IMG/VR virus record: IMGVR_UViG_3300043006_000086
Span: 1 to 64,000 of that record
DNA length: 64,000 nt
Reading direction: 5' to 3' (one strand)
Origin: an uncultured virus (IMG/VR IMGVR_UViG_3300043006_000086)
Taxonomy: Duplodnaviria; Heunggongvirae; Uroviricota; Caudoviricetes
A program made the translations under genes and the position numbers. How positions within the stretch are numbered: position 1 is the first letter of the stretch; every line of letters starts with the position of its first letter. This document shows positions 1 to 64,000 of this stretch, piece after piece. The notes under the pieces were generated by a model. It worked only from the letters and a program-made list of their open reading frames with translations. It ran no database searches and was not told the DNA's origin.

Positions 1-397
1 CAATATAAAGCTGTCCAGTAAAAGTATTATGATAATTGTAATTAGGATACTGACCTAATGGGGTCGTAGTAGTAATATAAGAATCACTAATCATATTTGC
101 TGGAATTGATGATGCAGTAGTCGTATTACTAGAAATCATATTTTCGTTTTTCAACCTCTCTTTCAATTCAACATCATAGAAAAATTGACCGAAAGATTTA
201 TCATTGATAGCATAAATACACATTTCCTTCGTATTCTCGGAAGGATAAAGATGAATCATGCCTTCAGATTCATTGTAACTAAAGGATACCGATCCAAAAG
301 AATCTACTTTTGACAGAATCCGCCATTCTTTATAAGGGATTCTTTTATAATTTCCGCGCTCTACCTCTCTTTGGAAAAGATCCATTAAGAATTTCAT
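1..397 (-). CDS. Hypothetical phage protein (partial, runs off left edge)
   Basis: Manual translation from ATG at 397 (MKFLMDLFQREVERGNY...), open to position 1; GTGGTGG SD-like upstream. Confidence 0.7.
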   Translation of the reverse strand, partial: MKFLMDLFQREVERGNYKRIPYKEWRILSKVDSFGSVSFSYNESEGMIHLYPSENTKEMCIYAINDKSFGQFFYDVELKERLKNENMISSNTTTASSIPANMISDSYITTTTPLGQYPNYNYHNTFTGQLYI

Positions 398-420
398 TTT
401 TCCACCACTTAAAGAATTTT

Positions 421-627
421 TCATAATCTTTTAGTCACCTCTTCTCTGATATACTGTAAATCATTTTCTGACAAATTATCTTTTCCAGAAAGATCAATGT
501 TAAAATTAAGTTCTCCATCGTAAGCTTTAGAGATAATCTCATTTACAATATCTTCAAGCTGTTGCTGATGATAAGCATAAGCAAAAAAAACATCATTTTG
601 AATATTTCTATCTGAAGATAATCTCAT
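421..627 (-). CDS. Hypothetical protein
   Basis: ORF track; ATGA overlap with upstream gene; SD GGAAAGG. Confidence 0.7.
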   Translation of the reverse strand: MRLSSDRNIQNDVFFAYAYHQQQLEDIVNEIISKAYDGELNFNIDLSGKDNLSENDLQYIREEVTKRL

Positions 628-800
628 TTTTCCTTTCCTTCCATTATAATTTTTTCAGCATAGAATGTAATAACTAAAATGATTGGCATAATAGTTATAA
701 TCCATGAGGGTTCTTTACCCGCAATCCATGAGACGATGCATAGTCCAAGAATAAGAACCCACGCGCATAAGAAAAATATAGAAATAGTTCTCTGACTCAT
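624..800 (-). CDS. Small two-helix membrane protein
   Basis: Likely start MSQRT at 800 after GGAGGTG; two hydrophobic segments. Confidence 0.7.
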   Translation of the reverse strand: MSQRTISIFFLCAWVLILGLCIVSWIAGKEPSWIITIMPIILVITFYAEKIIMEGKEK

Positions 801-1534
801 TATTTTACTTTCACCTCCGAACATCTAGTAAGAATCGTCTGTTTAACGTTTTTGTAGGTGCTATGGTCTTTAATAGTTCCTTTAATATGTTTTTCACTTC
901 CAGCTTCCCAAGCCCGAGAAGCAGTAATCCAAACATATTCATTCATATCAGCATCCCGCATAATATGAATATTGCTATGACCAAATCTGCTTTCAATTCC
1001 GAACATTTTAACAACAGTTACTTTAAGTTCAATTCGATCACCAATCTTGCCCTGGAACTGAGAAGGAGATTCCTCATAAAGGGCGGCGTCAACTTCTCGC
1101 TGCACAATATCATCATTAAAAAGTTTCTCTGTTTCATCGCTGCCCACCTTCGCCCATTCAAGACGAACTGCGGTAAGACCTTCTGGAATCTCTGGAAGTT
1201 CATCAGTGGATTTAAAACTCCATCCCCAGAATTTACGGTAGGTTGCGCCATGCTCTTTAAACCATTCTTTATAAGAATAAGTATCTCCCTTAAAAATGGT
1301 AATATATCCCTCAGAGAAACCTAAAATTTCTTTCTGAGATTTCCAATATGGATCATTGCTATGATCTGTTGGAGCTTCAACGCCATACATTTTTTCATAC
1401 TGCTGGTCTGTGTACCAACGAACCTGGCGCTCTGTACCTGTCTTCGGGTTACGAACTTTAACATACATACGACCACTTACTTTATAAGGTTCTGTGATAA
1501 TTTCCATACTCTGAAAACTTTTTGCAACTGCCAT
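800..1534 (-). CDS. Phage protein with C-terminal OB-fold-like domain (putative nucleic-acid binding)
   Basis: 244 aa; C-terminal GKIGDRIELKVTV...IKGTIKDH...KQTILTR pattern typical of phage OB folds; own promoter at 1569-1597. Confidence 0.65.
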   Translation of the reverse strand: MAVAKSFQSMEIITEPYKVSGRMYVKVRNPKTGTERQVRWYTDQQYEKMYGVEAPTDHSNDPYWKSQKEILGFSEGYITIFKGDTYSYKEWFKEHGATYRKFWGWSFKSTDELPEIPEGLTAVRLEWAKVGSDETEKLFNDDIVQREVDAALYEESPSQFQGKIGDRIELKVTVVKMFGIESRFGHSNIHIMRDADMNEYVWITASRAWEAGSEKHIKGTIKDHSTYKNVKQTILTRCSEVKVK

Positions 1535-1568
1535 ATTTTTACCATTCCTTTCTTAACTTTCTATAAAT

Positions 1569-1597
1569 ATTATACTAAAATTTTTATAAAAAATCAA
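1569..1597 (-). promoter_or_regulatory. sigmaA-like promoter, TTGATT class
   Basis: TTGATT-N17-TATAAT on minus strand. Confidence 0.7.
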
Positions 1598-1603
1598 TAT
1601 TGA

Positions 1604-1903
1604 TTATATGCACCAACCGCAGCGACCTACATCTAAAATGCAAACTAATTTATTGCAAATACATTCCCATTCTTCTTTTGTAATATTATATTTTTCTAAA
1701 ACAGAAGTTTCGCAAGTTTCATTGCGATAAAATGTATTATTTGGGCATCCATACGCTAAAAAATCTTCATCTTCATCAGATAAAGCAAACTCTCTTCCAG
1801 AATCAGAGAATCCAAAATCATTTTTATCAGCTTGGACTCCATTGATTTTAAAAGTTTTTAATTCACAAGGTAATGCATCATAAGGTTCAATCTGTATAAT
1901 CAT
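1604..1903 (-). CDS. Hypothetical protein with C-terminal CGWC motif
   Basis: ORF track; AAAGGTG SD; promoter 1936-1964. Confidence 0.75.
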   Translation of the reverse strand: MIIQIEPYDALPCELKTFKINGVQADKNDFGFSDSGREFALSDEDEDFLAYGCPNNTFYRNETCETSVLEKYNITKEEWECICNKLVCILDVGRCGWCI

Positions 1904-1964
1904 TATTTTATCACCTTTCTTTTATTTATATAAATATTATAATATATTTTTAATATAAAATCAA

Positions 1965-1997
1965 AAAAGGACTTTTACTGATAGTAAAAGTCCTTTT
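1965..1997. terminator. Bidirectional intrinsic terminator
   Basis: AAAAGGACTTTTACT-gat-AGTAAAAGTCCTTTT inverted repeat downstream of 2002..2667. Confidence 0.8.
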
Positions 1998-2001
1998 ATA
2001 T

Positions 2002-2667
2002 TTATTCAAAAATTGATGTATCAATAATTGCAAAATTAGCTCTATGAATATAAACCATTTTCCCATCAATATTTACTTCTGTCGTCTTAGGAAGATTTGT
2101 AGATAGTTTCCAAGTTACATTTTTACCCATATACATACAGATTGGGTTTCCATTTTGAGACTGAATTATTACAATTTTACTTCCAGTTTTTTTATTTGCA
2201 TAATCTGCGGTTTTCCACCACCAATCAAGAGTCCAATAATCCGAAACCAGTAAACTGTTAGGAGTGGAAATTTCAACCGAATCGCCAGTAGATAAAGTTA
2301 CTTCATCTTCTGGAAGTTCGCAATCATATTTTGTAAGAGATTTATCTGCAAAAATAATGGTACTTCCACAAGATTCTATATCATTTCCATCAATCGAAAC
2401 TGACATAACAGAAGACGTTGTGTATGAATAGGTCCAGTTTCCAGAAGTGTCATACGCATATTCTTTTACTTTATTAGGTTTAATATCAAATGAAGTTCCG
2501 GAAACTTCAAGCCACTGAGTTCCATAGTTATCATAAAAAGTCGCTGCGAATGAAAGTTTTGTATCACTGTCTGATTCAATATGCGTTACAGTCTGGTCTG
2601 TGCATCCAGTTAAGCAGGTTATTGCAATAAGGAAAACCGCAATTATTTTCCATAAACGTTTCATCAT
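2002..2667 (-). CDS. Lipoprotein, DUF5052-like
   Basis: Signal peptide with lipobox LTGC; SSVMSVSIDG..IESCGSTIIF motif resembles DUF5052 as I recall it. Confidence 0.65.
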   Translation of the reverse strand: MMKRLWKIIAVFLIAITCLTGCTDQTVTHIESDSDTKLSFAATFYDNYGTQWLEVSGTSFDIKPNKVKEYAYDTSGNWTYSYTTSSVMSVSIDGNDIESCGSTIIFADKSLTKYDCELPEDEVTLSTGDSVEISTPNSLLVSDYWTLDWWWKTADYANKKTGSKIVIIQSQNGNPICMYMGKNVTWKLSTNLPKTTEVNIDGKMVYIHRANFAIIDTSIFE

Positions 2668-2722
2668 CTTATCCTCTCTTCATTGATTTTTTCAGATTTT
2701 TTTGGTATATTATAAATAAATA

Positions 2723-2908
2723 TTAAATTCGACGATTCCATTTATTAATGGCTTCTTCTTTAGTTTTACCCCTTACGATAGCTTTGTAAAGCCTATTTGG
2801 GCATTGAACATATGTATTTCCGACTTTATCTCCAAAAGGAGAAACAATTAAAATATCTTTAGTTTCTCCGCAGAAAGGACAACCTTTAATTATGTTTACT
2901 TCATTCAT
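2723..2908 (-). CDS. Lar-like (restriction alleviation) small zinc-binding protein
   Basis: CPFCG ... VQC ... EEAINKWNRR signature. Confidence 0.7.
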   Translation of the reverse strand: MNEVNIIKGCPFCGETKDILIVSPFGDKVGNTYVQCPNRLYKAIVRGKTKEEAINKWNRRI

Positions 2909-3192
2909 TACACTATTTCCTCCACATAATAGTCAAGCCATGTTGACATTTCTTCTTCATAAAATTCTGTTGCATATTCATCGGCTTTTTCCAAGCCTTC
3001 TTCAACAGCCTGATGATAGCAGTCTGCCCAGAAAAGAAGACCATAAAGACCAACATAAGAATTATACTCTTCAACTGCGAGATCATAAGCATACTCAACT
3101 GCTTGATCATATGTATCAAAATGTTCGGTTTCTATGTATTTTGCGCCACCAAATCCACCTGCGAGTCCCGCATAAATTTTATACTGTGCCAT
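2908..3192 (-). CDS. Acidic hypothetical protein
   Basis: ORF track; AGGAG SD; YKIYAGLAGGFGG motif. Confidence 0.75.
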   Translation of the reverse strand: MAQYKIYAGLAGGFGGAKYIETEHFDTYDQAVEYAYDLAVEEYNSYVGLYGLLFWADCYHQAVEEGLEKADEYATEFYEEEMSTWLDYYVEEIV

Positions 3193-3205
3193 ATTTATTC
3201 TCCTT

Positions 3206-3715
3206 TTAATTCGTTAAATCAATATTATAATCACTGGTTACAGATCCTTCTGGAATATAGAAGTAATATTCAACATCATAAAATTTATCGAGTACAAGAT
3301 ATTTAAAAATACCAGTAACTTCATATTTTCTTACATGAACAAAAGGCTGTTCATCTTCACCTTCGGTGAAGTTAAGATAACTTTTTTTCGCAGGAACGTT
3401 ATCAAATGTAATTCCTTTTCCATCTTCATCTTCGTAAAGGTAGAAGTAATTAAGATCATTCTGCGCAGAATACGTTTTACAAACATAAGTTTTATGGACA
3501 TAAGATGTTGTTACATTATCTTGTATAGCGTATATTGGAATATCATATTCTTCAGATATTACGATAGAAGATGCTGGGACAAAGGCTGTTGCAATACAAG
3601 CAATCATCATCCCAAATAAGCCCATAATAAAAGTAAATAATACACCAAAGAAATATTCATCATCTTTTAAACAAAGAATTAATCCAACAATCGCAAAACC
3701 AAAAATAAAAATCAT
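3206..3715 (-). CDS. Membrane-anchored hypothetical protein
   Basis: Start moved to MIFIF after GAGGA SD; two N-terminal hydrophobic segments. Confidence 0.7.
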   Translation of the reverse strand: MIFIFGFAIVGLILCLKDDEYFFGVLFTFIMGLFGMMIACIATAFVPASSIVISEEYDIPIYAIQDNVTTSYVHKTYVCKTYSAQNDLNYFYLYEDEDGKGITFDNVPAKKSYLNFTEGEDEQPFVHVRKYEVTGIFKYLVLDKFYDVEYYFYIPEGSVTSDYNIDLTN

Positions 3716-3731
3716 AATTTTATCCTCACTT

Positions 3732-4199
3732 TCAATAATTAGTTTTATAGTTATCGCAAACAAAATGTTGCGCTTGCCGCAAGCATCCTACTTCATCATG
3801 GTAGCAATGGCAATTTACTTTACAAGTTTTTTCAACTCGCTCTGGATTTTGAACTGAACACATTGATATCATTGGACCTTTGCGGACTTCTTTAGTTACC
3901 ATTGGAGGAATATTAATTGGATTTGATTGAAAATCGCAATTACTTTCAAAAGTTATACAAGTAATACAAGTATTTAATCTGGAAAAGCAATCAGGGCAAA
4001 TAATATGTTGCTCGTCAATGATTTCTGATCCATCTAAGATATAGTTGCCACAAATGTCACAAGTATTAAGGTCTGTTATGCGGAAATTGGGGCAATAGTA
4101 GCTTTGAGGATCTTGGATCAAAACCCCAGTCCTCTTACAGGTTGGACCTTTAGTCGCATTAACCAGGAGCCCGCAATTTTTACAATAGTTTATTTTCAT
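3732..4199 (-). CDS. Cys-rich (multi zinc-binding) hypothetical protein
   Basis: Several CxxC pairs. Confidence 0.75.
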   Translation of the reverse strand: MKINYCKNCGLLVNATKGPTCKRTGVLIQDPQSYYCPNFRITDLNTCDICGNYILDGSEIIDEQHIICPDCFSRLNTCITCITFESNCDFQSNPINIPPMVTKEVRKGPMISMCSVQNPERVEKTCKVNCHCYHDEVGCLRQAQHFVCDNYKTNY

Positions 4200-4444
4200 C
4201 GTCGTTTTCTGTCCTCCTCAACTTCTTTTATTTTACGGTTATATTCTTCAATAGAGTATTCAACGGTAGAAGCCGGAGAGTTTGGAAATAGTTTTGCCTC
4301 AAGCATGTCATCGGTATAGGTCGTTACAAGAACCTGCATGGCTTCCATATAAGTATGCGCGATAAGTGAACCATAAATAGTTTCTGGCTCATTATTTTCA
4401 TCAAGAATAATAACTCGATAAATAAATTCATATTCTTCTGGCAT
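4196..4444 (-). CDS. Hypothetical protein
   Basis: ORF track; AAGGAG SD. Confidence 0.7.
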   Translation of the reverse strand: MPEEYEFIYRVIILDENNEPETIYGSLIAHTYMEAMQVLVTTYTDDMLEAKLFPNSPASTVEYSIEEYNRKIKEVEEDRKRR

Positions 4445-4456
4445 ATTTTACTCCTT

Positions 4457-4768
4457 TTAAGTTATTGAAAAGAAAAGATATGTTCCAATAGAACTGATTT
4501 CATAAAGCTCTGGAGCGAGTCGATTAAACTCAGTGGAGATTTCGATTATATCATCTTCTGTTGGAGTGACGGAACCAAGAGGATCAATGCCAACATCACT
4601 TAAAGACTGAAGAATCTTTCCGAAGATGATTTCATCATTCTCTTCATAACAGTTGGTATAAAGAATATAATCGCTGTTATATAGTTTTGGATATTTTCTT
4701 ATGTCAGCTTGGGTGACCGCAAATCCAAGGGCGATACCGGCTTTAAAATCAACGCTCATATTAGACAC
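4457..4768 (-). CDS. Hypothetical protein
   Basis: ORF track; overlaps the end of the upstream gene. Confidence 0.7.
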   Translation of the reverse strand: MSNMSVDFKAGIALGFAVTQADIRKYPKLYNSDYILYTNCYEENDEIIFGKILQSLSDVGIDPLGSVTPTEDDIIEISTEFNRLAPELYEISSIGTYLFFSIT

Positions 4769-5021
4769 CTTTTATCTTTCTAATGTTATGCCAATCAAGG
4801 ATATTGGTTGTTGACTTTCCATCACCAGCTAAAAGATAGATTTTATCATCGGGAAAGTATTGTTTATAGTGGCAAAGCACATGATATATATTTTCGCGCA
4901 ATAAAGCACGAGCTTCGCTTTCAAGTCGCTCAAAGCGCCCATCAACTTGGGCTTTTAGGTTTTTAGCATCTTCATAGCTTATATTGGCTAAATCATCGTC
5001 GCTTATATAGGTTTTTCCCAT
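4761..5021 (-). CDS. Hypothetical protein
   Basis: ORF track; AAAGGA SD; TTGATT-class promoter at about 5055-5083. Confidence 0.7.
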   Translation of the reverse strand: MGKTYISDDDLANISYEDAKNLKAQVDGRFERLESEARALLRENIYHVLCHYKQYFPDDKIYLLAGDGKSTTNILDWHNIRKIKGV

Positions 5022-5250
5022 AAAATATCATATCCTTTCTTATTTTCTATAATTATTATATCATATTTTTTTTAAAAAATCAATTGGAGTTTTAATTAGC
5101 TAGATAGATTTAAAATATTAATATAGGCCAAAAAAGACAAAAAATTATTTAATAATCTTTAAATTTCAACGAAGGAAACTTTTATAATCGGTTTCCGACG
5201 GTTTTTAACGAAAACCAAAAATTCCAAAAGCAAAGGAGACAAAATTTAAT

Positions 5251-5433
5251 ATGGAACAGCAAATTAACAAAATAATTTATTCATTACATATTATGAATGA
5301 ATTGGTCGAAATGGGCAATATCCCAATAGGTATTATGCCGAATCCTAAAAATCCCAAATATAATTGTTGGATTTTTGAGGTTACAGATAAGTTTAAAGAG
5401 GATTTAAACGTCGTTTTGGGAGGTAAAAAATGA
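5251..5433 (+). CDS. Small DUF5659-like protein
   Basis: NPKNPKYNCWIFE pattern; AAGGAG SD; coupled to the next gene. Confidence 0.55.
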   Translation: MEQQINKIIYSLHIMNELVEMGNIPIGIMPNPKNPKYNCWIFEVTDKFKEDLNVVLGGKK

Positions 5434-5813
5434 ATGAAGGAAGAAGTTTTATTTTTTATCCAGAATGGCGTGAGTGCGTTAATAAGATCGCAGATCCTGA
5501 GGATCGGTATGCATTACTGCAAATGATTATGGACTATGGTTGCGCGGGTGAGTATTCGAAAGATAATGCGATTATGGTCCCAATATTTGAAACTTTAATA
5601 AAACCTAAAATAGATTATGCTCAACAAAAATATCAAGAAAAAGTAGAAAATGGTAAAAATTATGGTCGAAGAAAGAGAGTAGATGACGAGACGGTTAGGG
5701 AGTTGGCGAGAGATGGCAAGTCTGCGAAAGAAATAGCTGACTTTTTTGAAGTTTCTACAAATGCGATTTATCATAATGAAGGATGGAAAAATAGATTTAA
5801 ACAAAATTTGTAA
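5430..5813 (+). CDS. Replisome-organiser-like N-terminal domain (DUF6291-like) fused to a C-terminal HTH
   Basis: SFIFYPEW...ALLQMIMDY...KVENGKNYGR N-terminus; KSAKEIADFFEVSTNAIY HTH. Confidence 0.6.
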   Translation: MNEGRSFIFYPEWRECVNKIADPEDRYALLQMIMDYGCAGEYSKDNAIMVPIFETLIKPKIDYAQQKYQEKVENGKNYGRRKRVDDETVRELARDGKSAKEIADFFEVSTNAIYHNEGWKNRFKQNL

Positions 5814-6160
5814 AAATTGCTCAATAGTTACTACAAAAATTTGTAGTAATATAAGGTGATTTTCTACAAAAATTTGTATTTTTGCGGTGATAAAAGTATT
5901 AAAAAATTTGTAGCAAGATTTCTACAAATTTTTGTAGAAAATATAAAAATTAGCTACAAATTTTTGTAGAAAGTATTGTGATTTACTACAAAAATTTGTA
6001 GCAAAAATTTGTAGTAATGTTGTATTTTTAAATGTTTACTACAAAAATTTGTAGTTTGCTCTATTACTATACAAAAACTACAAAAATTGTCACTTCGTTC
6101 CAATTTTAGTAGTTTATAGGAAATACAAATTTTGTCGCTTCGCTCCAAAATTTGTATTTC
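5799..6160. repeat. Array of CTACAAAAATTTGTAG quasi-palindromes (iteron-like; putative origin)
   Basis: Copies end at 5813, 5846, 5879, 5913, 5937, 5969, 6001, 6014, 6054, plus partial copies to ~6157. Confidence 0.85.
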
Positions 6161-6278
6161 TACCGTGCGATATTTCGTTCGAGCGGGAGAGGAAGCGAGG
6201 GTCCAAGAAGGGATTTAGAAAAATGAAATGAAAAATCGCCCAAGGAACAAATGGAAATTTGAAATGAAAAATCCGTAA

Positions 6279-6307
6279 TTGATTTTTTATTTAATTTTTG
6301 ATATAAT
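6279..6307 (+). promoter_or_regulatory. sigmaA-like promoter, TTGATT class
   Basis: TTGATT-N17-TATAAT with TG at the extended -10 position. Confidence 0.7.
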
Positions 6308-6345
6308 TATTTTAAAGATAAAAGTTAAATAGAAATGAAAGGAGA

Positions 6346-6750
6346 ATGGCTATGCCCGAAGATTTTTCAAGGCGAAGAGGTAATGTTGGAAATTATCATG
6401 GTACGCCGGTTTATGTTGTAGAGCGAGATGAGTACAAGCCCACTGAAAGAGATGATAAGGCTTTTCTTGTTATTAAGAATGGGTCTTATGGAGATATGTA
6501 TTTGGTTTATAAGAATCGGATTATTGGAGAGTGTACTCGATATGGACAGGTGACAGAGTTTAATAATTTTCTTCCTTGGTTTGATTCTAAGGAACCGTCA
6601 GAAGAGGTAAAAGAAGAGAAGTTAGAGAAGACTAAAGCGCATAAGGTGGTTAAAGAGCCGGAGCCTAGTTATGAGGTTGAGATTAATTTTGAGAAGATGA
6701 TGGCGCCGATTGATGATTTTTTGAAATGGGCAGGGGAGAGAGATATTTAA
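6346..6750 (+). CDS. Hypothetical protein (own promoter and terminator)
   Basis: ORF track; AAAGGAG SD. Confidence 0.75.
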   Translation: MAMPEDFSRRRGNVGNYHGTPVYVVERDEYKPTERDDKAFLVIKNGSYGDMYLVYKNRIIGECTRYGQVTEFNNFLPWFDSKEPSEEVKEEKLEKTKAHKVVKEPEPSYEVEINFEKMMAPIDDFLKWAGERDI

Positions 6751-6774
6751 GGAGGACGAAAGTCCTCCTTTTTT
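6749..6774 (+). terminator. Intrinsic terminator
   Basis: AAGGAGGAC-gaaa-GTCCTCCTT plus T run. Confidence 0.85.
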
Positions 6775-6832
6775 ATTGTCTTTTGGAAAAATTAAGAAAA
6801 AAGAGGGGAAAGGCAGAAAAAAAAGAAAATAA

Positions 6833-6936
6833 GAAAAATGGAGAGATGGAGAAAATAGAGAGAAAATGTAGAGAATAGAGAGATGGGGAGAAAAATGGAG
6901 AGATGGGGAGAAAATAAAGAGAAAATGTAGAGATGT
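6833..6936 (+). repeat. Purine-rich direct repeat
   Basis: GAAAAATGGAGAGATGG(GG)AGAAAATA(G/A)AGAGAAAATGTAGAGA at about 6833 and 6890. Confidence 0.75.
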
Positions 6937-7054
6937 GGTGGCCCGGCCGGTCCCCAACACTGTGTCACAATTTATCGAGATCGTTATCGTTTCTAAAACT
7001 CTCTCCTCTCCTCTATAATCATAGCTACGCTATTCTCATTGTCAATTTTTGCAA

Positions 7055-7097
7055 TAAAAAATACCCCGCATGAAAACTTGTTCATGCGAGGCAAAAT
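7055..7097 (-). terminator. Intrinsic terminator for 7123..7536
   Basis: CGCATGAA-aacttg-TTCATGCG stem with flanking A runs. Confidence 0.65.
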
Positions 7098-7122
7098 ATA
7101 AAAATAATCGTGGCTTTTTTAA

Positions 7123-7536
7123 TTACATCAGTCCACTTGCTTTAAGAAAATCCGCAATCGGGTCTTCCTTTGCTATCTGAATTTTATCTTTTGGGGCAGT
7201 TGCAATAAGAGAATCAAGGAATGGCTTCATCTGCTTAATCTCTGCGGACGCGGACTCAAATACTTCGATCAACTCATTACCCAGCTTATCAGAACCTTTA
7301 GTCAGATCAATCAGACCGCCCAACTCAAGGTCCGGGAAAAAGTCGTGAACAAAAGTAAGAATATCCTGGGCAAGCTGCTCTGCGCGCAGTCGCTTCTCTT
7401 CCTCTTTCTTATTAGCTTCCTCCTGGTTTTTCTTCTCGTCGATCGCTGCATTAAGATTTGCTACAAACTCCTGTGCGATTGCGTCTGCATCCTTACCATC
7501 CTGAAGCATTGCTAAAATTGTCTCTTTACTCATCAT
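7123..7536 (-). CDS. Hypothetical helical protein
   Basis: ORF track; AAGGAG SD; promoter 7587-7615. Confidence 0.8.
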   Translation of the reverse strand: MMSKETILAMLQDGKDADAIAQEFVANLNAAIDEKKNQEEANKKEEEKRLRAEQLAQDILTFVHDFFPDLELGGLIDLTKGSDKLGNELIEVFESASAEIKQMKPFLDSLIATAPKDKIQIAKEDPIADFLKASGLM

Positions 7537-7792
7537 AATATCTTTCTCCTTTTGGAATCATTCTTTTTTCTTTATCTTATGTATATATTATAACAAAAAT
7601 TTTTTAAAAAATCAATTGCGGATCTTTTGATTTAGGTTGCGCCCGGAAATTTTTTTATTTTTTTATATTATATCAAATTTTTTTTACAAAAGTCAAAGAC
7701 GTACTCACGATCGATAACTTTTGCTCTTCTGGATTAACTACAGAGTAGCTACGCTATTACCTCAGAAGAGAGCGACGACTAGAAAATTTGAA

Positions 7793-7949
7793 GCATATGA
7801 GGTGGCGCCGGTCCCACGGTGAGCAAAAACGAGCCATATGAGGCGTCGCTCCGGACGCCGGGCTAGGTCCGCCCGGAGGTTTCGGGTTTCGGGAAAATGG
7901 GCGCGCATATGAGACCGACCTACAGTGAGCAAAAAATTCGCATATGGGG
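7793..7949. repeat. GC-rich region with a duplicated CATATG / GTGAGCAAAAA unit
   Basis: CATATG at 7794, 7835, 7906, 7941; AC(G/A)GTGAGCAAAAA-N5-CATATG twice. Confidence 0.75.
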
Positions 7950-8066
7950 GTCCGGCCGGAAGTTCGGGCCGCTTCGCTCCCGAACGGCCCGTTGATTCAG
8001 CGCAGTAGTAACGCGTTACTTCGTTAAAGTGTTACACTTCAACGCGCTAAAGCGACGTGCGCAAGC

Positions 8067-8094
8067 AAAAGGCTGGGTGTCATTACACCCAGCC
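8067..8094 (-). terminator. Intrinsic terminator closing the early island
   Basis: GGCTGGGTGT-aatg-ACACCCAGCC followed by TTTT on minus strand. Confidence 0.75.
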
Positions 8095-8099
8095 CGGCC

Positions 8100-8240
8100 T
8101 CAGTCTTCCTCTTCATGCTCATCCCTAAATCCCTGCTCAGGGCAGTCGCGCCAAGGATTCCGCAACATGCAACCCCCATCTGCGTAGTAAGGGCAGTCCC
8201 AATTATCATCAATGCAATCCCAATCAACTGGCTTTTTCAT
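8100..8240 (-). CDS. Small acidic 4-Cys protein (paralog of 20173..20325)
   Basis: MKKPVDWDCIDDNWDCPYYADGGCMLRNPWRDC...EEED; GAGAGG SD; own promoter. Confidence 0.75.
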   Translation of the reverse strand: MKKPVDWDCIDDNWDCPYYADGGCMLRNPWRDCPEQGFRDEHEEED

Positions 8241-8332
8241 TTCTTTTACCTCTCTTTCATTTGATACACTTATTTTACCATGAAAAAACATCGTTGTCAA
8301 GAGAAAAATCCCAATTTCTTGGGATTTTTTCT

Positions 8333-8743
8333 TTATTTTTTCGGTTTTCGCTTCTGAACAAGCGTAAATTCATAGGTTTCATCCCCAATTTGGAAAGAAA
8401 TCTGTCTTTCTGCATTAGTAATTGTAACATTTTCATAGGAAATTTCGGAATTTTCCTGCAAAAACTGTGCAATTTGTGCAATTACACCAGATTTTGTGGT
8501 GTTTTCTTTCTTTTTTTTCTCGAATTTATAGGTTGTAGGCTTCTTTGTGGTAGTTTTTGTACCAGTCTTAGTGTTCGCCTTAACTACCTTTTTCTGCTCT
8601 TCTGTCAAGTCATTTGTGACTTCCTTCATTGACATTTTATCGACCTCAAGGTCATCCATTACAAGGGCAAGTGCTTCATCTCTGGACAGACCTAAAACTT
8701 TCATCTGTTTGGAAACTTCCTTTTCAATCTGTTGTGGTGTCAT
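8333..8743 (-). CDS. Hypothetical protein, partner of wHTH (paralog of 12795..13163)
   Basis: Shared KQMKxLGLxRxEA, TxYKF and ERxxxF motifs. Confidence 0.85.
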   Translation of the reverse strand: MTPQQIEKEVSKQMKVLGLSRDEALALVMDDLEVDKMSMKEVTNDLTEEQKKVVKANTKTGTKTTTKKPTTYKFEKKKKENTTKSGVIAQIAQFLQENSEISYENVTITNAERQISFQIGDETYEFTLVQKRKPKK

Positions 8744-8842
8744 TTTATCGACTTCCTTTCTTCATTTGATACATTAAGTATAGCACACAATTCTAGATCT
8801 GTCAAGAGTTTTTTAAACTTTTCCCCTACGGGGAGGGGAGGA

Positions 8843-9220
8843 TTACTCCTCCTCCTCAATTTCCGCAAGCTTGAAGTAAGCTTTTCTCTTTTCCTCAAAT
8901 CTGATAACTTTACCTTCATCTTTGAGCTGTCTAACAAGGGCTGTTACTTTCTGGTTTGCTAAACCTTCCAGTTCCGGAATTTCCTTCATCATCTGGGAGA
9001 TTGTAGCGGAAGCACCGCCTGCAAGATGAGTAAGGATAACATTTTTCAGACCTTCATTAGCAGTCTGGGTAGCAGTCGGCTTGCGCTCTGCTGAATTTTT
9101 CTTAATGGTCTGCTCAAGAATTTTCTCAAGCTTTGTAACTGCTTCTTCATTACCTGTTGCTCTAACTGCTTCGATTGCGATTTCAAGGGCTACTTTGTTT
9201 GTCATTTTGTTGTTCATCAT
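8843..9220 (-). CDS. Winged-helix DNA-binding-like protein, copy 1 of 3
   Basis: ATISQMMK...ANQKVTALVRQLKDEGKVIRFEEKRKAYF wHTH pattern. Confidence 0.8.
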   Translation of the reverse strand: MMNNKMTNKVALEIAIEAVRATGNEEAVTKLEKILEQTIKKNSAERKPTATQTANEGLKNVILTHLAGGASATISQMMKEIPELEGLANQKVTALVRQLKDEGKVIRFEEKRKAYFKLAEIEEEE

Positions 9221-9344
9221 GGTATCTACCTCTTTCTTTCTTTTTTTTATTTGTTTTCTTTGTTCTTTATGTATTTATTATATCATGGGTTATTAGGTTT
9301 GTCAAGCTTTTTTTTTATTTTTTTTTGGATTTTTGTTTGGGGAT

Positions 9345-9707
9345 TCAATCCCCAAACATTTCCTTTACTTTGATAACTTTCTCATACTCGATGTCGAAAT
9401 TTCTCCATTCACCAGAAGGCGAATAGTAGTAATGCCCAATTGATGGGGTCAAACCATTGTAATCATCAAAAGGATTAGAAAGACCTTCTTCCTCTCCCCA
9501 ATACTGGATAAACAAAGCGGCTTCTTCGGTCTTAGTTCCGATGAAGTAGGCATCTTCTAATCTCTCAACTGAATTACCTTCTTCATCTGCTAAAGTGAAC
9601 TGTCCAACAACCGCATTCAGTGCAAGCTGAAATTCATAGTTTCTGCATTCATCTTCATCCCAGAACTGTGCTCCATCATTAGCTTCATAGTAAGTTACTT
9701 CCTTCAT
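9345..9707 (-). CDS. Acidic hypothetical protein
   Basis: Start moved to MKEVTYYEA after AAAGGA SD. Confidence 0.8.
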   Translation of the reverse strand: MKEVTYYEANDGAQFWDEDECRNYEFQLALNAVVGQFTLADEEGNSVERLEDAYFIGTKTEEAALFIQYWGEEEGLSNPFDDYNGLTPSIGHYYYSPSGEWRNFDIEYEKVIKVKEMFGD

Positions 9708-9764
9708 TTTATCAATTCCTTTCTTCATTTGATGTATTTATTATATCATGGGTTCGGGGTTTTG

Positions 9765-9941
9765 TCAACCCCCAAATCCAAACTTTTTAGCGATTTTTTT
9801 ACATCTCGCTATTCTTGCTTCTTCATTACCGCTTTCCATCTGGAAAGTAGTGTACTTTACTTTAAAAGGATGTCCAGAAGCAACCGCTTCTGCATAGCTT
9901 GTGGTTTCAACTCCATTTACCAAATAAGATACTTTTGTCAT
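9765..9941 (-). CDS. Hypothetical protein
   Basis: MTKVSYLVNG; its TGA stop lies inside the next promoter's TTGACA. Confidence 0.7.
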   Translation of the reverse strand: MTKVSYLVNGVETTSYAEAVASGHPFKVKYTTFQMESGNEEARIARCKKIAKKFGFGG

Positions 9942-9942
9942 T

Positions 9943-10152
9943 TTACATTTCCTCTCTTTCTTCATTTGATGTAATCATTATAACATAGATTTGAGGGTCT
10001 GTCAATAGTTTTTTTAACTTTTCTCGATTTTTTCTTCTAGCTGACCGCTTTACCATGCGGGCGTCTTTTGCCCTGTTCCGATTATGAACACATTTTGCGT
10101 TGATGTCCCAACAGGTAAAGCCCACCATTGTTTCTCTCTTAAAAGCATCCAT
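9943..10152 (-). CDS. Basic hypothetical protein
   Basis: GGAGG SD; C-terminus runs through the next promoter. Confidence 0.65.
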   Translation of the reverse strand: MDAFKRETMVGFTCWDINAKCVHNRNRAKDARMVKRSARRKNREKLKKLLTDPQIYVIMITSNEEREEM

Positions 10153-10272
10153 TGTTTGTTCCCTCCTTTACTTTCTAAAGAAATTATACCAAAATTTTGG
10201 GAAAATGTCAATTCCGGAATATTAACCAAAATTTGAGAAGAAAATTTGTATAGATTGACTATTGACGAAAAA

Positions 10273-10331
10273 CCGGCCGTCGCATGCGACCACGGCCGGC
10301 CAATTATACTACATCTTCTGGAATTTGTCAA
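10273..10331 (-). promoter_or_regulatory. GC palindrome H1 with a promoter firing into it
   Basis: CCGGCCGT-N11-ACGGCCGG (10273-10299); minus TTGACA(10331)-N17-TATAAT(10308). Confidence 0.8.
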
Positions 10332-10371
10332 GTAGTAAAATTGCATAAAAAAAAGAAGCCCGAAGGCTTCT

Positions 10372-10572
10372 TTAACTGTAGAAGTATGCGGCTTCCCTCA
10401 TTTCCTCCTCTGTACATTCCACATGACACATGTCAGTTGCGTATGCGGCGACTCCTACCCAGCTTCCGGGCTTACATCTTGCATTTGCAAGATGCTTAGC
10501 ATCTCGAGCCTTTTCATTCTCAATCATTCTCGCAAGCGTTAAAGAAGTATTTACCAAACCACGAACATCCAT
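10372..10572 (-). CDS. Hypothetical protein
   Basis: ORF track; GAGAGG SD; terminator at about 10346-10373. Confidence 0.7.
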   Translation of the reverse strand: MDVRGLVNTSLTLARMIENEKARDAKHLANARCKPGSWVGVAAYATDMCHVECTEEEMREAAYFYS

Positions 10573-10629
10573 TTCATTTTCCTCTCTTTCTTTTTGATAG
10601 AATCATTATATCATACCTTTTGGTTAATG

Positions 10630-10830
10630 TCAATAAGAATTTTCATAATCCACAACCATTTCTTTATATCTGCCGGAAATCGTATTTCTAAGAATCCGCC
10701 ATACTCTCCAAATGGGATTTCCACCCGTAAAAGCTGAATGATAAACACTCTTGAAATTGTTTAAAGATTTTCTTTCCGTCCACGCTTTAAGTGCATGGTA
10801 TGTACTTGCTTTAATGTTCCATTTTGCCAT
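10630..10830 (-). CDS. Hypothetical protein
   Basis: ORF track; stop overlaps the next -35 box. Confidence 0.7.
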   Translation of the reverse strand: MAKWNIKASTYHALKAWTERKSLNNFKSVYHSAFTGGNPIWRVWRILRNTISGRYKEMVVDYENSY

Positions 10831-10914
10831 TTTTCTTTTCCTCTCTTTCTTTTGATACTGTTATTATACCATAGCGTGGACTAGTTGTCAACCCCCTTTG
10901 GGGGAAACTGAGGA

Positions 10915-11292
10915 TTATTCCTCAGTTTCAGTGTTAAGGTAAAAGTATACCTTTCTCTTTTCCTCAATTCTGATGACTACGCCATCTTCTTTGAGCTGTC
11001 TCACAATAGCGGAGACTTTCTGGTTAGACAGCCCCTCAAGGCTTGCCACACCTTTCATAATCTCTGTTACTGTCGCTCTCTTGCCATCAGACAGGAAAGC
11101 TACAATGTCTGCTTTCAGACCTTCATTAGCAACCTGCGTTGCTGTCGGTTTTCTCTCCGCAGAGTTCTTTTTAACAGTCTGCTCAAGAATTTTCTCAAGC
11201 TTTTCAATAACCTCTGTATTCGGGGTTTCCTGTGCTCCCAGAGTTGCGATTGCGATTTCCAGTGCCTTTTTGTTAGTCATTTTGTTTGTCAT
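10915..11292 (-). CDS. Winged-helix DNA-binding-like protein, copy 2 of 3
   Basis: MTNKMTNKKALEIAI...KKNSAERKPTATQ...SNQKVSAIVRQLK. Confidence 0.8.
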   Translation of the reverse strand: MTNKMTNKKALEIAIATLGAQETPNTEVIEKLEKILEQTVKKNSAERKPTATQVANEGLKADIVAFLSDGKRATVTEIMKGVASLEGLSNQKVSAIVRQLKEDGVVIRIEEKRKVYFYLNTETEE

Positions 11293-11394
11293 AGTATCAA
11301 TTCCTTTCTGGTTTTTAGAACTTTTTCCTTGTTCCTTTTGATGTTTTTATTATATCATGTTTGATAATGGTTGTCAAGAGGTTTTTGAAAAAAC

Positions 11395-11518
11395 TTTTTT
11401 GGGTGCTTTGCTTAGGTAAGTCTTGTTTATTTGATTGAATAGTTGGTTCCTTGCCATTCTTCAACTGGAAACCGCTTACACTCTAAGCAACTGTTTGGTT
11501 TTTCTCAACCTCTGTGAC
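11395..11518 (-). ncRNA. Candidate structured small RNA
   Basis: Consensus promoter 11522-11550; no SD-led ORF; TTGCTTAG-agt-GTAAG pairs with CTTAC-CTAAGCAA; internal GGTTTC/GGAACC stem. Confidence 0.4.
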
Positions 11519-11559
11519 TCCATTATAACACTCTCAGCTAAGATTGTCAAGTGTTTTTT

Positions 11560-11613
11560 TTTATTTCATCTTCTGGATTTTCGAGGAGCGCTCAACTCGT
11601 TTTCCTTCTTGAT
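11560..11613 (-). ncRNA. Candidate small RNA or empty cassette
   Basis: Promoter 11620-11648; nested CATC/GATG, GGA/TCC, CGAG/CTCG pairings; no ORF. Confidence 0.3.
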
Positions 11614-11664
11614 GCTTTTATTATATCATAGCTTGAAGTGTTTGTCAAGAAGTTTTTTTTATTT

Positions 11665-11742
11665 TTTTTTGAAGATGGCTCTTCCGACCGCCAATTACAA
11701 CCTATCCAAGTTCGACTGTTAGGCAACTTCCTTCTTGACTAT
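11665..11742 (-). ncRNA. Candidate small RNA or empty cassette
   Basis: Promoter 11749-11777; GAAG/CTTC closing a junction with GCCTA/TAGGT and TGGC/GCCA stems; no convincing ORF. Confidence 0.3.
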
Positions 11743-11875
11743 GTACTTATTATAGCACATCTGGTTTAGTTTGTCAAGAGGTTTTTTTTATTTTTTTTCT
11801 TTCGGCTTCTGGAAGCCTTTCCCTCCTGACAGTTATTATAATATCACATCTACCCCTAGAATACAATTGGTAAAA

Positions 11876-11905
11876 TGCACAAATTTTGGGAAAAATATTT
11901 GTGCA
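11876..11905. promoter_or_regulatory. TGCACAAA-N14-TTTGTGCA operator-like site
   Basis: Perfect 8-bp inverted repeat with 14-nt spacer. Confidence 0.75.
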
Positions 11906-11924
11906 GTTTTTTCACCGGTTTTGC

Positions 11925-11988
11925 TTGACAAAATGCTGAAGCCTGTGGTATAATCGAAATTCTGGCCGCGTCAGTGGAAAGCGGCCAG
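11925..11988 (+). promoter_or_regulatory. Antisense promoter firing into GC palindrome H2
   Basis: TTGACA-N18-TATAAT (extended TG), then CTGGCCGC-N11-GCGGCCAG (11962-11988). Confidence 0.75.
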
Positions 11989-12013
11989 CCCAATTATCGG
12001 GCTGACCTTAGGC

Positions 12014-12298
12014 TTACAGCTGATAGCCTAAGCCTTTCAGCAGGTCAATTAGCTGTTCACTCTTGGTGTACTGACGATGGTTCGGGATGAGTACAGCGGC
12101 TACCACCTCAGCTTTGTATCCGGTGTCGAACTCCGGATCATCCAGAGCCTCCTGAGGAGTCATGAACTGGATGCGGTTGATGATGGTCACGTTGCCATCG
12201 GCGTCATTCGCATCGAGGAAGTCAGCCGCCTCAAACGGGTCAGCGAACAGTGCGTTGTATTCAGCTCCATTGATTGTCATGTAATATTTGTCTAACAT
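12014..12298 (-). CDS. Acidic hypothetical protein with atypically high GC
   Basis: Start MLDKYY after GAGAGG SD; ~55% GC in the core by hand count. Confidence 0.75.
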   Translation of the reverse strand: MLDKYYMTINGAEYNALFADPFEAADFLDANDADGNVTIINRIQFMTPQEALDDPEFDTGYKAEVVAAVLIPNHRQYTKSEQLIDLLKGLGYQL

Positions 12299-12440
12299 TT
12301 TCATTACCTCTCTTTCATTTGATAAGACTATTATAATGCCTACGTGCCATTTTGTCAACCCATTTCGGGAAATTCGTTTAAAAAATTTTGCACAAAGATT
12401 TCCAAAAGAAAAACTCTGAACTATACAAACTGCACAAAAA

Positions 12441-12500
12441 CCGCCCCGCGCAAGCGTAATCGGGCGGCCCAATTATACTTCACCTTTTGGATTTTGTCAA
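12441..12500 (-). promoter_or_regulatory. GC palindrome H3 with a promoter firing into it
   Basis: CCGCCC...GGGCGG 27-bp unit (12441-12467); minus TTGACA(12500)-N17-TATAAT(12477); TGCACAAA copies at 12431, 12510, 12535, 12561. Confidence 0.75.
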
Positions 12501-12565
12501 TAGGCAAAATGCACAAAATTTTGATTCGTCATTTTGCACAAAAACGTGCTTTGTGCAAATTGCAC

Positions 12566-12603
12566 AAAAAAAATGACCCCTATTTTCTGGGGTCATTTTT
12601 TTT
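12566..12603. terminator. Bidirectional intrinsic terminator
   Basis: A-run ATGACCCC-N8-GGGGTCAT T-run. Confidence 0.8.
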
Positions 12604-12748
12604 AAACCAGCTGTAAGGTAAAGCGGTTTTCATGTTCCAACAGATGCGCCTGTATTGCGCTTTTACCCTTTGCGAGAATCTCACCTGTTTCTAAATCCAA
12701 AAGAATGTTATCTGCATTTTTGTCGATTACTAAACCGAAATGTTTCAT
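12602..12748 (-). CDS. Small hypothetical protein (48 aa, below ORF-track cutoff)
   Basis: AAGGAG SD; MKHFGLVIDKNADNILLDLETGEILAKG... Confidence 0.7.
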   Translation of the reverse strand: MKHFGLVIDKNADNILLDLETGEILAKGKSAIQAHLLEHENRFTLQLV

Positions 12749-12794
12749 GTTTTTATCTCCTTTGCGCTTTTCCTATTTTTTGGTTTTTCGCCCC

Positions 12795-13163
12795 CTATTT
12801 TCTGGGGGCGCTCAAAACCACTTTGTATTTTGTATCATGGAAGTGAAAAACAAACTCTCTTTCTGGGTTCGCAACTTCATCAACCGCAATTCCCAAACTG
12901 TCAGACAACGCTTGAATCATGGTTGAAACCAGTTCTTCCTTGTCTGGATTCTTTTTCTTTTCCCTCTTGGAAGTATCAAACTTATAAGCTGTCACCTTTC
13001 TTTCAACCTGTCTTGCTTTCTTGGAAGCTTTTTCCTGTTCCTTAGATAAATCAAAAAGCTTTTCGCCTTTATCAATCCGCTCATCATCTTCAATCAGCTG
13101 AATTGCTTCTTCTCTTGTTAAACCGAGCAATTTCATTTGCTTTGCAATCAGTTTTTCATTCAT
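12795..13163 (-). CDS. Hypothetical protein, partner of wHTH (paralog of 8333..8743)
   Basis: KQMKLLGLTREEA, TAYKF, EREFVF motifs. Confidence 0.85.
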   Translation of the reverse strand: MNEKLIAKQMKLLGLTREEAIQLIEDDERIDKGEKLFDLSKEQEKASKKARQVERKVTAYKFDTSKREKKKNPDKEELVSTMIQALSDSLGIAVDEVANPEREFVFHFHDTKYKVVLSAPRK

Positions 13164-13257
13164 GCTGTTTTATCTCCTCTCTTTAGCTTATACTTTATTC
13201 TATCACAGCCGATTGAGATTGTCAAGGGGAAATTTGCATTTCCCCTTGATTTTTTCT

Positions 13258-13641
13258 TTACTCTTCTTCCTCAGAAGAGTTGTAAGCGAAATACGCTTTC
13301 CGCTTTTCCTCGATTCTCACAACCAGATTTTCCTCTTTCAGATTTCTCACAAGAGCGGTTACTTTCTGGTTAGCAAGACCCTCGAGTTCCGGAACTTCTT
13401 TCATCAGTTCCGAAATTGTCTTTTTCTCACCTGTCGCTTTCAGATAAGCGAGAATGTTTTCTTTCAGACCCTCATTTGCGGTCTGAGTTGCTGTTGGCTT
13501 TCTCTCAGCCGAGTTTTTCTTGATTGTCTGTTCAAGAATTTTTTCCAATTTCTCGATAACCTCTGTATTAGGAGTTGCCTGAGCGTTCATAACCTCGATT
13601 GCGATTTCCAGTGCTTTTTTGTTTGTCATTTTGTTTGTCAT
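13258..13641 (-). CDS. Winged-helix DNA-binding-like protein, copy 3 of 3
   Basis: Highly similar to 8843..9220 and 10915..11292. Confidence 0.8.
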   Translation of the reverse strand: MTNKMTNKKALEIAIEVMNAQATPNTEVIEKLEKILEQTIKKNSAERKPTATQTANEGLKENILAYLKATGEKKTISELMKEVPELEGLANQKVTALVRNLKEENLVVRIEEKRKAYFAYNSSEEEE

Positions 13642-13864
13642 AATACCTACCTCTTTCTTTCTTTTAATTTTTATTTTGTTTTCTTTATGTATTTATTATA
13701 TCATAGGGTTTTATGTTTGTCAAGACTTTTTTTTTTATTTTTTTTTTCTTTTTTTTTATTTCACTCTTGACTTTCCTTCCCTTGCTACTCTTTAATGATA
13801 CCACAGGTTGACTTGTTTGTCAAGCTTTTTTTTTATTTTTTTTTCGCCGTCCTTGTGGGCTTGT

Positions 13865-14563
13865 TTAAGCCCACAACTTCCGAACCATTTTCTTGTGCTG
13901 TTTAAAACAGTATGCAAGAATTTCTTTTTCAATTAAAACATCTTCTAAACCAGTGTGGTTTTCAGAAAATTCATTGTTTTTTGAAATAAATCTGTAAAGG
14001 ATTTCAGCGGTAAACCGAAGTCTGCCATTTTTGGTCAAATAACCATTTTCTTCACAAAATTTCTGATAAGTTGGCATTTTTCCAATAACCTGTCTTGACA
14101 TTTTCAAAGTGTCGCAAATTTCAGTTCCATAAGGAAAGAAAAACCGATATTTTGATTTTGTCAGCCATCTTTGCGTATTATTTAAAGTTCCATAGTCAAA
14201 ACGCATGTTGTGCGCATAGACTTCTTTTACCTCATAGAGTTTCATGTCATCTGCAAGCTGTTTTCTGATTTCATAGAAACTTGCAACAACTCTTTTGCCC
14301 TCTGCAATTTCCTTTTTATACATCGGAATTTTTTTTGCATAATAGCTTGACTTCATCAGCTCTTTTTCTTTATTGAAAATTTCATCAACAACAAAACTTC
14401 TTGCTACATACACAACACCCCTTTTATCAACTACCGCCCAACCTATATCATAGGAAAACATGTTGCTAGGAAGAACATCTTCCAGAGTATTGTCAAGCGG
14501 ACAACTCTCGCAATCTAAAACTACCTTGTAACTAATTCTTCTGTCAATTTTTTTCTGCTCCAT
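13865..14563 (-). CDS. DEDDh 3'-5' exonuclease (DnaQ-like)
   Basis: ExoI VVLDCES, ExoII AHNMRFD, ExoIII HTGLED. Confidence 0.85.
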   Translation of the reverse strand: MEQKKIDRRISYKVVLDCESCPLDNTLEDVLPSNMFSYDIGWAVVDKRGVVYVARSFVVDEIFNKEKELMKSSYYAKKIPMYKKEIAEGKRVVASFYEIRKQLADDMKLYEVKEVYAHNMRFDYGTLNNTQRWLTKSKYRFFFPYGTEICDTLKMSRQVIGKMPTYQKFCEENGYLTKNGRLRFTAEILYRFISKNNEFSENHTGLEDVLIEKEILAYCFKQHKKMVRKLWA

Positions 14564-14732
14564 TTCTTTTTACCTCTCTGTTCTTTATGTATTTATTATA
14601 TCATGGAGTAGGAAGTTTGTCAAGCATTTTTTTTATTTATTTTTATTTTTTTTTTGTTTGCTCTTGACTTCTGTTCCCCTCAACTGATAAACCTATTATA
14701 AGCCTTTTCATCATAGAATACAATAGGCAATC

Positions 14733-14826
14733 TGCACAAAGATGATAGAAAATTTTTGTTAATTCTGCCAGGAGTAAAAGTTGCACAAAGTTTTGCCATG
14801 AAGTTTGTGCAGGTTGCCCATTGACA
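14733..14826. promoter_or_regulatory. Two tandem TGCACAAA-N14-TTTGTGCA-type sites
   Basis: 14733-14762 degenerate right half; 14782-14811 perfect; TTGACA 9 bp downstream. Confidence 0.75.
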
Positions 14827-14893
14827 CGCCCCAGGCTAGCAAAGTGCCCAATTTCGGGAGAATTTAAGCGAGAAAATTTGTGCAACTTTTCGC

Positions 14894-14988
14894 TTGACAA
14901 AAGCTGAGCCGTGTGGTATAATGGAAATTTCGCCGGCCCAGGTGCGTGGCCGGCGCGCCATTTTACATCATCTCCTGGAATTTGTCAA
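14894..14988. promoter_or_regulatory. Convergent promoter pair facing GC palindrome H4
   Basis: Plus TTGACA-N17-TATAAT; CGCCGGCC-N9-GGCCGGCG (14931-14955); minus TTGACA-N17-TAAAAT. Confidence 0.8.
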
Positions 14989-15062
14989 TAGGCAATTTAG
15001 ACAAAAATTTAGAGTCAAGTTTATGCAACTTGACTCTTGACTTTTTACTTTTATTTGTCCCT

Positions 15063-15272
15063 TTAATCCTCGTAGAAATTCACTGGATAAATCTGCTCAT
15101 CGTAGTAATAGCCTTCTTCTTCCATCTGTTGGCGCGCTTCTTCTTTTTCTTTTTCCTCGCTCTCTTTAAACCGATAGTTTAAATAATAGGTTTCAAAGGC
15201 TTGCATTGCTAACTCTTTTGTTGCGTACGCTCCAATGTCTCCATCACTATCCCAAACGTAAATTCTTTTCAT
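15063..15272 (-). CDS. Acidic hypothetical protein
   Basis: ORF track; GAGGT SD; own promoter. Confidence 0.75.
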   Translation of the reverse strand: MKRIYVWDSDGDIGAYATKELAMQAFETYYLNYRFKESEEKEKEEARQQMEEEGYYYDEQIYPVNFYED

Positions 15273-15338
15273 TGTATCAACCTCTTTTCTTTTTTCTTTA
15301 TTATACCACTGTTGACGCCCCCTGTCAAGGGGAAATTC

Positions 15339-15779
15339 TCAGAAGCTTCTGAGAATTTCCATGATGTTCTGAACATCGAAAGCATTTGCGCCCCATTCTG
15401 TTCTGTTTCTTTCTTCATCATCAAACAGGAAACCTGTTCTGTCAGATACTACCGAACTTTTTGGTGTTCCATAAGTGACAATTTTGATTTCATCCCATTC
15501 AATACTCGGAAGATGTTTAGCAAGCCATTTCAGCTTTGTTGCGGTAACTTCTGCATTGAACTCTGGTGAACCACTCTTGGAAAGCCATGATACAATTCCG
15601 ATTCTGTAACCGCTGTTCTGCAATCTGTGAAGCTGTCTTGCGAAACTTGAAAAGTTTAAAAGCGGTTTTGCAATTTCATAAGGTCTTGTGTTCGAGTTCA
15701 TTAAATCTTCCAGCCATCCCTCTACTCCATAGAAGTTTGCGATTGTTCCATCCATGTCGAAATAAATTGTTCTTGTCAT
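15339..15779 (-). CDS. HAD-superfamily phosphatase / 5'-nucleotidase-like
   Basis: IYFDMDGT motif I; K and LFDD motifs III/IV. Confidence 0.8.
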   Translation of the reverse strand: MTRTIYFDMDGTIANFYGVEGWLEDLMNSNTRPYEIAKPLLNFSSFARQLHRLQNSGYRIGIVSWLSKSGSPEFNAEVTATKLKWLAKHLPSIEWDEIKIVTYGTPKSSVVSDRTGFLFDDEERNRTEWGANAFDVQNIMEILRSF

Positions 15780-15859
15780 TTTATCTACCTCTTTCTTTCT
15801 TTCTTTTGATAATATTATTATAACCTATTTTTTGGTAATTGTCAAGTATTTTCTTTTAA

Positions 15860-15979
15860 CTATTTTAAAGTTATTTTATAGCCATTAGCATCCTTTTCTA
15901 CCACATACAAGAACTGATTTTCTTTTAAATACTTTTCTGCCTTTTCAAAAGCTTCCTTAGTTGTGTACAAGATTGACAT
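15860..15979 (-). CDS. Small hypothetical protein (39 aa)
   Basis: GAGAGG SD; MSILYTTKEAFEKAEKYLKENQ... Confidence 0.55.
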   Translation of the reverse strand: MSILYTTKEAFEKAEKYLKENQFLYVVEKDANGYKITLK

Positions 15980-16034
15980 TTCATTTACCTCTCTTTTAAG
16001 TTATACCTTATTCTATCACAATCTTTTTAGTTTG

Positions 16035-16649
16035 TCAAGAGGCTTTTTTAAAAGCCCCTTGAAAATAACTCTGATAAATTTTATCAGCTTCGATTAAATC
16101 AAAGTTCGTATTGATAAATCTGTCATTCTTTTTAAAAGAATTTGGATATCTTCTAATGTAAATTGAACGAAAATAGCTTTCTAACCCCTCTGCCGGAAAA
16201 TCCATACAGTCATACACTCTGTGAATCACTGCCCTAACCGCGCCCATCTTTTTGTAAGTATCACTGTTTAATTCCTCTGTTAATCTTTTTCTAATTTCTC
16301 TAGTCGTAGTTCCAACTTTTGAACACAATACGTTGTCATTATCATCGAAAAAGGTAAATAGATAACATTTTTGTTTTGCTTCATCCAGAAGTGATGGACA
16401 GTCAGAAGAAACTAGAATCTTTTCAGTATTTTTTGTTTTTCTTTTGGTTTCAATCTGACTAATTTCTTTTACCGCATTCTCGAAGGGGTCAAGAATATAT
16501 TTTTTTGCTAACTCTTTGCAGTGTTCAAAAATTGTCTTGCAAACTTCAAACCATTTCTTCTTCCAGTTCTTTGAAGTGTTTTCAAGTCTTTCTTTTGCGC
16601 CTTCAAAATCATCATTTTTTACATACCAATCCATTGATTTATTTGCCAT
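16035..16649 (-). CDS. Protein with GIY-YIG / T5orf172-like C-terminal domain
   Basis: CYLFTF...SKVGTTTREIRKRL...LESYF pattern; start moved to MANKS. Confidence 0.5.
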   Translation of the reverse strand: MANKSMDWYVKNDDFEGAKERLENTSKNWKKKWFEVCKTIFEHCKELAKKYILDPFENAVKEISQIETKRKTKNTEKILVSSDCPSLLDEAKQKCYLFTFFDDNDNVLCSKVGTTTREIRKRLTEELNSDTYKKMGAVRAVIHRVYDCMDFPAEGLESYFRSIYIRRYPNSFKKNDRFINTNFDLIEADKIYQSYFQGAFKKAS

Positions 16650-16717
16650 TTCTTTTTTCCTCTCTTTCATTTGATAATGTTATTATAGCACCGAACGTGC
16701 GGTTTGTCAACACTTTT

Positions 16718-16921
16718 TTATTTATTTACGATTTTGTCAAGTAAAATTCCCAGATAGTATTCTGTAAAGGTACATGGACGCATTACAAAATCTTCTTTAT
16801 TCCATTTATCATACTTAAGCGCCATTTTATTAAGCATCTGCTGTTTATTCCGAATTGGATATTTTGATTTAATAAAATAATTATTTGAATCCCCAGTAAT
16901 TTTGACTAATCCGTAATACAT
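16718..16921 (-). CDS. Hypothetical protein
   Basis: Start MYYGLV after GAGAGG SD. Confidence 0.7.
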   Translation of the reverse strand: MYYGLVKITGDSNNYFIKSKYPIRNKQQMLNKMALKYDKWNKEDFVMRPCTFTEYYLGILLDKIVNK

Positions 16922-16941
16922 TCTGTTTACCTCTCTTTCTA

Positions 16942-17130
16942 TCAATTATTATACTCTAACTCTTTCAACCTGTCAAGAGTTTTTTCAATATTTTTCTGAT
17001 ATTTATGTGTTCGATTCTCTCGACACCATTCACATGAGCCATGATTCCGACATTGACAATCAATTGCCTTTGCTCCTCTATACATTTTTCTATGTTCTTT
17101 TCCGCTCATTATTGCCTTTTCCATGCTCAT
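16942..17130 (-). CDS. Small Cys/His protein (CRNHGSCEWC motif)
   Basis: Start MSMEKAI after GAGGAG SD. Confidence 0.75.
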   Translation of the reverse strand: MSMEKAIMSGKEHRKMYRGAKAIDCQCRNHGSCEWCRENRTHKYQKNIEKTLDRLKELEYNN

Positions 17131-17197
17131 TGTTTTATCTCCTCTCTTTTGATACATTTATTATAACAGAAGGGGTTGAACTTGTCAACCCCTTTTT

Positions 17198-17644
17198 TTA
17201 AAATTTTTCTGTAAAAATTACATAACCTTCACGATAACCGCCGAAACAATCATCAAATTCTTTGTCACTACCTTCAATTTCATAATCGTTAATAAGATAA
17301 TTAACTAACTGATTTCTAAATTTACGAATCCATTTTCTATCTTTTCTTGCAAATTCTTTCATTTTATTATTCCAGAGGAATGTTCTTGTATTAACTTCCA
17401 GACCATCAGAATCAAAAGTCTCACAAATTTTTGGAATGTTTCTGTCAAGAACCTCTTTAGCCTGCTCCTCAGACCACACAAGCTTTTCGCCCTGTTTCTC
17501 TTTATATTTTTCAACTACTCGATATCCAACATAGAGAGGATACAGAATCACTCTCATAACCTTGTAGCCATTCTCATTCCACCATTCTCTAACAATGTGT
17601 TCTCTTTTTACCTGTCTTGCATTCATCATTTCCTCAAATCTCAT
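17198..17644 (-). CDS. Hypothetical protein
   Basis: ORF track; GAGAGG SD; own promoter. Confidence 0.8.
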   Translation of the reverse strand: MRFEEMMNARQVKREHIVREWWNENGYKVMRVILYPLYVGYRVVEKYKEKQGEKLVWSEEQAKEVLDRNIPKICETFDSDGLEVNTRTFLWNNKMKEFARKDRKWIRKFRNQLVNYLINDYEIEGSDKEFDDCFGGYREGYVIFTEKF

Positions 17645-17728
17645 TTTATTTACCTCTCTTTCTATCCTTACCTTGTAAATACATTATAGCATAGGTTTGT
17701 GAGTACGTCAAGCTTTTTTTAATTTTTT

Positions 17729-17866
17729 TTAATTCCAATCATATTCCATGGCATCCTCATAATCTATATTATGACGCTTACACCAATTTTTAAAATTTTT
17801 TACTGAACCGCTTGCAATTACTACATCAATATATTCTTCTGTTGTTAATTCATCAATTTTTCTCAT
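17729..17866 (-). CDS. Small hypothetical protein
   Basis: Start MRKIDEL after GAGAGG SD. Confidence 0.65.
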   Translation of the reverse strand: MRKIDELTTEEYIDVVIASGSVKNFKNWCKRHNIDYEDAMEYDWN

Positions 17867-17934
17867 TTTATTTACCTCTCTTTCTTTTGATAGTATTATT
17901 ATAACGCCTTTACGTTCATTTGTCAATACTTTTT

Positions 17935-18141
17935 TTAAATTAGTTGAAAACAATTCATGATGTTAACGTAACTATTGCAAGAAAATTCTCTAACTGTTTT
18001 TGATAAAAATTTCAACATGATTTTTTTAACAATAGTTTCTGGTAGAGTTTTTATCATTTCCCTTTCAATAGTATTGTAAATTCCATTTGGTAATTCATAC
18101 ATCTTCATGGTGTCAAACTCTTCTATTGTCAATAATCTCAT
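17935..18141 (-). CDS. Hypothetical protein
   Basis: ORF track; GAGGA SD. Confidence 0.65.
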   Translation of the reverse strand: MRLLTIEEFDTMKMYELPNGIYNTIEREMIKTLPETIVKKIMLKFLSKTVREFSCNSYVNIMNCFQLI

Positions 18142-18293
18142 TTTCAAGTTCCTCTTCCTTTATTTGATGATATCATTATACCACCACCCATTCCAGAAGT
18201 CAAGCAAAAATTGCACAAAAATTAAGTAAAAATTTTGGTTATTTTTTCCTATTGTGCAAAGTGACGAAATTTCGGGATTCCGACCGGAAAATA

Positions 18294-18374
18294 TTTGTGC
18301 AATCTGCCTATTGACAAAATTGCGGGGTGGTGGTATAATTGAAAATTCCGGCCGCAAGGACAGTGCGCGGCCGG
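18294..18374 (+). promoter_or_regulatory. Operator half-site, antisense promoter and GC palindrome H5
   Basis: TTTGTGCA-atctgccta-TTGACA-N17-TATAAT, then CCGGCCGC-N11-GCGGCCGG (18348-18374). Confidence 0.8.
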
Positions 18375-18414
18375 TCAAAAATTGAAACAAAAAAGAGCTA
18401 ATTTCTTAGCTCTT

Positions 18415-18588
18415 TCACTTAAATATCAACTTAATAATTATCACCGCAACCCAAACCACAAAGGCCAAACCCCAGGTGAATGTAATGAACACTCCGGCAA
18501 ACTGAAGAACAAACAGCAAAAGCCAAAGCAAGCCCGCAGTAAATAAGAAGTCAAGTAGTAATGTAAATAATACTGTTAGTGCTAACAT
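18415..18588 (-). CDS. Small hydrophobic membrane protein (57 aa)
   Basis: GAGGAG SD; MLALTVLFTLLLDFLFTAGLLWLLLFVL... Confidence 0.7.
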   Translation of the reverse strand: MLALTVLFTLLLDFLFTAGLLWLLLFVLQFAGVFITFTWGLAFVVWVAVIIIKLIFK

Positions 18589-18610
18589 GTTCTTTTTCTC
18601 CTCTCTTTTG

Positions 18611-18682
18611 GAGGCTGAGAGCCTTTCCTCGGCATCGCCTCGTGTTCAAGACAACACTGGTACTTTTGGCTCCCGACACCTC
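18611..18682 (-). ncRNA. Candidate structured 5' leader
   Basis: GAGG/CCTC and GGGAGCC/GGCTCTC outer stems enclosing GTGTT/AACAC; promoter 18698-18726. Confidence 0.35.
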
Positions 18683-18718
18683 TTTCTTGATGATTTAATA
18701 ATACCACACTTTTGGTTA

Positions 18719-18967
18719 TTAGTCAAGCCTTTTTCTTGTTCTATTTACAGATTCAAGTAAACATGCATCAGCGAAAAAATAAATCACATGAGACCATTTT
18801 AAAGATTCTTTTGCATAGACTAACAAATCTTCTTCTGTTGGATTCTCTGGAATGCCTGATTTTCTCCAAGTGTCAATACTTTCTTGGCACTCTGTATTCA
18901 TTACGTATTTCTCCATCTGTTGGAGCAAATGAAGTCTTATTTCTATTATTTCTTCCTTGCTATACAT
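18719..18967 (-). CDS. Hypothetical protein
   Basis: Start MYSKEE after GAGGAGG SD. Confidence 0.7.
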   Translation of the reverse strand: MYSKEEIIEIRLHLLQQMEKYVMNTECQESIDTWRKSGIPENPTEEDLLVYAKESLKWSHVIYFFADACLLESVNRTRKRLD

Positions 18968-19100
18968 TGCGCTCCTCCTCTTGCTTAACAATGAACTGTA
19001 ATAGTTCTATTAAGTCCTTTACATCATCTATTGTCCCTATCTCAATGGCGTGTTCGCTATCACAACCATAGAAAATTTTATTATCTTGTTCAATGTTCAT
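18960..19100 (-). CDS. Small hypothetical protein (46 aa)
   Basis: MNIEQDNKIFYGCDSEHAIEIG...; ATGA overlap with upstream gene. Confidence 0.55.
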   Translation of the reverse strand: MNIEQDNKIFYGCDSEHAIEIGTIDDVKDLIELLQFIVKQEEERNV

Positions 19101-19240
19101 TTTTCCTTCTCCTCTCTAAGAATTTTATTAATGAGGTTTTTGATTTCTTTTAAATCTTCCAAATCGCAGTAAACTTTGTCGCCCCAACCGCCTTTAATTG
19201 TGTATGGATAATTTTTATCGTCGCTTCTTTCGATTGTCAT
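19097..19240 (-). CDS. Small hypothetical protein (47 aa)
   Basis: AAGGAG SD; MTIERSDDKNYPYTIKGGWGDKVYC... Confidence 0.6.
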   Translation of the reverse strand: MTIERSDDKNYPYTIKGGWGDKVYCDLEDLKEIKNLINKILREEKEK

Positions 19241-19315
19241 TGTATGCAACTCCTTTTCTTTTTGATAATGTTATTGTATCACAGGGGCTGACATTTGTCA
19301 ACCCCTTTTTTGAAA

Positions 19316-19729
19316 TTATTTCTGACTGATGTTAAAATCATCATTTCTATCATACAGATAGTTTGACATGAAGTCTGTTTCATCACAACCATTTACCATC
19401 ATCAGAGAATACTCTTTATCTCCAAAACCATAGAGAAGCTGTCTAATTGTTTTACCCTTTGCATAAGCATAACCGCATTCCCATGCTGTCCCGCTGTCTG
19501 AATACATCCCGAAGTTGAGAACCCACACTTCATCAGCTTTGTCGATTGCGTCAACATCCTGCTGGAAAACCTTCCTACCCCATGTTGCATTGTCTAAATC
19601 CCACGCATTTTCAATTTCATGTTCTATTGGAGCGTAAACTTCCAAACCTTGCGCGCGCATCTTCTGGAGAATTTGAACATACATTACTCTTTCATTATTT
19701 TTGAACCATGGACTTGCTAAATAAATCAT
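19316..19729 (-). CDS. Nucleoside 2-deoxyribosyltransferase (NDT)-family protein
   Basis: IYLASPWF; D..AID.AD; DSGTAWECGYAYAKGK motifs. Confidence 0.85.
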   Translation of the reverse strand: MIYLASPWFKNNERVMYVQILQKMRAQGLEVYAPIEHEIENAWDLDNATWGRKVFQQDVDAIDKADEVWVLNFGMYSDSGTAWECGYAYAKGKTIRQLLYGFGDKEYSLMMVNGCDETDFMSNYLYDRNDDFNISQK

Positions 19730-19918
19730 TGTATCAACCTCTTTCTTTTTTGATAATATTATAATATCATATTTTTTGGTAATTGTCAATAGTTATTTTT
19801 CACGTTTTAGGTTTGGACTTAATGCCCAAACCTAATGTAGTGATTCATCCAGTTTTCGCTGAACTGCTCTTTGAACTCTTCCGCATACTCTGTATTATAA
19901 CCCCTTCTGGGGCTTTTG

Positions 19919-20101
19919 TCAAGCCCCTTTTTCAAGAACTTTTATTAAATCTTCCTTTACGCAAAAGGTTCTTTTATCTCTCTTAACTGAAAAAGGACAG
20001 TTCATACAACCAATTCCAATACAGTTAGGCTCAATTAAAAGTTCGATTGCCTTAATCTCTTCTTCGTCCAGAAGTCCCCTTTTAACAACAACAGTTTTCA
20101 T
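19919..20101 (-). CDS. Small Cys-containing hypothetical protein
   Basis: Start MKTVVV; CIGIGCMNCPF; stop lies inside the next TTGACA. Confidence 0.7.
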   Translation of the reverse strand: MKTVVVKRGLLDEEEIKAIELLIEPNCIGIGCMNCPFSVKRDKRTFCVKEDLIKVLEKGA

Positions 20102-20172
20102 CTTTTTAATTCCTCTCTTTCTTTTGATGTATTTATTATAGCATGAAGGTTGACGTTTATCAACCCCCAATT

Positions 20173-20325
20173 TTAATCATCCTCTGTTTCCCAATATTCA
20201 TCATCTTCATCCCAGAATGCCGCGAAATCATCACATTCTTCTATTGGATTATCAATTCCGCAAGTTCCATCTTTCTTCCAGTGGGGACAATCCCAACCAT
20301 TAACAGGACAATACACTTTCTTCAT
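20173..20325 (-). CDS. Small acidic 4-Cys protein (50 aa; paralog of 8100..8240)
   Basis: MKKVYCPVNGWDCPHWKKDGTCGIDNPIEECDDFAAFWDEDDEYWETEDD; AAAGGA SD; own promoter. Confidence 0.75.
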   Translation of the reverse strand: MKKVYCPVNGWDCPHWKKDGTCGIDNPIEECDDFAAFWDEDDEYWETEDD

Positions 20326-20394
20326 TTTTATCAATTCCTTTCTTCTTTTGATATTATCATTATAACATGGATTGACTTAATTGTCAACAAGAAA

Positions 20395-20868
20395 TTATAA
20401 TTTCTTGTTGATTTCTGTTACATTGTATTTCACATGATATTTCTGCAAAATATCTTTGATGATAGCACTTTCTTCTCTGGTCTTACTGAAAATGTCGATG
20501 TTGTAATAGGTTTCATCTTTGTAAACTACTTCACCACAAGTATAACTAACTGAGAATGGTTCTAACTTGTTGACTAACTCTTTATCTTTTGAAGTAACTG
20601 AGATTTTCCACAAACAATCTTTCTTGCATTTTTCCATGAGCCAAATTGACGCATACACACCAATTAAATTAGTTAAGATGGTTACCGTAACAGTGATACC
20701 TAAGTCAAGACTAGCTAACTGTTTAACCACAACCGCGTAGAATCCGTAGGACAGTGCGTTGATTGCCGCCGCGGTCTTTTTACCTGCGCGCACGGTTAAG
20801 ATTGATTTCATTGTTGACAGCATTACATTGATTAAACTACATGTAAAAAATATTATAATTGCTTGCAT
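20395..20868 (-). CDS. Membrane protein, DUF5698/DUF2179-like
   Basis: INVMLSTMKSILT...AINALSYGFY hydrophobic N-terminus with a soluble C-terminal domain. Confidence 0.6.
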   Translation of the reverse strand: MQAIIIFFTCSLINVMLSTMKSILTVRAGKKTAAAINALSYGFYAVVVKQLASLDLGITVTVTILTNLIGVYASIWLMEKCKKDCLWKISVTSKDKELVNKLEPFSVSYTCGEVVYKDETYYNIDIFSKTREESAIIKDILQKYHVKYNVTEINKKL

Positions 20869-20939
20869 TTCTTTTATTCTCCTCTCTCTTGGAACTATAA
20901 TTATTATACCCCGAAAGGGGTTATTTGTCAACCCCTATT

Positions 20940-21317
20940 TCATTTATTTCTTAACATTTTAATTTCATTTTTGATTGCATTAATAGCTTCTTCACATTCA
21001 GCGATTTTCTTTTTCTTAGTTGTTTCTTTCATTGTTTTACTTGCATAGATTCTATTTTCTTCTGCAAACCATCTATTCAGACTACGCGTTTTGAATTCAA
21101 TAGTTCTCTTCTGAGAAGCTAATTCCCTTGCCTTTTTCTCTTCTTTGTTGTCGCCTCTAACCTCTACGATTTCTACCATTGCTACAGTTGCAATTCCATT
21201 TTCATTTGTTGAGATGGTTTTAAAATAATCTCCTACGTGATATTTTTTAGCTTCTTTATTAGAAATAGTTGCTACTACGTATTCTTCATGACCATTTCTT
21301 GCGATAATCTCTTTCAT
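20940..21317 (-). CDS. Hypothetical protein
   Basis: ORF track; own promoter. Confidence 0.75.
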   Translation of the reverse strand: MKEIIARNGHEEYVVATISNKEAKKYHVGDYFKTISTNENGIATVAMVEIVEVRGDNKEEKKARELASQKRTIEFKTRSLNRWFAEENRIYASKTMKETTKKKKIAECEEAINAIKNEIKMLRNK

Positions 21318-21413
21318 TTTATTCCACCAAATCCCTTTAGGATTTCCCTTTCTTTATTATGTAATTATTATACCATGGGGCTGACCTTTTGTCAACCCCT
21401 TTTGGAAAATTTT

Positions 21414-21830
21414 TTAAAATAATTTCGCAATACCTCTGTCTCTCAGATACTCACACAACTCCTCAGCAGAAAGCACCTCAGCAAGCTTTTTAATCTTCAA
21501 GCTTCTCTCTTCCTCATAGACTACCTTGACGCCAAGAGATTTGAACTGTTTCTCTGTACAGGTTTCAACCATTTCTGGATACTTAGGAACTGTAAAACGC
21601 AGAAGAGGTTTTTTCTTAAAGAATGTTTTACCTATCTCAGCGTTCATGATTATTCCGCTCTCTACAATCTCCTTAGCATCTTCAAAGCTAGTAATTTCAT
21701 CAATTTCAAAGCTTCGTTCTTTGGCTTCTTCTTCCTCTAGATAGAAATAATGGTTATAGATGTTAGTTGGCATCCAGTTCTTCTCTCCATTAAGTTTAAT
21801 GTATGTGCTATGGCTGTAAATCTTCTTCAT
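21414..21830 (-). CDS. Hypothetical protein
   Basis: Start near MKKIYS after AAAGGG SD. Confidence 0.75.
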   Translation of the reverse strand: MKKIYSHSTYIKLNGEKNWMPTNIYNHYFYLEEEEAKERSFEIDEITSFEDAKEIVESGIIMNAEIGKTFFKKKPLLRFTVPKYPEMVETCTEKQFKSLGVKVVYEEERSLKIKKLAEVLSAEELCEYLRDRGIAKLF

Positions 21831-21904
21831 TATCATCATGCCCTTTCTTATCTCTTTTGATGATACTATTGTATCACACATAGCTTACTTTGTCAACGTC
21901 TTTT

Positions 21905-21934
21905 TTCACAAAAATAACAAGCTGTTTTTGTGCA
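21905..21934. promoter_or_regulatory. TTCACAAA-N14-TTTGTGCA operator-like site
   Basis: One mismatch to consensus; 8 bp from the minus -35 at 21891-21896. Confidence 0.7.
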
Positions 21935-22012
21935 AGTTTCACTGTGTTAAATTTTTAACGATCTTGCCCCTGCGGTCCGAACGTAGAAAAAAGAAAAGGC
22001 GGATTTCCCGCC

Positions 22013-22231
22013 TTATTCTTCCTCTTCTTCTTCCCACCCATCATCAAGCAAGCTAAACATCAACCTGTCAAGCAGGTCTTCAAGCTGAACACAAACCACG
22101 CTGAAACCAAGTCCGCAAAGACCACCTACCAAAAGAGACCAAATAGACAAGCCTGCGTAACCCCATGCAAGACCAGCTCCCAGAAGTACACAAATAACAG
22201 CCGTAATTTCAAACCTTGTTTTTTCGTTCAT
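22013..22231 (-). CDS. Two-helix membrane protein with acidic tail
   Basis: ORF track; GAGG SD. Confidence 0.75.
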   Translation of the reverse strand: MNEKTRFEITAVICVLLGAGLAWGYAGLSIWSLLVGGLCGLGFSVVCVQLEDLLDRLMFSLLDDGWEEEEEE

Positions 22232-22306
22232 TTCTTTTTCCTCTTTTCTTTCTTTTCTTTTCTTTTCTTTTTTACATTATTATAATATCATATTTTTTGG
22301 TAATTG

Positions 22307-22507
22307 TCAATACCTTTTTTCACGTCTTGTTACAAGAACTTTATTCCCGTCTATCTCCTGAATACATACCTCATTTAAAGCCCCTGTATAGTGTATAGCT
22401 AATAGGGTATCTTCAGCAGACAGGGTGTGATTCTCTGCTAGTGTATCTCCTGTATCTGTATCTATTAGTCTTTCCCAGTCTTCACTCTTAATTAGTGTTA
22501 CTCTCAT
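22307..22507 (-). CDS. Hypothetical protein
   Basis: Start MRVTLIK after AAAGGA SD; stop lies inside TTGACA. Confidence 0.7.
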   Translation of the reverse strand: MRVTLIKSEDWERLIDTDTGDTLAENHTLSAEDTLLAIHYTGALNEVCIQEIDGNKVLVTRREKRY

Positions 22508-22563
22508 AGTATCATCCTTTCTTTGGCTTGCTATCATTGTGATAGCAAGCCTTTATCGCTTGC

Positions 22564-22830
22564 TTAGTGTGCATTGATGTATGTCACTATCTCATCATCT
22601 GTTATGTCCTCTGTGCCCAGGCTGTCCATGACCAGTGTTACCCTGTCGCCCATGCTCATAGCTACATCTTCCATCACCCAGAGATAACCATCTGTATCTT
22701 CCAGCCCTACATACTGTACACCATCATACTCATTGACCTCATACACTACAGCCTTCACTGTGTACATGTCTGTCTGTGCTGTGCTACCTGCCATCATCAT
22801 TGCCATTGCTAATACCATTGCTTTCATCAT
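22564..22830 (-). CDS. Small acidic protein with signal-peptide-like N-terminus
   Basis: MMKAMVLAMAMMMAGSTAQ; AAGGAG SD; first gene of the island. Confidence 0.75.
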   Translation of the reverse strand: MMKAMVLAMAMMMAGSTAQTDMYTVKAVVYEVNEYDGVQYVGLEDTDGYLWVMEDVAMSMGDRVTLVMDSLGTEDITDDEIVTYINAH

Positions 22831-22899
22831 CGTCTATCGACTCCTTTCTTTCCTTACCTTGTAAACACATTATAGCACACACACTGCTCCCTGTCTACT

Positions 22900-22951
22900 G
22901 GCAGATTGCACAAACTTCATCATACATCTTTGTGCAATCTGCCTATTGACA
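22900..22951. promoter_or_regulatory. Perfect 15-bp inverted repeat between divergent -35-like boxes
   Basis: GGCAGATTGCACAAA-N14-TTTGTGCAATCTGCC, then TA-TTGACA. Confidence 0.8.
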
Positions 22952-23298
22952 CTCACTAATTACAACATTATAGGAATGTGATGATTAGCAAGCGTGCATG
23001 CCTCTTGGATCGAGAAATATTGAGCCGTCACGTCAATCGAAAATTCGGTCCATCTCCTGCGTCAATGGCCCGGTGCGCAGCGCTCGCGCGACACGCCTCT
23101 CAGAAAACGCGACAATACGTTTTAGACATTTTTTCCGAGATAGTTTTGAAATAAAAAATCATTAGACTGAATGATGCTTAGTGGGGGGTGTATTTCGGGA
23201 GAAAAAATTTTTTCATTTTGAATTTGATATTCCTCTGGCCATAATTCCCACCAAATCGATTTCAGAAACGAGATTACGATATTATCTCTTTCAAAATC

Positions 23299-23841
23299 CT
23301 ATTTCTCTTCTTCTGGCTCTTCTTTATCTACATAATAAATTTTATCAATTTCAGGATTTTCAAAATTAGGTTTCCTATCCTGATATACTAAGTCCTCTAT
23401 TTCTCGGCCCCAATGCGGATACAAAAAAATCTTAATTCCTTTTTCTTTTGCATATTCAATCGTTTCGTATGTTCCGCCTTCTTCAATACCATCCCAAACC
23501 GCAATCAAAATATCTGAATGGTCAACCATCCACTTGTCTCTAAAGCCATAAGAATCTTTTCCGTCATTATATTGCGGATACAAAAAAATTACATTTCTAG
23601 CGCTTTCCATTAAATTAATCTCTTTATCATGAAAAGTTTTTCTCCAACTTGGATAAATACATGTATAAGGAATTTTATTATACTTTGCGCATTCTGCCGC
23701 AATTTGATCTACTCCTTGCGCCATTCCAGTAAAAAATTCTTCCGGTCTAATTTCTTTCAAAGTATCTTCAATCCAATTTCGAACATACCACTCATGTCCA
23801 GTTAACCTTCCAGGTCTATGCCCGGTTATCATTGCTCTCAT
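23299..23841 (-). CDS. SLOG-family (YspA/DUF1273-like) protein
   Basis: ITGHRP, GMAQGVDQ, RDKWMVDHSDILIAVWDG..GGT motifs. Confidence 0.8.
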   Translation of the reverse strand: MRAMITGHRPGRLTGHEWYVRNWIEDTLKEIRPEEFFTGMAQGVDQIAAECAKYNKIPYTCIYPSWRKTFHDKEINLMESARNVIFLYPQYNDGKDSYGFRDKWMVDHSDILIAVWDGIEEGGTYETIEYAKEKGIKIFLYPHWGREIEDLVYQDRKPNFENPEIDKIYYVDKEEPEEEK

Positions 23842-24105
23842 TTACCCTTCAATAACCTCCTGTAGTTCAGTTGGAATTTCTACACCAAGTTCTTTTAAAA
23901 CTTCTGCGGCTGCCAAATATTTCCCATCTACCGATCCATAAGGCGCCAACAAAATATAATCCTTTCCTTCAATTTCTGCGGTAAAAAATTCCATCTGATT
24001 ATTTTCTGAATTTATATACATGCGCGCCCGCAAACTTTTAGGAATTGTAATTCTTCCTAAATCATCAATTTTTTTTACTACATTTTCCGGTTTAACTACT
24101 ACCAT
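23842..24105 (-). CDS. AbrB/SpoVT-like DNA-binding protein
   Basis: VKKIDDLGRITIPKSLR matches the AbrB RKVDELGRVVIP.ELR motif. Confidence 0.8.
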   Translation of the reverse strand: MVVVKPENVVKKIDDLGRITIPKSLRARMYINSENNQMEFFTAEIEGKDYILLAPYGSVDGKYLAAAEVLKELGVEIPTELQEVIEG

Positions 24106-24494
24106 TATTCATTCTCCTTTTTCTCATTCAATGTCCAACATTTTTTATTAAATAGACTACAATTTAAATTACATTGACCTCCATAGCCTTCACAAGGATG
24201 AAGCTCTTCCAAAAGAAAATCAAGACAGTGATTGTGCGCGGTCTTGATATCCCACATCATGCTGTCCCAGCCCCATTCCTCGAAAACTCGTCGCGCAATA
24301 TATTCATCTCTCATTTTAATATATTCTTCTGTTGAAACTTTGATTTTATTATCATCATCTTTGTTTTCTTTTTCTTTTTCTTTTCCAAATAAATTTCTAA
24401 AAAATGGATTTGCGATATTTTTTTCTTTAGCTATTTTTGTAAAATCGCTACTATATTTTACTCTTGCGGCCCCACTTCCACTTAATACTACCAT
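24105..24494 (-). CDS. Hypothetical protein with Cys-rich C-terminus
   Basis: ORF track; GGAGGAG SD. Confidence 0.7.
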   Translation of the reverse strand: MVVLSGSGAARVKYSSDFTKIAKEKNIANPFFRNLFGKEKEKENKDDDNKIKVSTEEYIKMRDEYIARRVFEEWGWDSMMWDIKTAHNHCLDFLLEELHPCEGYGGQCNLNCSLFNKKCWTLNEKKENE

Positions 24495-24724
24495 TTTATA
24501 TCTCCTCCACTATCATCATCATTATCCCATCCTTCTGGAAGAATAACATTTAAAATCGCTTCTAATATATTTACTATTGCGAAAAAAGGACCTCCAATAA
24601 TAAAAATTAAAAATACTATAATTTGATCTTTAAAAGATAATTTTGCCATTACTGGGGCATACTCTAATAGTATTATACTTGAAATAATGAGCCATAAAAT
24701 TTCTATGAAAATAAATCCCTTCAA
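24488..24724 (-). CDS. Two-helix membrane protein
   Basis: Likely TTG start at 24724 after AAGGGAG SD. Confidence 0.65.
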   Translation of the reverse strand: MKGFIFIEILWLIISSIILLEYAPVMAKLSFKDQIIVFLIFIIGGPFFAIVNILEAILNVILPEGWDNDDDSGGDIKW

Positions 24725-24755
24725 ACTGTAAGCTCCCTTCCTATTTCTTACTTTT

Positions 24756-24818
24756 ATTATAACAAAAATTTTAGGTTTTGTCAAAAAATTTGACTTTGCC
24801 CAAAAATTCTGGTATACT
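24756..24818. promoter_or_regulatory. Back-to-back divergent sigmaA promoters at the strand switch
   Basis: Minus TTGACA(24784)-N17-TATAAT; plus TTGACT(24790)-N17-TATACT. Confidence 0.75.
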
Positions 24819-24845
24819 AATATTAGAGAGTGGAGGTGACCTAAC

Positions 24846-25904
24846 ATAATAAAGTTAGATTATACATTAGAAACTCCTGTAGAACGAAACGAGTTGGTAA
24901 AACAAATTCTGGAAGAAAATCCAGAACCAAATGATAAATATTTAGAAATTCTTGCCGACTACTTAGTTCTTTGTATGGAGAAACAAGAAAAGAAAGAACG
25001 TAAAATTATTACGGAAAATCGAATGACTACAGTTAATAAGAGAGAAACATCATTCGAGGGGCTTGTTTCCCAGCTTGAAAATGGCGAAGATGGTATTTAT
25101 AATTTAATAAATGAAAGTAAAACAACAATTTTTCAACCAAAAGTAAAGATAACCAAAAAAGATTTAGAAGAAATCCAACCCTTAAGACAATTAAAAGAAG
25201 CCATAGATATTTGGGAAGCAAAACTAAAAAGAGCAGAGGGCAAGGATGCTTTTATTATAAAGAAAGCTTTAATTGAGATGCGCAAAGATCAATATATTAT
25301 TAAAAATGCGTATCGTAAACCAATAGTAATGACAAAATTTGTCCGCTCAAAAATGCCGACAAAATTAGAAGAATCATTTTCTTTTGATGCCGATGGATAT
25401 ATTATTCCAGAAGGCGTTTCACTATGTGATCCAAAAGTCTGTTCTGCTATTTTATGTAATTATTCAAGACTAAAAGAAGATTCTTGGGGCCACCATGATA
25501 GTGATTTATGGTATCTCATGGATGATTTTGATTCAATTTCTGGACGAGCCCTTGAAGAATATCCAATGTATAGAAAAATCGTTGAGTGTAAGATTGATGG
25601 ATTACAAAATGTTGAAATCCAAAAGGAACTCAAAGATGAATTTGGCATTACGCATAGTCTAGAATATATTTCATCTCTTTGGCGAAAGAAAATTCCAAAT
25701 TTAATAGCATCTCAAGCTGAAGATGAAACCCTTGATTGGTATTTCTTAACACAAGAAAAAGGCAAATATAAAAGATGCAGTAGATGCGGCGAGATTAAGT
25801 TGGCGCATAATAAATATTTTAGTAAGAATAAAACAAGTAAAGATGGTTTTTATTCTATTTGTAAATGCTGTAGAAATTCAAAAACAAAGGCCAAGAAAGC
25901 TTAA
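24846..25904 (+). CDS. Putative transcription regulator (sigma-region-4-like HTH plus C-terminal Zn finger), probable ATA start
   Basis: YRKIVECKIDGLQNVEIQKEL...ISSLWRKKI; CSRC...CKCC; GGAGGTG SD precedes in-frame ATA. Confidence 0.6.
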   Translation: MIKLDYTLETPVERNELVKQILEENPEPNDKYLEILADYLVLCMEKQEKKERKIITENRMTTVNKRETSFEGLVSQLENGEDGIYNLINESKTTIFQPKVKITKKDLEEIQPLRQLKEAIDIWEAKLKRAEGKDAFIIKKALIEMRKDQYIIKNAYRKPIVMTKFVRSKMPTKLEESFSFDADGYIIPEGVSLCDPKVCSAILCNYSRLKEDSWGHHDSDLWYLMDDFDSISGRALEEYPMYRKIVECKIDGLQNVEIQKELKDEFGITHSLEYISSLWRKKIPNLIASQAEDETLDWYFLTQEKGKYKRCSRCGEIKLAHNKYFSKNKTSKDGFYSICKCCRNSKTKAKKA

Positions 25905-25947
25905 TTTGCTCCTGGTATTTTCATAATTTTAAAAGGAGGAAATTAGT

Positions 25948-27141
25948 ATGGCAGAAAATTCAGTTTTCTATTGTGATAAATGTAAGAAAACTATGCGGGC
26001 TGATGAATTCTATGGCTCGAACAATTTAATAAAATATCCAAATGGAAAATTAAATCAATGTAAAAAATGTATTACCATGCATGTGGATAATTGGAATCCA
26101 GAATCATTTTTGTGGATTTTACAAGAATGCGATGTTCCTTATATTCCAGATGAATGGGATAAATTGTTAGCTTCGTATGCGCGCGACCCCAGTAAGGTTA
26201 CTGGTATGACAATTTTAGGTAGATATTTATCTAAAATGAAATTAAAACAATTTAAAGATTATCGTTGGGAGCATACTGAGTTTTTACAAGAATTAGCTAA
26301 TCATAAAATTGAAGAAGCTATGAAACGACAAGGGTATGATGCGGCTGAAATCGCGCAAGTTATTTCAGAAAAACAGCTTTCAGTTCCAGAAGGTGGATAT
26401 GCTGAACCTGTGTATGAAGAACCGGCAGTGCCGCAATATTATACTGCAAATGAAGATGAGGATTATTTTGATCGGTCTAATGGAGATGATTCTTTAGACT
26501 TAACCGATGAAGATAGAACTTATTTAAGACTAAAATGGGGAAAAACTTATAAACCAGAAGAGTGGGTAAAGCTGGAACAGCTTTACACTCGTATGACTGA
26601 ATCATACGATGTCCAGGGAGCTGGACATGAGGATATTCTGAAGCTTGTGTGCAAGACTTCTATTAAAGCTAATCAGCTTTTGGATATTGGCGATGTAGAT
26701 GGCGCCCAGAAGATGGTTAAAATGTATGATTCACTAATGAAGTCTGGTAAATTTACTGCGGCTCAGAATAAAGCTGAAAATGGTGAATTTGTAAATTGCA
26801 TTTCTGAATTAGTCGAAGTTTGTGAAAAAGAAGGATTTATCCCTAGATATTATGTAGATGGACCAAAAGACAGAGTTGATGAAACTTTAGCAGATTTAAA
26901 GAATTATACTCATTCTCTTATCGTAGAAGAAATGAATCTTGGTAACTTGATTGAATCTGCCGTTAAAGAAATGGCAAAAGAGGAATCTAAGGAAGAGGAT
27001 GAAGATATTGAAGATGAATTAAGCTATGATGAAATTGATGAATTAAAAGATCAAGATTTTGAAGATTATAATCAATTCCTTGAAGATGAAGAGATTAGTG
27101 ATGAAACTATCAATGAATTTCTGAAAGGTGGAGACGTATAA
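25948..27141 (+). CDS. Zn-finger protein upstream of TerL (possible terminase small subunit)
   Basis: CDKC...CKKC; gene position; acidic tail. Confidence 0.55.
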   Translation: MAENSVFYCDKCKKTMRADEFYGSNNLIKYPNGKLNQCKKCITMHVDNWNPESFLWILQECDVPYIPDEWDKLLASYARDPSKVTGMTILGRYLSKMKLKQFKDYRWEHTEFLQELANHKIEEAMKRQGYDAAEIAQVISEKQLSVPEGGYAEPVYEEPAVPQYYTANEDEDYFDRSNGDDSLDLTDEDRTYLRLKWGKTYKPEEWVKLEQLYTRMTESYDVQGAGHEDILKLVCKTSIKANQLLDIGDVDGAQKMVKMYDSLMKSGKFTAAQNKAENGEFVNCISELVEVCEKEGFIPRYYVDGPKDRVDETLADLKNYTHSLIVEEMNLGNLIESAVKEMAKEESKEEDEDIEDELSYDEIDELKDQDFEDYNQFLEDEEISDETINEFLKGGDV

Positions 27142-28874
27142 TGGCATTACAGGATTTAATAGACCTATCAGGTAATCAAAAAAAGATTGGTCTTTCCGAA
27201 GAACGTGTGCGAGCCATTGTCCCAATCGCTAGAAAGTATATCTCCTTCTGGAGAGAATATCCAGACTTATTCATTGATTTTTTATTAGAGAAAGGCGGAA
27301 ATCCACAGGATTTCCATTTCTTCTTTTATCAGAGAGTATTTTTGCGCGCGGCGATGCGGCATCAATATGTTTATGCAGTATTCCCTCGAGCTTATAGTAA
27401 ATCATTCTTATCTATCATGGTTTTAATGTGTAGATGTATTCTTTATCCAAAATGTAAATTATTTGTTACTTCTGGTGGTAAGGAACAGGCTGCGGGCATT
27501 GTAAAAGAAAAAGTTCAAGAAATTTGCACTTTAATACCGGCCTTTAAACGAGAAATTAATTGGGGCCGTGGTGTAACCCTTGAAGGTAAAGATTATTGTA
27601 AGTATGTATTTAATAATGGATCTTACTTTGATAATATTGCGGCTAGAGAAAGTTCTCGTGGTAAGCGTCGACATGGCGGTCTAATAGAGGAGTGTGTAGG
27701 TGTAGATGGAAAGATTCTTTCTGAAGTTATTATTCCTACCATGAATATTTCTCGTATGTGTATGGATGGTTCTACGCATCCAGAAGAGCAATTAAATAAA
27801 TCTCAAATTTATATTACGACTGCGGGATGGAAAAATACATTCCCTTATGATAAATTAATTCAGCTTCTGGTATGGCAAATTGTTAAACCAGAGAAATCTA
27901 TGGTTTTAGGCGGAACTTATCGTATTCCAGTTTTAGTAAAACTTCTTGATAAGAATTTTATTCGAGATCTAAAAATGGATGGAACTTTCAATGAATCTTC
28001 ATTTGATCGAGAATATGAAAGTATTTGGTCGGGAACTGTAGAAGATGCTTTCTTTAATGCTGAAACATTTGATAGAAATAGAATCCTTAAACAGCCAGAA
28101 AAAGAAGCATCTGGTCGAATTGGTAAATCAAGTTTTTATGTTATTTCACTTGACGTTGGCCGTAAGGGCTGCGATTCTGTTGCATGTATTTTTAAGGTAA
28201 CACCGCAACCGCAAGGAGTTTCAACTAAACAATTAGTTAATATTTATACAATGTCTGATGAGCATTTTGAAGACCAGGCTATAAAAGTTAAAAAATTATT
28301 CTATAAATATAAAGCAAGACGTCTTGTTATAGATGGTAATGGTATGGGTATTGGGCTTCTGGATTATATGGTTAAACCGCAAACTGATTCAGAAACTAAT
28401 GAATTCTATCCAGACTTTGGAGTTTATAATGACGATGAAGGATTTTATAAGAAATATAGAACTGTAGATTGCGAACAAGATGCAATTTATGTTATAAAGG
28501 CTAACGCGCCAATTAATACCGAAGCACATGCAAATGCGCAAACTCAACTTTCTTCTGGAAAGGTTAAATTCTTAATTGATGAGCGTGTTGCTAAGACAAA
28601 ATTATTGGGAACTAAAGTAGGTCAGAATATGAAACCAGAAGAAAGGGCAGAATATTTAAAACCATTTACTTTAACTTCCATATTAAAGGAAGAGATGATG
28701 AACCTTCGTGAGGAAAATGAAGGTGTTAATATTATCTTAAAACAAGCAAATAGAGGTATCAGAAAAGATAAATTTTCTGCCTTTGAGTATGGATTATATT
28801 ATATAAAACAAGAAGAAGATAATAAGAAAAAGAAGAAAAAGTTTAATGCTAAGGAATGGAGATTCTTAAATTAA
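27141..28874 (+). CDS. terL: Terminase large subunit
   Basis: FFYQR motif, PRAYSKS Walker A-like, RGKRRHGGLIEE Walker B-like, ITTAG, FDREYES.W, nuclease SLDVG / VIDGNG / KDKFSA. Confidence 0.9.
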   Translation: MALQDLIDLSGNQKKIGLSEERVRAIVPIARKYISFWREYPDLFIDFLLEKGGNPQDFHFFFYQRVFLRAAMRHQYVYAVFPRAYSKSFLSIMVLMCRCILYPKCKLFVTSGGKEQAAGIVKEKVQEICTLIPAFKREINWGRGVTLEGKDYCKYVFNNGSYFDNIAARESSRGKRRHGGLIEECVGVDGKILSEVIIPTMNISRMCMDGSTHPEEQLNKSQIYITTAGWKNTFPYDKLIQLLVWQIVKPEKSMVLGGTYRIPVLVKLLDKNFIRDLKMDGTFNESSFDREYESIWSGTVEDAFFNAETFDRNRILKQPEKEASGRIGKSSFYVISLDVGRKGCDSVACIFKVTPQPQGVSTKQLVNIYTMSDEHFEDQAIKVKKLFYKYKARRLVIDGNGMGIGLLDYMVKPQTDSETNEFYPDFGVYNDDEGFYKKYRTVDCEQDAIYVIKANAPINTEAHANAQTQLSSGKVKFLIDERVAKTKLLGTKVGQNMKPEERAEYLKPFTLTSILKEEMMNLREENEGVNIILKQANRGIRKDKFSAFEYGLYYIKQEEDNKKKKKKFNAKEWRFLN

Positions 28875-28893
28875 GCATGAGAGGAGGGGTTGT

Positions 28894-29250
28894 ATGCGCG
28901 CGTCGAGAGGTGAAATTAAAATCGAAGAAATTTTGACAGAATCTGGATTGCCATTTAAGATGGAATATATTTTTCCAGATTTGCGGAGCCCAAATGGGCG
29001 GCCCCTTCGTTTCGATTTTGTAGTCTTTGATGATGATGGAAATATTGATTTTATTATTGAATTTCAAGGTAAACAGCATTATGAACCTAGTCAAAAATTT
29101 GGTGGTAAAAGAGGTTTCTATCAACAGCAATTTAATGATAATAAGAAACGAAGATTTTGTGCGTTACATGATTTTAAATTAATTGAAATTCCATACACTG
29201 AAGAGAACCTCATTTCATACGATTACATTATGAAGAAGGCTGGATATTAA
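28894..29250 (+). CDS. Vsr/DUF559-like PD-(D/E)XK endonuclease
   Basis: SRGE..I...L, LRFDF, IIEFQGKQHY, D..K...C...LIEIPY. Confidence 0.8.
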   Translation: MRASRGEIKIEEILTESGLPFKMEYIFPDLRSPNGRPLRFDFVVFDDDGNIDFIIEFQGKQHYEPSQKFGGKRGFYQQQFNDNKKRRFCALHDFKLIEIPYTEENLISYDYIMKKAGY

Positions 29251-29264
29251 AAGGAGGTGGAATT

Positions 29265-30884
29265 TTGGAAAATAGACAGGAAGAAATTCATGCTAAAGGC
29301 TTTAATATGAATGACACTTATCGCGATCATGTTGATCCATTAGATTATGGTAAAATTAAAGTTGGAACAAAAACTCTTGATGATGCTATTTTAAATTTAG
29401 GATCTATACGAAAAGCACATAGAACTTATGGAAATAAGCAAGTTGTTCTTAGAGCTTTAGGTGAACGAAATCTACCTTTATTAAGAGAAATTTCAAATTA
29501 CTTTTATTCTACTAATGGTATTTACTCCAGAATGTGTAATTATACCGCTTTTCTTTATAGATATGATTGGTATATTGTTCCAGAAATTCTTGATGATACA
29601 GTAAAAGAAGAAAAGGTTTTAAAAGAATTTAATAACCTTTTGAGTTTTTTAGATAATACTCATATTAAAAAGCAATGCGGTGACATTGCTTTAGAAGTTA
29701 TTAAAAATGGGGCTTATTATGGTTATATGGCTCCTTCTGAGGATGGAATTATTTTACAACAATTACCTATAAATTATTGTCGATCAAGATATTTTGTTGG
29801 AGATTCTCCCGCAGTAGAATTTAACATGAGATTTTTTGATGATAATTTTAGAGACATAAATTATCGTTTGAAAGTCTTAAAGATGTTTCCAAAAGAATTC
29901 CAAGAGGGATATTTGAAATATAAACAGGGAAAACTCCCGATTGATAACATGGGCGATCCTTTTGGAACATGGTTTTTACTAGATCCGCAATCTACGGTTA
30001 AATTTAATTTTCATAATAGTGATATTCCACTATTTGTTAATGCAATTCCAGAGATTTTAGATTTGGATGCCGCGCAAGAATTAGATCGTAGAAAGCAGAT
30101 GCAGCAATTATTAAAAGTTGTTATTCAAAAATTGCCGTTAGATAAAAATGGTGATTTAGTATTTGACGTTGATGAAGCAAGAGATATTCATAATAATGCG
30201 GTTGATATGTTGCAGCATGCTATTGGAGTAGATGTTTTAACAACATTTGCAGATATTACTGTAGAAGATATGGCTGATAGTAATACAACTACTACAACAG
30301 ATGATTTGGAGAAGATGGAACGTGCAGTTTATAATGCTTTTGGTACTTCTCAAAATCTATTTAATACAGATGGAAATTTATCTCTTGAGAAATCAATTTT
30401 AAACGATGAGTCAAATATAAGAGATTTACTTTTACAATTCCATATATTTTATGACAGAGTAGTTCAGTCAAAATGTAATAATAAAAGAAAATACAAATTT
30501 AGATTTTATATGTTAGATACGACTCAGTATAATTATACCGATCGTGCAAAAATGTATAAAGAACAAGTTCAGAATGGTTATTCTAAAATGTTACCTCAAA
30601 TTGCAATGGGACATTCACAAAGTTCTATTATTCATACTGCTTACTTTGAGAATGAGATTCTTCATTTAACTGAGATTATGATTCCGCCATTAATGAGCTC
30701 AACTTTAAATGGTGAAGATATTTTGGGTAAAAATGATGAATCAAAATCTTCAAATAATCAAAGTAATTCAGAGGGAAAATCTTCTCAAAGCAGTTCCAAT
30801 AGTGATGGCACTGCAGGACGTCCAGAAAAATCGGATGATGAGAAGAGTGAAAAGACTATTGCTAATAAAGAATCTATGAGTTAG
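29265..30884 (+). CDS. Portal protein
   Basis: Position after TerL; 539 aa; C-terminal GRP motif; TTG start with GGAGG SD. Confidence 0.75.
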   Translation: MENRQEEIHAKGFNMNDTYRDHVDPLDYGKIKVGTKTLDDAILNLGSIRKAHRTYGNKQVVLRALGERNLPLLREISNYFYSTNGIYSRMCNYTAFLYRYDWYIVPEILDDTVKEEKVLKEFNNLLSFLDNTHIKKQCGDIALEVIKNGAYYGYMAPSEDGIILQQLPINYCRSRYFVGDSPAVEFNMRFFDDNFRDINYRLKVLKMFPKEFQEGYLKYKQGKLPIDNMGDPFGTWFLLDPQSTVKFNFHNSDIPLFVNAIPEILDLDAAQELDRRKQMQQLLKVVIQKLPLDKNGDLVFDVDEARDIHNNAVDMLQHAIGVDVLTTFADITVEDMADSNTTTTTDDLEKMERAVYNAFGTSQNLFNTDGNLSLEKSILNDESNIRDLLLQFHIFYDRVVQSKCNNKRKYKFRFYMLDTTQYNYTDRAKMYKEQVQNGYSKMLPQIAMGHSQSSIIHTAYFENEILHLTEIMIPPLMSSTLNGEDILGKNDESKSSNNQSNSEGKSSQSSSNSDGTAGRPEKSDDEKSEKTIANKESMS

Positions 30885-30897
30885 GAGGATTAATATA

Positions 30898-32466
30898 ATG
30901 CATAAAAGTGTGCGTTTAGAGACTCCGTGTGAGTTTATTAACGTAGTCCCTGTTAATCCTCTAATTTCTAAATGCCAGATTAAAGTTTGTTATGTTGGAG
31001 ATGAGCCTAACCGCAATAGAAGTGTTATTACTAAAGATGTTGCGCGACAGATGGCTAACAGTCTTCCTGGTAGTCCGATTGTAGGATTCTTTAATGAGGA
31101 TACTGGAGATTTTGAAGAACATAATCGAACTTTAGATATTAAAAATGGTAAACTTGAAATTAAGGATGCTACAAGACCTTATGGTTTTGTTGATTTAAAT
31201 GCAAAGGTATGGTTTCAAAAATATTTGGATGATGATACTATTGAAAGAGAATATCTTGTAACTGAAGGATATTTGTGGACAGGTCAGTATCCAGAGTGTC
31301 AAAGAGCTGTTGATAAAGGAAATAATGAATCAATGGAACTTGACAAAAATCATTTAGATGCAAATTGGACAAACGATAGTAATGGAAAACCTCAATTTTT
31401 TATTATTAATGAAGCAATTATTTCTAAACTTTGCATTTTGGGTGAGGACTATGAACCTTGCTTTGAGGGTTCCAGTGTTACCAATGATCAAATTCAATTC
31501 TCTTTTGCAGATGACTTTAAAGAGCAGTTATTCTCAATGATAAGTGAATTGAAAGAATTATTACAGGAAAAAGGAGGAACAACGCAAGTGTTTACTACAT
31601 ATGCAGTTACAGTTGGTGATTCTCTGTGGAATGCTCTTTATAGTTATGTAGATGAAAAAATGAATGGCAGTACTATTGTTGGAGTTTATGAAGACAATAA
31701 TCAAAAATTTGCTGTTCTTAAAAATGGAGAAAAATACTCTCGTTTAGATTTTTCATTTAATGATAAAGAGGAATTTGTTCCAGCAGAAGCTGTCGCTGAT
31801 ATTACAGATTCTTTTACTCCTTCAGAAGAAGCACAGTTTGCATTAGCAGATGTTGAAGCTTTTGAAACAGAGTATAAGAAAAAGAAAGAAGAAGAGGACA
31901 AAGAAGGAAAATCTGATTCCGATAAAACTGATGATACAACAGAAGGGGAAAAAGATGATACTTCCGATGATTCTGAAGAGGATCCAAAAGAAGATCCTGA
32001 TGAAGATGAAAAAAAGAAAAAGAAAACTGGTGAAGATGGCAAAAAGGCAAAATATTCATTAGAAGAAATTCCAGAATATCTTGAGCTTCAAACCAAATTC
32101 TCTGCATTGCAGACTACAGTTAATACTTTAACCCAGGAAAAAGCTGCTTTAGAAGCTCAGCTACAACCTCTTATCGATTTCAGAAATCAAGTTGAAAAAG
32201 AGAAAAAAGAGGAAATGATTAAGAGCTTTTATATGTTATCTGAGGAAGATAAAGCTGATGTTGTTGCTAACATCGACAAATATTCTTTGGATGATATTGA
32301 AGCAAAACTTTCTATCTTATGTGTTCGTAACAAGGTAAGCTTTAACCTTGATGATGATAATGATCATAAAGATCCTACCACTTATAATTTGAATGATCAG
32401 TTCACTGATACAAATACCCCAGCTTGGATTAAAGCTGCTATGGATGTTGCGAAAACTATGAATTAA
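30898..32466 (+). CDS. Prohead protease / scaffold fusion
   Basis: N-terminal NRN..I / SMEL / LCILG...EPCFE protease-like region; acidic and coiled-coil C-terminus. Confidence 0.7.
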   Translation: MHKSVRLETPCEFINVVPVNPLISKCQIKVCYVGDEPNRNRSVITKDVARQMANSLPGSPIVGFFNEDTGDFEEHNRTLDIKNGKLEIKDATRPYGFVDLNAKVWFQKYLDDDTIEREYLVTEGYLWTGQYPECQRAVDKGNNESMELDKNHLDANWTNDSNGKPQFFIINEAIISKLCILGEDYEPCFEGSSVTNDQIQFSFADDFKEQLFSMISELKELLQEKGGTTQVFTTYAVTVGDSLWNALYSYVDEKMNGSTIVGVYEDNNQKFAVLKNGEKYSRLDFSFNDKEEFVPAEAVADITDSFTPSEEAQFALADVEAFETEYKKKKEEEDKEGKSDSDKTDDTTEGEKDDTSDDSEEDPKEDPDEDEKKKKKTGEDGKKAKYSLEEIPEYLELQTKFSALQTTVNTLTQEKAALEAQLQPLIDFRNQVEKEKKEEMIKSFYMLSEEDKADVVANIDKYSLDDIEAKLSILCVRNKVSFNLDDDNDHKDPTTYNLNDQFTDTNTPAWIKAAMDVAKTMN

Positions 32467-32488
32467 AAACTTTTAAGGAGGATATATA

Positions 32489-33271
32489 ATGCTTAGTGAT
32501 TTCTTAAAGAAACATATCACTAGTCAGGCAAAGTTTATCCAAACAAATGGATATGGATATGGCCAGGTTGAACCTAACCATCTGTCTGCGCAGAGAACCG
32601 CACAGGTTTATGCTCAGTTGCCTGCGGCTGCTGATATTGATGTACTAGAGCAAGGTCAGTTTGTAAAATATGATTATGCAAGCGGTCTTGTTAATTTTGA
32701 AGGAAAAGGCGAGTGGATGCTTGTTTACAATGAAATTAAATTGTATCGTGAGCATCAAGATGATTGCGAATTTGCAATGCTAAAAGACAATTATCAGGCT
32801 CGTATTTATAGTCCATTCGGTTATGGAGTTGACAAGGATGGTAATCATACTGTTGATGACGATTGGAGTAGACAGTCTAGATATTACAATGGAGTAGATG
32901 CTGAAGGTAGCTCAAGTATCAAAGTTGGCGAAAATGAATATGCTTATGATGATGTTACCGCTGCTCCAGATATGTACGAGATTCATTACAATGAGGATCC
33001 ATTCCACATTCTTGGACCGTACAAAGAGGCTAGAATGCCAGAAGGTACCACAATGGTTCCTCGTGTATTCAAGACCAATGTGGGCGACATTTTTACTACA
33101 AATATGATTAACGAAGAATCTGTTGAACTTGGTGATACTCTTGTTCCTGGTGAAAAAGGAATTCTTGAGAAGAAAGAGAGTATTGATGGTGAAGCAATGG
33201 TATGGCAGGTAGTTAAAGTTTATACAATGCCAGATCACCAGCCAGGCGTAAAGATTATGCGTATTGTCTAA
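32489..33271 (+). CDS. Capsid-associated (decoration-like) protein
   Basis: Between scaffold and capsid genes; GYGQVEPNHL, GDIFTTN, YTMPD.QPGVK. Confidence 0.6.
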   Translation: MLSDFLKKHITSQAKFIQTNGYGYGQVEPNHLSAQRTAQVYAQLPAAADIDVLEQGQFVKYDYASGLVNFEGKGEWMLVYNEIKLYREHQDDCEFAMLKDNYQARIYSPFGYGVDKDGNHTVDDDWSRQSRYYNGVDAEGSSSIKVGENEYAYDDVTAAPDMYEIHYNEDPFHILGPYKEARMPEGTTMVPRVFKTNVGDIFTTNMINEESVELGDTLVPGEKGILEKKESIDGEAMVWQVVKVYTMPDHQPGVKIMRIV

Positions 33272-33289
33272 TAAGGAGGGAAGAATATA

Positions 33290-34384
33290 ATGCTAGATAG
33301 AGCTAATTTAGTTGCTTTAATGAAGCAAGTTGCAAAAGCTGATCCTTCCGCTCCGGTGGCTTATAGTTTTGGAAATGAGAATCTAAGCTATGAGGCATTA
33401 AATGAAACACTTCGTAGAGAGCTGAATGAATTGGCAGGAACATACTCACTATATCGTGAGAATAAAAATTTAATTTTCTCAATTATTGAGGAAACTCTTG
33501 ATGAAGTTCTACCAAAGAAAGTAGTAGAACAGTATGATCAGTTTGCTGAGGTTCGTACATTCGCACAAGGCGATAAGATTCTGTTCCGTCGTAAACTTAC
33601 ATCTAATAATAGAGCTAAACAGTTCGTTACCAGAGTTGGACTTGCAGGTATTTATGAAGTATTCAAACTTGGTAAGAACGAAGAGGCTTTTGAAGTTCGT
33701 ACAAGTGCTATTGGTGGTGCTGCTCAGATCGGATTTGAGGAGTTCCTTGATGGTCGTGTAGACTTCGCAGAAGTTACTCGTATTATTATGGAAGGTATGG
33801 ATGAATTGATCTACAAAGAAGTTGCGGCTGCTTTGAAGGCTTCAATCAACCAGTTACCACCTGCAAATAGAGTTATTGCTAATGGTTTTGATGAAGATGC
33901 TATGGATCTTCTTTTAACTATCGCTTCTGCTTATGGTACACCTACTATTTATTGTACTTATGAGTTTGCTGTTAAGATGATTCCACAGGAAGCTTGGAGA
34001 TACACTGAAGCAATGAAGACTGAGCTTTGGAATACCGGTCGTCTTGCAACATATAAAGGACATAAAGTAGTTATCCTTGAGCAGGGATTCGAAGATGAAA
34101 CCAACAGTACAAAAGTAATCGATCCTGGTTATGCTTGGGTTATTCCTACAGGCGCTGATGGAAAGCCAGTTAAGATCGCTTTTGAAGGAAATACTATCGT
34201 AGATGAATTCAATAATCCTGGAGATCGTTCTCGTGAAATTCAGGTTTACAAGAAAGTTGGAGTAGTTTGTATGTTAGCTAATAACATCTGCGCTTATGTT
34301 GATACTTCTCTTGTAGGTCAGTTAAAGACTTGGAGTTTATCTAACAAAAATATTAAGGATTATACCGGAACGGTTAATTCCTAA
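33290..34384 (+). CDS. Major capsid protein
   Basis: 364 aa; position; codon usage suggesting high expression; followed by a strong terminator. Confidence 0.8.
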   Translation: MLDRANLVALMKQVAKADPSAPVAYSFGNENLSYEALNETLRRELNELAGTYSLYRENKNLIFSIIEETLDEVLPKKVVEQYDQFAEVRTFAQGDKILFRRKLTSNNRAKQFVTRVGLAGIYEVFKLGKNEEAFEVRTSAIGGAAQIGFEEFLDGRVDFAEVTRIIMEGMDELIYKEVAAALKASINQLPPANRVIANGFDEDAMDLLLTIASAYGTPTIYCTYEFAVKMIPQEAWRYTEAMKTELWNTGRLATYKGHKVVILEQGFEDETNSTKVIDPGYAWVIPTGADGKPVKIAFEGNTIVDEFNNPGDRSREIQVYKKVGVVCMLANNICAYVDTSLVGQLKTWSLSNKNIKDYTGTVNS

Positions 34385-34417
34385 TCATAACTCAGATTTT
34401 TAAATATAAACAGACTG

Positions 34418-34455
34418 GGGGAGAGGGAGAGCTTTCCCTCTCCCCTTATTTTTAT
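34418..34455 (+). terminator. Intrinsic terminator after capsid gene
   Basis: GGGGAGAGGGA-gagctt-TCCCTCTCCCC plus T-rich tail. Confidence 0.85.
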
Positions 34456-34482
34456 TTGTGAAAAAGGAGACTTTAGAAAACT

Positions 34483-35070
34483 ATGGAAAAAGATACAAAA
34501 TTTAATGTTAAAAATAGAAGTGCCGGAATGGTTGTTTATAGACTTCCGGAATATAATATTCGTAGAGAGTTCGCGCCAGGTGAGACGAAAGTAATCACAT
34601 ATGATGAATTAGAAAAACTTTCATTCCAGCAGGGCGGTCGAGAGATGATGGCTAATTATCTCCAGATCCAGAGTGCTGAAGCAACAAAAGATTTAAATAT
34701 CTCAACAGAGCCAGAATATAATATGTCAGAAGAAGATGTTGTTAAACTTCTTTTGGAAGGCTCACTAGACTCTTTCCTTGATGCTTTAGATTTTGCGCCT
34801 ACTGGAGTAATTGACTTAATTAAACAGCTTTCAGTTAGCTTACCATTGAATGATATTCAGAAAAGACGAGCTCTTAAAGAAAAAACTGGTTTTGATGTAA
34901 ATGCAGCTCTTACACACGTTGAGGAAGAACTTGAAGATCAGATTGTATCTAATAATGAACAGCCTACAAGACGTGTAAAAGTTGAAGAAGAGCAGAAAGA
35001 AGAAGGTCGCAGAACAACTCTTCCTGAGTATAAAGTAACTCAGACAAAATCAGTAGCGACTGAACAGTAA
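34483..35070 (+). CDS. Hypothetical head-module protein
   Basis: ORF track; AAGGAG SD. Confidence 0.75.
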   Translation: MEKDTKFNVKNRSAGMVVYRLPEYNIRREFAPGETKVITYDELEKLSFQQGGREMMANYLQIQSAEATKDLNISTEPEYNMSEEDVVKLLLEGSLDSFLDALDFAPTGVIDLIKQLSVSLPLNDIQKRRALKEKTGFDVNAALTHVEEELEDQIVSNNEQPTRRVKVEEEQKEEGRRTTLPEYKVTQTKSVATEQ

Positions 35071-35091
35071 TTAAAGTAAGGAGAAAGAGTT

Positions 35092-35688
35092 ATGGAAGTA
35101 AAAGATCAAGGAACTAGATTTGCAACTATCTATAATCGCTTTCTTGGTAAAATTACTGATGATATGTATATGGAGTTGACCCCAGAAGATACTATTAGAG
35201 ATTTACAGAACCTCTTGGTAGATGCAATTCCAGGTTTCGAGTTTCCTAGAGTTGATTTGACAAATTATGAAATAAAAACAGAAATTATAAATGAAGCTGA
35301 TGCTAAACCAGGGGATTTTATTTTAGCTGTTTTATGGGGTGAACTTCCACAAGATGGCGAGATGGAAGCGCCAAATGCTTTAGTCGATAGATCTTCTTTT
35401 AAAATTACATTATCTTCAGAAGAGATTAATATTCTTGCACTACTTATGAAACAAGGTTGGGTTGAAAGACAAGTAGCGTCTATTGAAAATACTCGTATGA
35501 AATATACGGGATCAGATTTTAAAATGACTTCTCAAGCAAATCATTTATCTAAACTTATGAGTTTATTAAGTGAAGCACAAAGAGAATCATTTCATATGCA
35601 ACGTTTATATAAACGTAGAAAGCTTGGAGACGATGGAATTTATCGTTCTAACTGGTCTTCATTGAGAGAACGAAGTGCTCTTAAATAA
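35092..35688 (+). CDS. Putative head-tail adaptor / neck protein
   Basis: Position; helical. Confidence 0.55.
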   Translation: MEVKDQGTRFATIYNRFLGKITDDMYMELTPEDTIRDLQNLLVDAIPGFEFPRVDLTNYEIKTEIINEADAKPGDFILAVLWGELPQDGEMEAPNALVDRSSFKITLSSEEINILALLMKQGWVERQVASIENTRMKYTGSDFKMTSQANHLSKLMSLLSEAQRESFHMQRLYKRRKLGDDGIYRSNWSSLRERSALK

Positions 35689-35968
35689 ATATGGAATTGA
35701 TATTGAAGATGATGCAATAATTAAGAATGTTCGTCGTTTAACCAACCAATTATGGAAATTAATTCCTATGCGCGAACATGAAGAAGATTGGGAAAAACAG
35801 TTAGATACTGTTATTTTAGAGATTGTTGGACTTTATGAAATTTTACAAAGTCCAGCATTTTTACAATTATTAAGTAAATTAGAAGGATTGCGAGTTAAAG
35901 AGACAGAATTTGAGCTATACCGAAAAACAATTTTTGAATGTATAAATTTGATACAGGGGCTAATCTAA
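35675..35968 (+). CDS. Hypothetical protein
   Basis: ORF track; GTG start. Confidence 0.7.
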   Translation: MLLNKYGIDIEDDAIIKNVRRLTNQLWKLIPMREHEEDWEKQLDTVILEIVGLYEILQSPAFLQLLSKLEGLRVKETEFELYRKTIFECINLIQGLI

Positions 35969-37044
35969 TGACAGGATATGAAGAAAAAAGTCGTAATACT
36001 TCTTTAAATTTAATGGCTAAGCGATTGGGCGTTGAAGTAGATGATAAGAATCAAAAAAAGATTCAATCTATTACTAGTTCAAATCTAGTAGGGATTGAAA
36101 ATCAAGCAGTTTTATTAGGTATTAATGGTGGGTTTTCCCAACAAGATCGAATGATATATGATAAGAGGAGATCTCTTGATCGAGCTTTAAAATATTCTTA
36201 TCAAGCAGCTAATATAAAAGCTGATGTATCTGATAAACCTATTAGATGTTTGATTAATCCTGATAAATTGAAACAAGATTATGATGATAAAATCATATCT
36301 GTACATAAAGAGACTGGATTAAAACCTGGAGATATATTTGAATGGTTAGGGACTAATACTCATTGGCTTATATATTTACAGGATTTAACTGAATTAGCAT
36401 ACTTTAGAGGAGATATTAGAAGATGCTCCTATGAAATTGCATGGGAAGATGAAGATGGATATCATTCTACCTATGCGGCAGTTAAGGGTCCAGTAGAAAC
36501 AAAAATTAATTATATTCAAAAACATGATATCAGTATTGATACGCCGAATTATTCTTTAAATATATTACTTCCTAGGACGGAAGCAATATCAAAATATTTT
36601 AGAAGATATTCAAAGTTTTATTTACAAGGAACTGATGAGGGGTCTCCGCAAGTTTGTTGGAGAGTTGAAGCTACTGATTGGATTAGTACTCCTGGAATCC
36701 TTGAAGTAAATGCTGTTGAATATTATATTAATGAAACAGAAGATGATTTGGAAAAAGGGCTTGTTGGTGGATTAATAGTAAAACCTGAGTCACCTAATAC
36801 TGAAGCAGAAGAAATAATGATTTCTGGAGAGACATTCATTAAACCTAAAAGAACTTATGAATATACTTATTCTGGTCTTAATAATGGACAATGGAGTATT
36901 AATAAAAAGTATCCTATTACTTTAAAAGTAGATGAAAAAAATCCTTTAAAAGTTTATATAAAATGGAATAGTTCTTTTAGTGGAGAATTTGATCTTACTT
37001 TTGGTAATTTTACTAAAAAAATTATTGTAGAATCATTATTTTAA
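35968..37044 (+). CDS. Putative head-closure / neck protein
   Basis: TAATG coupling at 35968; LKPGDIFEW..THWLI beta-rich pattern. Confidence 0.55.
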   Translation: MTGYEEKSRNTSLNLMAKRLGVEVDDKNQKKIQSITSSNLVGIENQAVLLGINGGFSQQDRMIYDKRRSLDRALKYSYQAANIKADVSDKPIRCLINPDKLKQDYDDKIISVHKETGLKPGDIFEWLGTNTHWLIYLQDLTELAYFRGDIRRCSYEIAWEDEDGYHSTYAAVKGPVETKINYIQKHDISIDTPNYSLNILLPRTEAISKYFRRYSKFYLQGTDEGSPQVCWRVEATDWISTPGILEVNAVEYYINETEDDLEKGLVGGLIVKPESPNTEAEEIMISGETFIKPKRTYEYTYSGLNNGQWSINKKYPITLKVDEKNPLKVYIKWNSSFSGEFDLTFGNFTKKIIVESLF

Positions 37045-37069
37045 GAGATAAAGGAGAATAACTAAAAAA

Positions 37070-37657
37070 ATGAAGATTCAAAGATATAAAGAGCCAAAAT
37101 CAAGTTTTCTTTCAGTAGAGAAAGATATGGCATTGATCATGAATGAAATGTTAAAAGGAGAGCGTCTTAAAAGATTACTTTATTATAATACTAAAGATGC
37201 TATTAATAAACCAAATCTTTCTGAAGAGCAATCTTTTGAATTAATTGGAAAAAATATTAAAAATATTCCTAAGCTATATGTAGATGGGAGTGTTTTAAAT
37301 TATGTTATCATAAATTTTGATAATTTTACACCAAATGCTACAAATACAGAATTTAGAGATAATATTATTGAATTTGATATTATTTGTCATTTTGATCAAT
37401 GGAATTTACAAGATTTTCAACTTCGTCCATATAGGATTGCGGCTGAAATTGATTCAATGTTTGATAATAAACATTTAACTGGAATTGGAACCTTACAATT
37501 TTTAGGGGCAAATCAAATTATTCTTACGGATGAATATGCAGGATTTTGTTTAATGTACTCTGCAATTCATGGAGAAGAAGATAAAAGCCCAATGGCAAAT
37601 CCGAAAGATCAAGCTAATTTTGAGAAAGACTTTAAGGAACAATATCCTGTTGTTTAA
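37070..37657 (+). CDS. Putative tail completion / terminator protein
   Basis: Position; FDIICH...RPYRIAAEID. Confidence 0.5.
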   Translation: MKIQRYKEPKSSFLSVEKDMALIMNEMLKGERLKRLLYYNTKDAINKPNLSEEQSFELIGKNIKNIPKLYVDGSVLNYVIINFDNFTPNATNTEFRDNIIEFDIICHFDQWNLQDFQLRPYRIAAEIDSMFDNKHLTGIGTLQFLGANQIILTDEYAGFCLMYSAIHGEEDKSPMANPKDQANFEKDFKEQYPVV

Positions 37658-37661
37658 TTAA

Positions 37662-38384
37662 ATGGATATTAGATTAGCTTTATTAACTGGAGTAGATATA
37701 CCAGTTCCAGAATGCCAAATTGCAATTCATCAACCAACTATTAAAGAAATTTCTATGATAGGAGAAAATGATTTTTTTGTTGGCGTACAATGTCTTTGTC
37801 TATATAAAAGCATGTTCATAGAGGACAAAAATGTTCTAGATGAAGTAAATAATTTTCAGATATTTATGACAGTAGTGATGAGTAAAGAAGAGAAAGAGAA
37901 AATGATTAGTGTTATACAAGTTTTATCTATTCTTTTTCCTGGTTTTAAGGCTCTTTTTACTCCACGTTCATTAATACTCCAAAAAGGAGAAACCGCAGTT
38001 ACTATTGATGAATCGAATTTTGAGATTCTTCAAGATTATCTTAGACAAATCTTTTGTTCCAATAGTGGATCAATGGATCAACAAGCTTTTAATCCTGCTG
38101 ATGAAAAAGCTAGAGAAATTGCGGAAAAATTAATGAGAGGTCGTCAAAGAGTTGCCGCTCAAAAAGGTGGCTCTAATTCTAGCGTGTTTAGTAAGTATCT
38201 TTCTATTCTTTCTGTTGGATTGCCAATGTCTATGGCTGAGTTAACCAACTTAACTATGTTTCAAATATATGATCTTATGGAAAGATATTCACTATATACT
38301 AATTGGGATATAGATATCCGCACACGACTTGCGGGCGGAAAACCTGATTCTCAGCCCGACAACTGGATGAAAGATATCCATTAA
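37662..38384 (+). CDS. Hypothetical tail-module protein
   Basis: ORF track. Confidence 0.7.
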   Translation: MDIRLALLTGVDIPVPECQIAIHQPTIKEISMIGENDFFVGVQCLCLYKSMFIEDKNVLDEVNNFQIFMTVVMSKEEKEKMISVIQVLSILFPGFKALFTPRSLILQKGETAVTIDESNFEILQDYLRQIFCSNSGSMDQQAFNPADEKAREIAEKLMRGRQRVAAQKGGSNSSVFSKYLSILSVGLPMSMAELTNLTMFQIYDLMERYSLYTNWDIDIRTRLAGGKPDSQPDNWMKDIH

Positions 38385-38408
38385 AAAAAACAAGGAGGAA
38401 TATACACT

Positions 38409-39413
38409 ATGAAGTTTGGTGTTCGTGAAATTTGCGATGTTGTTTTAAAAGCTAAAGCAGCAACTAAGATTGGTAATAAAATCTTCTATGCAAATGAACC
38501 TGTTATCTACTTTGATACCTTGAAGACTTCCAGTATGGAAGGTGCTGCTACAACAGTATATGCTCAAGGTGGACGTGGTAACTCTCGTTTGGTTGCATGG
38601 GAAGGTGAGCGTACAGTAACCTTCACTATGGAGGATGCGCTTATCTCTCCAGAAGGATTTATGATTCTGTCTGGTGCAGGACTTATCGAAGCTTCTGATA
38701 GCAAACCAGTTTATCAGCACGTAACTGAAACCATTGATGGAAATGTGGTTACTGTTGAAAGTGATGGAACTCAGGATGTAACTGTTTACATTCCACTTTC
38801 AAATCAGCCATATCTTCCAAGTGATAAAAATGGTAACTATGCTTATGTAATGTTTATGAAAGATGGAGACATCATTTCAGAACCTTATATTCCAGAGCAT
38901 GGTAAAGAGCTTACTGTAGATGAAGATGGAAATTATGTAATTAAAGTTAATTATCATGATTGCTATGATTCTTCTGAGGAAGAAGGAAATAGTAAATATA
39001 TTATTTCTGGAGATGGTAATGTACCAGATATTACTACAGAGTTTGATAGCGTTCTTGTTGATTATTATGTAGAGCGTCAAAGTGATGCACAGCAGATTGA
39101 AATTACCGCAGATAAATTTGGTGGTAACTATTATCTTGAAGCTTCTACTCTATTCAGAGATCAGAATGGTGTAGACTTACCAGCAGAATTTATTATTCCT
39201 AACTGCAAGATTCAGTCTAACTTTACATTTACTATGGCATCTTCTGGAGATCCAAGTACATTCACATTTACTATGGATGCATTCCCAGATTATACAAGAT
39301 TCGATCATAGTAAAAAAGTATTAGCAGCTATTCAGATTATTAAAGATGGTAGAAGTCAGGATCTTCACCGTCATAGTACTTCTCATGAAGTTGCACATGA
39401 GGCATTGCTATAA
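38409..39413 (+). CDS. Major tail (tube) protein
   Basis: GGRGN..L..W.GE, FTFTMASSGDPSTFTFTMDA motif; terminator follows. Confidence 0.75.
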   Translation: MKFGVREICDVVLKAKAATKIGNKIFYANEPVIYFDTLKTSSMEGAATTVYAQGGRGNSRLVAWEGERTVTFTMEDALISPEGFMILSGAGLIEASDSKPVYQHVTETIDGNVVTVESDGTQDVTVYIPLSNQPYLPSDKNGNYAYVMFMKDGDIISEPYIPEHGKELTVDEDGNYVIKVNYHDCYDSSEEEGNSKYIISGDGNVPDITTEFDSVLVDYYVERQSDAQQIEITADKFGGNYYLEASTLFRDQNGVDLPAEFIIPNCKIQSNFTFTMASSGDPSTFTFTMDAFPDYTRFDHSKKVLAAIQIIKDGRSQDLHRHSTSHEVAHEALL

Positions 39414-39431
39414 TTTAAAAAAAATAAACTT

Positions 39432-39461
39432 AGGGAAGGACATAAGTCCTTCCCTTATTTT
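39432..39461 (+). terminator. Intrinsic terminator
   Basis: GGGAAGGAC-ataa-GTCCTTCCC-TTATTTT. Confidence 0.85.
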
Positions 39462-39481
39462 GCGTTAAAGGAGAAAAAAGC

Positions 39482-40672
39482 ATGGGATTTGTTTGCGTGA
39501 TGTCCGAATCAATGGAACAAGTTGATAAGAATTATGAGGCTGCTCAAGGTGTTTATCAAGCAAAAAGAAAAAGCCTTTTAGAGCAGATTGAAAATCAAAG
39601 TCAACAATCCGGAGAGAGTTTTATAGAAAAGCTACAAGATAAATTTTCAGATAATATGAAACAAACAATAGTTAGCCCAGATTCTAAGAGATCTGTTAAA
39701 TACGAAACTATTATTAAACATATCTATAGAGCTGCCGAATTAAAAGGGAGAAGTATTATCGAAGATGTTGGTGGTAATCTTGATGAATTAAAAGAAGAAA
39801 TTCAAAAAATTAAACAAAGTACAGAAGGGGATATAGAAACTGAAAAAAAATTAATTGATAAAGAAATTGACAAAATAGTTTCTGAATATGCCACTAAAAT
39901 GGACATAAATCAAATTTTTAATAAATATCTTCCCCAGATTTTATCTGGCGAAAACCAGAAATTATCTGTAGCACAGGTATTGGCATATTGTAAATCAATA
40001 TTCAAAAGAGAAATCCAAAAGCAACTTAGTATGGAAAAAATCGATTCGGTTATAAAAAAAAGACCTGCTATTATTTTAGGATATATTAGAGAGGATATGC
40101 TATCTGATGCCGCAATAAAAGCGATAGATGAATGTAAAATAGAAAATGCAAGTGCTATGACTGTTGGATCTGAACAATCTATGATCGACGTATTAATTCC
40201 TATTACAGGTGGTGCCGCAAAAGCATCAGATGATAAAGAATTATTAGGCTCTATATTAAAAAAATTAGATGGAATTAAATCTTCAACTTTTGTTGTTGGA
40301 GAATCTAAATTTAATACAGATGAATTTTTAGGTATCCAGGTAAAACCTTGGAATTTATATAAGAAAACAACAAAGTGGAATCCAATGTCGCTTGGTAGTA
40401 GAACTGAATTATTAAATGATTATGCAAAATCACTGTCCGGTGAAACACCAGATGATGTTACTTCTTGGCATAAAGGAGTTATTTATTTAAGTGAAAACTT
40501 AACTAAAATGCTTGGTGAAAATACAGTAATGTATGTTACTGGAAATAATATTATTTGGACTGATAATTTATTATCAGATTTAGTAAATAAATATAATAAG
40601 TATTTTGCTTTTGGGGTTAATTCAAAAAATCAACTTACTTCTCATATTGTTTTAGCCGATCATTATGCTTAA
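39482..40672 (+). CDS. Hypothetical protein, possible PD-(D/E)XK-like C-terminal domain
   Basis: GYIRE ... IDVLI ... GIQVK motif order. Confidence 0.5.
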   Translation: MGFVCVMSESMEQVDKNYEAAQGVYQAKRKSLLEQIENQSQQSGESFIEKLQDKFSDNMKQTIVSPDSKRSVKYETIIKHIYRAAELKGRSIIEDVGGNLDELKEEIQKIKQSTEGDIETEKKLIDKEIDKIVSEYATKMDINQIFNKYLPQILSGENQKLSVAQVLAYCKSIFKREIQKQLSMEKIDSVIKKRPAIILGYIREDMLSDAAIKAIDECKIENASAMTVGSEQSMIDVLIPITGGAAKASDDKELLGSILKKLDGIKSSTFVVGESKFNTDEFLGIQVKPWNLYKKTTKWNPMSLGSRTELLNDYAKSLSGETPDDVTSWHKGVIYLSENLTKMLGENTVMYVTGNNIIWTDNLLSDLVNKYNKYFAFGVNSKNQLTSHIVLADHYA

Positions 40673-40677
40673 TTAAC

Positions 40678-40706
40678 TTGACAAAAGAAAAATTTTTTGG
40701 TACAAT
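40678..40706 (+). promoter_or_regulatory. sigmaA-like promoter inside the tail module
   Basis: TTGACA-N17-TACAAT with extended TG. Confidence 0.7.
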
Positions 40707-40739
40707 AATATTAAAAGAGAGATAAAGGAGGCTATATAA

Positions 40740-41267
40740 ATGGCAAAAGTTTCTTTTAGTAAATTGGGACTTAAAAAGAAAGATGATATTAAAATTGTAA
40801 AAATTAATGATGATATTGAAATTGAAGTAAAACAATATTTACCCATTAATGAAAAATTGATACTTATTTCTAATGTAATAAATGATTCTGCTGATGAAAA
40901 TAATTTTGCTAATCCATTAAAAATAATGTTATTTGCGTCATTACAAATTATTCAGTATTATACTAATTTAACTTTTACAGATAAACAAAGAGAAGATCCA
41001 GGAAAACTTTATGATTTATTATCATCAAATGAAGTTATTGATAAAATCATTGATGCTATTCCGCAAAAAGAATATGATTTTTTAATTGATGGCATTTATG
41101 ATAGCATTGATTCTGTTTATGATTATAGAAATTCAGTTCTTGGTATTTTAGAAACGATTAGTACCGATTATTCTAATTTAGATTTAGATGCTACAGAACT
41201 TCAAAAAAAAATGAACGATCCTAATTCACTTTCTTTATTGAAAGATGTATTAACCAAATTAGGCTAA
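40740..41267 (+). CDS. Putative tail assembly chaperone
   Basis: Directly upstream of the tape measure gene. Confidence 0.5.
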   Translation: MAKVSFSKLGLKKKDDIKIVKINDDIEIEVKQYLPINEKLILISNVINDSADENNFANPLKIMLFASLQIIQYYTNLTFTDKQREDPGKLYDLLSSNEVIDKIIDAIPQKEYDFLIDGIYDSIDSVYDYRNSVLGILETISTDYSNLDLDATELQKKMNDPNSLSLLKDVLTKLG

Positions 41268-41302
41268 TCCTATTATTAAAATTTTTATTTGTAATAGGAG
41301 TT

Positions 41303-41345
41303 AAGGGGAAAGAGTAGTTTAACTCTTTCCCTTATTTTTTTTTAT
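41303..41345 (+). terminator. Intrinsic terminator before the tape measure gene
   Basis: GGGAAAGAGT-agttta-ACTCTTTCCC plus long T run. Confidence 0.8.
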
Positions 41346-41396
41346 TTTGCAAAGTAAAAAATTAATATATAAAATGGAGAGAAAGGAGTAAAATAA

Positions 41397-44300
41397 ATGG
41401 CTCAACAATTAAATGTCAATTTAGCACTTACCGCAGATACGAGTAATGCTAAAGCTCAGTTACAGTCTTTACAAAAACAATTAACTGATTTAACTAAAAT
41501 AGCCAATAAAAGTACAGATCTTGGTTTCTCAAAAAGTATCAAAGAGTCTACAACTTTAATTGCTCAATTAAAAGCGCAATTAGATAGTGCTACAACATCA
41601 GCTGGAAATTTAGATTTAAGTAAATTTAATGACAGCTTAAAAAGTAGTAATACAACTATTACTCAATATAAAGATGCTTTAACTAATTTGGGACCGGAAG
41701 GCGAACAAGCCTTCGCGCAATTAGCAAACTCTGTAAATAATGCCGAAATTCCGATGAAAAGAGCAGGTAAATTATTAGATGATTTTGCAGTAACATTAAA
41801 GAATACTGCTAAGTGGCAAATTTCATCTGATATTATGCATGGATTTCAAGGTGCATTACAATCTGCTTTTGGATATGCGCAAGATTTAAATGAGTCTTTA
41901 ACAAATATTCAAATTGTTACAGGCCAAACAACTAGCCAAATGGCGCAATTTGCAGAACAAGCAAATAAAAGTGCTCAAGCATTAAGTACAACTACAACAG
42001 CTTACACTGATGCAGCTTTAATTTTCTATCAGCAAGGTTTAAGTGGCTCAGAAGTAACAGATAGAACTGATGTTGTTATTAAGATGGCTCAAGCTACTGG
42101 AGATTCAGCAACTGAAGTTTCTTCTTATATGACAGCTATCTGGAATAACTTTGATGATGGTTCTGAGTCTTTGGAACATTATAGTGATGTTATTACTGCA
42201 TTAGGTGCAGCAACCGCATCAAGTTCATCTGAAATCGCTGAAGGTCTTTCAAAATTCTCCTCAGTAGCAGAAACTGCCGGATTAAGTTATGAATATGCAA
42301 CATCTGCATTAGCTACTGTAGTAGCAAAAACAAGAGAATCAGCAGATACTGTTGGTAATGCTTTTAAAACTATTTTTGCTCGTATTCAAGACTTAGAATT
42401 AGGAGAAACCCTTGATGATGGAACTGATTTAGGAACTTATTCTCAAGCTCTTGAAAAAGTTGGTGTTGATATTAAAGATGCTAGTGGCGAGCTAAAAGAT
42501 ATGGATACCATTCTTGATGAATTAGGTGGAAAATGGAAAACATTATCTAATGATACTCAATTAGCAGTTGCGCAGGCTGTTGCAGGAACAAGACAATATA
42601 CTCAGTTAATGGCATTGATGAATAACTGGGATTATATGCAAGAAAATTTAGCTGTTGCGGAAGATTCAGAAGGAACTCTTGAAGAACAAGCAAGTACTTA
42701 TGCGGATTCTTGGGAAGCTGCTCAAAATAGAGTGACTGCGGCCGCAGAAGCAATTTATGACTCTTTAATTGATGATCAATTTTTTATTACTCTTGATAAC
42801 TTACTTGCAGATTTATTAAAAGGAGTAAATGATTTAATTAAAGGGCTTGGTGGTATTCCTGGAGTTCTTGGAACTATTGGGTCTATTGCAACAAATGTTT
42901 TTAGCAAACAGATTGCTTCTGGACTAAATAATGTTGCTTATGATATTAAAATGTTAACGAAATCTGGTAGAGAAGAAGTTGAAAATTTAAGAAAACAAGC
43001 TTCTACTTCTTTAATTTCATCTATAAGAGATAAAGCAACAAAATCAAGTGGTACGCAAGCTGATATTTATACAGCTGAAGCTGATGCTAAAAAAGCTTTA
43101 TATGAGTCTGCTGAAAAATTAAATGAAGTAGAACAAAAGACTGCTCAGAATTTAGCTGATCAAGTAACCGCTTTAAAAGAAGAGGCTCAAGCAAAAATAG
43201 ATATAGAAAAGGCCGCAACTTCAGATAGAAAACAAAATGAAAAAGCTATTGAAAATGTAGTGACGTCTAATGATACAAGCGGAGAGGGATCATCAATATT
43301 TTCAGCTTTTAAAGATACTACTTCAATTTATACTCAACAACAAAGTTATATAGATTCTTTAAATTCTCAATTACATAGTTTAGGAGAAAATGGTGTAGAA
43401 TCTATTCAAAATATTAAAGATGCCATGGATGGCTTTCAGGATAGACTTGAAACAGCGGGTATAAAGCTTGAAGAAATGCCAAAAGATTTTCAAGAACTCT
43501 ATAAGAAGGTGCAAGATTTTGTAAATAGCAATGGAACTACAGGATCTTTTGATGATATTTTAAAGAATTTTGATGATGTTGCTTCTGGAATAGAGATAGA
43601 AATTGAAACTTTTGTTAATGAATTTAAAGATGAATTTGTTGAATCTTTAGGTCTTTCTGGGGAAGAAGCTGTAAAATGCAAAGATAAAATTGATGCTTTT
43701 GTAAAATCTCTTCAAAATGAAAAAACAGCACATTTAGATGTAGAAGACGCAGTTGTAATACAACAAAATGCAGTTAAAAACTTAAAAGATTATTTAACTC
43801 AAGCTAGAGATTCTTCTTTAAGCTTTGGAGAGACAATGACTTCAGCAGCTAGAGGTATTACTGCATTAACTTCAGAAATGAATGCTATTAAAGGATTAGG
43901 AGATGTTTTTACATCAGATGCTTCGGGATTAGATAAGTTTGTATCTATTGCATCAACAGCAGCTACAACTATTCCAACATTAATTTCTGGCCTTAAAGCT
44001 TTATCTGCTGTTGCGGGAGGTCCAGTTACAGCTATATTAGCAATTGGATCCGCTGTTATTGGAGTTTTTAAAGCAGTTAAAGAAGCTGAAGAAAATAATA
44101 TTTCAAAATTAGAAGAGCAAGCTGAAAAATCTAAAGAGATTGCTGATGAAGCTTATGAGCAAGCAACTCAAGATAAAGAAGTTTTAAAAACTTATCAAGA
44201 CGCTTTAACGGCTTATGATAAAGTATCTGGAGATGGAAAAGAAGCTTTAGTAGAAGCTTCTCAAGCTGTAACTGAAGCTTATGAAATTGAAAATGCTCAA

Positions 44301-47300
44301 TTATTAATCGCGACAGAAAGATATGAAGAATTAGCTGAAGCAGTTAAAAATGCTAGAGCTGAAGAAGCTTCTAAAAATAAAGCTGACATTGGAAATGCTT
44401 TAACTGATGCAGAAGACGCTTTTGAATCAAGAATGCGAGGAAATCCTTTTGATGATAATTATTTTACTACTAATTTACAAGGGAAAGATGTTTATCAAGC
44501 GAATTTTTATGGCATTACAGATTTAGCTGACCCTGATAGTTATAATTATGACACTGGCGCGTATGGTTATGATGAACTTAATAGTGCACTTGATGAAATT
44601 GATGAAAAATATAGAGATTTAATTAAAGTAGATCCATGGGGACGGCTTACTATTGAAACAGCGCAAAGTTCAGATGGATTAATTTCAGCATATGAAGCCG
44701 CTGAAGCTTTACGAGATTCTTTATATAATATGGGAGAAGATGCTCGAGAATCTGATGCATATAAAAATGTAAATGAATATCTTCAAACTATGCAAGAAGA
44801 TTATGAAAATCTTATTGATTTAAAGAAAGAGTATACTGATACAGCGGTTGAAACAGATTTTCAAACAGTATTAGATAATTATACTGGCGATACAGATTTT
44901 AGTAATATCACAAATTTAGATAATTTTATTGATTCAGCAGCTAAATCTATTTCTGAGATGGAAGATGGAAAAGTTAGTATTGATGATGCAAAAGAATCTT
45001 TATTATCTTATATGTCAACTTATTCGGATTATTCTGATTTAGTTCAAGAATCAGAACTTGTCAAAGAAACTGCTGATCAATATAATTTCGATCAAGATAA
45101 ATTAAAAACATGGTATGATCAACAACAAGATGATGCTATTGATAATTTTTCTGATTTATATGTTAAGCTTAATTTTGAAATAGTTAATGATGATACTTTA
45201 AGTGATGATCTTGATGCACAAATTAAAGTTTTACAAGCTCAAGCAGATGCTGACACCATTAAAATTAATTATGAGACGTCAGATACTGCTTTAAGTGACT
45301 TTAAATCTGGCATGACAGCAGATGAGTATAAAAAATTTCAGTCTAGTAGTGGATTAGATTGGGGTCAAACTGTTGAAGGTTTAGAAGATCCAATTATTCA
45401 ATATAGTGAATTCTTAAAGATGTCTGAATCTGAACAAGCTCAATATTTAACAGACATTAATAAAAAATTATATGACAGTTATAATGAATCAGCTTCAACT
45501 GCAGAAAAGGCTGATAGTGAGTATATATCTTATCTTCAAAGTCGTCAAACAGAATTACAAGATATTATTGGTGATTTTAATGAGGCAGATAAAGAAACTG
45601 CGAGACAGAGTTTTAATGGAACAGACGAAGAATTTCAGTCTTTTTGGGATGAAAAAGTTGCAGAAGTAGAAGCTGCGAAAGAAGAACTTGATGCAATAGA
45701 TGAAGAGATAGCTGAATACCAATCAGATTCAGATAGTAGAAGTTCTGATATTGAAATCAATGCAATATTAAAAGATCAAGAATTAAATGAACAACTTAAT
45801 GATTTACAAAGTACTGAGTATAAAATTGGAGTAACTTTAGATGTCGATAATATATCTGCCTTGCAGGAATTATTCGGTAATGATTGGGCAAAAGAGTTAC
45901 AAGATTATGTTCAAATTGGAGTAGATGGATCTTATGAATTAGTTAAAAACGCTGATGAATTTAATGATAAAGTTCAGCAAGCTTATTTAAGCTCAATTGC
46001 TTCCGATATGGAGATGCCAGATGTAAAAAATTATCCAACAAATACTGATGCATATAATCAAGCTATAACTGAATATCAAACTGAATATGCTCAAAATTTA
46101 GCTAAAATAAAAGCTGGTTTAGTTGCAATTAAAGATGATGATACTTTTGATAATCAATTAGAGTATTATAAAGATTTATTAGGTTTATCAGATGAATGGG
46201 CAACTAATGTTAAAGACGCTAGAGACGCACAAGATTCTACAAAAGATACTATTGAAAATTTGAATAGATATTTAGAAGAAGGTAATATTACTTCAAGCGA
46301 GTTTGTTACTAGATTAAATAATCTATTAAATAATGATTCCTCTCTAACAACTGAAGAAAAAATTAAAGCTATTAATGACGCTTTAGATCAAGGCAAATAT
46401 ACAGCAGAGCAATATCAAAGTGAATTAGAAACAATATTAAGCGATTCTGGTTACACCTCTCAAAAGAAAATAGAAGCTATAGATAATTCAAAATTAACTG
46501 ATACTCAAAAAAGATCTGAAAAAGAAAATGTTTATACAAATGCAAGTGATATTTCAGATACAGCTAAAATTTCAGGGTTAGAAGGATTAAAAGTTTCAGA
46601 TTCTACTGAAGAGGATCTTTCTAGAATAAATCAAGAAATCTTAGATATTATAGATTCATCTTCTGAATTATCTGATAGCGAAAAACTAGAAAAATTATTA
46701 GCTACTGATTGGGATGAAGCTACAAAGTCTAGTGAAAAGCATAAAAATACTATGCTAGATATTTTATCTGGAGATACTAATTTAACTTTATCTGAAAAAA
46801 TAGAAAAAATAAATAAAACTATTGCTGGTGGAACAGATGATGCTATTAAATATGGTGGAATTATAGCAGATATTTTATATTCTGACAAAAATTCTACTAC
46901 TCAAGAAAAACTTGAAGCTTTATCAAATGCGCTTGATAAGGTACAAATAACATCAGAAGATGCTAGTAACACTATTTCTTCTATGATTAGTAATAATCAA
47001 ATTAGCTTAGAAGAATTAAAGAATTTTTATAGCGAAAATACGCAGCTTACAGATTATACTGATAAAGTAAAAGAATTAGCTGCTAGTTATGATTATTGTA
47101 CAGAAAGTCTTCAAAAGTATAAAGATGCATTAGAAGAAGGTAATGAAGAAGCAATTTCAGCAACTGAAAAAGCACTTGAATTATCAATAAAAGTTGCAGA
47201 AAATGCAGAAAAATTTAGTATTGATGCAAATGTAATAGAGGCTTTTATAGAAAATCTTTCATCAATGGAAGAATATGCTGATGCATCAGCTGATGAGATT

Positions 47301-50300
47301 GTTAGACTTGGAACTGCTTTTGCAAGAGCTAATGAAGGTTTAAATGATTTATGTGATAATAGTGATACATATCAAGATATATTAGATGAAATAGTGGATA
47401 ATGGTTATGCACAAGCAATTACTCAAGATACTTCAAATACTAAAAAGTTTATAACTTCTTTAGCGAATCTTTTAAATACAAGTGAAAGTGTTGCAAAAAG
47501 TCTCCTAAAAGATCAAAAAAATGCTGATGCATTATCTGGGGCTTTACAAGGCAATACAGATGATATTAAAACTTTAGATAAAGAAGCTAGAAAATTAGCT
47601 GCTATTGAGATTGGTGTTGATGTAGATCAAATCGAAGGCGGAGGTGAAGCTTTAGATTCTTTACTTGATAAAATGGATGAAATTCCAGAAGGTAAAGAAA
47701 TTTTAGTTGAATTAAACGGTGATGAAGAAGCTACATCAGCTTTACAGGGTTTAATCCAAGAGCTTTGGAATTCTAGTGATAGTATTGATGATTTTAATAA
47801 TAATTTAGCTCAATTAGATCTTTTTGGTGATTTGGCTGCTGTTGCAGAAGATAACATGGGTGGAATGATTGATGGAGTTTATCAATCCGCAGAAGAAATG
47901 GCAGCTGCCGGATATGTCTTAATAAGTAACGCAAATGGCATAACTGAGGGATTGTCAAGTGCATTAAGCTTAGAGACAGATGTCGGTTCTATGACAGATA
48001 ATATACAGACAGAAGGAGAAACTGAAACACCGGCTTCTTTTTATCCAGAAGAAAATGGAGAACAAACTATAAATGTACCAGGAGCGGCTTTTTCATCAAA
48101 TGGTGAAAGTTTTGATTTTACTAAAACTGATGGTGCAACCTTAACATATAAGGGTATTAGGTGGACAACTGGAGATACTCAAACCGAATCTATTGAAGAT
48201 CAAACTCCTGTTACTCAAGTATGGGTAAGACCTCGAAAAGGAGGTGGAGCAGGAACTGCGACTCATGGAAATCGTAATGTAAATGGCGGTGGACGTCGAA
48301 GTAGTGGAAGCAGAGGAAGTAGAGGTAGCGGAAGTAGAGGCAGTACTACTAGAAAAAATTCTGCTGAAAAGAAAACAGCTAGTGCAGAGCGCTATCACAA
48401 AGTTGATAAAACTCTTTCAACTTTAGAGAAGCAGTATGATGCTATTTCTAAAGCAAAAGATCGTGCTTTTGGAAAATCTAAATTAAAAAATCTTCAAGAA
48501 GAATTAAAAACTCAACAGGCGATAGTTAAAACCCAAGCAGAGTATTTAAAACAAGCTAATGATTATCTTAAACAAGATAAGAAGAAACTTAATAAGACTG
48601 GAACAACAACGGTAAATGTTGATGGTACTGACTATAAGCTTAATGCAAGTGCCGAAGGCTATTTAGGAATGAAAGTCAAATATGATGATAATAATAACAT
48701 TTCTAATTATGATGAACTTATGGCCGCCAATGATAAAAAGCTTGAAGCTGCTAGAAAAGCATATACTAGTGCTAATTCTGATGATGACGCAGCTAAAGTA
48801 GCTTGGGAGAAAGCTCAAGCGCAGTATGAGGCCTTCCAACAATTCTTGTCTCAATATGAAGAAACGGTTGAAACTGTTCAAGAAAAACAGCAAGATTTAC
48901 AAGATTCTGAAAATGAAGCTTATGATCTTTTAGTTGAAATTACAGATACTAAACTAGAGTTAAAACTAGAAGTTAATGAGGAAGATTTAAAATTATTAGA
49001 TTACTATCTTGGTAAACTTGGTGATGATATTTACGATATTGCAGAAGCAATAACTTTATTAACCCAGGAAGCTGATGTATCATTAAGTAATATTGATGCA
49101 ACAACTCAGCATATGGAAGATACTTATAAGACAGCTCTTGAGCAAGCAGGCGTTAAGAATGTTGATAAAAAAGTTCAGAAGTTAATGAATGGTGAAACAT
49201 TAAGCGATTCAGATATGGAAAAACTTGCATCAACATTGACTGATGACCAAAAGGAATCTTTAAAAGATGATACTGCTAAACTCTTGGAAGAGAATAATAA
49301 CTTACTTGAGATTCAAGCTTCTATTTATGAAGATATTGGAAAAGCATTTGATGCTAATGATGAAAAGTTAGATAAGCAAATCAATAAGCTTCAAAGATTA
49401 AGTAAAGTTACTGATACTTATAAGAACTTAATAGATATTTATGGTCAGAAAAACCTTGGTGTTTCTAATGATACAATGAATAAATTGTATGAGACACAAA
49501 GAAAACAAGCTAAAAATGAGTATGATGCTTTAGTTTCTAAAAAAGAAATGCAAGAATCTGAAATCAAAAAGATGGAAGAAGCTAAACAGCAGCTTATCGA
49601 CATGGGCTATAAAGAAAATAGCACTAATGTTAAAGAACTCCAAGAACAGATTGATGCAGCAAATGAAGCGCTAGAAAGCACAGAAGATAGTATCGAAGAT
49701 GCTAAAACTAGCATTGCAGAACTTACTGTGGCGCAATTTACTCAAGAGATTACTGCGGCAGTCGATGCCTTTAAGGAATCTTGTGGTGGGCTTGCAGGTA
49801 GCATCGATGAATTACAAACAGCTTTTGAAAGAAGTAAAGATATTGCAGATGAATATATTCCAGAATATGAAAAAGTATATGAATTAACTAAATTAACCAG
49901 AAAAATTAATAATAGTATTGATGATACAAGTAATATTAAAGCAAAGAAAGAATTAAATAAATTACTAGAAGAAATCAATGAGAAACAAGAGAGCGGAGTT
50001 CAAATGAGTGAATATGAACTCGAATATCTCCAGAAAAAATATGACTTGAAAGTTGCGGAATTAGCTTTATCAGAGGCTCAAAACGCGAAAAGTCAAGTTC
50101 GTTTAACTCAAGATGCTGAAGGTAATTATGGATATGTTTATACTGCGGATGACTCTCAGGTAGAAGATGCTGAACAAAATTATGAAGATAAATTATATGA
50201 AATGCAACAATTAAATGCAGAATATATAAATACTCTTCAAGAACAAATGATTCAGCTCCAGCAAGAAGAAGCCGACGCTTTAGCTAGTTTGGCAGAGGAA

Positions 50301-51557
50301 TATCAAGACGATGTTGAAGGATTTAATAAAGCGGCTGCTGAATTACAAGCTTATTATGCAGAAAAAAATAGATATACTTCTGAGCAAATGGGCATTGTTA
50401 TTGAAAATAATAAAGAATTATATGAGGATGATGTTGCATCTTATGCGGCTGCTACTGGAAATAAAGCCCTTGCTGATGAAGAATATATTTCTTCTTTTAG
50501 TGACACTCAAATATCTATGTTAACCGGATATAAGAATATGGAAGAGTATCAAGATAATTATACTGAATCTGCGAAAGATATGTATTTAACTGCGGCAAAT
50601 GCTTCAGCTGAGTACGCAAGTAATATAAAAGATGATTTAACTCAGATGGGCTATGATGCAGAGAGATTTGATGAAGAAATGAGTGAAGCTTTAGATAGCG
50701 TTCAAGAAGAGTCTGATTTTCTTAAAGGCAGTATCAGTGAAACTGCTACACAAGCTGAAAATGATTTTGATGGAATTATGGAAAAAGTTACAACTTTTCA
50801 GAGCCAGTATAGTCAAGTTATCAGTGATATTCTCCAAAAGAATGAAGCTTTAGTTGAATCATTTAATAAACTTTTAAAATCTTGGAATGCAGTTGAATCT
50901 AAAGATACTGATGAAGTAAAAACAAATACAAGTGGAACAGGAAACGCGACTGATAATGATAATAGTAGTCAAGGTGAAAACGGAGCAAGTGGAACTGGCA
51001 CTAAACCGACTTGGGATCGAATCATGAGTGCTTATAATAGAATTAATTCTGGTGCTTGGGGAAATGGTGTAAGCCATCGTATCACAATGGGTGCAAAAGA
51101 AGGCTATACAAAAGCTGAAGTAACTGCGGCTCAGACATATATCAACTATGTATATCCCGTTTCTGAGCGTGGTAAAGGATATAGTTCCGCAAAAGCTAAG
51201 AGCTTAATGGGATATGATACTGGTGGATATACTGGAGACTGGGGAGACAATGAAGGAAAACTTGCATTATTGCATAAGAAAGAAATCGTTCTTAATAAAG
51301 AAGATACTGAGAATTTCTTAAATGCAATAGATATGGTTCGTGAAATTTCTAATATGATTGATTTGAATGCGGTGTCCGCAAGTGGCGGATTAGGACAGAT
51401 ATTAGCTGCTTCTGTTGGAAATTCAAGTAATCAAACATTAGAGCAAGAAGTTCATATTACTGCTGAATTCCCGAACGCAACTGATAAGAATGAAATTTTA
51501 GAAGCTTTTGACAATGTTATAAATCTTGCATCTCAATATGCAAATCGTAGTAAATAA
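41397..51557 (+). CDS. Tail tape measure protein (3386 aa)
   Basis: TP901-type core (TRESADTVGNAFKTIFARI, AGTRQ...L.ALM.NW); long helical repeats; C-terminal YDTGGYTG..G.LALLH.KE.VLN. Confidence 0.92.
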   Translation: MAQQLNVNLALTADTSNAKAQLQSLQKQLTDLTKIANKSTDLGFSKSIKESTTLIAQLKAQLDSATTSAGNLDLSKFNDSLKSSNTTITQYKDALTNLGPEGEQAFAQLANSVNNAEIPMKRAGKLLDDFAVTLKNTAKWQISSDIMHGFQGALQSAFGYAQDLNESLTNIQIVTGQTTSQMAQFAEQANKSAQALSTTTTAYTDAALIFYQQGLSGSEVTDRTDVVIKMAQATGDSATEVSSYMTAIWNNFDDGSESLEHYSDVITALGAATASSSSEIAEGLSKFSSVAETAGLSYEYATSALATVVAKTRESADTVGNAFKTIFARIQDLELGETLDDGTDLGTYSQALEKVGVDIKDASGELKDMDTILDELGGKWKTLSNDTQLAVAQAVAGTRQYTQLMALMNNWDYMQENLAVAEDSEGTLEEQASTYADSWEAAQNRVTAAAEAIYDSLIDDQFFITLDNLLADLLKGVNDLIKGLGGIPGVLGTIGSIATNVFSKQIASGLNNVAYDIKMLTKSGREEVENLRKQASTSLISSIRDKATKSSGTQADIYTAEADAKKALYESAEKLNEVEQKTAQNLADQVTALKEEAQAKIDIEKAATSDRKQNEKAIENVVTSNDTSGEGSSIFSAFKDTTSIYTQQQSYIDSLNSQLHSLGENGVESIQNIKDAMDGFQDRLETAGIKLEEMPKDFQELYKKVQDFVNSNGTTGSFDDILKNFDDVASGIEIEIETFVNEFKDEFVESLGLSGEEAVKCKDKIDAFVKSLQNEKTAHLDVEDAVVIQQNAVKNLKDYLTQARDSSLSFGETMTSAARGITALTSEMNAIKGLGDVFTSDASGLDKFVSIASTAATTIPTLISGLKALSAVAGGPVTAILAIGSAVIGVFKAVKEAEENNISKLEEQAEKSKEIADEAYEQATQDKEVLKTYQDALTAYDKVSGDGKEALVEASQAVTEAYEIENAQLLIATERYEELAEAVKNARAEEASKNKADIGNALTDAEDAFESRMRGNPFDDNYFTTNLQGKDVYQANFYGITDLADPDSYNYDTGAYGYDELNSALDEIDEKYRDLIKVDPWGRLTIETAQSSDGLISAYEAAEALRDSLYNMGEDARESDAYKNVNEYLQTMQEDYENLIDLKKEYTDTAVETDFQTVLDNYTGDTDFSNITNLDNFIDSAAKSISEMEDGKVSIDDAKESLLSYMSTYSDYSDLVQESELVKETADQYNFDQDKLKTWYDQQQDDAIDNFSDLYVKLNFEIVNDDTLSDDLDAQIKVLQAQADADTIKINYETSDTALSDFKSGMTADEYKKFQSSSGLDWGQTVEGLEDPIIQYSEFLKMSESEQAQYLTDINKKLYDSYNESASTAEKADSEYISYLQSRQTELQDIIGDFNEADKETARQSFNGTDEEFQSFWDEKVAEVEAAKEELDAIDEEIAEYQSDSDSRSSDIEINAILKDQELNEQLNDLQSTEYKIGVTLDVDNISALQELFGNDWAKELQDYVQIGVDGSYELVKNADEFNDKVQQAYLSSIASDMEMPDVKNYPTNTDAYNQAITEYQTEYAQNLAKIKAGLVAIKDDDTFDNQLEYYKDLLGLSDEWATNVKDARDAQDSTKDTIENLNRYLEEGNITSSEFVTRLNNLLNNDSSLTTEEKIKAINDALDQGKYTAEQYQSELETILSDSGYTSQKKIEAIDNSKLTDTQKRSEKENVYTNASDISDTAKISGLEGLKVSDSTEEDLSRINQEILDIIDSSSELSDSEKLEKLLATDWDEATKSSEKHKNTMLDILSGDTNLTLSEKIEKINKTIAGGTDDAIKYGGIIADILYSDKNSTTQEKLEALSNALDKVQITSEDASNTISSMISNNQISLEELKNFYSENTQLTDYTDKVKELAASYDYCTESLQKYKDALEEGNEEAISATEKALELSIKVAENAEKFSIDANVIEAFIENLSSMEEYADASADEIVRLGTAFARANEGLNDLCDNSDTYQDILDEIVDNGYAQAITQDTSNTKKFITSLANLLNTSESVAKSLLKDQKNADALSGALQGNTDDIKTLDKEARKLAAIEIGVDVDQIEGGGEALDSLLDKMDEIPEGKEILVELNGDEEATSALQGLIQELWNSSDSIDDFNNNLAQLDLFGDLAAVAEDNMGGMIDGVYQSAEEMAAAGYVLISNANGITEGLSSALSLETDVGSMTDNIQTEGETETPASFYPEENGEQTINVPGAAFSSNGESFDFTKTDGATLTYKGIRWTTGDTQTESIEDQTPVTQVWVRPRKGGGAGTATHGNRNVNGGGRRSSGSRGSRGSGSRGSTTRKNSAEKKTASAERYHKVDKTLSTLEKQYDAISKAKDRAFGKSKLKNLQEELKTQQAIVKTQAEYLKQANDYLKQDKKKLNKTGTTTVNVDGTDYKLNASAEGYLGMKVKYDDNNNISNYDELMAANDKKLEAARKAYTSANSDDDAAKVAWEKAQAQYEAFQQFLSQYEETVETVQEKQQDLQDSENEAYDLLVEITDTKLELKLEVNEEDLKLLDYYLGKLGDDIYDIAEAITLLTQEADVSLSNIDATTQHMEDTYKTALEQAGVKNVDKKVQKLMNGETLSDSDMEKLASTLTDDQKESLKDDTAKLLEENNNLLEIQASIYEDIGKAFDANDEKLDKQINKLQRLSKVTDTYKNLIDIYGQKNLGVSNDTMNKLYETQRKQAKNEYDALVSKKEMQESEIKKMEEAKQQLIDMGYKENSTNVKELQEQIDAANEALESTEDSIEDAKTSIAELTVAQFTQEITAAVDAFKESCGGLAGSIDELQTAFERSKDIADEYIPEYEKVYELTKLTRKINNSIDDTSNIKAKKELNKLLEEINEKQESGVQMSEYELEYLQKKYDLKVAELALSEAQNAKSQVRLTQDAEGNYGYVYTADDSQVEDAEQNYEDKLYEMQQLNAEYINTLQEQMIQLQQEEADALASLAEEYQDDVEGFNKAAAELQAYYAEKNRYTSEQMGIVIENNKELYEDDVASYAAATGNKALADEEYISSFSDTQISMLTGYKNMEEYQDNYTESAKDMYLTAANASAEYASNIKDDLTQMGYDAERFDEEMSEALDSVQEESDFLKGSISETATQAENDFDGIMEKVTTFQSQYSQVISDILQKNEALVESFNKLLKSWNAVESKDTDEVKTNTSGTGNATDNDNSSQGENGASGTGTKPTWDRIMSAYNRINSGAWGNGVSHRITMGAKEGYTKAEVTAAQTYINYVYPVSERGKGYSSAKAKSLMGYDTGGYTGDWGDNEGKLALLHKKEIVLNKEDTENFLNAIDMVREISNMIDLNAVSASGGLGQILAASVGNSSNQTLEQEVHITAEFPNATDKNEILEAFDNVINLASQYANRSK

Positions 51558-51560
51558 ATT

Positions 51561-51592
51561 ATAGGGTGGATTTATTCCACCCTATTTTTTGT
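51561..51592 (+). terminator. Intrinsic terminator
   Basis: ATAGGGTGGA-ttta(t)-TCCACCCTAT plus T run. Confidence 0.85.
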
Positions 51593-51611
51593 TTTGGTCA
51601 ATTAAAATTAA

Positions 51612-51640
51612 TTGACTTTGCGAAAATTTTTAGGTATAAT
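51612..51640 (+). promoter_or_regulatory. sigmaA-like promoter
   Basis: TTGACT-N17-TATAAT. Confidence 0.6.
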
Positions 51641-51666
51641 AGAAGTGAGAGAAAGGAGGCCCTTAA

Positions 51667-54600
51667 ATGGCAGTTAAAGATTATTCTGCATTAGTGGATA
51701 ATTTATTTAAAAGTGTTGATGTTATAGTTGAAAAACAATTAGAAGCATTACCTTATGACAGAACAATAAAATGCTCTATTGTAAATACTGATAATGCCGA
51801 CAAAGGAGAATATATAGTCTCAGATGGCGCATCTAGCTATAAAGCTTATTCAGAAAACACTGATTACCAAGAGGGCATTTATGTTTATGTAAATATTCCA
51901 AATGGAGATTTTAATGAACAAAAAATGATTGTTGGTAAATGCACCAGCGATGATACAGAATATTTTACATATGTCCCGCCTATGGAGACATATATAGATA
52001 TAACTCACAATCTAATTGATGAAGGATCTCCAGAGGCTAGTTTATTAGCAAATGGGAATCGCGCAGGAGTAACAATTTGGAGTGCAAAGAATTTAAACTT
52101 AAAAGGTTATGACCGATTAGGAATCCAAGCGAGTTTTAAAGCTTGGTTAAATTCTATGAATTGCATTTCTGGCTCTTATGGATTACGAGTTGATATAAGA
52201 GTTGTTGAAAATAATACAACGCAAGAAACAAATAAATATAAATATTATTCTTTTAATCTTGATTCAGAAGCTGACATGTATGGAAGTCCATATAATTTTG
52301 AAACTTTTTATAGTCAAGAAAAAGTTGTTGATATATCTGGATTAGGTACTATTGATACAATGCGAGTTGTTTTTTATCAAAATAGTGATTTTTACAATGG
52401 TGATAAAGAATTAATTCCAAATTATGATAGTGATTTAAAAATGGATTTACCAGATAATCTTTTTATTCAAGACGCTTATATAAGTGTTGGATATAATTTA
52501 AGCGACTTTACCGAAGATACTTTAATGTTATTTACTTTAGATTCTGAAACTTATGGAACTGATTTGAATATATTAAAAGATAGATTAAAAGATAAAACTG
52601 TGGATGACGCAGATTTAACAGATTCTGAACGAAAATTTTTAGAATTAGATTTAAATGATGTAAATGCTGTAAATACATATCTAACTGAGTGCGTGAATAG
52701 AAAAAATTTACAGTTAAGATGGATTCATTTAGATGAAAGCACAGAAAATTTTAAATCTTTAGAGACCCTTCCAAAAGACGAAACCTATGGACAAAAAGGA
52801 ATAATCCATTGGTATCGTTATAAGCTTGCTAATGGCGTTGAGGATGAATTAGCAGGAGCATTCTATGAAGAAATGCAAGATTCTAAAGATAAATTTTCTA
52901 TAGAGTTTGATCCAGATATTACAGAACAAACTGAAAGAGTAAAAGCTATTTTAGAATATCCTTCAAGAGAATATATTGAAAAAGTTAAAAAAGATGATAC
53001 AACATTAATTCGTTATAAGGATACTATTAAGGGCAATGAGAGGTTTTTATATAATCTCTGTCAAGAAGGCGCAACTAGCGTAGATGACATAAAGGATGAA
53101 GCTTTAAAAACAAATGTTACAAATCTTTTAACCGCAATTAATAAATTATCTGAAGGACAAAGGATCCTTGAGCTAGGACTTGAAGGTCTTAAAACTTTTA
53201 CAACTGTTATGAATCAAGTTTGTAAAACAGAAAATGATGCAACTAATTTATTAAAGAACTTAGGTTTTGGAAACTTTGATGAATCAAATGCAGCTGTTTT
53301 AGCTAGTAAAGGTGATGTTATTGCAAGTGGTAATACTCTTGTTGAACAGCAAAAAAATGAAGTAGAAGAATTAAATGCTTATTATAAAAATATTGGAAGT
53401 TCAGTAGATGCGAAAGGTGAATTAGAAACGCAACATAGTAGTGAAAAAGAACTTGCTCAAAGTTATATTGATTCTTTAAGCACTTCTTTGAAATATTATT
53501 TTGGTGTTGATTTATATTTTAATGGAAAACCTTATACAGAAGATGAAATGACTAATGCGGTTACCGAGTATGAGAGTCGAGAAGCTGAACTTGATGGTTC
53601 CGTTAATTATTATGAATCTGAGGTTTTAATACTTTCTAATGAGCAAAAAGTTGCTGATAAAGCAACTATAGATTTGATTAAGGGACTATCTATTGAATGT
53701 GATACCGCAGGATATAATGGTAATTATAAAATCTATGATGATACAGGAAAGATTATGTCATCATCAGAAGGTAGTAAATTAAGAACTTTAACTGCAACTT
53801 ATACTTCTTTAGTTTCTGGCGAGGATGAATTAGATACCGCAGAACAAATTTCTTGGTATATCCCTATTGAAAATACCATGATTTATTATCCTACAAAAGG
53901 GTATGAATATGATGATTATAAGATGATCAGTATTGCGGATGAAGCAGAATTTAAATCTTATATAGGGCAAATATATACTAAAACAATTAATGGTGTTTAT
54001 TTAAGTGATAATGGATATAATAAAGTAACTACACAAGATACATATTCCTCATTAACTAATTATTATATTAAAATTACTGAAAAAGATTTATCAACTAAGG
54101 TGGAAGATGGTTATTTTGTAATTACAAGAAGAGGCACTGAAAAGGTCGGAAAAGAGCCTGGTCTTGAAGAAGCAGATTCTACTGAGCAATTATTTAGAAT
54201 TAAGTCTCAATATACTCAAAGCGCAATTAATAATACAATTAGATGCGAAGTTGTAAAAAATAATATGACTTATTCCGCAGAGGTTAGTTTGACTTTTGGA
54301 CCTCATGGAATAAATGGAACTGATTATACTTTTACGCTTGAATTTGAAGATAATAGTTTAGCTCTTACCTATGGAAAGAGTGTAACAGTAGTTCCAAAAG
54401 TTTATGATAATGAAAATAATGACATTACTTCAACCTTCACCGATGGATTTGATTTTAGTTGGTATTCTGAGGGTGATGGCGGTTTAGAGATGGCAAATGA
54501 GAGTGGAAATACTTGCACTATTAATACCGTTGAAGAAACTGGAAAAAGTATTTTAGATTGTCGTTATTATATTTTAAAAGCAAAAACTAAACAGGCGGTT

Positions 54601-57300
54601 CAGAATAATGTTACTGCAACTGAAACGAAAGTAGATGGAGAAGATAATACGCAAACAACTACATCTTCTTTTAACGTTTATTTAAGCACAATACTTCCAA
54701 TCGCAGTAAGAAGTTCTGATGATTTTGTAACTTTTGATGGAACGACAGAAATTGCTTATGATGCTTCTGGAGTAAATCCTAGTTATTATAAAAATAAATA
54801 TCAACTATATAAATATAAAGATGGCCATTCAGTTGCTTTTAATGATAAAAATAGTGTATCTTGGTATATATCTAGTGGAGATCCTAAATTTGATGCAAGA
54901 TATTATCCACAAGTGTCAACTGATGGAATCATTACAGTTCCTTCAATGTATATTCAAGGAAATAGTACCAAATTTGCTATTGAGGCAGTTAATAATGGTA
55001 GTGAAGATGAAGAACCTATCTTTTGGACACAACCAATTTATATTCATCAAAACACTTATTCTTCTTTAATGCTGAACTCTTGGGACGGTAGTTTGACTTA
55101 TGATGAAGAAAATGGTACAATATTATCAGCGATGATAGGAGCCGGAGAAAAAAATGAAGATAATCAATTCAATGGCGTTCTTATGGGAAAAGCTTCAAAA
55201 GCAGATGAAACCGCAAAACAAATTGGACTTTATGGATATAATAAAGGCGCGCAATCATTTGGATTTTTAATAGATGGAACTGCTTTTTTAGGAAAAGCAG
55301 GACATGGAAGAATTCTTTTTGATGGCGATACAGGAGTTATTCAAAGTCAGAATTATGAAAGTAATTCTGAAGGAATGAAAATTGATCTTAATACTGGAAT
55401 TCTTATTTCTAAAGGACCAAAATTTTCTGAAACAATAAGCTCCAGTTGGGATGAGGAGTCTGGAAAAGAGATTGAAAAAACTAGTCAAGCAATGATTAAA
55501 ATAGATCCAACTCCAAGCGCAGATGAGAATGATAATACCTATGGTAATCCATATTTTCTAGTTCAAAGTTGTAATGGAAATAAGTTGATTAATATATCTT
55601 CTACAAATATGTATATTCAAACAGATGATTTTTGTTCAACATCTGGTTCTGAAGCAGGAGTTAGATTTGATTTAAGTAGAAGTAAATTAACTGGTTATAA
55701 TTTTGAATTTTTTACCAAAGAAACCGAAGGCGAATATGCTGGTTCATACGTAAAAATCGCTAGTGATGGAAATCCTTATTTAGAAGTTTATCAAAAATAT
55801 ACTGAAGATAATAAGGTTTTAAGAGATCTTAAATTAATGTATATTGGGAAAAAAAACTTTATTATTCAAAGTCAAAATTGGAATAATGATGCTCAAACAG
55901 GAGTTCAATTAAACTTAGCAGGAGATAATCCTAAATTAACTGCTTATAATTTTTCTATTAAAGCTATAGCTAATGATGAAACTTATAATGGATCTTATAT
56001 TCAAATAGATAGCAGTGGAAGTCCATTTTTTAGAATCTATTATCAAAATAGTGGACAATCTTATTATAAATGGGCATCTTCAGAATGGGAAGAAGGAAAA
56101 GATTATTATTGTATGACTGACGAGGGAGAATTTACAGAGGCAAATGGAAAAGAAGCTGCTGGAACTGCTTATTATATTAAACAAACGAAGTCTGATCCCG
56201 CTACAGTACATTTAGTAGATATTACTAAGAATAATTTTGTTTTAAGATCTCAAAATTGGGATACAACAAATAAAACTGGAACTTGTTTAAATATGAATAC
56301 AGGAGTTCTTAGATCTTATGATTTTAAGATTGATGCTTCTGGAAGAACTTTTACAGTTAAAGAAAATAATGTAACAACAACCAAAGAAGGTTATTTGATA
56401 ATCGACAGTGGCGCAAGTGAATATCCTCTAAAAATTGGACCTTATTTTAAAGTAAAATGGAGTGGAAAAATTTATGCTACTGATGGAGAATTTAGCGGAA
56501 AAATTAATGCTGATGAAGGTTCCATTGGAGGTTGGAGCATAGATAAAGATAGACTTTATAGTAATTATACACTTTATACAGAAGATCAAGAGGAAATTTC
56601 AAGTAGTTTTATATTAAGTTCTACAGATTTTACTAAAAAGATAAATGGGTCAGATAGAGACAAATTAAGACTGGTTATAGGTAACAATTTTGCAGTATCA
56701 AGCAGTGGAAATATTTATTGCAATGGAGCCGATATTTCTGGGGCTACTATTGGGGGAGCAACAATTTCTAAAGGAACCATTGGAGGAGCAGCAATATCTT
56801 ACGGAAGCATTGAGAACGCAAACATATCTTATGGAACCATTACTAGCGCAGAAATAACAGATTGTAACATAGGAGGAACTTTTACGCTAGGAGGAACTAC
56901 AGTTGAAATAGCGACTGAAAAAGTTTTATCTATGACTTCTGGGTTAAGTGATCGAGCAACAGTCCTAAATGATTCTACATCTCTTACACAGACAGATACC
57001 TCTGTGAGTGGTAGTATTTCTGTATCAGTTCCATCATCTAGTTTTCTTACTTCAGTAGCTGTCGACAGTGCTAGTGGAAGTGTTACTATAGGAGATAAAA
57101 CTTACCCTGTAACAGTAAGTGTCTCCTTAAAAAAATCTTTTAATTCCTCTGCGGTAAGTTGTACAACTAGTAATTCTTTAACATATAAACAAGCATCATT
57201 GGATAAACAAACTTCACAATGTACAACTCATTTAAAAAATACTTTTAAAAAACTTACGGTTTTAGCGGCTACAAGTGCAGGAACAGAAACTGAATCTTAA
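51667..57300 (+). CDS. Large tail-tip / fiber-like structural protein (1877 aa)
   Basis: Follows tape measure; GSIGGW tail motif; internal repeats; S/T-rich C-terminus. Confidence 0.7.
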   Translation: MAVKDYSALVDNLFKSVDVIVEKQLEALPYDRTIKCSIVNTDNADKGEYIVSDGASSYKAYSENTDYQEGIYVYVNIPNGDFNEQKMIVGKCTSDDTEYFTYVPPMETYIDITHNLIDEGSPEASLLANGNRAGVTIWSAKNLNLKGYDRLGIQASFKAWLNSMNCISGSYGLRVDIRVVENNTTQETNKYKYYSFNLDSEADMYGSPYNFETFYSQEKVVDISGLGTIDTMRVVFYQNSDFYNGDKELIPNYDSDLKMDLPDNLFIQDAYISVGYNLSDFTEDTLMLFTLDSETYGTDLNILKDRLKDKTVDDADLTDSERKFLELDLNDVNAVNTYLTECVNRKNLQLRWIHLDESTENFKSLETLPKDETYGQKGIIHWYRYKLANGVEDELAGAFYEEMQDSKDKFSIEFDPDITEQTERVKAILEYPSREYIEKVKKDDTTLIRYKDTIKGNERFLYNLCQEGATSVDDIKDEALKTNVTNLLTAINKLSEGQRILELGLEGLKTFTTVMNQVCKTENDATNLLKNLGFGNFDESNAAVLASKGDVIASGNTLVEQQKNEVEELNAYYKNIGSSVDAKGELETQHSSEKELAQSYIDSLSTSLKYYFGVDLYFNGKPYTEDEMTNAVTEYESREAELDGSVNYYESEVLILSNEQKVADKATIDLIKGLSIECDTAGYNGNYKIYDDTGKIMSSSEGSKLRTLTATYTSLVSGEDELDTAEQISWYIPIENTMIYYPTKGYEYDDYKMISIADEAEFKSYIGQIYTKTINGVYLSDNGYNKVTTQDTYSSLTNYYIKITEKDLSTKVEDGYFVITRRGTEKVGKEPGLEEADSTEQLFRIKSQYTQSAINNTIRCEVVKNNMTYSAEVSLTFGPHGINGTDYTFTLEFEDNSLALTYGKSVTVVPKVYDNENNDITSTFTDGFDFSWYSEGDGGLEMANESGNTCTINTVEETGKSILDCRYYILKAKTKQAVQNNVTATETKVDGEDNTQTTTSSFNVYLSTILPIAVRSSDDFVTFDGTTEIAYDASGVNPSYYKNKYQLYKYKDGHSVAFNDKNSVSWYISSGDPKFDARYYPQVSTDGIITVPSMYIQGNSTKFAIEAVNNGSEDEEPIFWTQPIYIHQNTYSSLMLNSWDGSLTYDEENGTILSAMIGAGEKNEDNQFNGVLMGKASKADETAKQIGLYGYNKGAQSFGFLIDGTAFLGKAGHGRILFDGDTGVIQSQNYESNSEGMKIDLNTGILISKGPKFSETISSSWDEESGKEIEKTSQAMIKIDPTPSADENDNTYGNPYFLVQSCNGNKLINISSTNMYIQTDDFCSTSGSEAGVRFDLSRSKLTGYNFEFFTKETEGEYAGSYVKIASDGNPYLEVYQKYTEDNKVLRDLKLMYIGKKNFIIQSQNWNNDAQTGVQLNLAGDNPKLTAYNFSIKAIANDETYNGSYIQIDSSGSPFFRIYYQNSGQSYYKWASSEWEEGKDYYCMTDEGEFTEANGKEAAGTAYYIKQTKSDPATVHLVDITKNNFVLRSQNWDTTNKTGTCLNMNTGVLRSYDFKIDASGRTFTVKENNVTTTKEGYLIIDSGASEYPLKIGPYFKVKWSGKIYATDGEFSGKINADEGSIGGWSIDKDRLYSNYTLYTEDQEEISSSFILSSTDFTKKINGSDRDKLRLVIGNNFAVSSSGNIYCNGADISGATIGGATISKGTIGGAAISYGSIENANISYGTITSAEITDCNIGGTFTLGGTTVEIATEKVLSMTSGLSDRATVLNDSTSLTQTDTSVSGSISVSVPSSSFLTSVAVDSASGSVTIGDKTYPVTVSVSLKKSFNSSAVSCTTSNSLTYKQASLDKQTSQCTTHLKNTFKKLTVLAATSAGTETES

Positions 57301-57338
57301 AAGTTAATTCTATAAATAATAAAAAGGAGAAAAAGGAT

Positions 57339-57725
57339 ATGACAAAAACTTTTACAAACAATGAAATTTATAATTATGCAACTCTTTTAGGAGATGCTTT
57401 TAACAATAGCGAACTTTATCTTCCAGTTAAGATAAATTTCTATTTACAAAAAAATATTACTGCTATTACTGAATTAGCAAAATCTATTGAGGATTCTCGT
57501 ATGAAAATTGCTCAGCATTATGGAAAAATGAATGAAGATGGACAAGGATTTCAGATTCCACCAGAAAACATTGAGCAGGCTAGTAAAGAACTTGAAGATC
57601 TTTTCAATCTTGAACAGGAAGTAAAAATTTATACAATTAAACTTGATACTTTTGATGATACTCAGATTTCAACTAAACAGATGCAAGCTATTTTATTTAT
57701 GATTGAAGATCCAGAGGAGGAGTAA
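57339..57725 (+). CDS. Hypothetical protein (possible tail-fiber chaperone)
   Basis: ORF track; AAGGA SD. Confidence 0.7.
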   Translation: MTKTFTNNEIYNYATLLGDAFNNSELYLPVKINFYLQKNITAITELAKSIEDSRMKIAQHYGKMNEDGQGFQIPPENIEQASKELEDLFNLEQEVKIYTIKLDTFDDTQISTKQMQAILFMIEDPEEE

Positions 57726-57729
57726 TATA

Positions 57730-57933
57730 ATGACTACAGAACAGATTTCAGAACTTATTAAAACATATAATACTCTTTTGTTAATTTCAACAAAAGGAAA
57801 AGATACTCTTATGATGGCTAAATGCCTTGAAGCTTTACAAGGAATTATTTCTGAAACCGCAAAATCTCTCGGAGTAGAGCTTGAAGAAGTTCCGATTGCA
57901 GAAGAGGAAACTGAAACAGAAAAAGAGGAGTAA
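57730..57933 (+). CDS. Small acidic hypothetical protein
   Basis: Start MTTEQ after GAGGAGG SD. Confidence 0.7.
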   Translation: MTTEQISELIKTYNTLLLISTKGKDTLMMAKCLEALQGIISETAKSLGVELEEVPIAEEETETEKEE

Positions 57934-57939
57934 AAGAAT

Positions 57940-60516
57940 ATGGCTACAAAATTGTACCCGCCTAGCATAGGAGGCACAATTCCGGCTTTCTGCGGGACCA
58001 CCTTAGTGGTCCCGTTTTCTATGAATAGAGCAGTGTCAAGAATAGAAGTAGCCGGATTTAGATTAAAAATAAAGACTGTAAGTGGCAATCAAATCGCTGT
58101 TTTAAAAACATCAAATTCCACAGACTATGATATGCAATCAGATATGTATGTTCAATTTGATGTCACCTCAATTAAAAGTCAATTAAATATTGGGCAATAT
58201 TATAAAATTCAATTAGCTTATGTGAGTAAAGGTGGCGTAGTTGGTTACTATTCTACTGTTGGAGTCATTAAATATACAACAGAGCCTTCTGTAGTAATTA
58301 GTGGATTGACTTTTGGTTCTGTTAATATGCACAATTATAGATATGTTGGAGTTTATAGTCAGGCTGGAGATAATCAAGATTCAACTGAAAAAATGTACTC
58401 ATCAAGATTTAAAGTATATGATAGTAATGATGTTTTAATAAAAGATTCTGGTGAAATTATTCATAATATTAATAATGATATAACCCCAGATGAATCTCAA
58501 GAAGAATTTTTACTATCAATAGACTTATCTCTTGATAAATCTTATTATATTCAATTTTCTATTACATCCACTAATGGATTAGAAAAAAGTTCTAATAGAT
58601 ATAGAATAATGCAACGTAGATCAATTAGTCCAGAAATTAATGCAGAATTGGTTGCTACATTAGACCAAGATAATGGAAATATTCTATTAACAATGAATGA
58701 TACTATTGATAGTGTTGTTTCTGGAACTTTCTTAATCTCTCGTGCAAGTAGTTTAAATGGATACGCTTGGGAAGAGTTTAGACGATTTGATCTTCAGTCA
58801 ATGATTCCAGATCAATGGAGTCTTCTTGATTGCACGATTGAACAAGGAGCAACATATAGATATTCATTACAACAATATAATGAAAATGGAATTTACTCAG
58901 ATAGATTATGTTCTAAAGATATTTTTGCGGACTTTGAGGATGCCTTTTTATATGATGGCGAACGCCAATTAAAAATTCGTTTCAATCCTAAAGTTTCAAC
59001 TTTTAAGAATGATATTCTCGAAACTAAGACAGAAACAATGGGAAGTAAGCATCCTTTTATAACAAGAAATGGCAACGTTAACTATGTTGAGTTAGCTCTT
59101 TCTGGACTAATTTCTTATCAAATGGACGAAGCAGAATTGTTCATGACTAAGGAAGAGTTGGGGATTTCCTCAAACATTACAGATTTGACTGGTGAAAATA
59201 TTACGGCTGAAAGAATCTTTAAGACAGCTGTTTTAGAATGGCTTACAGATGGTAATGCAAAGATATTTAGGTCTCCAACAGAAGGTAACTTTATTGTTCG
59301 ATTAATGAATGTATCTTTGAGTCCAAATGATACGGTCGGCCGCATGCTCCACACATTTACTTGTACAGCATACGAAATTGCGGATTATACCACAGATAAC
59401 CTAGAATACTACGGACTTATTGATCCAACAGAGAATCTTAAAACAATGACTAGATGGACAACAGTTGATTTGCTTGCAATAAAGAAAACATTAAGTGAAG
59501 ATGATAAAAGAGAGAAAATCCAAGTAAATGATAAAGTGGCTTATTCAGTATTCTTTGTCGATATGATGCCTGGCGCAATGATTTATATAGATGGAGAATC
59601 TATTAAGATTGGTGCTACTGGATCATATTCCGCGCAAGCTACAACAACTCCATTTAATAAGATTGAAGTTGCAGTAGATTCTTTATCTTATGGATTATTG
59701 ACTTATAGTTATCAAACTAAAGCTGTTAGTATATTTGGTAACATTCAACAGATTAATATTGAAGATGTTCCTTGCCAACAGATTATTGGTAAGATAGATA
59801 CAGATGTATATTCATATATTCAAGATACTAGAACTAGTGTTCTAAAATTATCTATGGCGAGATTTATTAAAAGAGATGTTGAATATGTTTTCTGTAATGT
59901 TGAGAAAGCAAGTGATTTCAATCCATATAATTCTTATACTTATTATACTGATGCTATGTGTCAGAATGAGATTACATCATTAGACACTTTAAAACTATAT
60001 CAAATCAGATGTAAAAGATCTGCCGGAAAAGAAATTCCTGGCGAAGGAGTATATGTTGATGCTAATTTTGATATATTTGCACCTTACTTAGATTATTATC
60101 TTGATGGAACAAAACCTTTAAATCAAACTCCACAGGAAATAACAGATGACTTATTTCAGATTTCTATTGATGGTGAAATTATTGACATTACAGAAACTGA
60201 AAAATATAAAATAGCTTCAACTGATGAAGTTAAAATTATTATCCCAAGTAATGGAGTTATCACTGAGGTTGGCTATTCAAAACAAATTGCGGTATACTCC
60301 TTTGAAGAAGATGAAGGTGGAGACTCAGAGGTAATAAAAGCAAAAGCAGATTATGTAGCAGCATTATCAAACTATGAGACAGTTAAAACAAATGAAAATA
60401 GTAGCACTGATGATGTAGATAGAAAAAGAGAAGATGTAAAAGAGAAATATAAAATTTTTATTAGCGAGCTAGATACGGCTATAAAAGATTATAAGGAGGC
60501 GAATGGTATAGAATGA
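57940..60516 (+). CDS. Tail / baseplate structural protein (Ig/FN3-like N-terminus, distal-tail-like middle)
   Basis: Beta-rich; D.T.EQG..Y.YSLQ; K.ET.GSK.PFI.RNG; K.FRSPTEGN. Confidence 0.65.
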   Translation: MATKLYPPSIGGTIPAFCGTTLVVPFSMNRAVSRIEVAGFRLKIKTVSGNQIAVLKTSNSTDYDMQSDMYVQFDVTSIKSQLNIGQYYKIQLAYVSKGGVVGYYSTVGVIKYTTEPSVVISGLTFGSVNMHNYRYVGVYSQAGDNQDSTEKMYSSRFKVYDSNDVLIKDSGEIIHNINNDITPDESQEEFLLSIDLSLDKSYYIQFSITSTNGLEKSSNRYRIMQRRSISPEINAELVATLDQDNGNILLTMNDTIDSVVSGTFLISRASSLNGYAWEEFRRFDLQSMIPDQWSLLDCTIEQGATYRYSLQQYNENGIYSDRLCSKDIFADFEDAFLYDGERQLKIRFNPKVSTFKNDILETKTETMGSKHPFITRNGNVNYVELALSGLISYQMDEAELFMTKEELGISSNITDLTGENITAERIFKTAVLEWLTDGNAKIFRSPTEGNFIVRLMNVSLSPNDTVGRMLHTFTCTAYEIADYTTDNLEYYGLIDPTENLKTMTRWTTVDLLAIKKTLSEDDKREKIQVNDKVAYSVFFVDMMPGAMIYIDGESIKIGATGSYSAQATTTPFNKIEVAVDSLSYGLLTYSYQTKAVSIFGNIQQINIEDVPCQQIIGKIDTDVYSYIQDTRTSVLKLSMARFIKRDVEYVFCNVEKASDFNPYNSYTYYTDAMCQNEITSLDTLKLYQIRCKRSAGKEIPGEGVYVDANFDIFAPYLDYYLDGTKPLNQTPQEITDDLFQISIDGEIIDITETEKYKIASTDEVKIIIPSNGVITEVGYSKQIAVYSFEEDEGGDSEVIKAKADYVAALSNYETVKTNENSSTDDVDRKREDVKEKYKIFISELDTAIKDYKEANGIE

Positions 60517-63419
60517 GAAATCCGTTATATGATAAAGATTTTTTAAAAGAATTGGATAATCAAAAAGAACGTGAAATATATACCAAAATTATCGCCTTAG
60601 ATTTAAATGAAAATCCAGTAGAAGAAGTGTCAGGTAGAGTAACGCAAGGTTCTGTCAGTATTGATGGGACCTCTGCGGTCCGCCGCACATGTTCTTTATC
60701 CATGGTCGCACAAGAAATGAATATTCATGAATATTATTGGGGCATGAATACAAAATTCAAACTTGCTGTTGGAATGAAGAATAAAATAAATAGTAAATAT
60801 CCAGATATTATTTGGTTTCCGCAAGGTATTTATTTAATTACTTCATTCAGCACATCTCAAGGAACATCTTCTTATACAATTTCAATTTCTGGAAAAGATA
60901 AGATGTGTTTATTAAATGGAGATATTGGAGGTTCTATATACTCATTAACATATGATTTTGGTACAATGGATTATATCACTGCGGAAGGTGATACTATTAA
61001 TGAATCCATTGAAATTAAAGATATTATTCGAGAAATAGTACATGAGTTTGCGCAAGAGCCTTATCATAATATTGTAATCAATGATTTGGAAGATTGCGGT
61101 GTTGAGCTTTTGGAATACCGAGGTTCAACTGACATGTTTCTTATAGTCAACCAAAACTCAAATGAAGTAACTGGAATGTCTTTTAATGAAAATCAAGGCG
61201 GATATTATGGTTATAATATAGATGGAGTGTTTAAAGATAATATAACTTTAGGGAATCTTGAGTCAGATGCTATCAAAGGGAGATATGATCATCGAATTTC
61301 ATTAAATACAAATGCGGCAGACCCAACTTATATATATGTTAAATCAGATACAACAAAAACGCCATATACAGTAATTAGAGTCACTTATGGAGATGTTGTT
61401 GGATATAGAGAAACTTCATTAACATATGCAGGAGATTTAATTGGAAATGTAGGAGAGTCATTAACTTCTTCCTGTCTTGATAAGATTAAAAATATGTTGG
61501 GAGATTTTGAATATTTTTATGATCTTGATGGCAGATTTATCTTTCAAAGAAAAAAGACTTATACAAATGTATCTTGGAATAATATTACAACAACAGATGA
61601 TGAAACATATGTAGATAATTCAGCATACTTATCTGCGGATGATTATTCATTTGATGATAGTAATTTAATTACTTCATTTTCAAACTCTCCAGATTTAGCT
61701 AATTTAAAAAATGATTTTTCTATATGGGGCACGCGCACATCAGTTAGTGGTTCAGAATTACCAGTTCATTTAAGATATGCGATAGATAAAAAGCCATATA
61801 TTTATCAAACTTTAGGTGGTCATTTATATATGACTCAAGAGTATTATGATAATATAGAAAATCTTGGCTCTTTTGGATCATCTATAGTTACAAAAGATTC
61901 TTTTAGGACTCACACAATGCCCGAAGGATTAGATGATAATTGGTGGGAAATTGAAGACTGGGCAAAATATTATGAATATTTAACTGGTGCACTTCCAGAC
62001 CAAAAATTAAGTAACTATTGGACTGAATATACAAAAATTGATTTGGAGCAATACTTTGGAATAGGTAACGATGTTAGATGGAATGCTTCAAAATTATTAT
62101 TTTTATTTGATGTTGATTCTAATGGAGATTTAGCTTATATAGGCCATAATCCATCTTCGCTGACAGCTGATCCAAATGTTAATCATAAAACTTGCGAGCA
62201 TACTTATACTTATTTATTAAACTGTAAATATGAGAAAGGCTGGACTTCTTATATTTATAAACCGCAAATTCCAGAATTTACGCTTACTGATGAAATTAAA
62301 GATAAAGTAGCAAATATGGAAGCAACTATCTGTGATTGGAGAGAGATAATTTACCAAATGGCAGTTGATTATATTCAGCATCATAAAGAAGATGATTTTG
62401 TTTCTCAGGTAGCTACAAATAATCCAAACTTTTATTCTAGCGGATATACTGGATATGAAATGTATTACACAGATTTATATTCCTTTTGGAGAGATTTATA
62501 TAACCCAGATTATACTTATACTTATTCAATATCTGGATGTTATAAATCTGCATATGAAGCGAAGCCAGAAGACTATTATTGGTATGAACAGTGTACAAGT
62601 TCAGATGAGTATGATTCAAAAACGCAATATTATTCTTTGACTTTATATGGTACATATACAGTTAGAAAAATTACAGAAGAAACTTTTAATAAAGATAAAA
62701 CAAGTTTTTATTATTTAAAGCAAGGTACGTCTAAAGATACTTTTGAAGTTGATAGAATCTATTATTGTAAAGTAGAAGATGAATTTGATTCAGAATCCCA
62801 TTGGAGTAAGACAATTTCAGAATCACCAGAAAGTTTAAATTTTTGGTTTGATTTTTTAGATAACGATGGTGGTGACCTTTCTCAATACTCAGTTCGTAAT
62901 GTTGGAGATAGGCCCAAATCTGTTAATGATTCTGATGTAAAAGCCATTTATTTTAGAGATACACCGACTGTTATTTTTTTGGATCCCGCGCAGATTGAAG
63001 ATGATATTAGAGAAGCTTGGGAAGTTGAAATGGCTAAGGATAATACTTTAGGGCCTTTAACAGAAGATCAACTGCAAAAGAAGATACAGGAAGAAATAGA
63101 CAAGCAGAAAGACTTGAAGCCAGGTTATACTTTCTTTAAATTACAAAGTTATTTAGAGAATTTATTTACTATTAGCTCTCAAGGAAAATCTGCGCAAGAT
63201 GCATTAGATGATTTTCTCTATCAATATTCTTATTGCACAGAGACAATTACTATTAATGCACTACCAGTATATTATCTTCAACCAAATACTAGAATATTTG
63301 TAAGAGATGATAATAGTGGTATTAATGGTGAATATATCGTTACAAGAATTACGTTACCATTAAATTATAATGGAACAATGTCAATTACAGCGACAAAAGC
63401 TGTAGATAGAATATATTAG
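60513..63419 (+). CDS. Tail-tip hub / Tal-like protein
   Basis: GSVSIDG.SAVRRTC, EYFYDLDGRFIFQ, KNDF..WG, C-terminal GEYIVTRITLPL. Confidence 0.65.
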   Translation: MRNPLYDKDFLKELDNQKEREIYTKIIALDLNENPVEEVSGRVTQGSVSIDGTSAVRRTCSLSMVAQEMNIHEYYWGMNTKFKLAVGMKNKINSKYPDIIWFPQGIYLITSFSTSQGTSSYTISISGKDKMCLLNGDIGGSIYSLTYDFGTMDYITAEGDTINESIEIKDIIREIVHEFAQEPYHNIVINDLEDCGVELLEYRGSTDMFLIVNQNSNEVTGMSFNENQGGYYGYNIDGVFKDNITLGNLESDAIKGRYDHRISLNTNAADPTYIYVKSDTTKTPYTVIRVTYGDVVGYRETSLTYAGDLIGNVGESLTSSCLDKIKNMLGDFEYFYDLDGRFIFQRKKTYTNVSWNNITTTDDETYVDNSAYLSADDYSFDDSNLITSFSNSPDLANLKNDFSIWGTRTSVSGSELPVHLRYAIDKKPYIYQTLGGHLYMTQEYYDNIENLGSFGSSIVTKDSFRTHTMPEGLDDNWWEIEDWAKYYEYLTGALPDQKLSNYWTEYTKIDLEQYFGIGNDVRWNASKLLFLFDVDSNGDLAYIGHNPSSLTADPNVNHKTCEHTYTYLLNCKYEKGWTSYIYKPQIPEFTLTDEIKDKVANMEATICDWREIIYQMAVDYIQHHKEDDFVSQVATNNPNFYSSGYTGYEMYYTDLYSFWRDLYNPDYTYTYSISGCYKSAYEAKPEDYYWYEQCTSSDEYDSKTQYYSLTLYGTYTVRKITEETFNKDKTSFYYLKQGTSKDTFEVDRIYYCKVEDEFDSESHWSKTISESPESLNFWFDFLDNDGGDLSQYSVRNVGDRPKSVNDSDVKAIYFRDTPTVIFLDPAQIEDDIREAWEVEMAKDNTLGPLTEDQLQKKIQEEIDKQKDLKPGYTFFKLQSYLENLFTISSQGKSAQDALDDFLYQYSYCTETITINALPVYYLQPNTRIFVRDDNSGINGEYIVTRITLPLNYNGTMSITATKAVDRIY

Positions 63420-63434
63420 GAGGATAAGGAGAAT

Positions 63435-63785
63435 ATGGCAAAAAAAGTAAAACAATATCGTTACTATAATGAGCCATCAGCCGCAGGTATAACTAAAAAT
63501 CAGCCGACCAGTTCAAAACGTTCAGATTTTGTTTCTGGTTCTGTTTTTGGAGATAACTTCCCAGTTCTTCAGCTAGGTATTCAAGCTCTTCCTGGAACTA
63601 AATTCTACCTTAATGATGGGGTTGACCCCATCATTATTGGTAGTACAGGAATTTATGAATTAGATTTAAGTGAAGAGACTGAAATTAGCGCAATTTCTTT
63701 TGATGCAGATTCAATGAAATTAATTTCAGAAAATAATAACGCTTATTTAATAGTGGATATTATTTATGATAATGGGGAGGATTGA
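63435..63785 (+). CDS. Hypothetical structural protein
   Basis: LGIQALPGTKF..N....IIG.TG.YEL. Confidence 0.7.
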   Translation: MAKKVKQYRYYNEPSAAGITKNQPTSSKRSDFVSGSVFGDNFPVLQLGIQALPGTKFYLNDGVDPIIIGSTGIYELDLSEETEISAISFDADSMKLISENNNAYLIVDIIYDNGED

Positions 63786-63789
63786 TTGA

Positions 63790-64000
63790 ATGGGATTTTA
63801 TGGTAATATAACAAATACATCAAGAACTCAATTTCAGTTCGATAAAATATATTCAAATAGATATACAATGGATTTAAATTGCGGACTTGATGGAGTTTAT
63901 GCAGGTAGATTTGTATTAGTTGAATATGATAGTGAAATACAGGAAGATTCATTCAAAGACTTCTATTACGATGGATTAGATATGTATACTGCCGCTGATA
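63790..64000 (+). CDS. Hypothetical structural protein (partial, runs off right edge)
   Basis: GGAGG SD; MGFYGNITNTSRTQFQFDKIYSNRY... open to window end. Confidence 0.7.
   Translation, partial: MGFYGNITNTSRTQFQFDKIYSNRYTMDLNCGLDGVYAGRFVLVEYDSEIQEDSFKDFYYDGLDMYTAAD

Follow-up and report, generated by a model that had tools for sequence, protein, structure and literature searches.

The early region of this phage carries a dedicated, conserved cis-module in which near-ideal promoters are aimed into a GC-only hairpin, and the part that is conserved is the structure rather than the sequence. The window analysed here (64,000 nt from an uncultured virus) is part of a complete 175.6-kb phage genome. 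It belongs to a large gut phage of Clostridia-type hosts, which looks lytic; the terminase is nearest to those of large Enterococcus and Geobacillus phages and of phAss-1, and the phage is not T4-like. Four RNA-library runs contain the phage in the form of contigs. Early genes are encoded by the minus strand, and every one of them has a consensus sigma-A promoter to itself. In the record's first 26 kb, 42 near-consensus promoters lie on the minus strand versus five on the plus strand, and three of these five are aimed into the hairpins designated H2, H4 and H5. The majority of early genes have no hairpin unit.

All five GC hairpins (H1–H5) listed in a sequence-only reading of the window are present, as are the promoters aimed into each of them; these match the consensus at 12 of 12 positions, with the exception of the sense promoter of H4 (11/12; -10 TAAAAT). 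As that reading had stated, no ORF with a ribosome site lies downstream of any of them, and the -10 of the minus-strand sense promoters (P-) is 3–4 nt from the stem; for the plus-strand antisense promoters (P+) the distance is 7–8 nt. The H1 hairpin (10273–10299; 8-bp GC stem, 11-nt loop) is followed directly on the minus strand by TTTTT (10268–10272). Its P- is at 10303–10331 (minus strand; TTGACA-17-TATAAT; 3 nt, TGG, to the stem), and the canonical terminator of gene 10372–10572, termed T1, is at 10352–10373 (minus strand; hairpin followed by TTTTTTT). TTGACT/TTGACG, on the plus strand at 10255–10267, resemble a -35 left over from an antisense promoter that has been lost. In unit H2, two TGCACAAA boxes (11876–11905) lie upstream of P+ (11925–11954, plus strand; TTGACA-18-TATAAT with TG), which is separated by 7 nt (CGAAATT) from the hairpin at 11962–11988 (8-bp stem, 11-nt loop); in the sense direction, this hairpin is 26 nt past the stop codon of gene 12014–12298.

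The H3 hairpin (12441–12467) has only six outer pairs plus an inner 3-bp helix, and the minus-strand TTTTT that had been reported here, as for H1, comes next (12436–12440). P- is at 12472–12500 (minus strand; 4 nt from -10 to stem). Two TGCACAAA boxes are found on the sense-downstream side (12389–12438, plus strand), and four, including the palindrome TTTGTGCAAATTGCACAAA (12549–12568), occur with T1 in 12510–12594; the T1 stem (approximately 12575–12594) is a two-way terminator of gene 12602–12748. The H4 hairpin (14931–14955; 8-bp stem, 9-nt loop) sits between two head-on promoters, P+ at 14894–14922 (plus strand; 8 nt, GGAAATTT, to the stem) and P- at 14960–14988 (minus strand; 4 nt, GGCG, to the stem), and the complement of the sense -10 provides ATTTTA past the hairpin on the plus strand. 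Four TGCACAAA boxes and a AATTTCGGGA element (14733–14884) lie upstream of P+, and T1 (15011–15037), the terminator of gene 15063–15272, is terminator-like on both strands. In unit H5, P+ (18311–18339, plus strand) is 8 nt (TGAAAATT) from the hairpin (18348–18374; 8-bp stem, 11-nt loop), TGCACAAA and AATTTCGGGA (18212–18301) lie between P+ and a diverging sense promoter (18203–18175), and T1 (18391–18416, minus strand) terminates the gene for a 57-aa hydrophobic peptide (18415–18588).

The TGCACAAA box occurs 19 times in the window, compared with 3.3 expected and a largest shuffle count of 8, and clusters at four units (H2, H3, H4 and H5) as well as at a sixth promoter, close to 22946. The claim that boxes surround every unit is good for four of the five, because H1 has degenerate copies only. 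A covariance model trained on a set of 52 related 27-nt hairpins, H1, H2 and H5 among them, also recovers H3 (E 1e-6) and H4 (E 0.015), and detects an extra hairpin-only copy at 7957–7999 (E 3e-8); there are no further matches at E<0.2 in the 64 kb. No Rfam family was found at any unit; the four matches in 7000–24000 are at chance level, none near the gathering score.

A search pattern that specified the antisense promoter alone and did not demand a hairpin returned 47 loci, spread over 43 viral contigs. All 47 have a GC hairpin 7–8 nt past the -10, in 36 distinct versions, and each of the 36 distinct downstream sequences folds into a GC hairpin right after GGAAAWTT (dG -10.8 to -33.2). Within 43 loci (746.5 kb), a hairpin is present at 121 of 209 antisense promoters (112 at 7–9 nt), 47 of the 121 being the search seeds, and at 72 of 1073 sense promoters (69 at 2–4 nt). 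The distinct hairpins number 114. Boxes are again associated, with 135 of 292 lying no more than 150 nt from a hairpin (18.7 expected), and P+ and the following sense promoter regularly stand back-to-back, each with its boxes. The covariation in related phages that the sequence-only reading had proposed as a check is present: amongst 52 distinct 27-nt hairpins, six of eight pairs vary on both sides (102 cells, versus 30 in shuffles), although pairing itself served as a selection criterion for this set. Stems and loops vary even between units of a single phage, and the 3' flank lacks conservation; however, the C-G and G-C pairs at stem positions 6–7 are invariant (52/52), and loop letters are conserved too. 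G-T and A-C wobbles are equally frequent (22 vs 23), with no asymmetry.

Each genome has 5 to 12 units, confined to one early stretch; in five complete genomes of 175–198 kb, all matches fall within a single 3–12-kb stretch and a control pattern gave none. One published phage, phAss-1, carries the module (PMC10607447), although the words promoter, terminator and hairpin are all absent from its genome paper, and no description of the module was found in the literature. A weak search found no winged-helix paralogs in phAss-1, a phage that possesses units as well as boxes.

Followed along the early-gene strand, a full unit comprises the gene end, T1, a boxed P-, the GC hairpin, a boxed P+ aimed back, and the boxed promoter of the next gene; the -10s of P+ and P- are separated by about 38 bp. 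Units occupy gaps immediately 3' of sense genes, which are of many different kinds; these upstream genes have no common family, and thus there is no single antisense target. T1 lies 14–24 nt before the -35 of P- in 46 of 54 units, and at 31 and 54 nt in two others. In antisense-only units it is 8–17 nt before the hairpin in 36 of 60 and within 130 nt in 47 of 60. With a canonical terminator just upstream in 95 of 114 units, the GC hairpin is usually the second structure, and therefore not simply its neighbour's terminator, an explanation raised in the sequence-only reading. It is also unlike T1 in style, having a GC-only stem and a long loop.

A T-run, defined as at least four Ts in any 6-nt stretch just past the hairpin, is present in the sense direction in 19 of 28 sense-only, 28 of 60 antisense-only and 6 of 26 two-promoter units, with loops of 9–11 nt that are atypical for an intrinsic terminator. 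In the antisense direction the counts are 6/28, 0/60 and 12/26, respectively. The sense -10 is TAAAAT in 12 of 26 two-promoter units compared with 4 of 28 sense-only units, which provides the antisense RNA with a U-run past the hairpin. Where P+ is present, RNA of the P+ strand has the better fold in 49 hairpins versus 23 (p 0.03), and where P+ is lacking the sense strand folds better in 15 versus 6 (p 0.05); this asymmetry is small (0.3–0.65 kcal/mol) and the sequences are mutually related.

Judged from these patterns, the units could be boundary modules, a tentative reading to which we give a little less than an even chance: each would make an antisense non-coding RNA that carries a protective 5' hairpin into the 3' end of the upstream gene, and the hairpin would also back up termination of sense transcription. 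Of the functions offered in the sequence-only reading, antisense control of early genes would fit best, because P+ is the most constant part, its spacing leaves the hairpin complete at the 5' end of the RNA, and units invariably face a sense gene from its 3' side. The opposite-strand promoters are convergent with, and overlap, sense genes and T1. Bacterial polymerase initiates about 7 nt past the -10. By this general rule, transcription from P+ would begin 1–3 nt ahead of the stem, and the RNA would therefore have a hairpin of high stability at its 5' terminus. Such a hairpin may protect this RNA, which has no ribosome site, where the host degrades RNA in a 5'-end-dependent manner; early mRNAs, by contrast, probably bear purine-rich ribosome-site leaders. 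Stabilizing 5'-terminal stem-loops are cited in the reference list of PMC3997798.

The P+ RNA is predicted to cross T1 backwards and enter the upstream early gene at its 3' end. The reversed T1 would stop it in about four of ten units, giving an RNA of 60–130 nt, and elsewhere it would continue for hundreds of nucleotides; this very uneven predicted length counts against the reading. The transcript would function in cis as an antisense RNA, and its polymerase would collide head-on with read-through polymerases; by either route the upstream unit could be silenced or fenced off. In the sense direction, the GC hairpin may serve as a fail-safe second terminator behind T1, probably a strong one where a T5–7 run has replaced a lost P+ (H1, H3). 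P- would start 3–5 nt within the 5' arm, so that its RNA would lack the full hairpin, partly escape and restart sense transcription. For H1, the truncated sense RNA folds at -14.5 kcal/mol ahead of UUUUU, and the sense promoter may thus fail to escape the hairpin. With about 38 bp between the -10s, P+ and P- cannot be occupied together, and one putative factor binding the TTTGTGCA boxes, 8 nt upstream of each -35, could set the balance between them. A purely structural role does not account for the invariant pairs at stem positions 6–7 or the conserved loop letters.

Several other explanations bear on the same observations. It is unlikely, but deserves some weight, that the RNA is irrelevant and that the near-ideal promoters (TTGACA, TRTG, TATAAT, G-rich discriminator) park host polymerase at gene boundaries and block read-through, with the hairpin serving only to halt polymerases fast. 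As part of this explanation, the head-on pair could be a two-state switch, or P+, which diverges from the promoter of the next gene at a distance of about 60 bp, could supply that promoter with negative supercoiling. Both promoter types match every known strength element; the close head-on -10 boxes, the back-to-back boxed promoters and the preference for TAAAAT in two-promoter units also suit it. However, it leaves unexplained why pairing is kept while stems vary, why the strict 7–8-nt spacing places the whole hairpin in the antisense RNA and why no antisense-only unit has a T-run past the hairpin, and most early genes manage without units. That the units are ordinary tandem terminators and early promoters, tightly packed and spread by recombination through the many near-identical promoter and leader sequences as scars resembling promoter-early stem-loops (PeSLs), leaving antisense promoters without a selected role, seems improbable. 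T1 followed at fixed spacing by a sense promoter is a plain terminator–promoter composite, sense-only units make good terminators by the T-run count, and promoter boundaries host gene gains and losses relative to close relatives; nevertheless, a hairpin lies at 7–9 nt from 58 % of antisense promoters but at 2–4 nt from 6.7 % of sense promoters, the layout persists in 43 contigs and phAss-1 despite sequence divergence, and the GC-only stems and long loops set these hairpins apart from T1.

It is likewise improbable that one promoter of the unit, or both, yields tiny hairpin RNAs of 30–45 nt that serve as a decoy or sponge for an RNA-binding protein or nuclease, whether from host or phage, or that pair with each other into a short dsRNA. 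The absence of antisense T-runs from all 60 antisense-only units means that such RNAs are not the rule, contrary to one suggestion of the sequence-only reading, although H1 and H3 consist of promoter, hairpin and T5 with nothing in between, in H4-type units each promoter's start region is the other's U-tract, and the invariant stem pairs and loop letters suggest a specific binding partner. An RNA-seq study of phage K reported small ncRNAs in the early terminal repeat (PMC9241854), but the phage's 46-nt RNA locus has a different layout. The variation in stem and loop within a single phage speaks against mimicry of any one fixed target (a CRISPR repeat, for instance); this variation, the unconserved 3' flank and the lack of an Rfam match make a solitary CRISPR repeat (RNA anti-CRISPR) improbable. 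Very improbable is a role as DNA sites, whether transcription-primed replication origins (R-loops), cruciforms or sites for recombination of gene blocks. Promoters without genes and a GC palindrome in AT-rich flanks would suit this, and one low-depth RNA-library contig joins 15008 to 18293, from unit H4 to H5 (side 26, depth 2.3). An 8-bp stem with an 11-nt loop makes a poor cruciform, however, there are several units in one early stretch of each genome, and no integrase or replication gene is adjacent. Gene content gives no support to the suggestion of cassette recombination sites: breakpoints versus close relatives (including 10615, 10831, 11386, 11602, 15050, 15996 and 16642) are at ordinary promoters and gene ends, and H1 (in 6001–10615), H2–H4 (11602–15050) and H5 (17848–19895) all lie inside collinear blocks. 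An integron attC-type site was also rejected, since 35 early proteins yielded no integrase or recombinase family, the stems are perfect and the hairpins are not breakpoints. Of the sequence-only reading, the dedicated conserved module is supported, with antisense control as the best-fitting of its options.

Several known systems resemble the module in part. The lambda OOP RNA is a short phage cis-antisense RNA convergent with cII, and similarly has an opposite-strand constitutive promoter firing into the 3' end of an early gene; the present units differ in being multi-copy with fixed geometry, in lying behind many unrelated genes, and in having a GC hairpin at the 5' terminus of the RNA and, in many cases, a sense promoter placed head-on. 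The type I toxin–antitoxin pairs of Bacillus prophages (txpA/RatA, bsrG/SR4) resemble H5, whose antisense promoter faces the 3' end of the very hydrophobic 57-aa peptide gene, and homologous peptides at four loci of relatives (L051, L055, L064 and L068) have the same antisense partner. Most units, however, follow non-hydrophobic genes, and the phage looks lytic. Coliphage 186 pR–pL is a case of face-to-face promoter interference, and likewise has two strong, mutually exclusive promoters converging at short range, but here the -10s are about 38 bp apart, a hairpin lies between them, there are several copies per genome and no lysis–lysogeny choice is involved. The ompA, papA and aprE leader stabilizers, as they appear in the reference list of PMC3997798, share a stable hairpin a few nucleotides from the RNA 5' end; those are on mRNAs, whereas here the hairpin is predicted on antisense ncRNAs and doubles as a sense-strand hairpin.

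The PeSLs of T4-type phages (Arbiol et al., 2010, PMC2839356; Comeau et al., 2014, PMC4122927) also combine a dispersed stem-loop with a near-perfect sigma-70-type early promoter, and lie between early genes that are small and variable in a large lytic phage. T1 plus the sense-promoter half of the unit has the same form and direction (46 of 54 units; H1, H3 and H4 in the window). In PeSLs, however, the promoter follows the stem-loop and aims away, whereas here both promoter types aim into a second, GC-only hairpin, the defining partner is the antisense promoter, and the hairpins are not indel breakpoints. The module draws on known promoter–terminator and cis-antisense designs, in a new form. 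If the antisense reading is right, for which the chances are slightly below even, the units would mark the boundaries of transcription units in an early region driven by host polymerase.

The five GC-rich hairpins of the early region, H1 (10273–10299), H2 (11962–11988), H3 (12441–12467), H4 (14931–14955) and H5 (18348–18374), and the promoters pointing into each proved to be as the sequence-only reading had described them, together with the spacings of 3–4 nt and 7–8 nt and the TTTTT that follows H1 and H3. H3 is imperfect, with 6 outer pairs. Taking the minus strand, the direction of the early genes, as sense, H4 is a full unit with a sense promoter (P-) and an antisense promoter (P+) facing the hairpin; H2 and H5 have P+ only, and H1 and H3 P- only. 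A covariance model built from related 27-nt hairpins recovered all five units and one promoter-less copy (7957–7999), with no further match below E 0.2 across the 64 kb. The promoter-less copy (hairpin 7965–7991; model E 3e-8) lies inside a GC-richer non-coding stretch (7700–8100) containing four CATATGAG/CATATGGG repeats and two GTGAGCAAAAA repeats, which may be an iteron-like site.

The boxes, a short repeat (TTTGTGCA/TGCACAAA) with an associated palindrome (TTTGTGCAAATTGCACAAA), had been said to surround every unit. TGCACAAA occurs 19 times in the window against 3.3 expected, and clusters are present at four of the five units, H1 having degenerate boxes only. A further cluster is found at a sixth promoter (22946–22974), where the hairpin is absent. 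There, at the right edge of the early region (22907–23300), two boxes flank the plus-strand promoter (TTGACA 22946–22951, TATAGG 22969–22974), which faces about 300 nt of non-coding DNA; folding of this stretch is no better than that of shuffles (z +1.55).

The record of which the window forms bases 1–64000 is 74.5 kb long. A second record, of 175,638 bp, carries direct terminal repeats and has a completeness rating of 100%. It matches window 14647–25000 without a difference and ends there, and is therefore the same phage. The nearest relatives of its large terminase subunit (46–61% identity) are an unannotated human-gut phage fragment, 134–142-kb Enterococcus phages, Geobacillus virus E3 and the gut phage phAss-1. 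The last is filed under a TAG-recoding clade; the long ORFs of the window are open under the standard code. Megablast of 10206–18420 against GenBank phages gave no match, and an Rfam search and tRNA scan returned nothing relevant. The plus strand from 24894 encodes structural genes and a phage sigma factor, whose gene (24894–25904) opens the late block; a 3386-aa ORF in 41397–51557 on the same strand probably encodes the tape-measure protein, judged by length alone.

Some 40 small genes occupy the minus strand from about 7000 to 22975, nearly all with their own TTGACA-17-TATAAT promoter and purine-rich ribosome-site leader, the conserved form of which is …ATCAAAAGAAAGAGAGG. Near-consensus promoters in the first 26 kb number 42 on the minus strand vs 5 on the plus strand. 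Gene gains and losses relative to close relatives coincide with early-gene promoter boundaries (10615, 10831, 11386, 15996 and 16642, among others), so that these genes behave as promoter-bearing cassettes. Three encode winged-helix proteins (8843–9220, 10915–11292 and 13258–13641; MarR/TrmB-like, by weak Pfam and PHROG matches), and in two cases a 122–136-aa partner gene lies alongside (8333–8743, 12795–13163). Protein and partner are kept in most relatives' loci (34–36 and 24–29 of 43, respectively). Consensus promoters in tandem that lack a convincing ORF (11777, 11648, 11550, then 11377; also 13823 and 13723; regions 11300–11860, 13690–13830 and 9277–9305) sit upstream of the winged-helix paralogues. 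Parts of 10970–11821 are represented in contigs of four RNA libraries, three of them spanning approximately 11300–11820. The paralogues were considered as the box-binding protein and set aside, no homologue being found in phAss-1 by a search that can miss distant relatives. A 232-aa conserved early protein is also present in Enterococcus phages without units and is thus not linked to them. Three early proteins searched by sequence against the PDB returned no match.

In the sense direction, a full unit comprises the end of a gene, a canonical terminator behind it (T1), P- with a TTTGTGCA-like box 8 nt upstream of its -35, 2–4 nt, the GC hairpin, 7–8 nt (reading GGAAAWTT on the opposite strand), P+ and the box belonging to it, a AATTTCGGGA element, another box and the promoter of the next gene. 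A conserved quasi-palindrome, AAATTT(C/T)GGGA(A/T) (11880–11895, 14848–14862, 18268–18282, 10197–10212 and 12366–12380), is set, at constant spacing, between the antisense promoter and the next sense promoter, which diverge from each other; we take it to recall, loosely, the CodY box. Past the hairpin, sense-only units carry (A/G)TTTTTGTCAA, which is the antisense -35 with its A-run in reverse complement; they look like units that have lost the antisense spacer and -10 by deletion.

Conservation was assessed in IMG/VR with a pattern limited to the plus-strand promoter (TTGACAAAA, spacer, GTGGTATAAT, N, GAAAWTT), of which the hairpin formed no part. It matched 47 loci in 43 contigs, many of 130–198 kb, and at all 47 the next bases form a GC hairpin (36 distinct versions, dG -10.8 to -33.2), which bears out the earlier proposal of a dedicated cis-module. 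Near-consensus promoters in the 20-kb contexts of 43 loci (746.5 kb) total 1073 for the majority strand and 209 for the opposite one. A GC hairpin follows 121 of the 209 antisense promoters, at 7–9 nt in 112 (47 of the 121 being the search seeds), and 72 of the 1073 sense promoters, at 2–4 nt in 69. Of 292 boxes, 135 lie no more than 150 nt from a hairpin, vs 18.7 expected, a sevenfold enrichment. In five complete 175–198-kb genomes all matches are confined to one 3–12-kb stretch each, and a reversed control pattern gave none in the same five. Units are also present in phAss-1; they are absent from another three cultured relatives, and the sole match in Enterococcus phage EF1 is doubtful.

There are 114 distinct hairpins, and the dominant length is 27 nt (89 of 164 distinct promoter–hairpin pairs). 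In a set of 52 distinct hairpins of 27 nt, both partners of the pair vary at six of the eight stem positions (102 cells vs 30 in shuffles); pairing was a selection criterion for this set, so the variation alone counts as evidence. The C-G and G-C pairs at stem positions 6–7 are invariant in all 52 (including H1, H2 and H5), while other stem pairs vary, and the loop has C at position 3 in 41 and CG at positions 7–8 in 42. This suggests a sequence-specific reader. The module is real, conserved and sharply patterned; its function we infer from the sequence.

The sequence-only reading had allowed that the hairpins might be merely ordinary terminators of neighbouring genes. T1 is present in 48 of 54 units having P- (its stem ending 14–24 nt before the -35 in 46) and in 47 of 60 units with P+ only (8–17 nt before the hairpin in 36). 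The GC hairpin is therefore a second hairpin in most units and not the neighbour's primary terminator. Another option, tiny hairpin RNAs as the products, suits H1, H3 and H4 but is at odds with the 60 antisense-only units, in which a T-run follows the hairpin in 0/60 in the antisense direction and 28/60 in the sense direction; as a general account it is quite improbable. Good sense terminators are found in 19 of 28 sense-only units. Two-promoter units have an antisense-direction T-run in 12 of 26, often supplied by a sense -10 of TAAAAT (12/26, vs 4/28 in sense-only units). Folding was compared between strands using exact stems and no dangling-end terms, which had biased a first version. In units with P+ the RNA folds better on the antisense strand (49 vs 23, p 0.03), and in those without P+ on the sense strand (15 vs 6, p 0.05), a small asymmetry among sequences related to each other; that of wobble pairs is noisy and even (22 vs 23). 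A role through promoter occupancy, interference or supercoiling, in which the RNA has no part, is rather unlikely.

Cassette recombination sites had also been proposed. Relative to close relatives (84–98% identity), breakpoints in gene content fall at ordinary promoters and gene ends, and H1–H5 all lie inside collinear blocks, which speaks against this; for DNA-level sites, whether of origin or recombination, the probability is very low. It is also improbable that the units are ordinary parts packed together by recombination.

The reading we tentatively favour, at somewhat less than even confidence, combines a 5'-clamped antisense RNA, a backup to T1 and a restart of transcription from P-. Bacterial polymerase starts about 7 nt after the -10; by this rule P+ would start 1–3 nt before the stem and P- 3–5 nt inside it. 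The GC hairpin would then be the 5' clamp of a non-coding antisense RNA, shielding an RNA that has no ribosome site from 5'-end-dependent decay. The early mRNAs have purine-rich leaders in place of a 5' hairpin, such leaders being a known type of 5' stabilizer in Bacillus; work of this type is among the references of PMC3997798. The antisense RNA, or the polymerase making it, would oppose the 3' end of the upstream unit. In the sense direction the hairpin could back up T1, and P-, starting within it, could restart transcription; escape may be partial only, since even when truncated the H1 RNA has a fold of -14.5 kcal/mol ahead of U5.

The first terminator-like site after P+ (86 units) lies at 61–130 nt in 33, where it is usually the reversed T1, at 131–400 nt in 12 and beyond 400 nt in 23, with none within 1.5 kb in 18. 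The genes opposed by P+ are diverse: the winged-helix protein, its partner, a 232–245-aa conserved protein, a nucleotidase-like protein and a small hydrophobic peptide. The H5 antisense promoter faces the 3' end of a gene for a very hydrophobic 57-aa peptide (18415–18588, minus strand), and homologues of 56–69 aa in four relatives' loci (L051, L055, L064 and L068) are likewise paired with an antisense promoter, a layout that we take to resemble type I toxin–antitoxin pairs. Parts of the stretch are present in six metatranscriptome runs, four of which provide low-depth contigs without strand, start or end information. One low-depth RNA-library contig (run X1) joins 15008 to 18293 with 20 other letters at the junction and so skips the 3.3 kb between H4 and H5; its source may be a relative without that block, or it may be a repeat artefact.

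A broader, family-wide reading is that of a 'transcription valve', in which a hairpin that only the antisense RNA contains in full would stand between two near-ideal host promoters competing head-on. One factor binding the boxes (TTTGTGCA, 8 nt from each -35) would flip the balance, and a dedicated protein, posited because of the invariant CG pairs and conserved loop C..CG, would read the hairpin; together they would time shut-off or block-by-block release of early genes in 130–200-kb gut and rumen Clostridia phages. This is speculative and unlikely as a whole.

The unit also resembles lambda OOP and the face-to-face promoters of phage 186. The closest described concept is the PeSL of T4-type phages (PMC4122927; PMC2839356). 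The T1-plus-P- half of the unit matches it; the unit differs in its inward-pointing promoters, its antisense partner and its hairpins without breakpoints. The small-RNA locus snc002 of phage K is laid out differently. The words promoter, terminator, hairpin, early and repeat are absent from the phAss-1 paper (PMC10607447), and no description of the module was found in the literature searched, subscription journals being outside its scope. The module is a new variation on promoter–terminator and cis-antisense designs.

Large Firmicute phages have early 'host-takeover' regions that are poorly understood, and it is an open question how the many constitutive promoters in them are separated and later silenced. 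The cis-element described here is limited to the early region in at least five complete genomes and, with its 114 versions and strand-specific spacing rule, is sharply defined and directly testable. If the antisense RNAs are real, they would provide compact parts for Gram-positive synthetic biology (a 5' hairpin stabilizer, a two-way stop and a head-on switch) and would represent a general RNA-based insulation or shut-off of early genes.

Follow-up and report, generated by a model that had tools for sequence, protein, structure and literature searches.

The window, a 64,000-nucleotide stretch of DNA, is the early region of a ~175-kb phage whose nearest cultured relatives, judged by the portal protein, infect Bacillota; records in the cultured collection reach at most 40.5% identity to this portal. 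Five minus-strand promoters lie head to tail at 11349-11866, where a preliminary description of the sequence had placed them. Four are perfect copies of TTGACA-N17-TATAAT and one is weaker, all within 518 nt and with no SD-led open reading frame (ORF) of 30 aa or more between them. The weaker promoter, P1 (11838-11866), consists of TTGTAT (11866-11861), a 17-nt spacer, and TATTAT (11843-11838) with a TG extension; it sits beside an operator-like site and can be aligned in three relatives (L007 to L009). The others are P2 (11749-11777; -35 at 11777-11772, -10 at 11754-11749), P3 (11620-11648; -35 at 11648-11643, -10 at 11625-11620), P4 (11522-11550; -35 at 11550-11545, -10 at 11527-11522), which falls inside a 271-bp indel, and the gene-proximal P5 (11349-11377; -35 at 11377-11372, -10 at 11354-11349). 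P2 to P5 each score 12/12, with a 17-nt spacer and a TG extension. The A-tracts that had been described upstream of the promoters are also present, with 17 to 19 A per 25 nt upstream of the -35 box in P2 to P4. Since promoter-like sites between 7 and 25 kb number 104, compared to 51.6 ± 7.0 in shuffled sequences, and 26 perfect sites are on the minus strand, a chance origin of these promoters is excluded.

From the end of one -10 box to the next -35 box, intervals 1 to 4 measure 60, 100, 69, and 144 nt, and none holds a credible gene, as originally proposed. This is an exception in the early region, since an SD-led ORF of at least 39 aa begins 26 to 56 nt downstream of 31 of the 42 near-consensus minus-strand promoters. 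The sole frames in the intervals are a 9-codon TTG frame (11595-11566), a 27-aa frame that opens with ATG after a poor SD (11374-11457), and a TTG-initiated frame of 44 aa running through P3. None of the three is conserved, and no homolog of the 27-aa frame was found in four relatives. A scan of the window for tRNA and tmRNA genes found none, and a blastn search of 10800-12100 against the phage collection returned no match.

The gene fed by the promoter stack occupies 10915-11348 on the minus strand and comprises a 56-nt leader and a 125-aa wHTH protein, the second paralog of its family. The protein has weak matches of MarR, TrmB, and BlaI type; its AlphaFold model (pLDDT, 82.4) has a winged-helix C-terminal half, and Foldseek matched MarR, MecI, and PadR-like regulators at a best E value of 1.1e-3. 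Stacking of promoters ahead of such genes is common: of 21 related loci, 19 have at least one wHTH gene behind a stack of two or more, and the number per gene ranges from 1 to 5. The alternative offered earlier, that stacked promoters boost wHTH expression, is thus partly right. On the other side of the array, between P1 and a divergent plus-strand promoter, an operator-like inverted pair at 11876-11905 is formed by TGCACAAA (11905-11898) and TTTGTGCA (11883-11876), 14 bp apart. It is kept in relatives L008 and L009. The window holds 19 copies of TTTGTGCA, compared to 3.4 ± 1.8 expected, and they cluster at early promoter pairs.

Folding and distribution of the promoter-led units

The hairpins named in the preliminary description all exist, but in isolation intervals 1 to 4 fold with z-scores of -0.78, -0.05, -0.89, and -2.48, and only interval 4 is more stable than its shuffles. 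Isolated intervals from relatives also fold mostly like shuffles (z = 0.51, -1.87, 0.65, -0.80, 0.31, 0.76, and 0.32). Once the next -35 box is part of the folded sequence, units 1, 2, and 4 exceed their shuffles in stability (z = -4.62, -2.53, and -2.59), while unit 3 does not (z = -0.96). Every unit begins 3 to 12 nt past the predicted start of a consensus promoter, and the 5′ end of units 1, 2, and 4 pairs with the -35 region of the promoter that follows.

In unit 1 (11772-11831, minus strand), a 10-bp closing helix joins UGUCAGGAGG (11831-11822) to CCUCUUGACA (11781-11772), the latter being the -35 box of P2 plus 4 nt. It encloses an inner GGCUUC/GAAGCC hairpin (11817-11804), with the A-tract looped out. 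At -19.6 kcal/mol, this fold was equaled by none of 200 shuffles. The closing helix is retained in L008 and L009 (9 of 10 pairs); the inner hairpin is not. Unit 4 (11378-11521, minus strand; 144 nt) has a closing helix at 11517-11508/11382-11374 that overlaps the -35 box of P5 and a long inner stem in which UUGCUUAG..UAAG pairs with CUUACCUAAGCAA; 3 of 200 shuffles were equally stable. Unit 3 (11551-11619, minus strand) carries the standard leader, an SD-like AAGAAGGAA, the 9-codon TTG frame, and an imperfect hairpin (CAUC/GAUG, GGA/UCC, CGAG/CUCG) that folds no better than chance (35 of 200 shuffles equally stable).

The helix between leader and next promoter is also found in relatives, where AAG/CUU, GGG/CCC, and AGG/CCU are compensatory variants of it. 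Leaders pair with their own next promoter over a mean of 6.38 bp, compared to 5.58 bp in cross pairings, a value reached in none of 2,000 permutations; in a smaller anchored test of five combinations, the corresponding count was 154 of 5,000. The helix could in part be a by-product of independent preferences for an SD-like leader with GAGG and for CCTC-TTGACA at the promoter.

SD-like polypurines without a usable start codon lie within ~20 nt of the predicted starts of unit 1 (AGGAGGG), unit 2 (AAGAAGGAAG), and unit 3 (AAGAAGGAAA), as in the 5′ mRNA stabilizers of Bacillota (SP82 polypurine or STAB-SD type); Hue et al. reportedly described the SP82 SD-like stabilizer in 1995. By analogy, the leaders of the array may act as stabilizers. 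The AGGA motifs that had been singled out are mildly enriched in the array (7, compared to 3.5 ± 2.0 in equal early-region windows), and AAGGA occurs 6 times (compared to 1.3 ± 1.2), but GGA itself is at background in the same comparison (11, compared to 9.3 ± 3.0).

The units differ in how widely they occur. The 271-bp indel has its end points inside P3 and P5, such that L008 and L009 lack intervals 3 and 4 and carry a hybrid promoter in which the -35 half of P3 is fused to the -10 box and leader of P5. Units 3 and 4 are absent from 87%-identical relatives and present solely in the window and one identical relative. Searches for homologs of intervals 3 and 4 in five related genomes returned nothing beyond promoter and A-tract matches, a 20-mer of interval 4 matched only the identical relative in the viral collection, and a blastn-short search of 173 loci with the cores unique to intervals 1, 3, and 4 recovered just the record of the window and the same relative. 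No independent homologs of units 1, 3, and 4 were thus found.

Type B and Type A motifs

Interval 2 is different. Its two described helices, GCCTA/TAGGT and TGGC/GCCA, proved to be part of a conserved three-way junction, which we call Type B (11660-11738, minus strand). Helix P1 pairs 11730-11727 with 11674-11671, P2 pairs 11724-11720 with 11704-11700 around a 15-nt loop, and P3 pairs 11693-11690 with 11679-11676 around a 10-nt loop; an outer helix of GUCAAGAAG (11739-11731) and CUUCUUGAC (11652-11644) overlaps the -35 box of promoter P3. Because flanking sequences are 91 to 93% identical, the identity of interval 2 to L008 and L009 is uninformative on its own. Eight distinct Type B sequences were found in other phage contigs, upstream of different genes, and RNAalifold returned the same junction for this small family of shared descent. 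A covariance model matched at 97.6 bits, with one copy per genome.

Only 6 columns of the 53-nt core vary, whereas the wHTH proteins adjoining it in L160 and L164 are 27% and 42% identical to that of the window. A core so nearly unchanged beside such diverged proteins must do something specific, and judging from these sequences, Type B appears to be under strong purifying selection. The variation that exists favors pairing. In the closing helix (P1), five pairs show compensatory changes, in 13 cells, and covariation is 0.286, compared to 0.082 in shuffled alignments (reached by 0 of 500) and 0.03 to 0.11 in slid controls; three pairs are never broken, each with 2 to 4 pair types. Helices P2 and P3 never vary and are therefore uninformative on pairing, covariation being confined to the closing helix. 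Two G-U pairs, G15-U39 in six of eight copies and G23-U30 in all eight, would be A-C mismatches on the opposite strand, which assigns the fold to the promoter-sense strand only. Both hairpin loops contain an invariant GGA, 22 nt apart, among invariant positions that are mostly not GGA.

Type B always lies directly downstream of a promoter in sense orientation. In L160 and L164 it forms part of the wHTH 5′ UTR, 33 to 42 nt before the start codon and with no intervening promoter. In the six other contexts a consensus promoter comes next, which makes the downstream genes, encoding a wHTH protein, a small membrane protein, or others, independent of the module. Transcripts from P3 to P5 of the window lack the motif, so that full control of the wHTH gene in cis by Type B is not possible. 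Neither strand of Type B was accepted as coding: the start of the sense frame is lost in L008 and L009, with an in-frame stop also in L009, and all five substitutions in a 15-codon antisense frame would be nonsynonymous.

A check against Rfam, as had been suggested, matched no family. Rfam 15 gave no match at gathering score across the whole window; a permissive search of 10800-12100 gave noise only (E values of 2 to 8.6; 13 to 16 bits), and a search at E ≤ 1 of the loci of five relatives gave two tRNAs and nothing at Type A or Type B. A 22-mer of Type B had no match among one genome per prokaryote species. A loose gapped pattern hit at least 119 stretches; once at least two promoters were required nearby, three among the matches listed were real (L127, L137, and L146), and a scan with a second sub-pattern added no member. 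A resemblance at L020:7793-7910 was set aside as unreliable given the looseness of the pattern, and the covariance model did not recover it.

A second structured RNA family, Type A, occurs in relatives in 15 distinct copies. In a model-fitted alignment, all 194 cells are paired and 9 of 13 pairs show compensatory changes. Two copies, in L180 and L185, retain the closing helix, its 3′ strand lying outside any promoter, and the L180 copy, alone among the 15, is followed directly after that helix by a canonical intrinsic terminator. Given Type B in eight versions together with Type A, the earlier idea of RNA cargo carried in the promoter-cassette format describes these two families fairly; it holds less well for the rest of the array, where the interval 1 hairpin is not kept and intervals 3 and 4 are confined to one lineage.

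Transcription and function of the modules

Four separate small RNAs, as the preliminary description had envisaged, are not evident from the transcription signals. No terminator-like site was found on the minus strand of 11293-11866, where the A-tracts yield A-runs rather than U-runs in RNA, and no intrinsic terminator was found in any of the eight Type B contexts. Assembled contigs from RNA libraries (four runs from four studies), which carry no information on strand, ends, or single transcripts and may include DNA carry-over, cover 11295-11817 (X1), 11308-11821 (X2), and 11400-11747 (X4), and X3 extends in one piece over 10970-11817 into the wHTH gene. Together they bridge every promoter-interval junction. 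With no terminator and contigs across all junctions, we view the intervals as promoter-led RNA modules inside a probable read-through promoter stack. Contig ends in three runs (11817, 11821, and 11817) fall 5 to 14 nt past the predicted P1 start, a weak hint of initiation there. Separately, 11863-12093 and 12325-12632 are uncovered in all four runs, an observation that, like the depths of individual contigs, we do not count as evidence.

The stacked promoters with gene-free intervals are confirmed. The preliminary interpretation is supported in part: the intervals are more than spacers, and at least one of them holds a conserved folded RNA outside described families. Our preferred explanation, to which we give a probability of roughly 0.55, is that the modules act as RNA while the same array multiplies wHTH transcription as well. 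All five promoters, of the sigma-A/sigma-70 early type with extended -10 boxes and, in P2 to P4, an additional A-rich UP-like tract, would read without termination into the second wHTH paralog. Transcripts of units 1, 2, and 4 would start within a few nucleotides of a (U)GUCA(A/G)GAGG-like sequence, which may pair with the next -35 box and the 3 to 4 nt upstream of it, closing the unit into an RNA bounded by a stem, from which the A-tract loops out. We infer that each module would then form a closed 5′-terminal domain resisting 5′ decay, while the invariant loops of Type B may bind a protein or other factor. In related phages Type B occurs in two arrangements, as a wHTH 5′ UTR or as a promoter-led unit of its own before other genes. 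Recombination between near-identical promoters could add and remove units, of which units 3 and 4 would be a recent and dispensable gain.

Alternatively, the modules could be separate trans-acting small RNAs, with 5′ ends set by initiation and 3′ ends produced by trimming of read-through RNA back to the closing helix. Their site of action would not be the wHTH mRNA; they could, for example, be decoys of a host or defense protein or RNAs that modify the polymerase. Stable RNAs made by processing typically have paired 5′ and 3′ ends, every module starts at a promoter of its own, and Type B is conserved whatever gene lies downstream, usually (6 of 8 contexts) with a new promoter after it. The terminator of the L180 Type A copy and the loop GGAs of Type B fit as well. 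However, the missing terminators in eight Type B copies and four window units, the contigs across all junctions, and the two copies in which Type B is a plain wHTH 5′ UTR speak against this explanation, and no target or partner was found. The best antisense match of the Type B P2 loop (12131-12146; -17.6 kcal/mol) was rejected as chance, being not conserved in L008 and absent elsewhere. We consider independent small RNAs possible but doubtful.

Less likely still is a pure promoter stack, in which the intervals are decayed gene cassettes left by promoter-to-promoter recombination and only the promoters matter, by raising wHTH expression. Units 2 and 3 do open with the standard cassette leader and the SD-like AAGAAGGAA. 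In unit 3, the SD is followed by its 9-codon frame, and relatives have an SD with 2- or 8-codon frames at the equivalent position. The variable size of stacks at wHTH genes, the lack of units 3 and 4 in L008 and L009, and the unexceptional folding of most isolated intervals would also follow. Yet decay leaves unexplained the near-invariant Type B core beside proteins of 27 to 42% identity, the compensatory changes in its closing helix, the covariation of Type A, and how stably units 1, 2, and 4 fold with the next -35 box. It is very improbable that the repeats and core are instead protein sites or DNA hairpins (for wHTH proteins, replication, or recombination), as might be proposed from the -35 boxes within closing helices, the wHTH DNA-binding genes always nearby, and the TTTGTGCA pairs flanking P1, because G-U pairs, which turn into A-C mismatches on the complementary strand, have no bearing on duplex DNA, covarying arms ~55 to 100 nt apart are unexpected for duplex sites, and the modules are always sense oriented directly downstream of a promoter.

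If the modules do act as RNA, the consequences extend beyond this locus. Phage early regions are usually seen as lists of small host takeover proteins, and here part of the promoter cargo would be RNA. Type B provides a defined candidate RNA family of ~65 nt with a fold open to testing. The design would be compact, in that the -35 box of one promoter also supplies the 3′ side of the helix closing the RNA before it. Tentatively, this group of gut phages may carry at least two noncoding RNA families as -35-closed, promoter-cassette cargo acting early in trans, an undescribed class of host takeover RNAs that might, for example, titrate a host RNA-binding or defense protein or modify the transcribing polymerase.

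Comparison with known systems

Near the early end of its genome, coliphage T7 has tandem major early promoters, A1, A2, and A3, which are used by the host polymerase and separated by noncoding gaps of ~100 nt. The array resembles A1 to A3 in having several strong host-type promoters of one orientation, separated by noncoding gaps and reading into early genes, which in T7 are the first ones. It differs in that its five promoters serve one member of a paralogous wHTH family, its phage has its nearest cultured relatives among those infecting Bacillota, its gaps include a conserved covarying RNA motif, and its unit number differs between close relatives. The putL and putR RNAs of phage HK022 are cis-acting leaders of two stem-loops that modify the polymerase. 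Like them, Type B is a conserved folded RNA just past an early promoter, without a terminator of its own and with a function that would be independent of downstream genes; unlike them, it is a three-way junction, and it has no sequence likeness to put.

Sponge RNAs of the CsrB/RsmZ type combine many GGA loops with a terminator. Type B recalls them through the invariant GGA in its two hairpin loops, but these are the only loop GGAs in the array and GGA is at the early-region background, unlike in the CsrA-type decoys suggested at the outset. Compared to a conventional small-RNA gene, each window unit has its own promoter but no terminator, and covariation was found for unit 2 only.

In promoter architecture, the array also resembles the early regions of SPO1/SP82-type phages and Kayvirus, which infect Bacillota and in which dozens of consensus sigma-A promoters with extended -10 boxes drive early genes. 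In the parts of the published accounts considered here, 58 early promoters and two noncoding regions of 525 to 570 nt with strong transcription are described for phage vB_SauM-515A1 (PMC7698491), SP82 early RNA contains RNase III sites (PMC4838370), and an SD-like element in an SP82 mRNA stabilizes that mRNA (PMC7509114). With no blastn match in the phage collection and a portal identity of at most 40.5%, the window shows no sequence relation to these phages, and those parts describe no counterpart of Type B.

The array also shares features with the PeSL cassettes of T4-type phages, in which, as far as the portions of the two reports used here describe them, near-identical strong sigma-70-like promoters flank small cassettes of a plastic early region and the indels of relatives end in repeated promoter elements (PMC2839356, PMC4122927). 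Here too a strong promoter is the repeat unit, and the 271-bp indel between P3 and P5 likewise ends in it. In the PeSL arrangement described there, a promoter and a terminator stem-loop isolate each cassette, whereas the window units have no terminator-like site, their stem joins the 5′ end of a unit to the next -35 box, and RNA takes the place of an ORF in some cassettes. The array would thus represent a case outside T4-like phages of repeated promoters serving as recombination points at which units are added and removed.

Promoter stack upstream of a winged-helix gene

The window corresponds to positions 1 to 64000 of a 74.5-kb virus record, which has a near-identical relative with a complete 175.6-kb genome and direct terminal repeats, and more distant relatives with genomes of ~195 kb. 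Terminase, portal, and tail protein genes occupy the late half of the window, as do two giant plus-strand ORFs (41397-51557, 3386 aa; 51667-57300, 1877 aa). By portal protein, the closest matches within the phage collection came from an uncultured phage of the human gut, at 40.5% identity, and from Enterococcus phages, at 28%, and named hosts among the portal matches were Bacillota without exception. The early region, on the minus strand between 7 and 25 kb, contains 42 near-consensus promoters (at most one mismatch to TTGACA-N17-TATAAT), 31 of which have a strong Shine-Dalgarno (SD) sequence and an ORF of 39 aa or more within 26 to 56 nt downstream. At the early/late divergence point, the first plus-strand gene (24894-25904) shows similarity to the phage sigma-factor family phrog_5767 (E 1.5e-49); the C terminus of its product is HNH-like.

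The five minus-strand promoters reported at 11349-11866 in the preliminary description were borne out, with P1 farthest upstream and P5 nearest the gene served. P2 to P5 are perfect consensus promoters with TG extensions, P2 to P4 carry 17 to 19 A among the 25 nt upstream of the -35 box, and P1 reads TTGTAT-17-TATTAT. Intervals 1 to 4, which follow P1 to P4, measure 60, 100, 69, and 144 nt and are, as had been claimed, without genes: their only frames are of 9 codons, 27 aa, and 44 aa (the last running through P3), none conserved in relatives. No terminator-like site was found between P1 and P5, and an Rfam search of the array returned no match. The stretch is present in six metatranscriptome runs; in four of these, assembled contigs, which carry neither strand nor transcript ends and may include DNA carry-over, cover 11295-11817, 11308-11821, 10970-11817, and 11400-11747 and bridge every promoter-interval junction. 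In three runs from three studies, contigs stop without loose ends at 11817, 11821, and 11817, 5 to 14 nt downstream of the predicted P1 start, which weakly suggests activity of P1 and a transcript from it that crosses the array.

The gene served by the stack is one of three paralogs (8843-9220, 10915-11292, and 13258-13641; 65 to 71% identical) encoding winged-helix (wHTH) proteins of 125 to 127 aa. In its structural model (pLDDT 82.4), the 125-aa product of paralog 2 (10915-11292) begins with two helices and ends in a winged helix, and Foldseek matched it to MarR, MecI, and PadR-type regulators (best E value, 1.1e-3). Paralog 3 has two stacked promoters (13823 and 13723) separated by a purine-rich, fully unstructured interval (MFE 0). 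A second paralogous pair (8333-8743 and 12795-13163) encodes small early proteins of 136 and 122 aa, each adjoining a wHTH paralog.

Nine nucleotides upstream of P1 lies the inverted pair TGCACAAA/TTTGTGCA. The 8-mer TTTGTGCA occurs 19 times in the window versus 3.4 ± 1.8 expected, usually as inverted pairs adjoining divergent or convergent early promoters (11876-11905, 12389-12568, 14733-14884, 18212-18301, and 22907-22936). This placement makes the 8-mer a probable operator for an early regulatory protein, and a regulator, possibly a wHTH paralog, may bind the pair near P1. Consensus promoters reading straight into a GC-rich hairpin were also seen at 12500(-), 10331(-), 14988(-)/14894(+), 11925(+), and 18311(+). 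Two continue into U-runs, the predicted RNAs being ~35 nt; one pair converges on a common hairpin; and transcription from 11925(+) would run antisense to the 3' end of gene 12014-12250. This module recurs in relatives.

Two candidate RNA families and their closing helices

Interval 2 holds a three-way-junction motif, Type B (11660-11738), that we consider a candidate new RNA family. A pattern scan returned a contig, L127, in which the core is almost unchanged, the flanks have diverged, and the downstream gene encodes a small membrane protein rather than a wHTH protein; five further loci came from scanning the metagenome collection with a 22-mer. The eight distinct sequences align without gaps, with only 6 variable columns in a 53-nt core, and wHTH proteins beside two copies are 27% and 42% identical to that of the window. 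RNAalifold predicts a three-way junction, the two inner helices of which are exactly those drawn for interval 2 in the preliminary description. Its closing helix keeps pairing through the variants GAAG/CUUC, UGAG/CUCA, GAGCGG/CCGCUC, AAGCGG/CCGCUU, AAGAGG/CCUCUU, and AGAUGG/CCAUCU, with 89.8% of cells paired and both-side changes in five pairs (13 cells); covariation was 0.286, versus 0.082 in shuffles (0/500) and 0.03 to 0.11 in slid controls. The two inner helices are invariant and therefore unproven; their G-U pairs are compatible only with the promoter-sense strand. A covariance model found one copy per genome in the window lineage and none in three 195-kb relatives. All copies start 8 to 19 nt past a -10 box. 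In L160 and L164, the wHTH start follows 33 to 42 nt on with no intervening promoter, and in the other six of the eight contexts a consensus promoter lies downstream; none of the eight contexts has a terminator.

In relatives, the position equivalent to interval 2 is taken by a 100-nt interval of a second family, Type A (e.g., L012:5545-5649, L164:977-1080, L180, and L185), which has no copy in the window and is absent from Rfam. Type A combines a hairpin, whose CGCAUAA loop never changes and whose stem covaries throughout, and a long-range helix in which the first transcript nucleotides (UGUCAAGAGG) pair with CCUCUUGACA, that is, the -35 box of the next promoter plus 4 nt. Across 15 distinct copies in viral contigs, 194 of 194 cells are paired and compensatory changes occur at 9 of the 13 pairs, in a model-fitted alignment that favors the structure. 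The closing helix is kept in L180 (CAUCAAAAGG/CCUUUUGAUG) and L185 (a 13-bp helix) even though the 3' strand there is not a promoter, and one copy, that of L180, ends in its own canonical terminator. The closing helix is therefore a feature of the RNA itself, and the module can stand alone. In L164, two tRNA genes (358-430 and 1551-1640) lie on either side of the Type A/Type B/wHTH array.

Units 1, 2, and 4 of the window share the Type A design, their 5' ends pairing with the next promoter region: UGUCAGGAGG with CCUCUUGACA in unit 1, GUCAAGAAG with CUUCUUGAC in unit 2, and UCA.AGAGGU with ACCUCUUGA in unit 4. With the next -35 box included, their fold z scores are -4.62, -2.53, and -2.59, versus -0.96 for unit 3. 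Among 71 distinct ORF-less units, leaders pair better with their own downstream promoter than with those of others (0/2000 permutations), and a stricter anchored test, with few independent combinations, gave 154/5000; because the sequences are related, these figures are not probabilities.

Gain and loss of units among relatives

We compared 21 related loci fetched via the wHTH protein. At least two stacked promoters precede at least one wHTH gene in 19 of these, the loci having been picked around wHTH genes and some overlapping on contigs. The array of the near-identical relative is the same as that of the window. In L008 and L009, whose wHTH proteins are 87% identical to that of the window by tblastn (84% for L008 in alignment), 271 bp comprising interval 3, P4, interval 4, and the P5 -35 box are absent, and the -35 half of P3 is fused to the -10 box and leader of P5. 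This hybrid promoter indicates that units are gained and lost by promoter-to-promoter recombination. The paralog 2 gene itself is 84% identical to these loci at the nucleotide level, below the 91 to 93% of its flanks. ORF-less intervals of L010 to L021 (e.g., L010:3852-3919) carry a strong SD and a tiny frame, in one group ATG plus seven codons (MRSPPKRK) with two synonymous differences among copies; those of L022 and L024 carry a strong SD and an ATG-ACT-TAG frame.

Function and comparison with known systems

The array combines stacked promoters with a series of RNA modules. The observation behind the preliminary description stands, and its interpretation, RNA cargo carried in promoter cassettes, is supported in part. 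The most likely of three readings, at a probability of about 0.55, is a function at the RNA level, with the modules serving as 5'-terminal closed domains and Type B binding some factor. That the modules are instead fully separate trans-acting small RNAs appears doubtful, with the self-terminated L180 copy on one side and the terminator-free window array on the other. Mere vestigial cassettes, or a plain stack with vestigial leaders, would fit the lone folds of the window's four intervals and seven from relatives, mostly no more stable than shuffles, and the lack of sequence kinship between the window's intervals and those of more distant relatives, yet this is improbable for the array as a whole and may hold for units 3 and 4. 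The chief results are Type B, as a candidate new RNA family, and a cassette design in which the preceding RNA is closed by the -35 box of the next promoter.

Stabilizers of the SP82 and cryIIIA type were reportedly described by Hue et al. in 1995 and by Agaisse and Lereclus in 1996. The SD-like polypurine leaders found here are similar to the 5' stabilizers of SP82 and cryIIIA mRNAs in Bacillota (PMC7509114). PeSL cassettes have terminators, whereas the present array does without them; the two are alike in their recombining promoter repeats (PMC2839356, PMC4122927).
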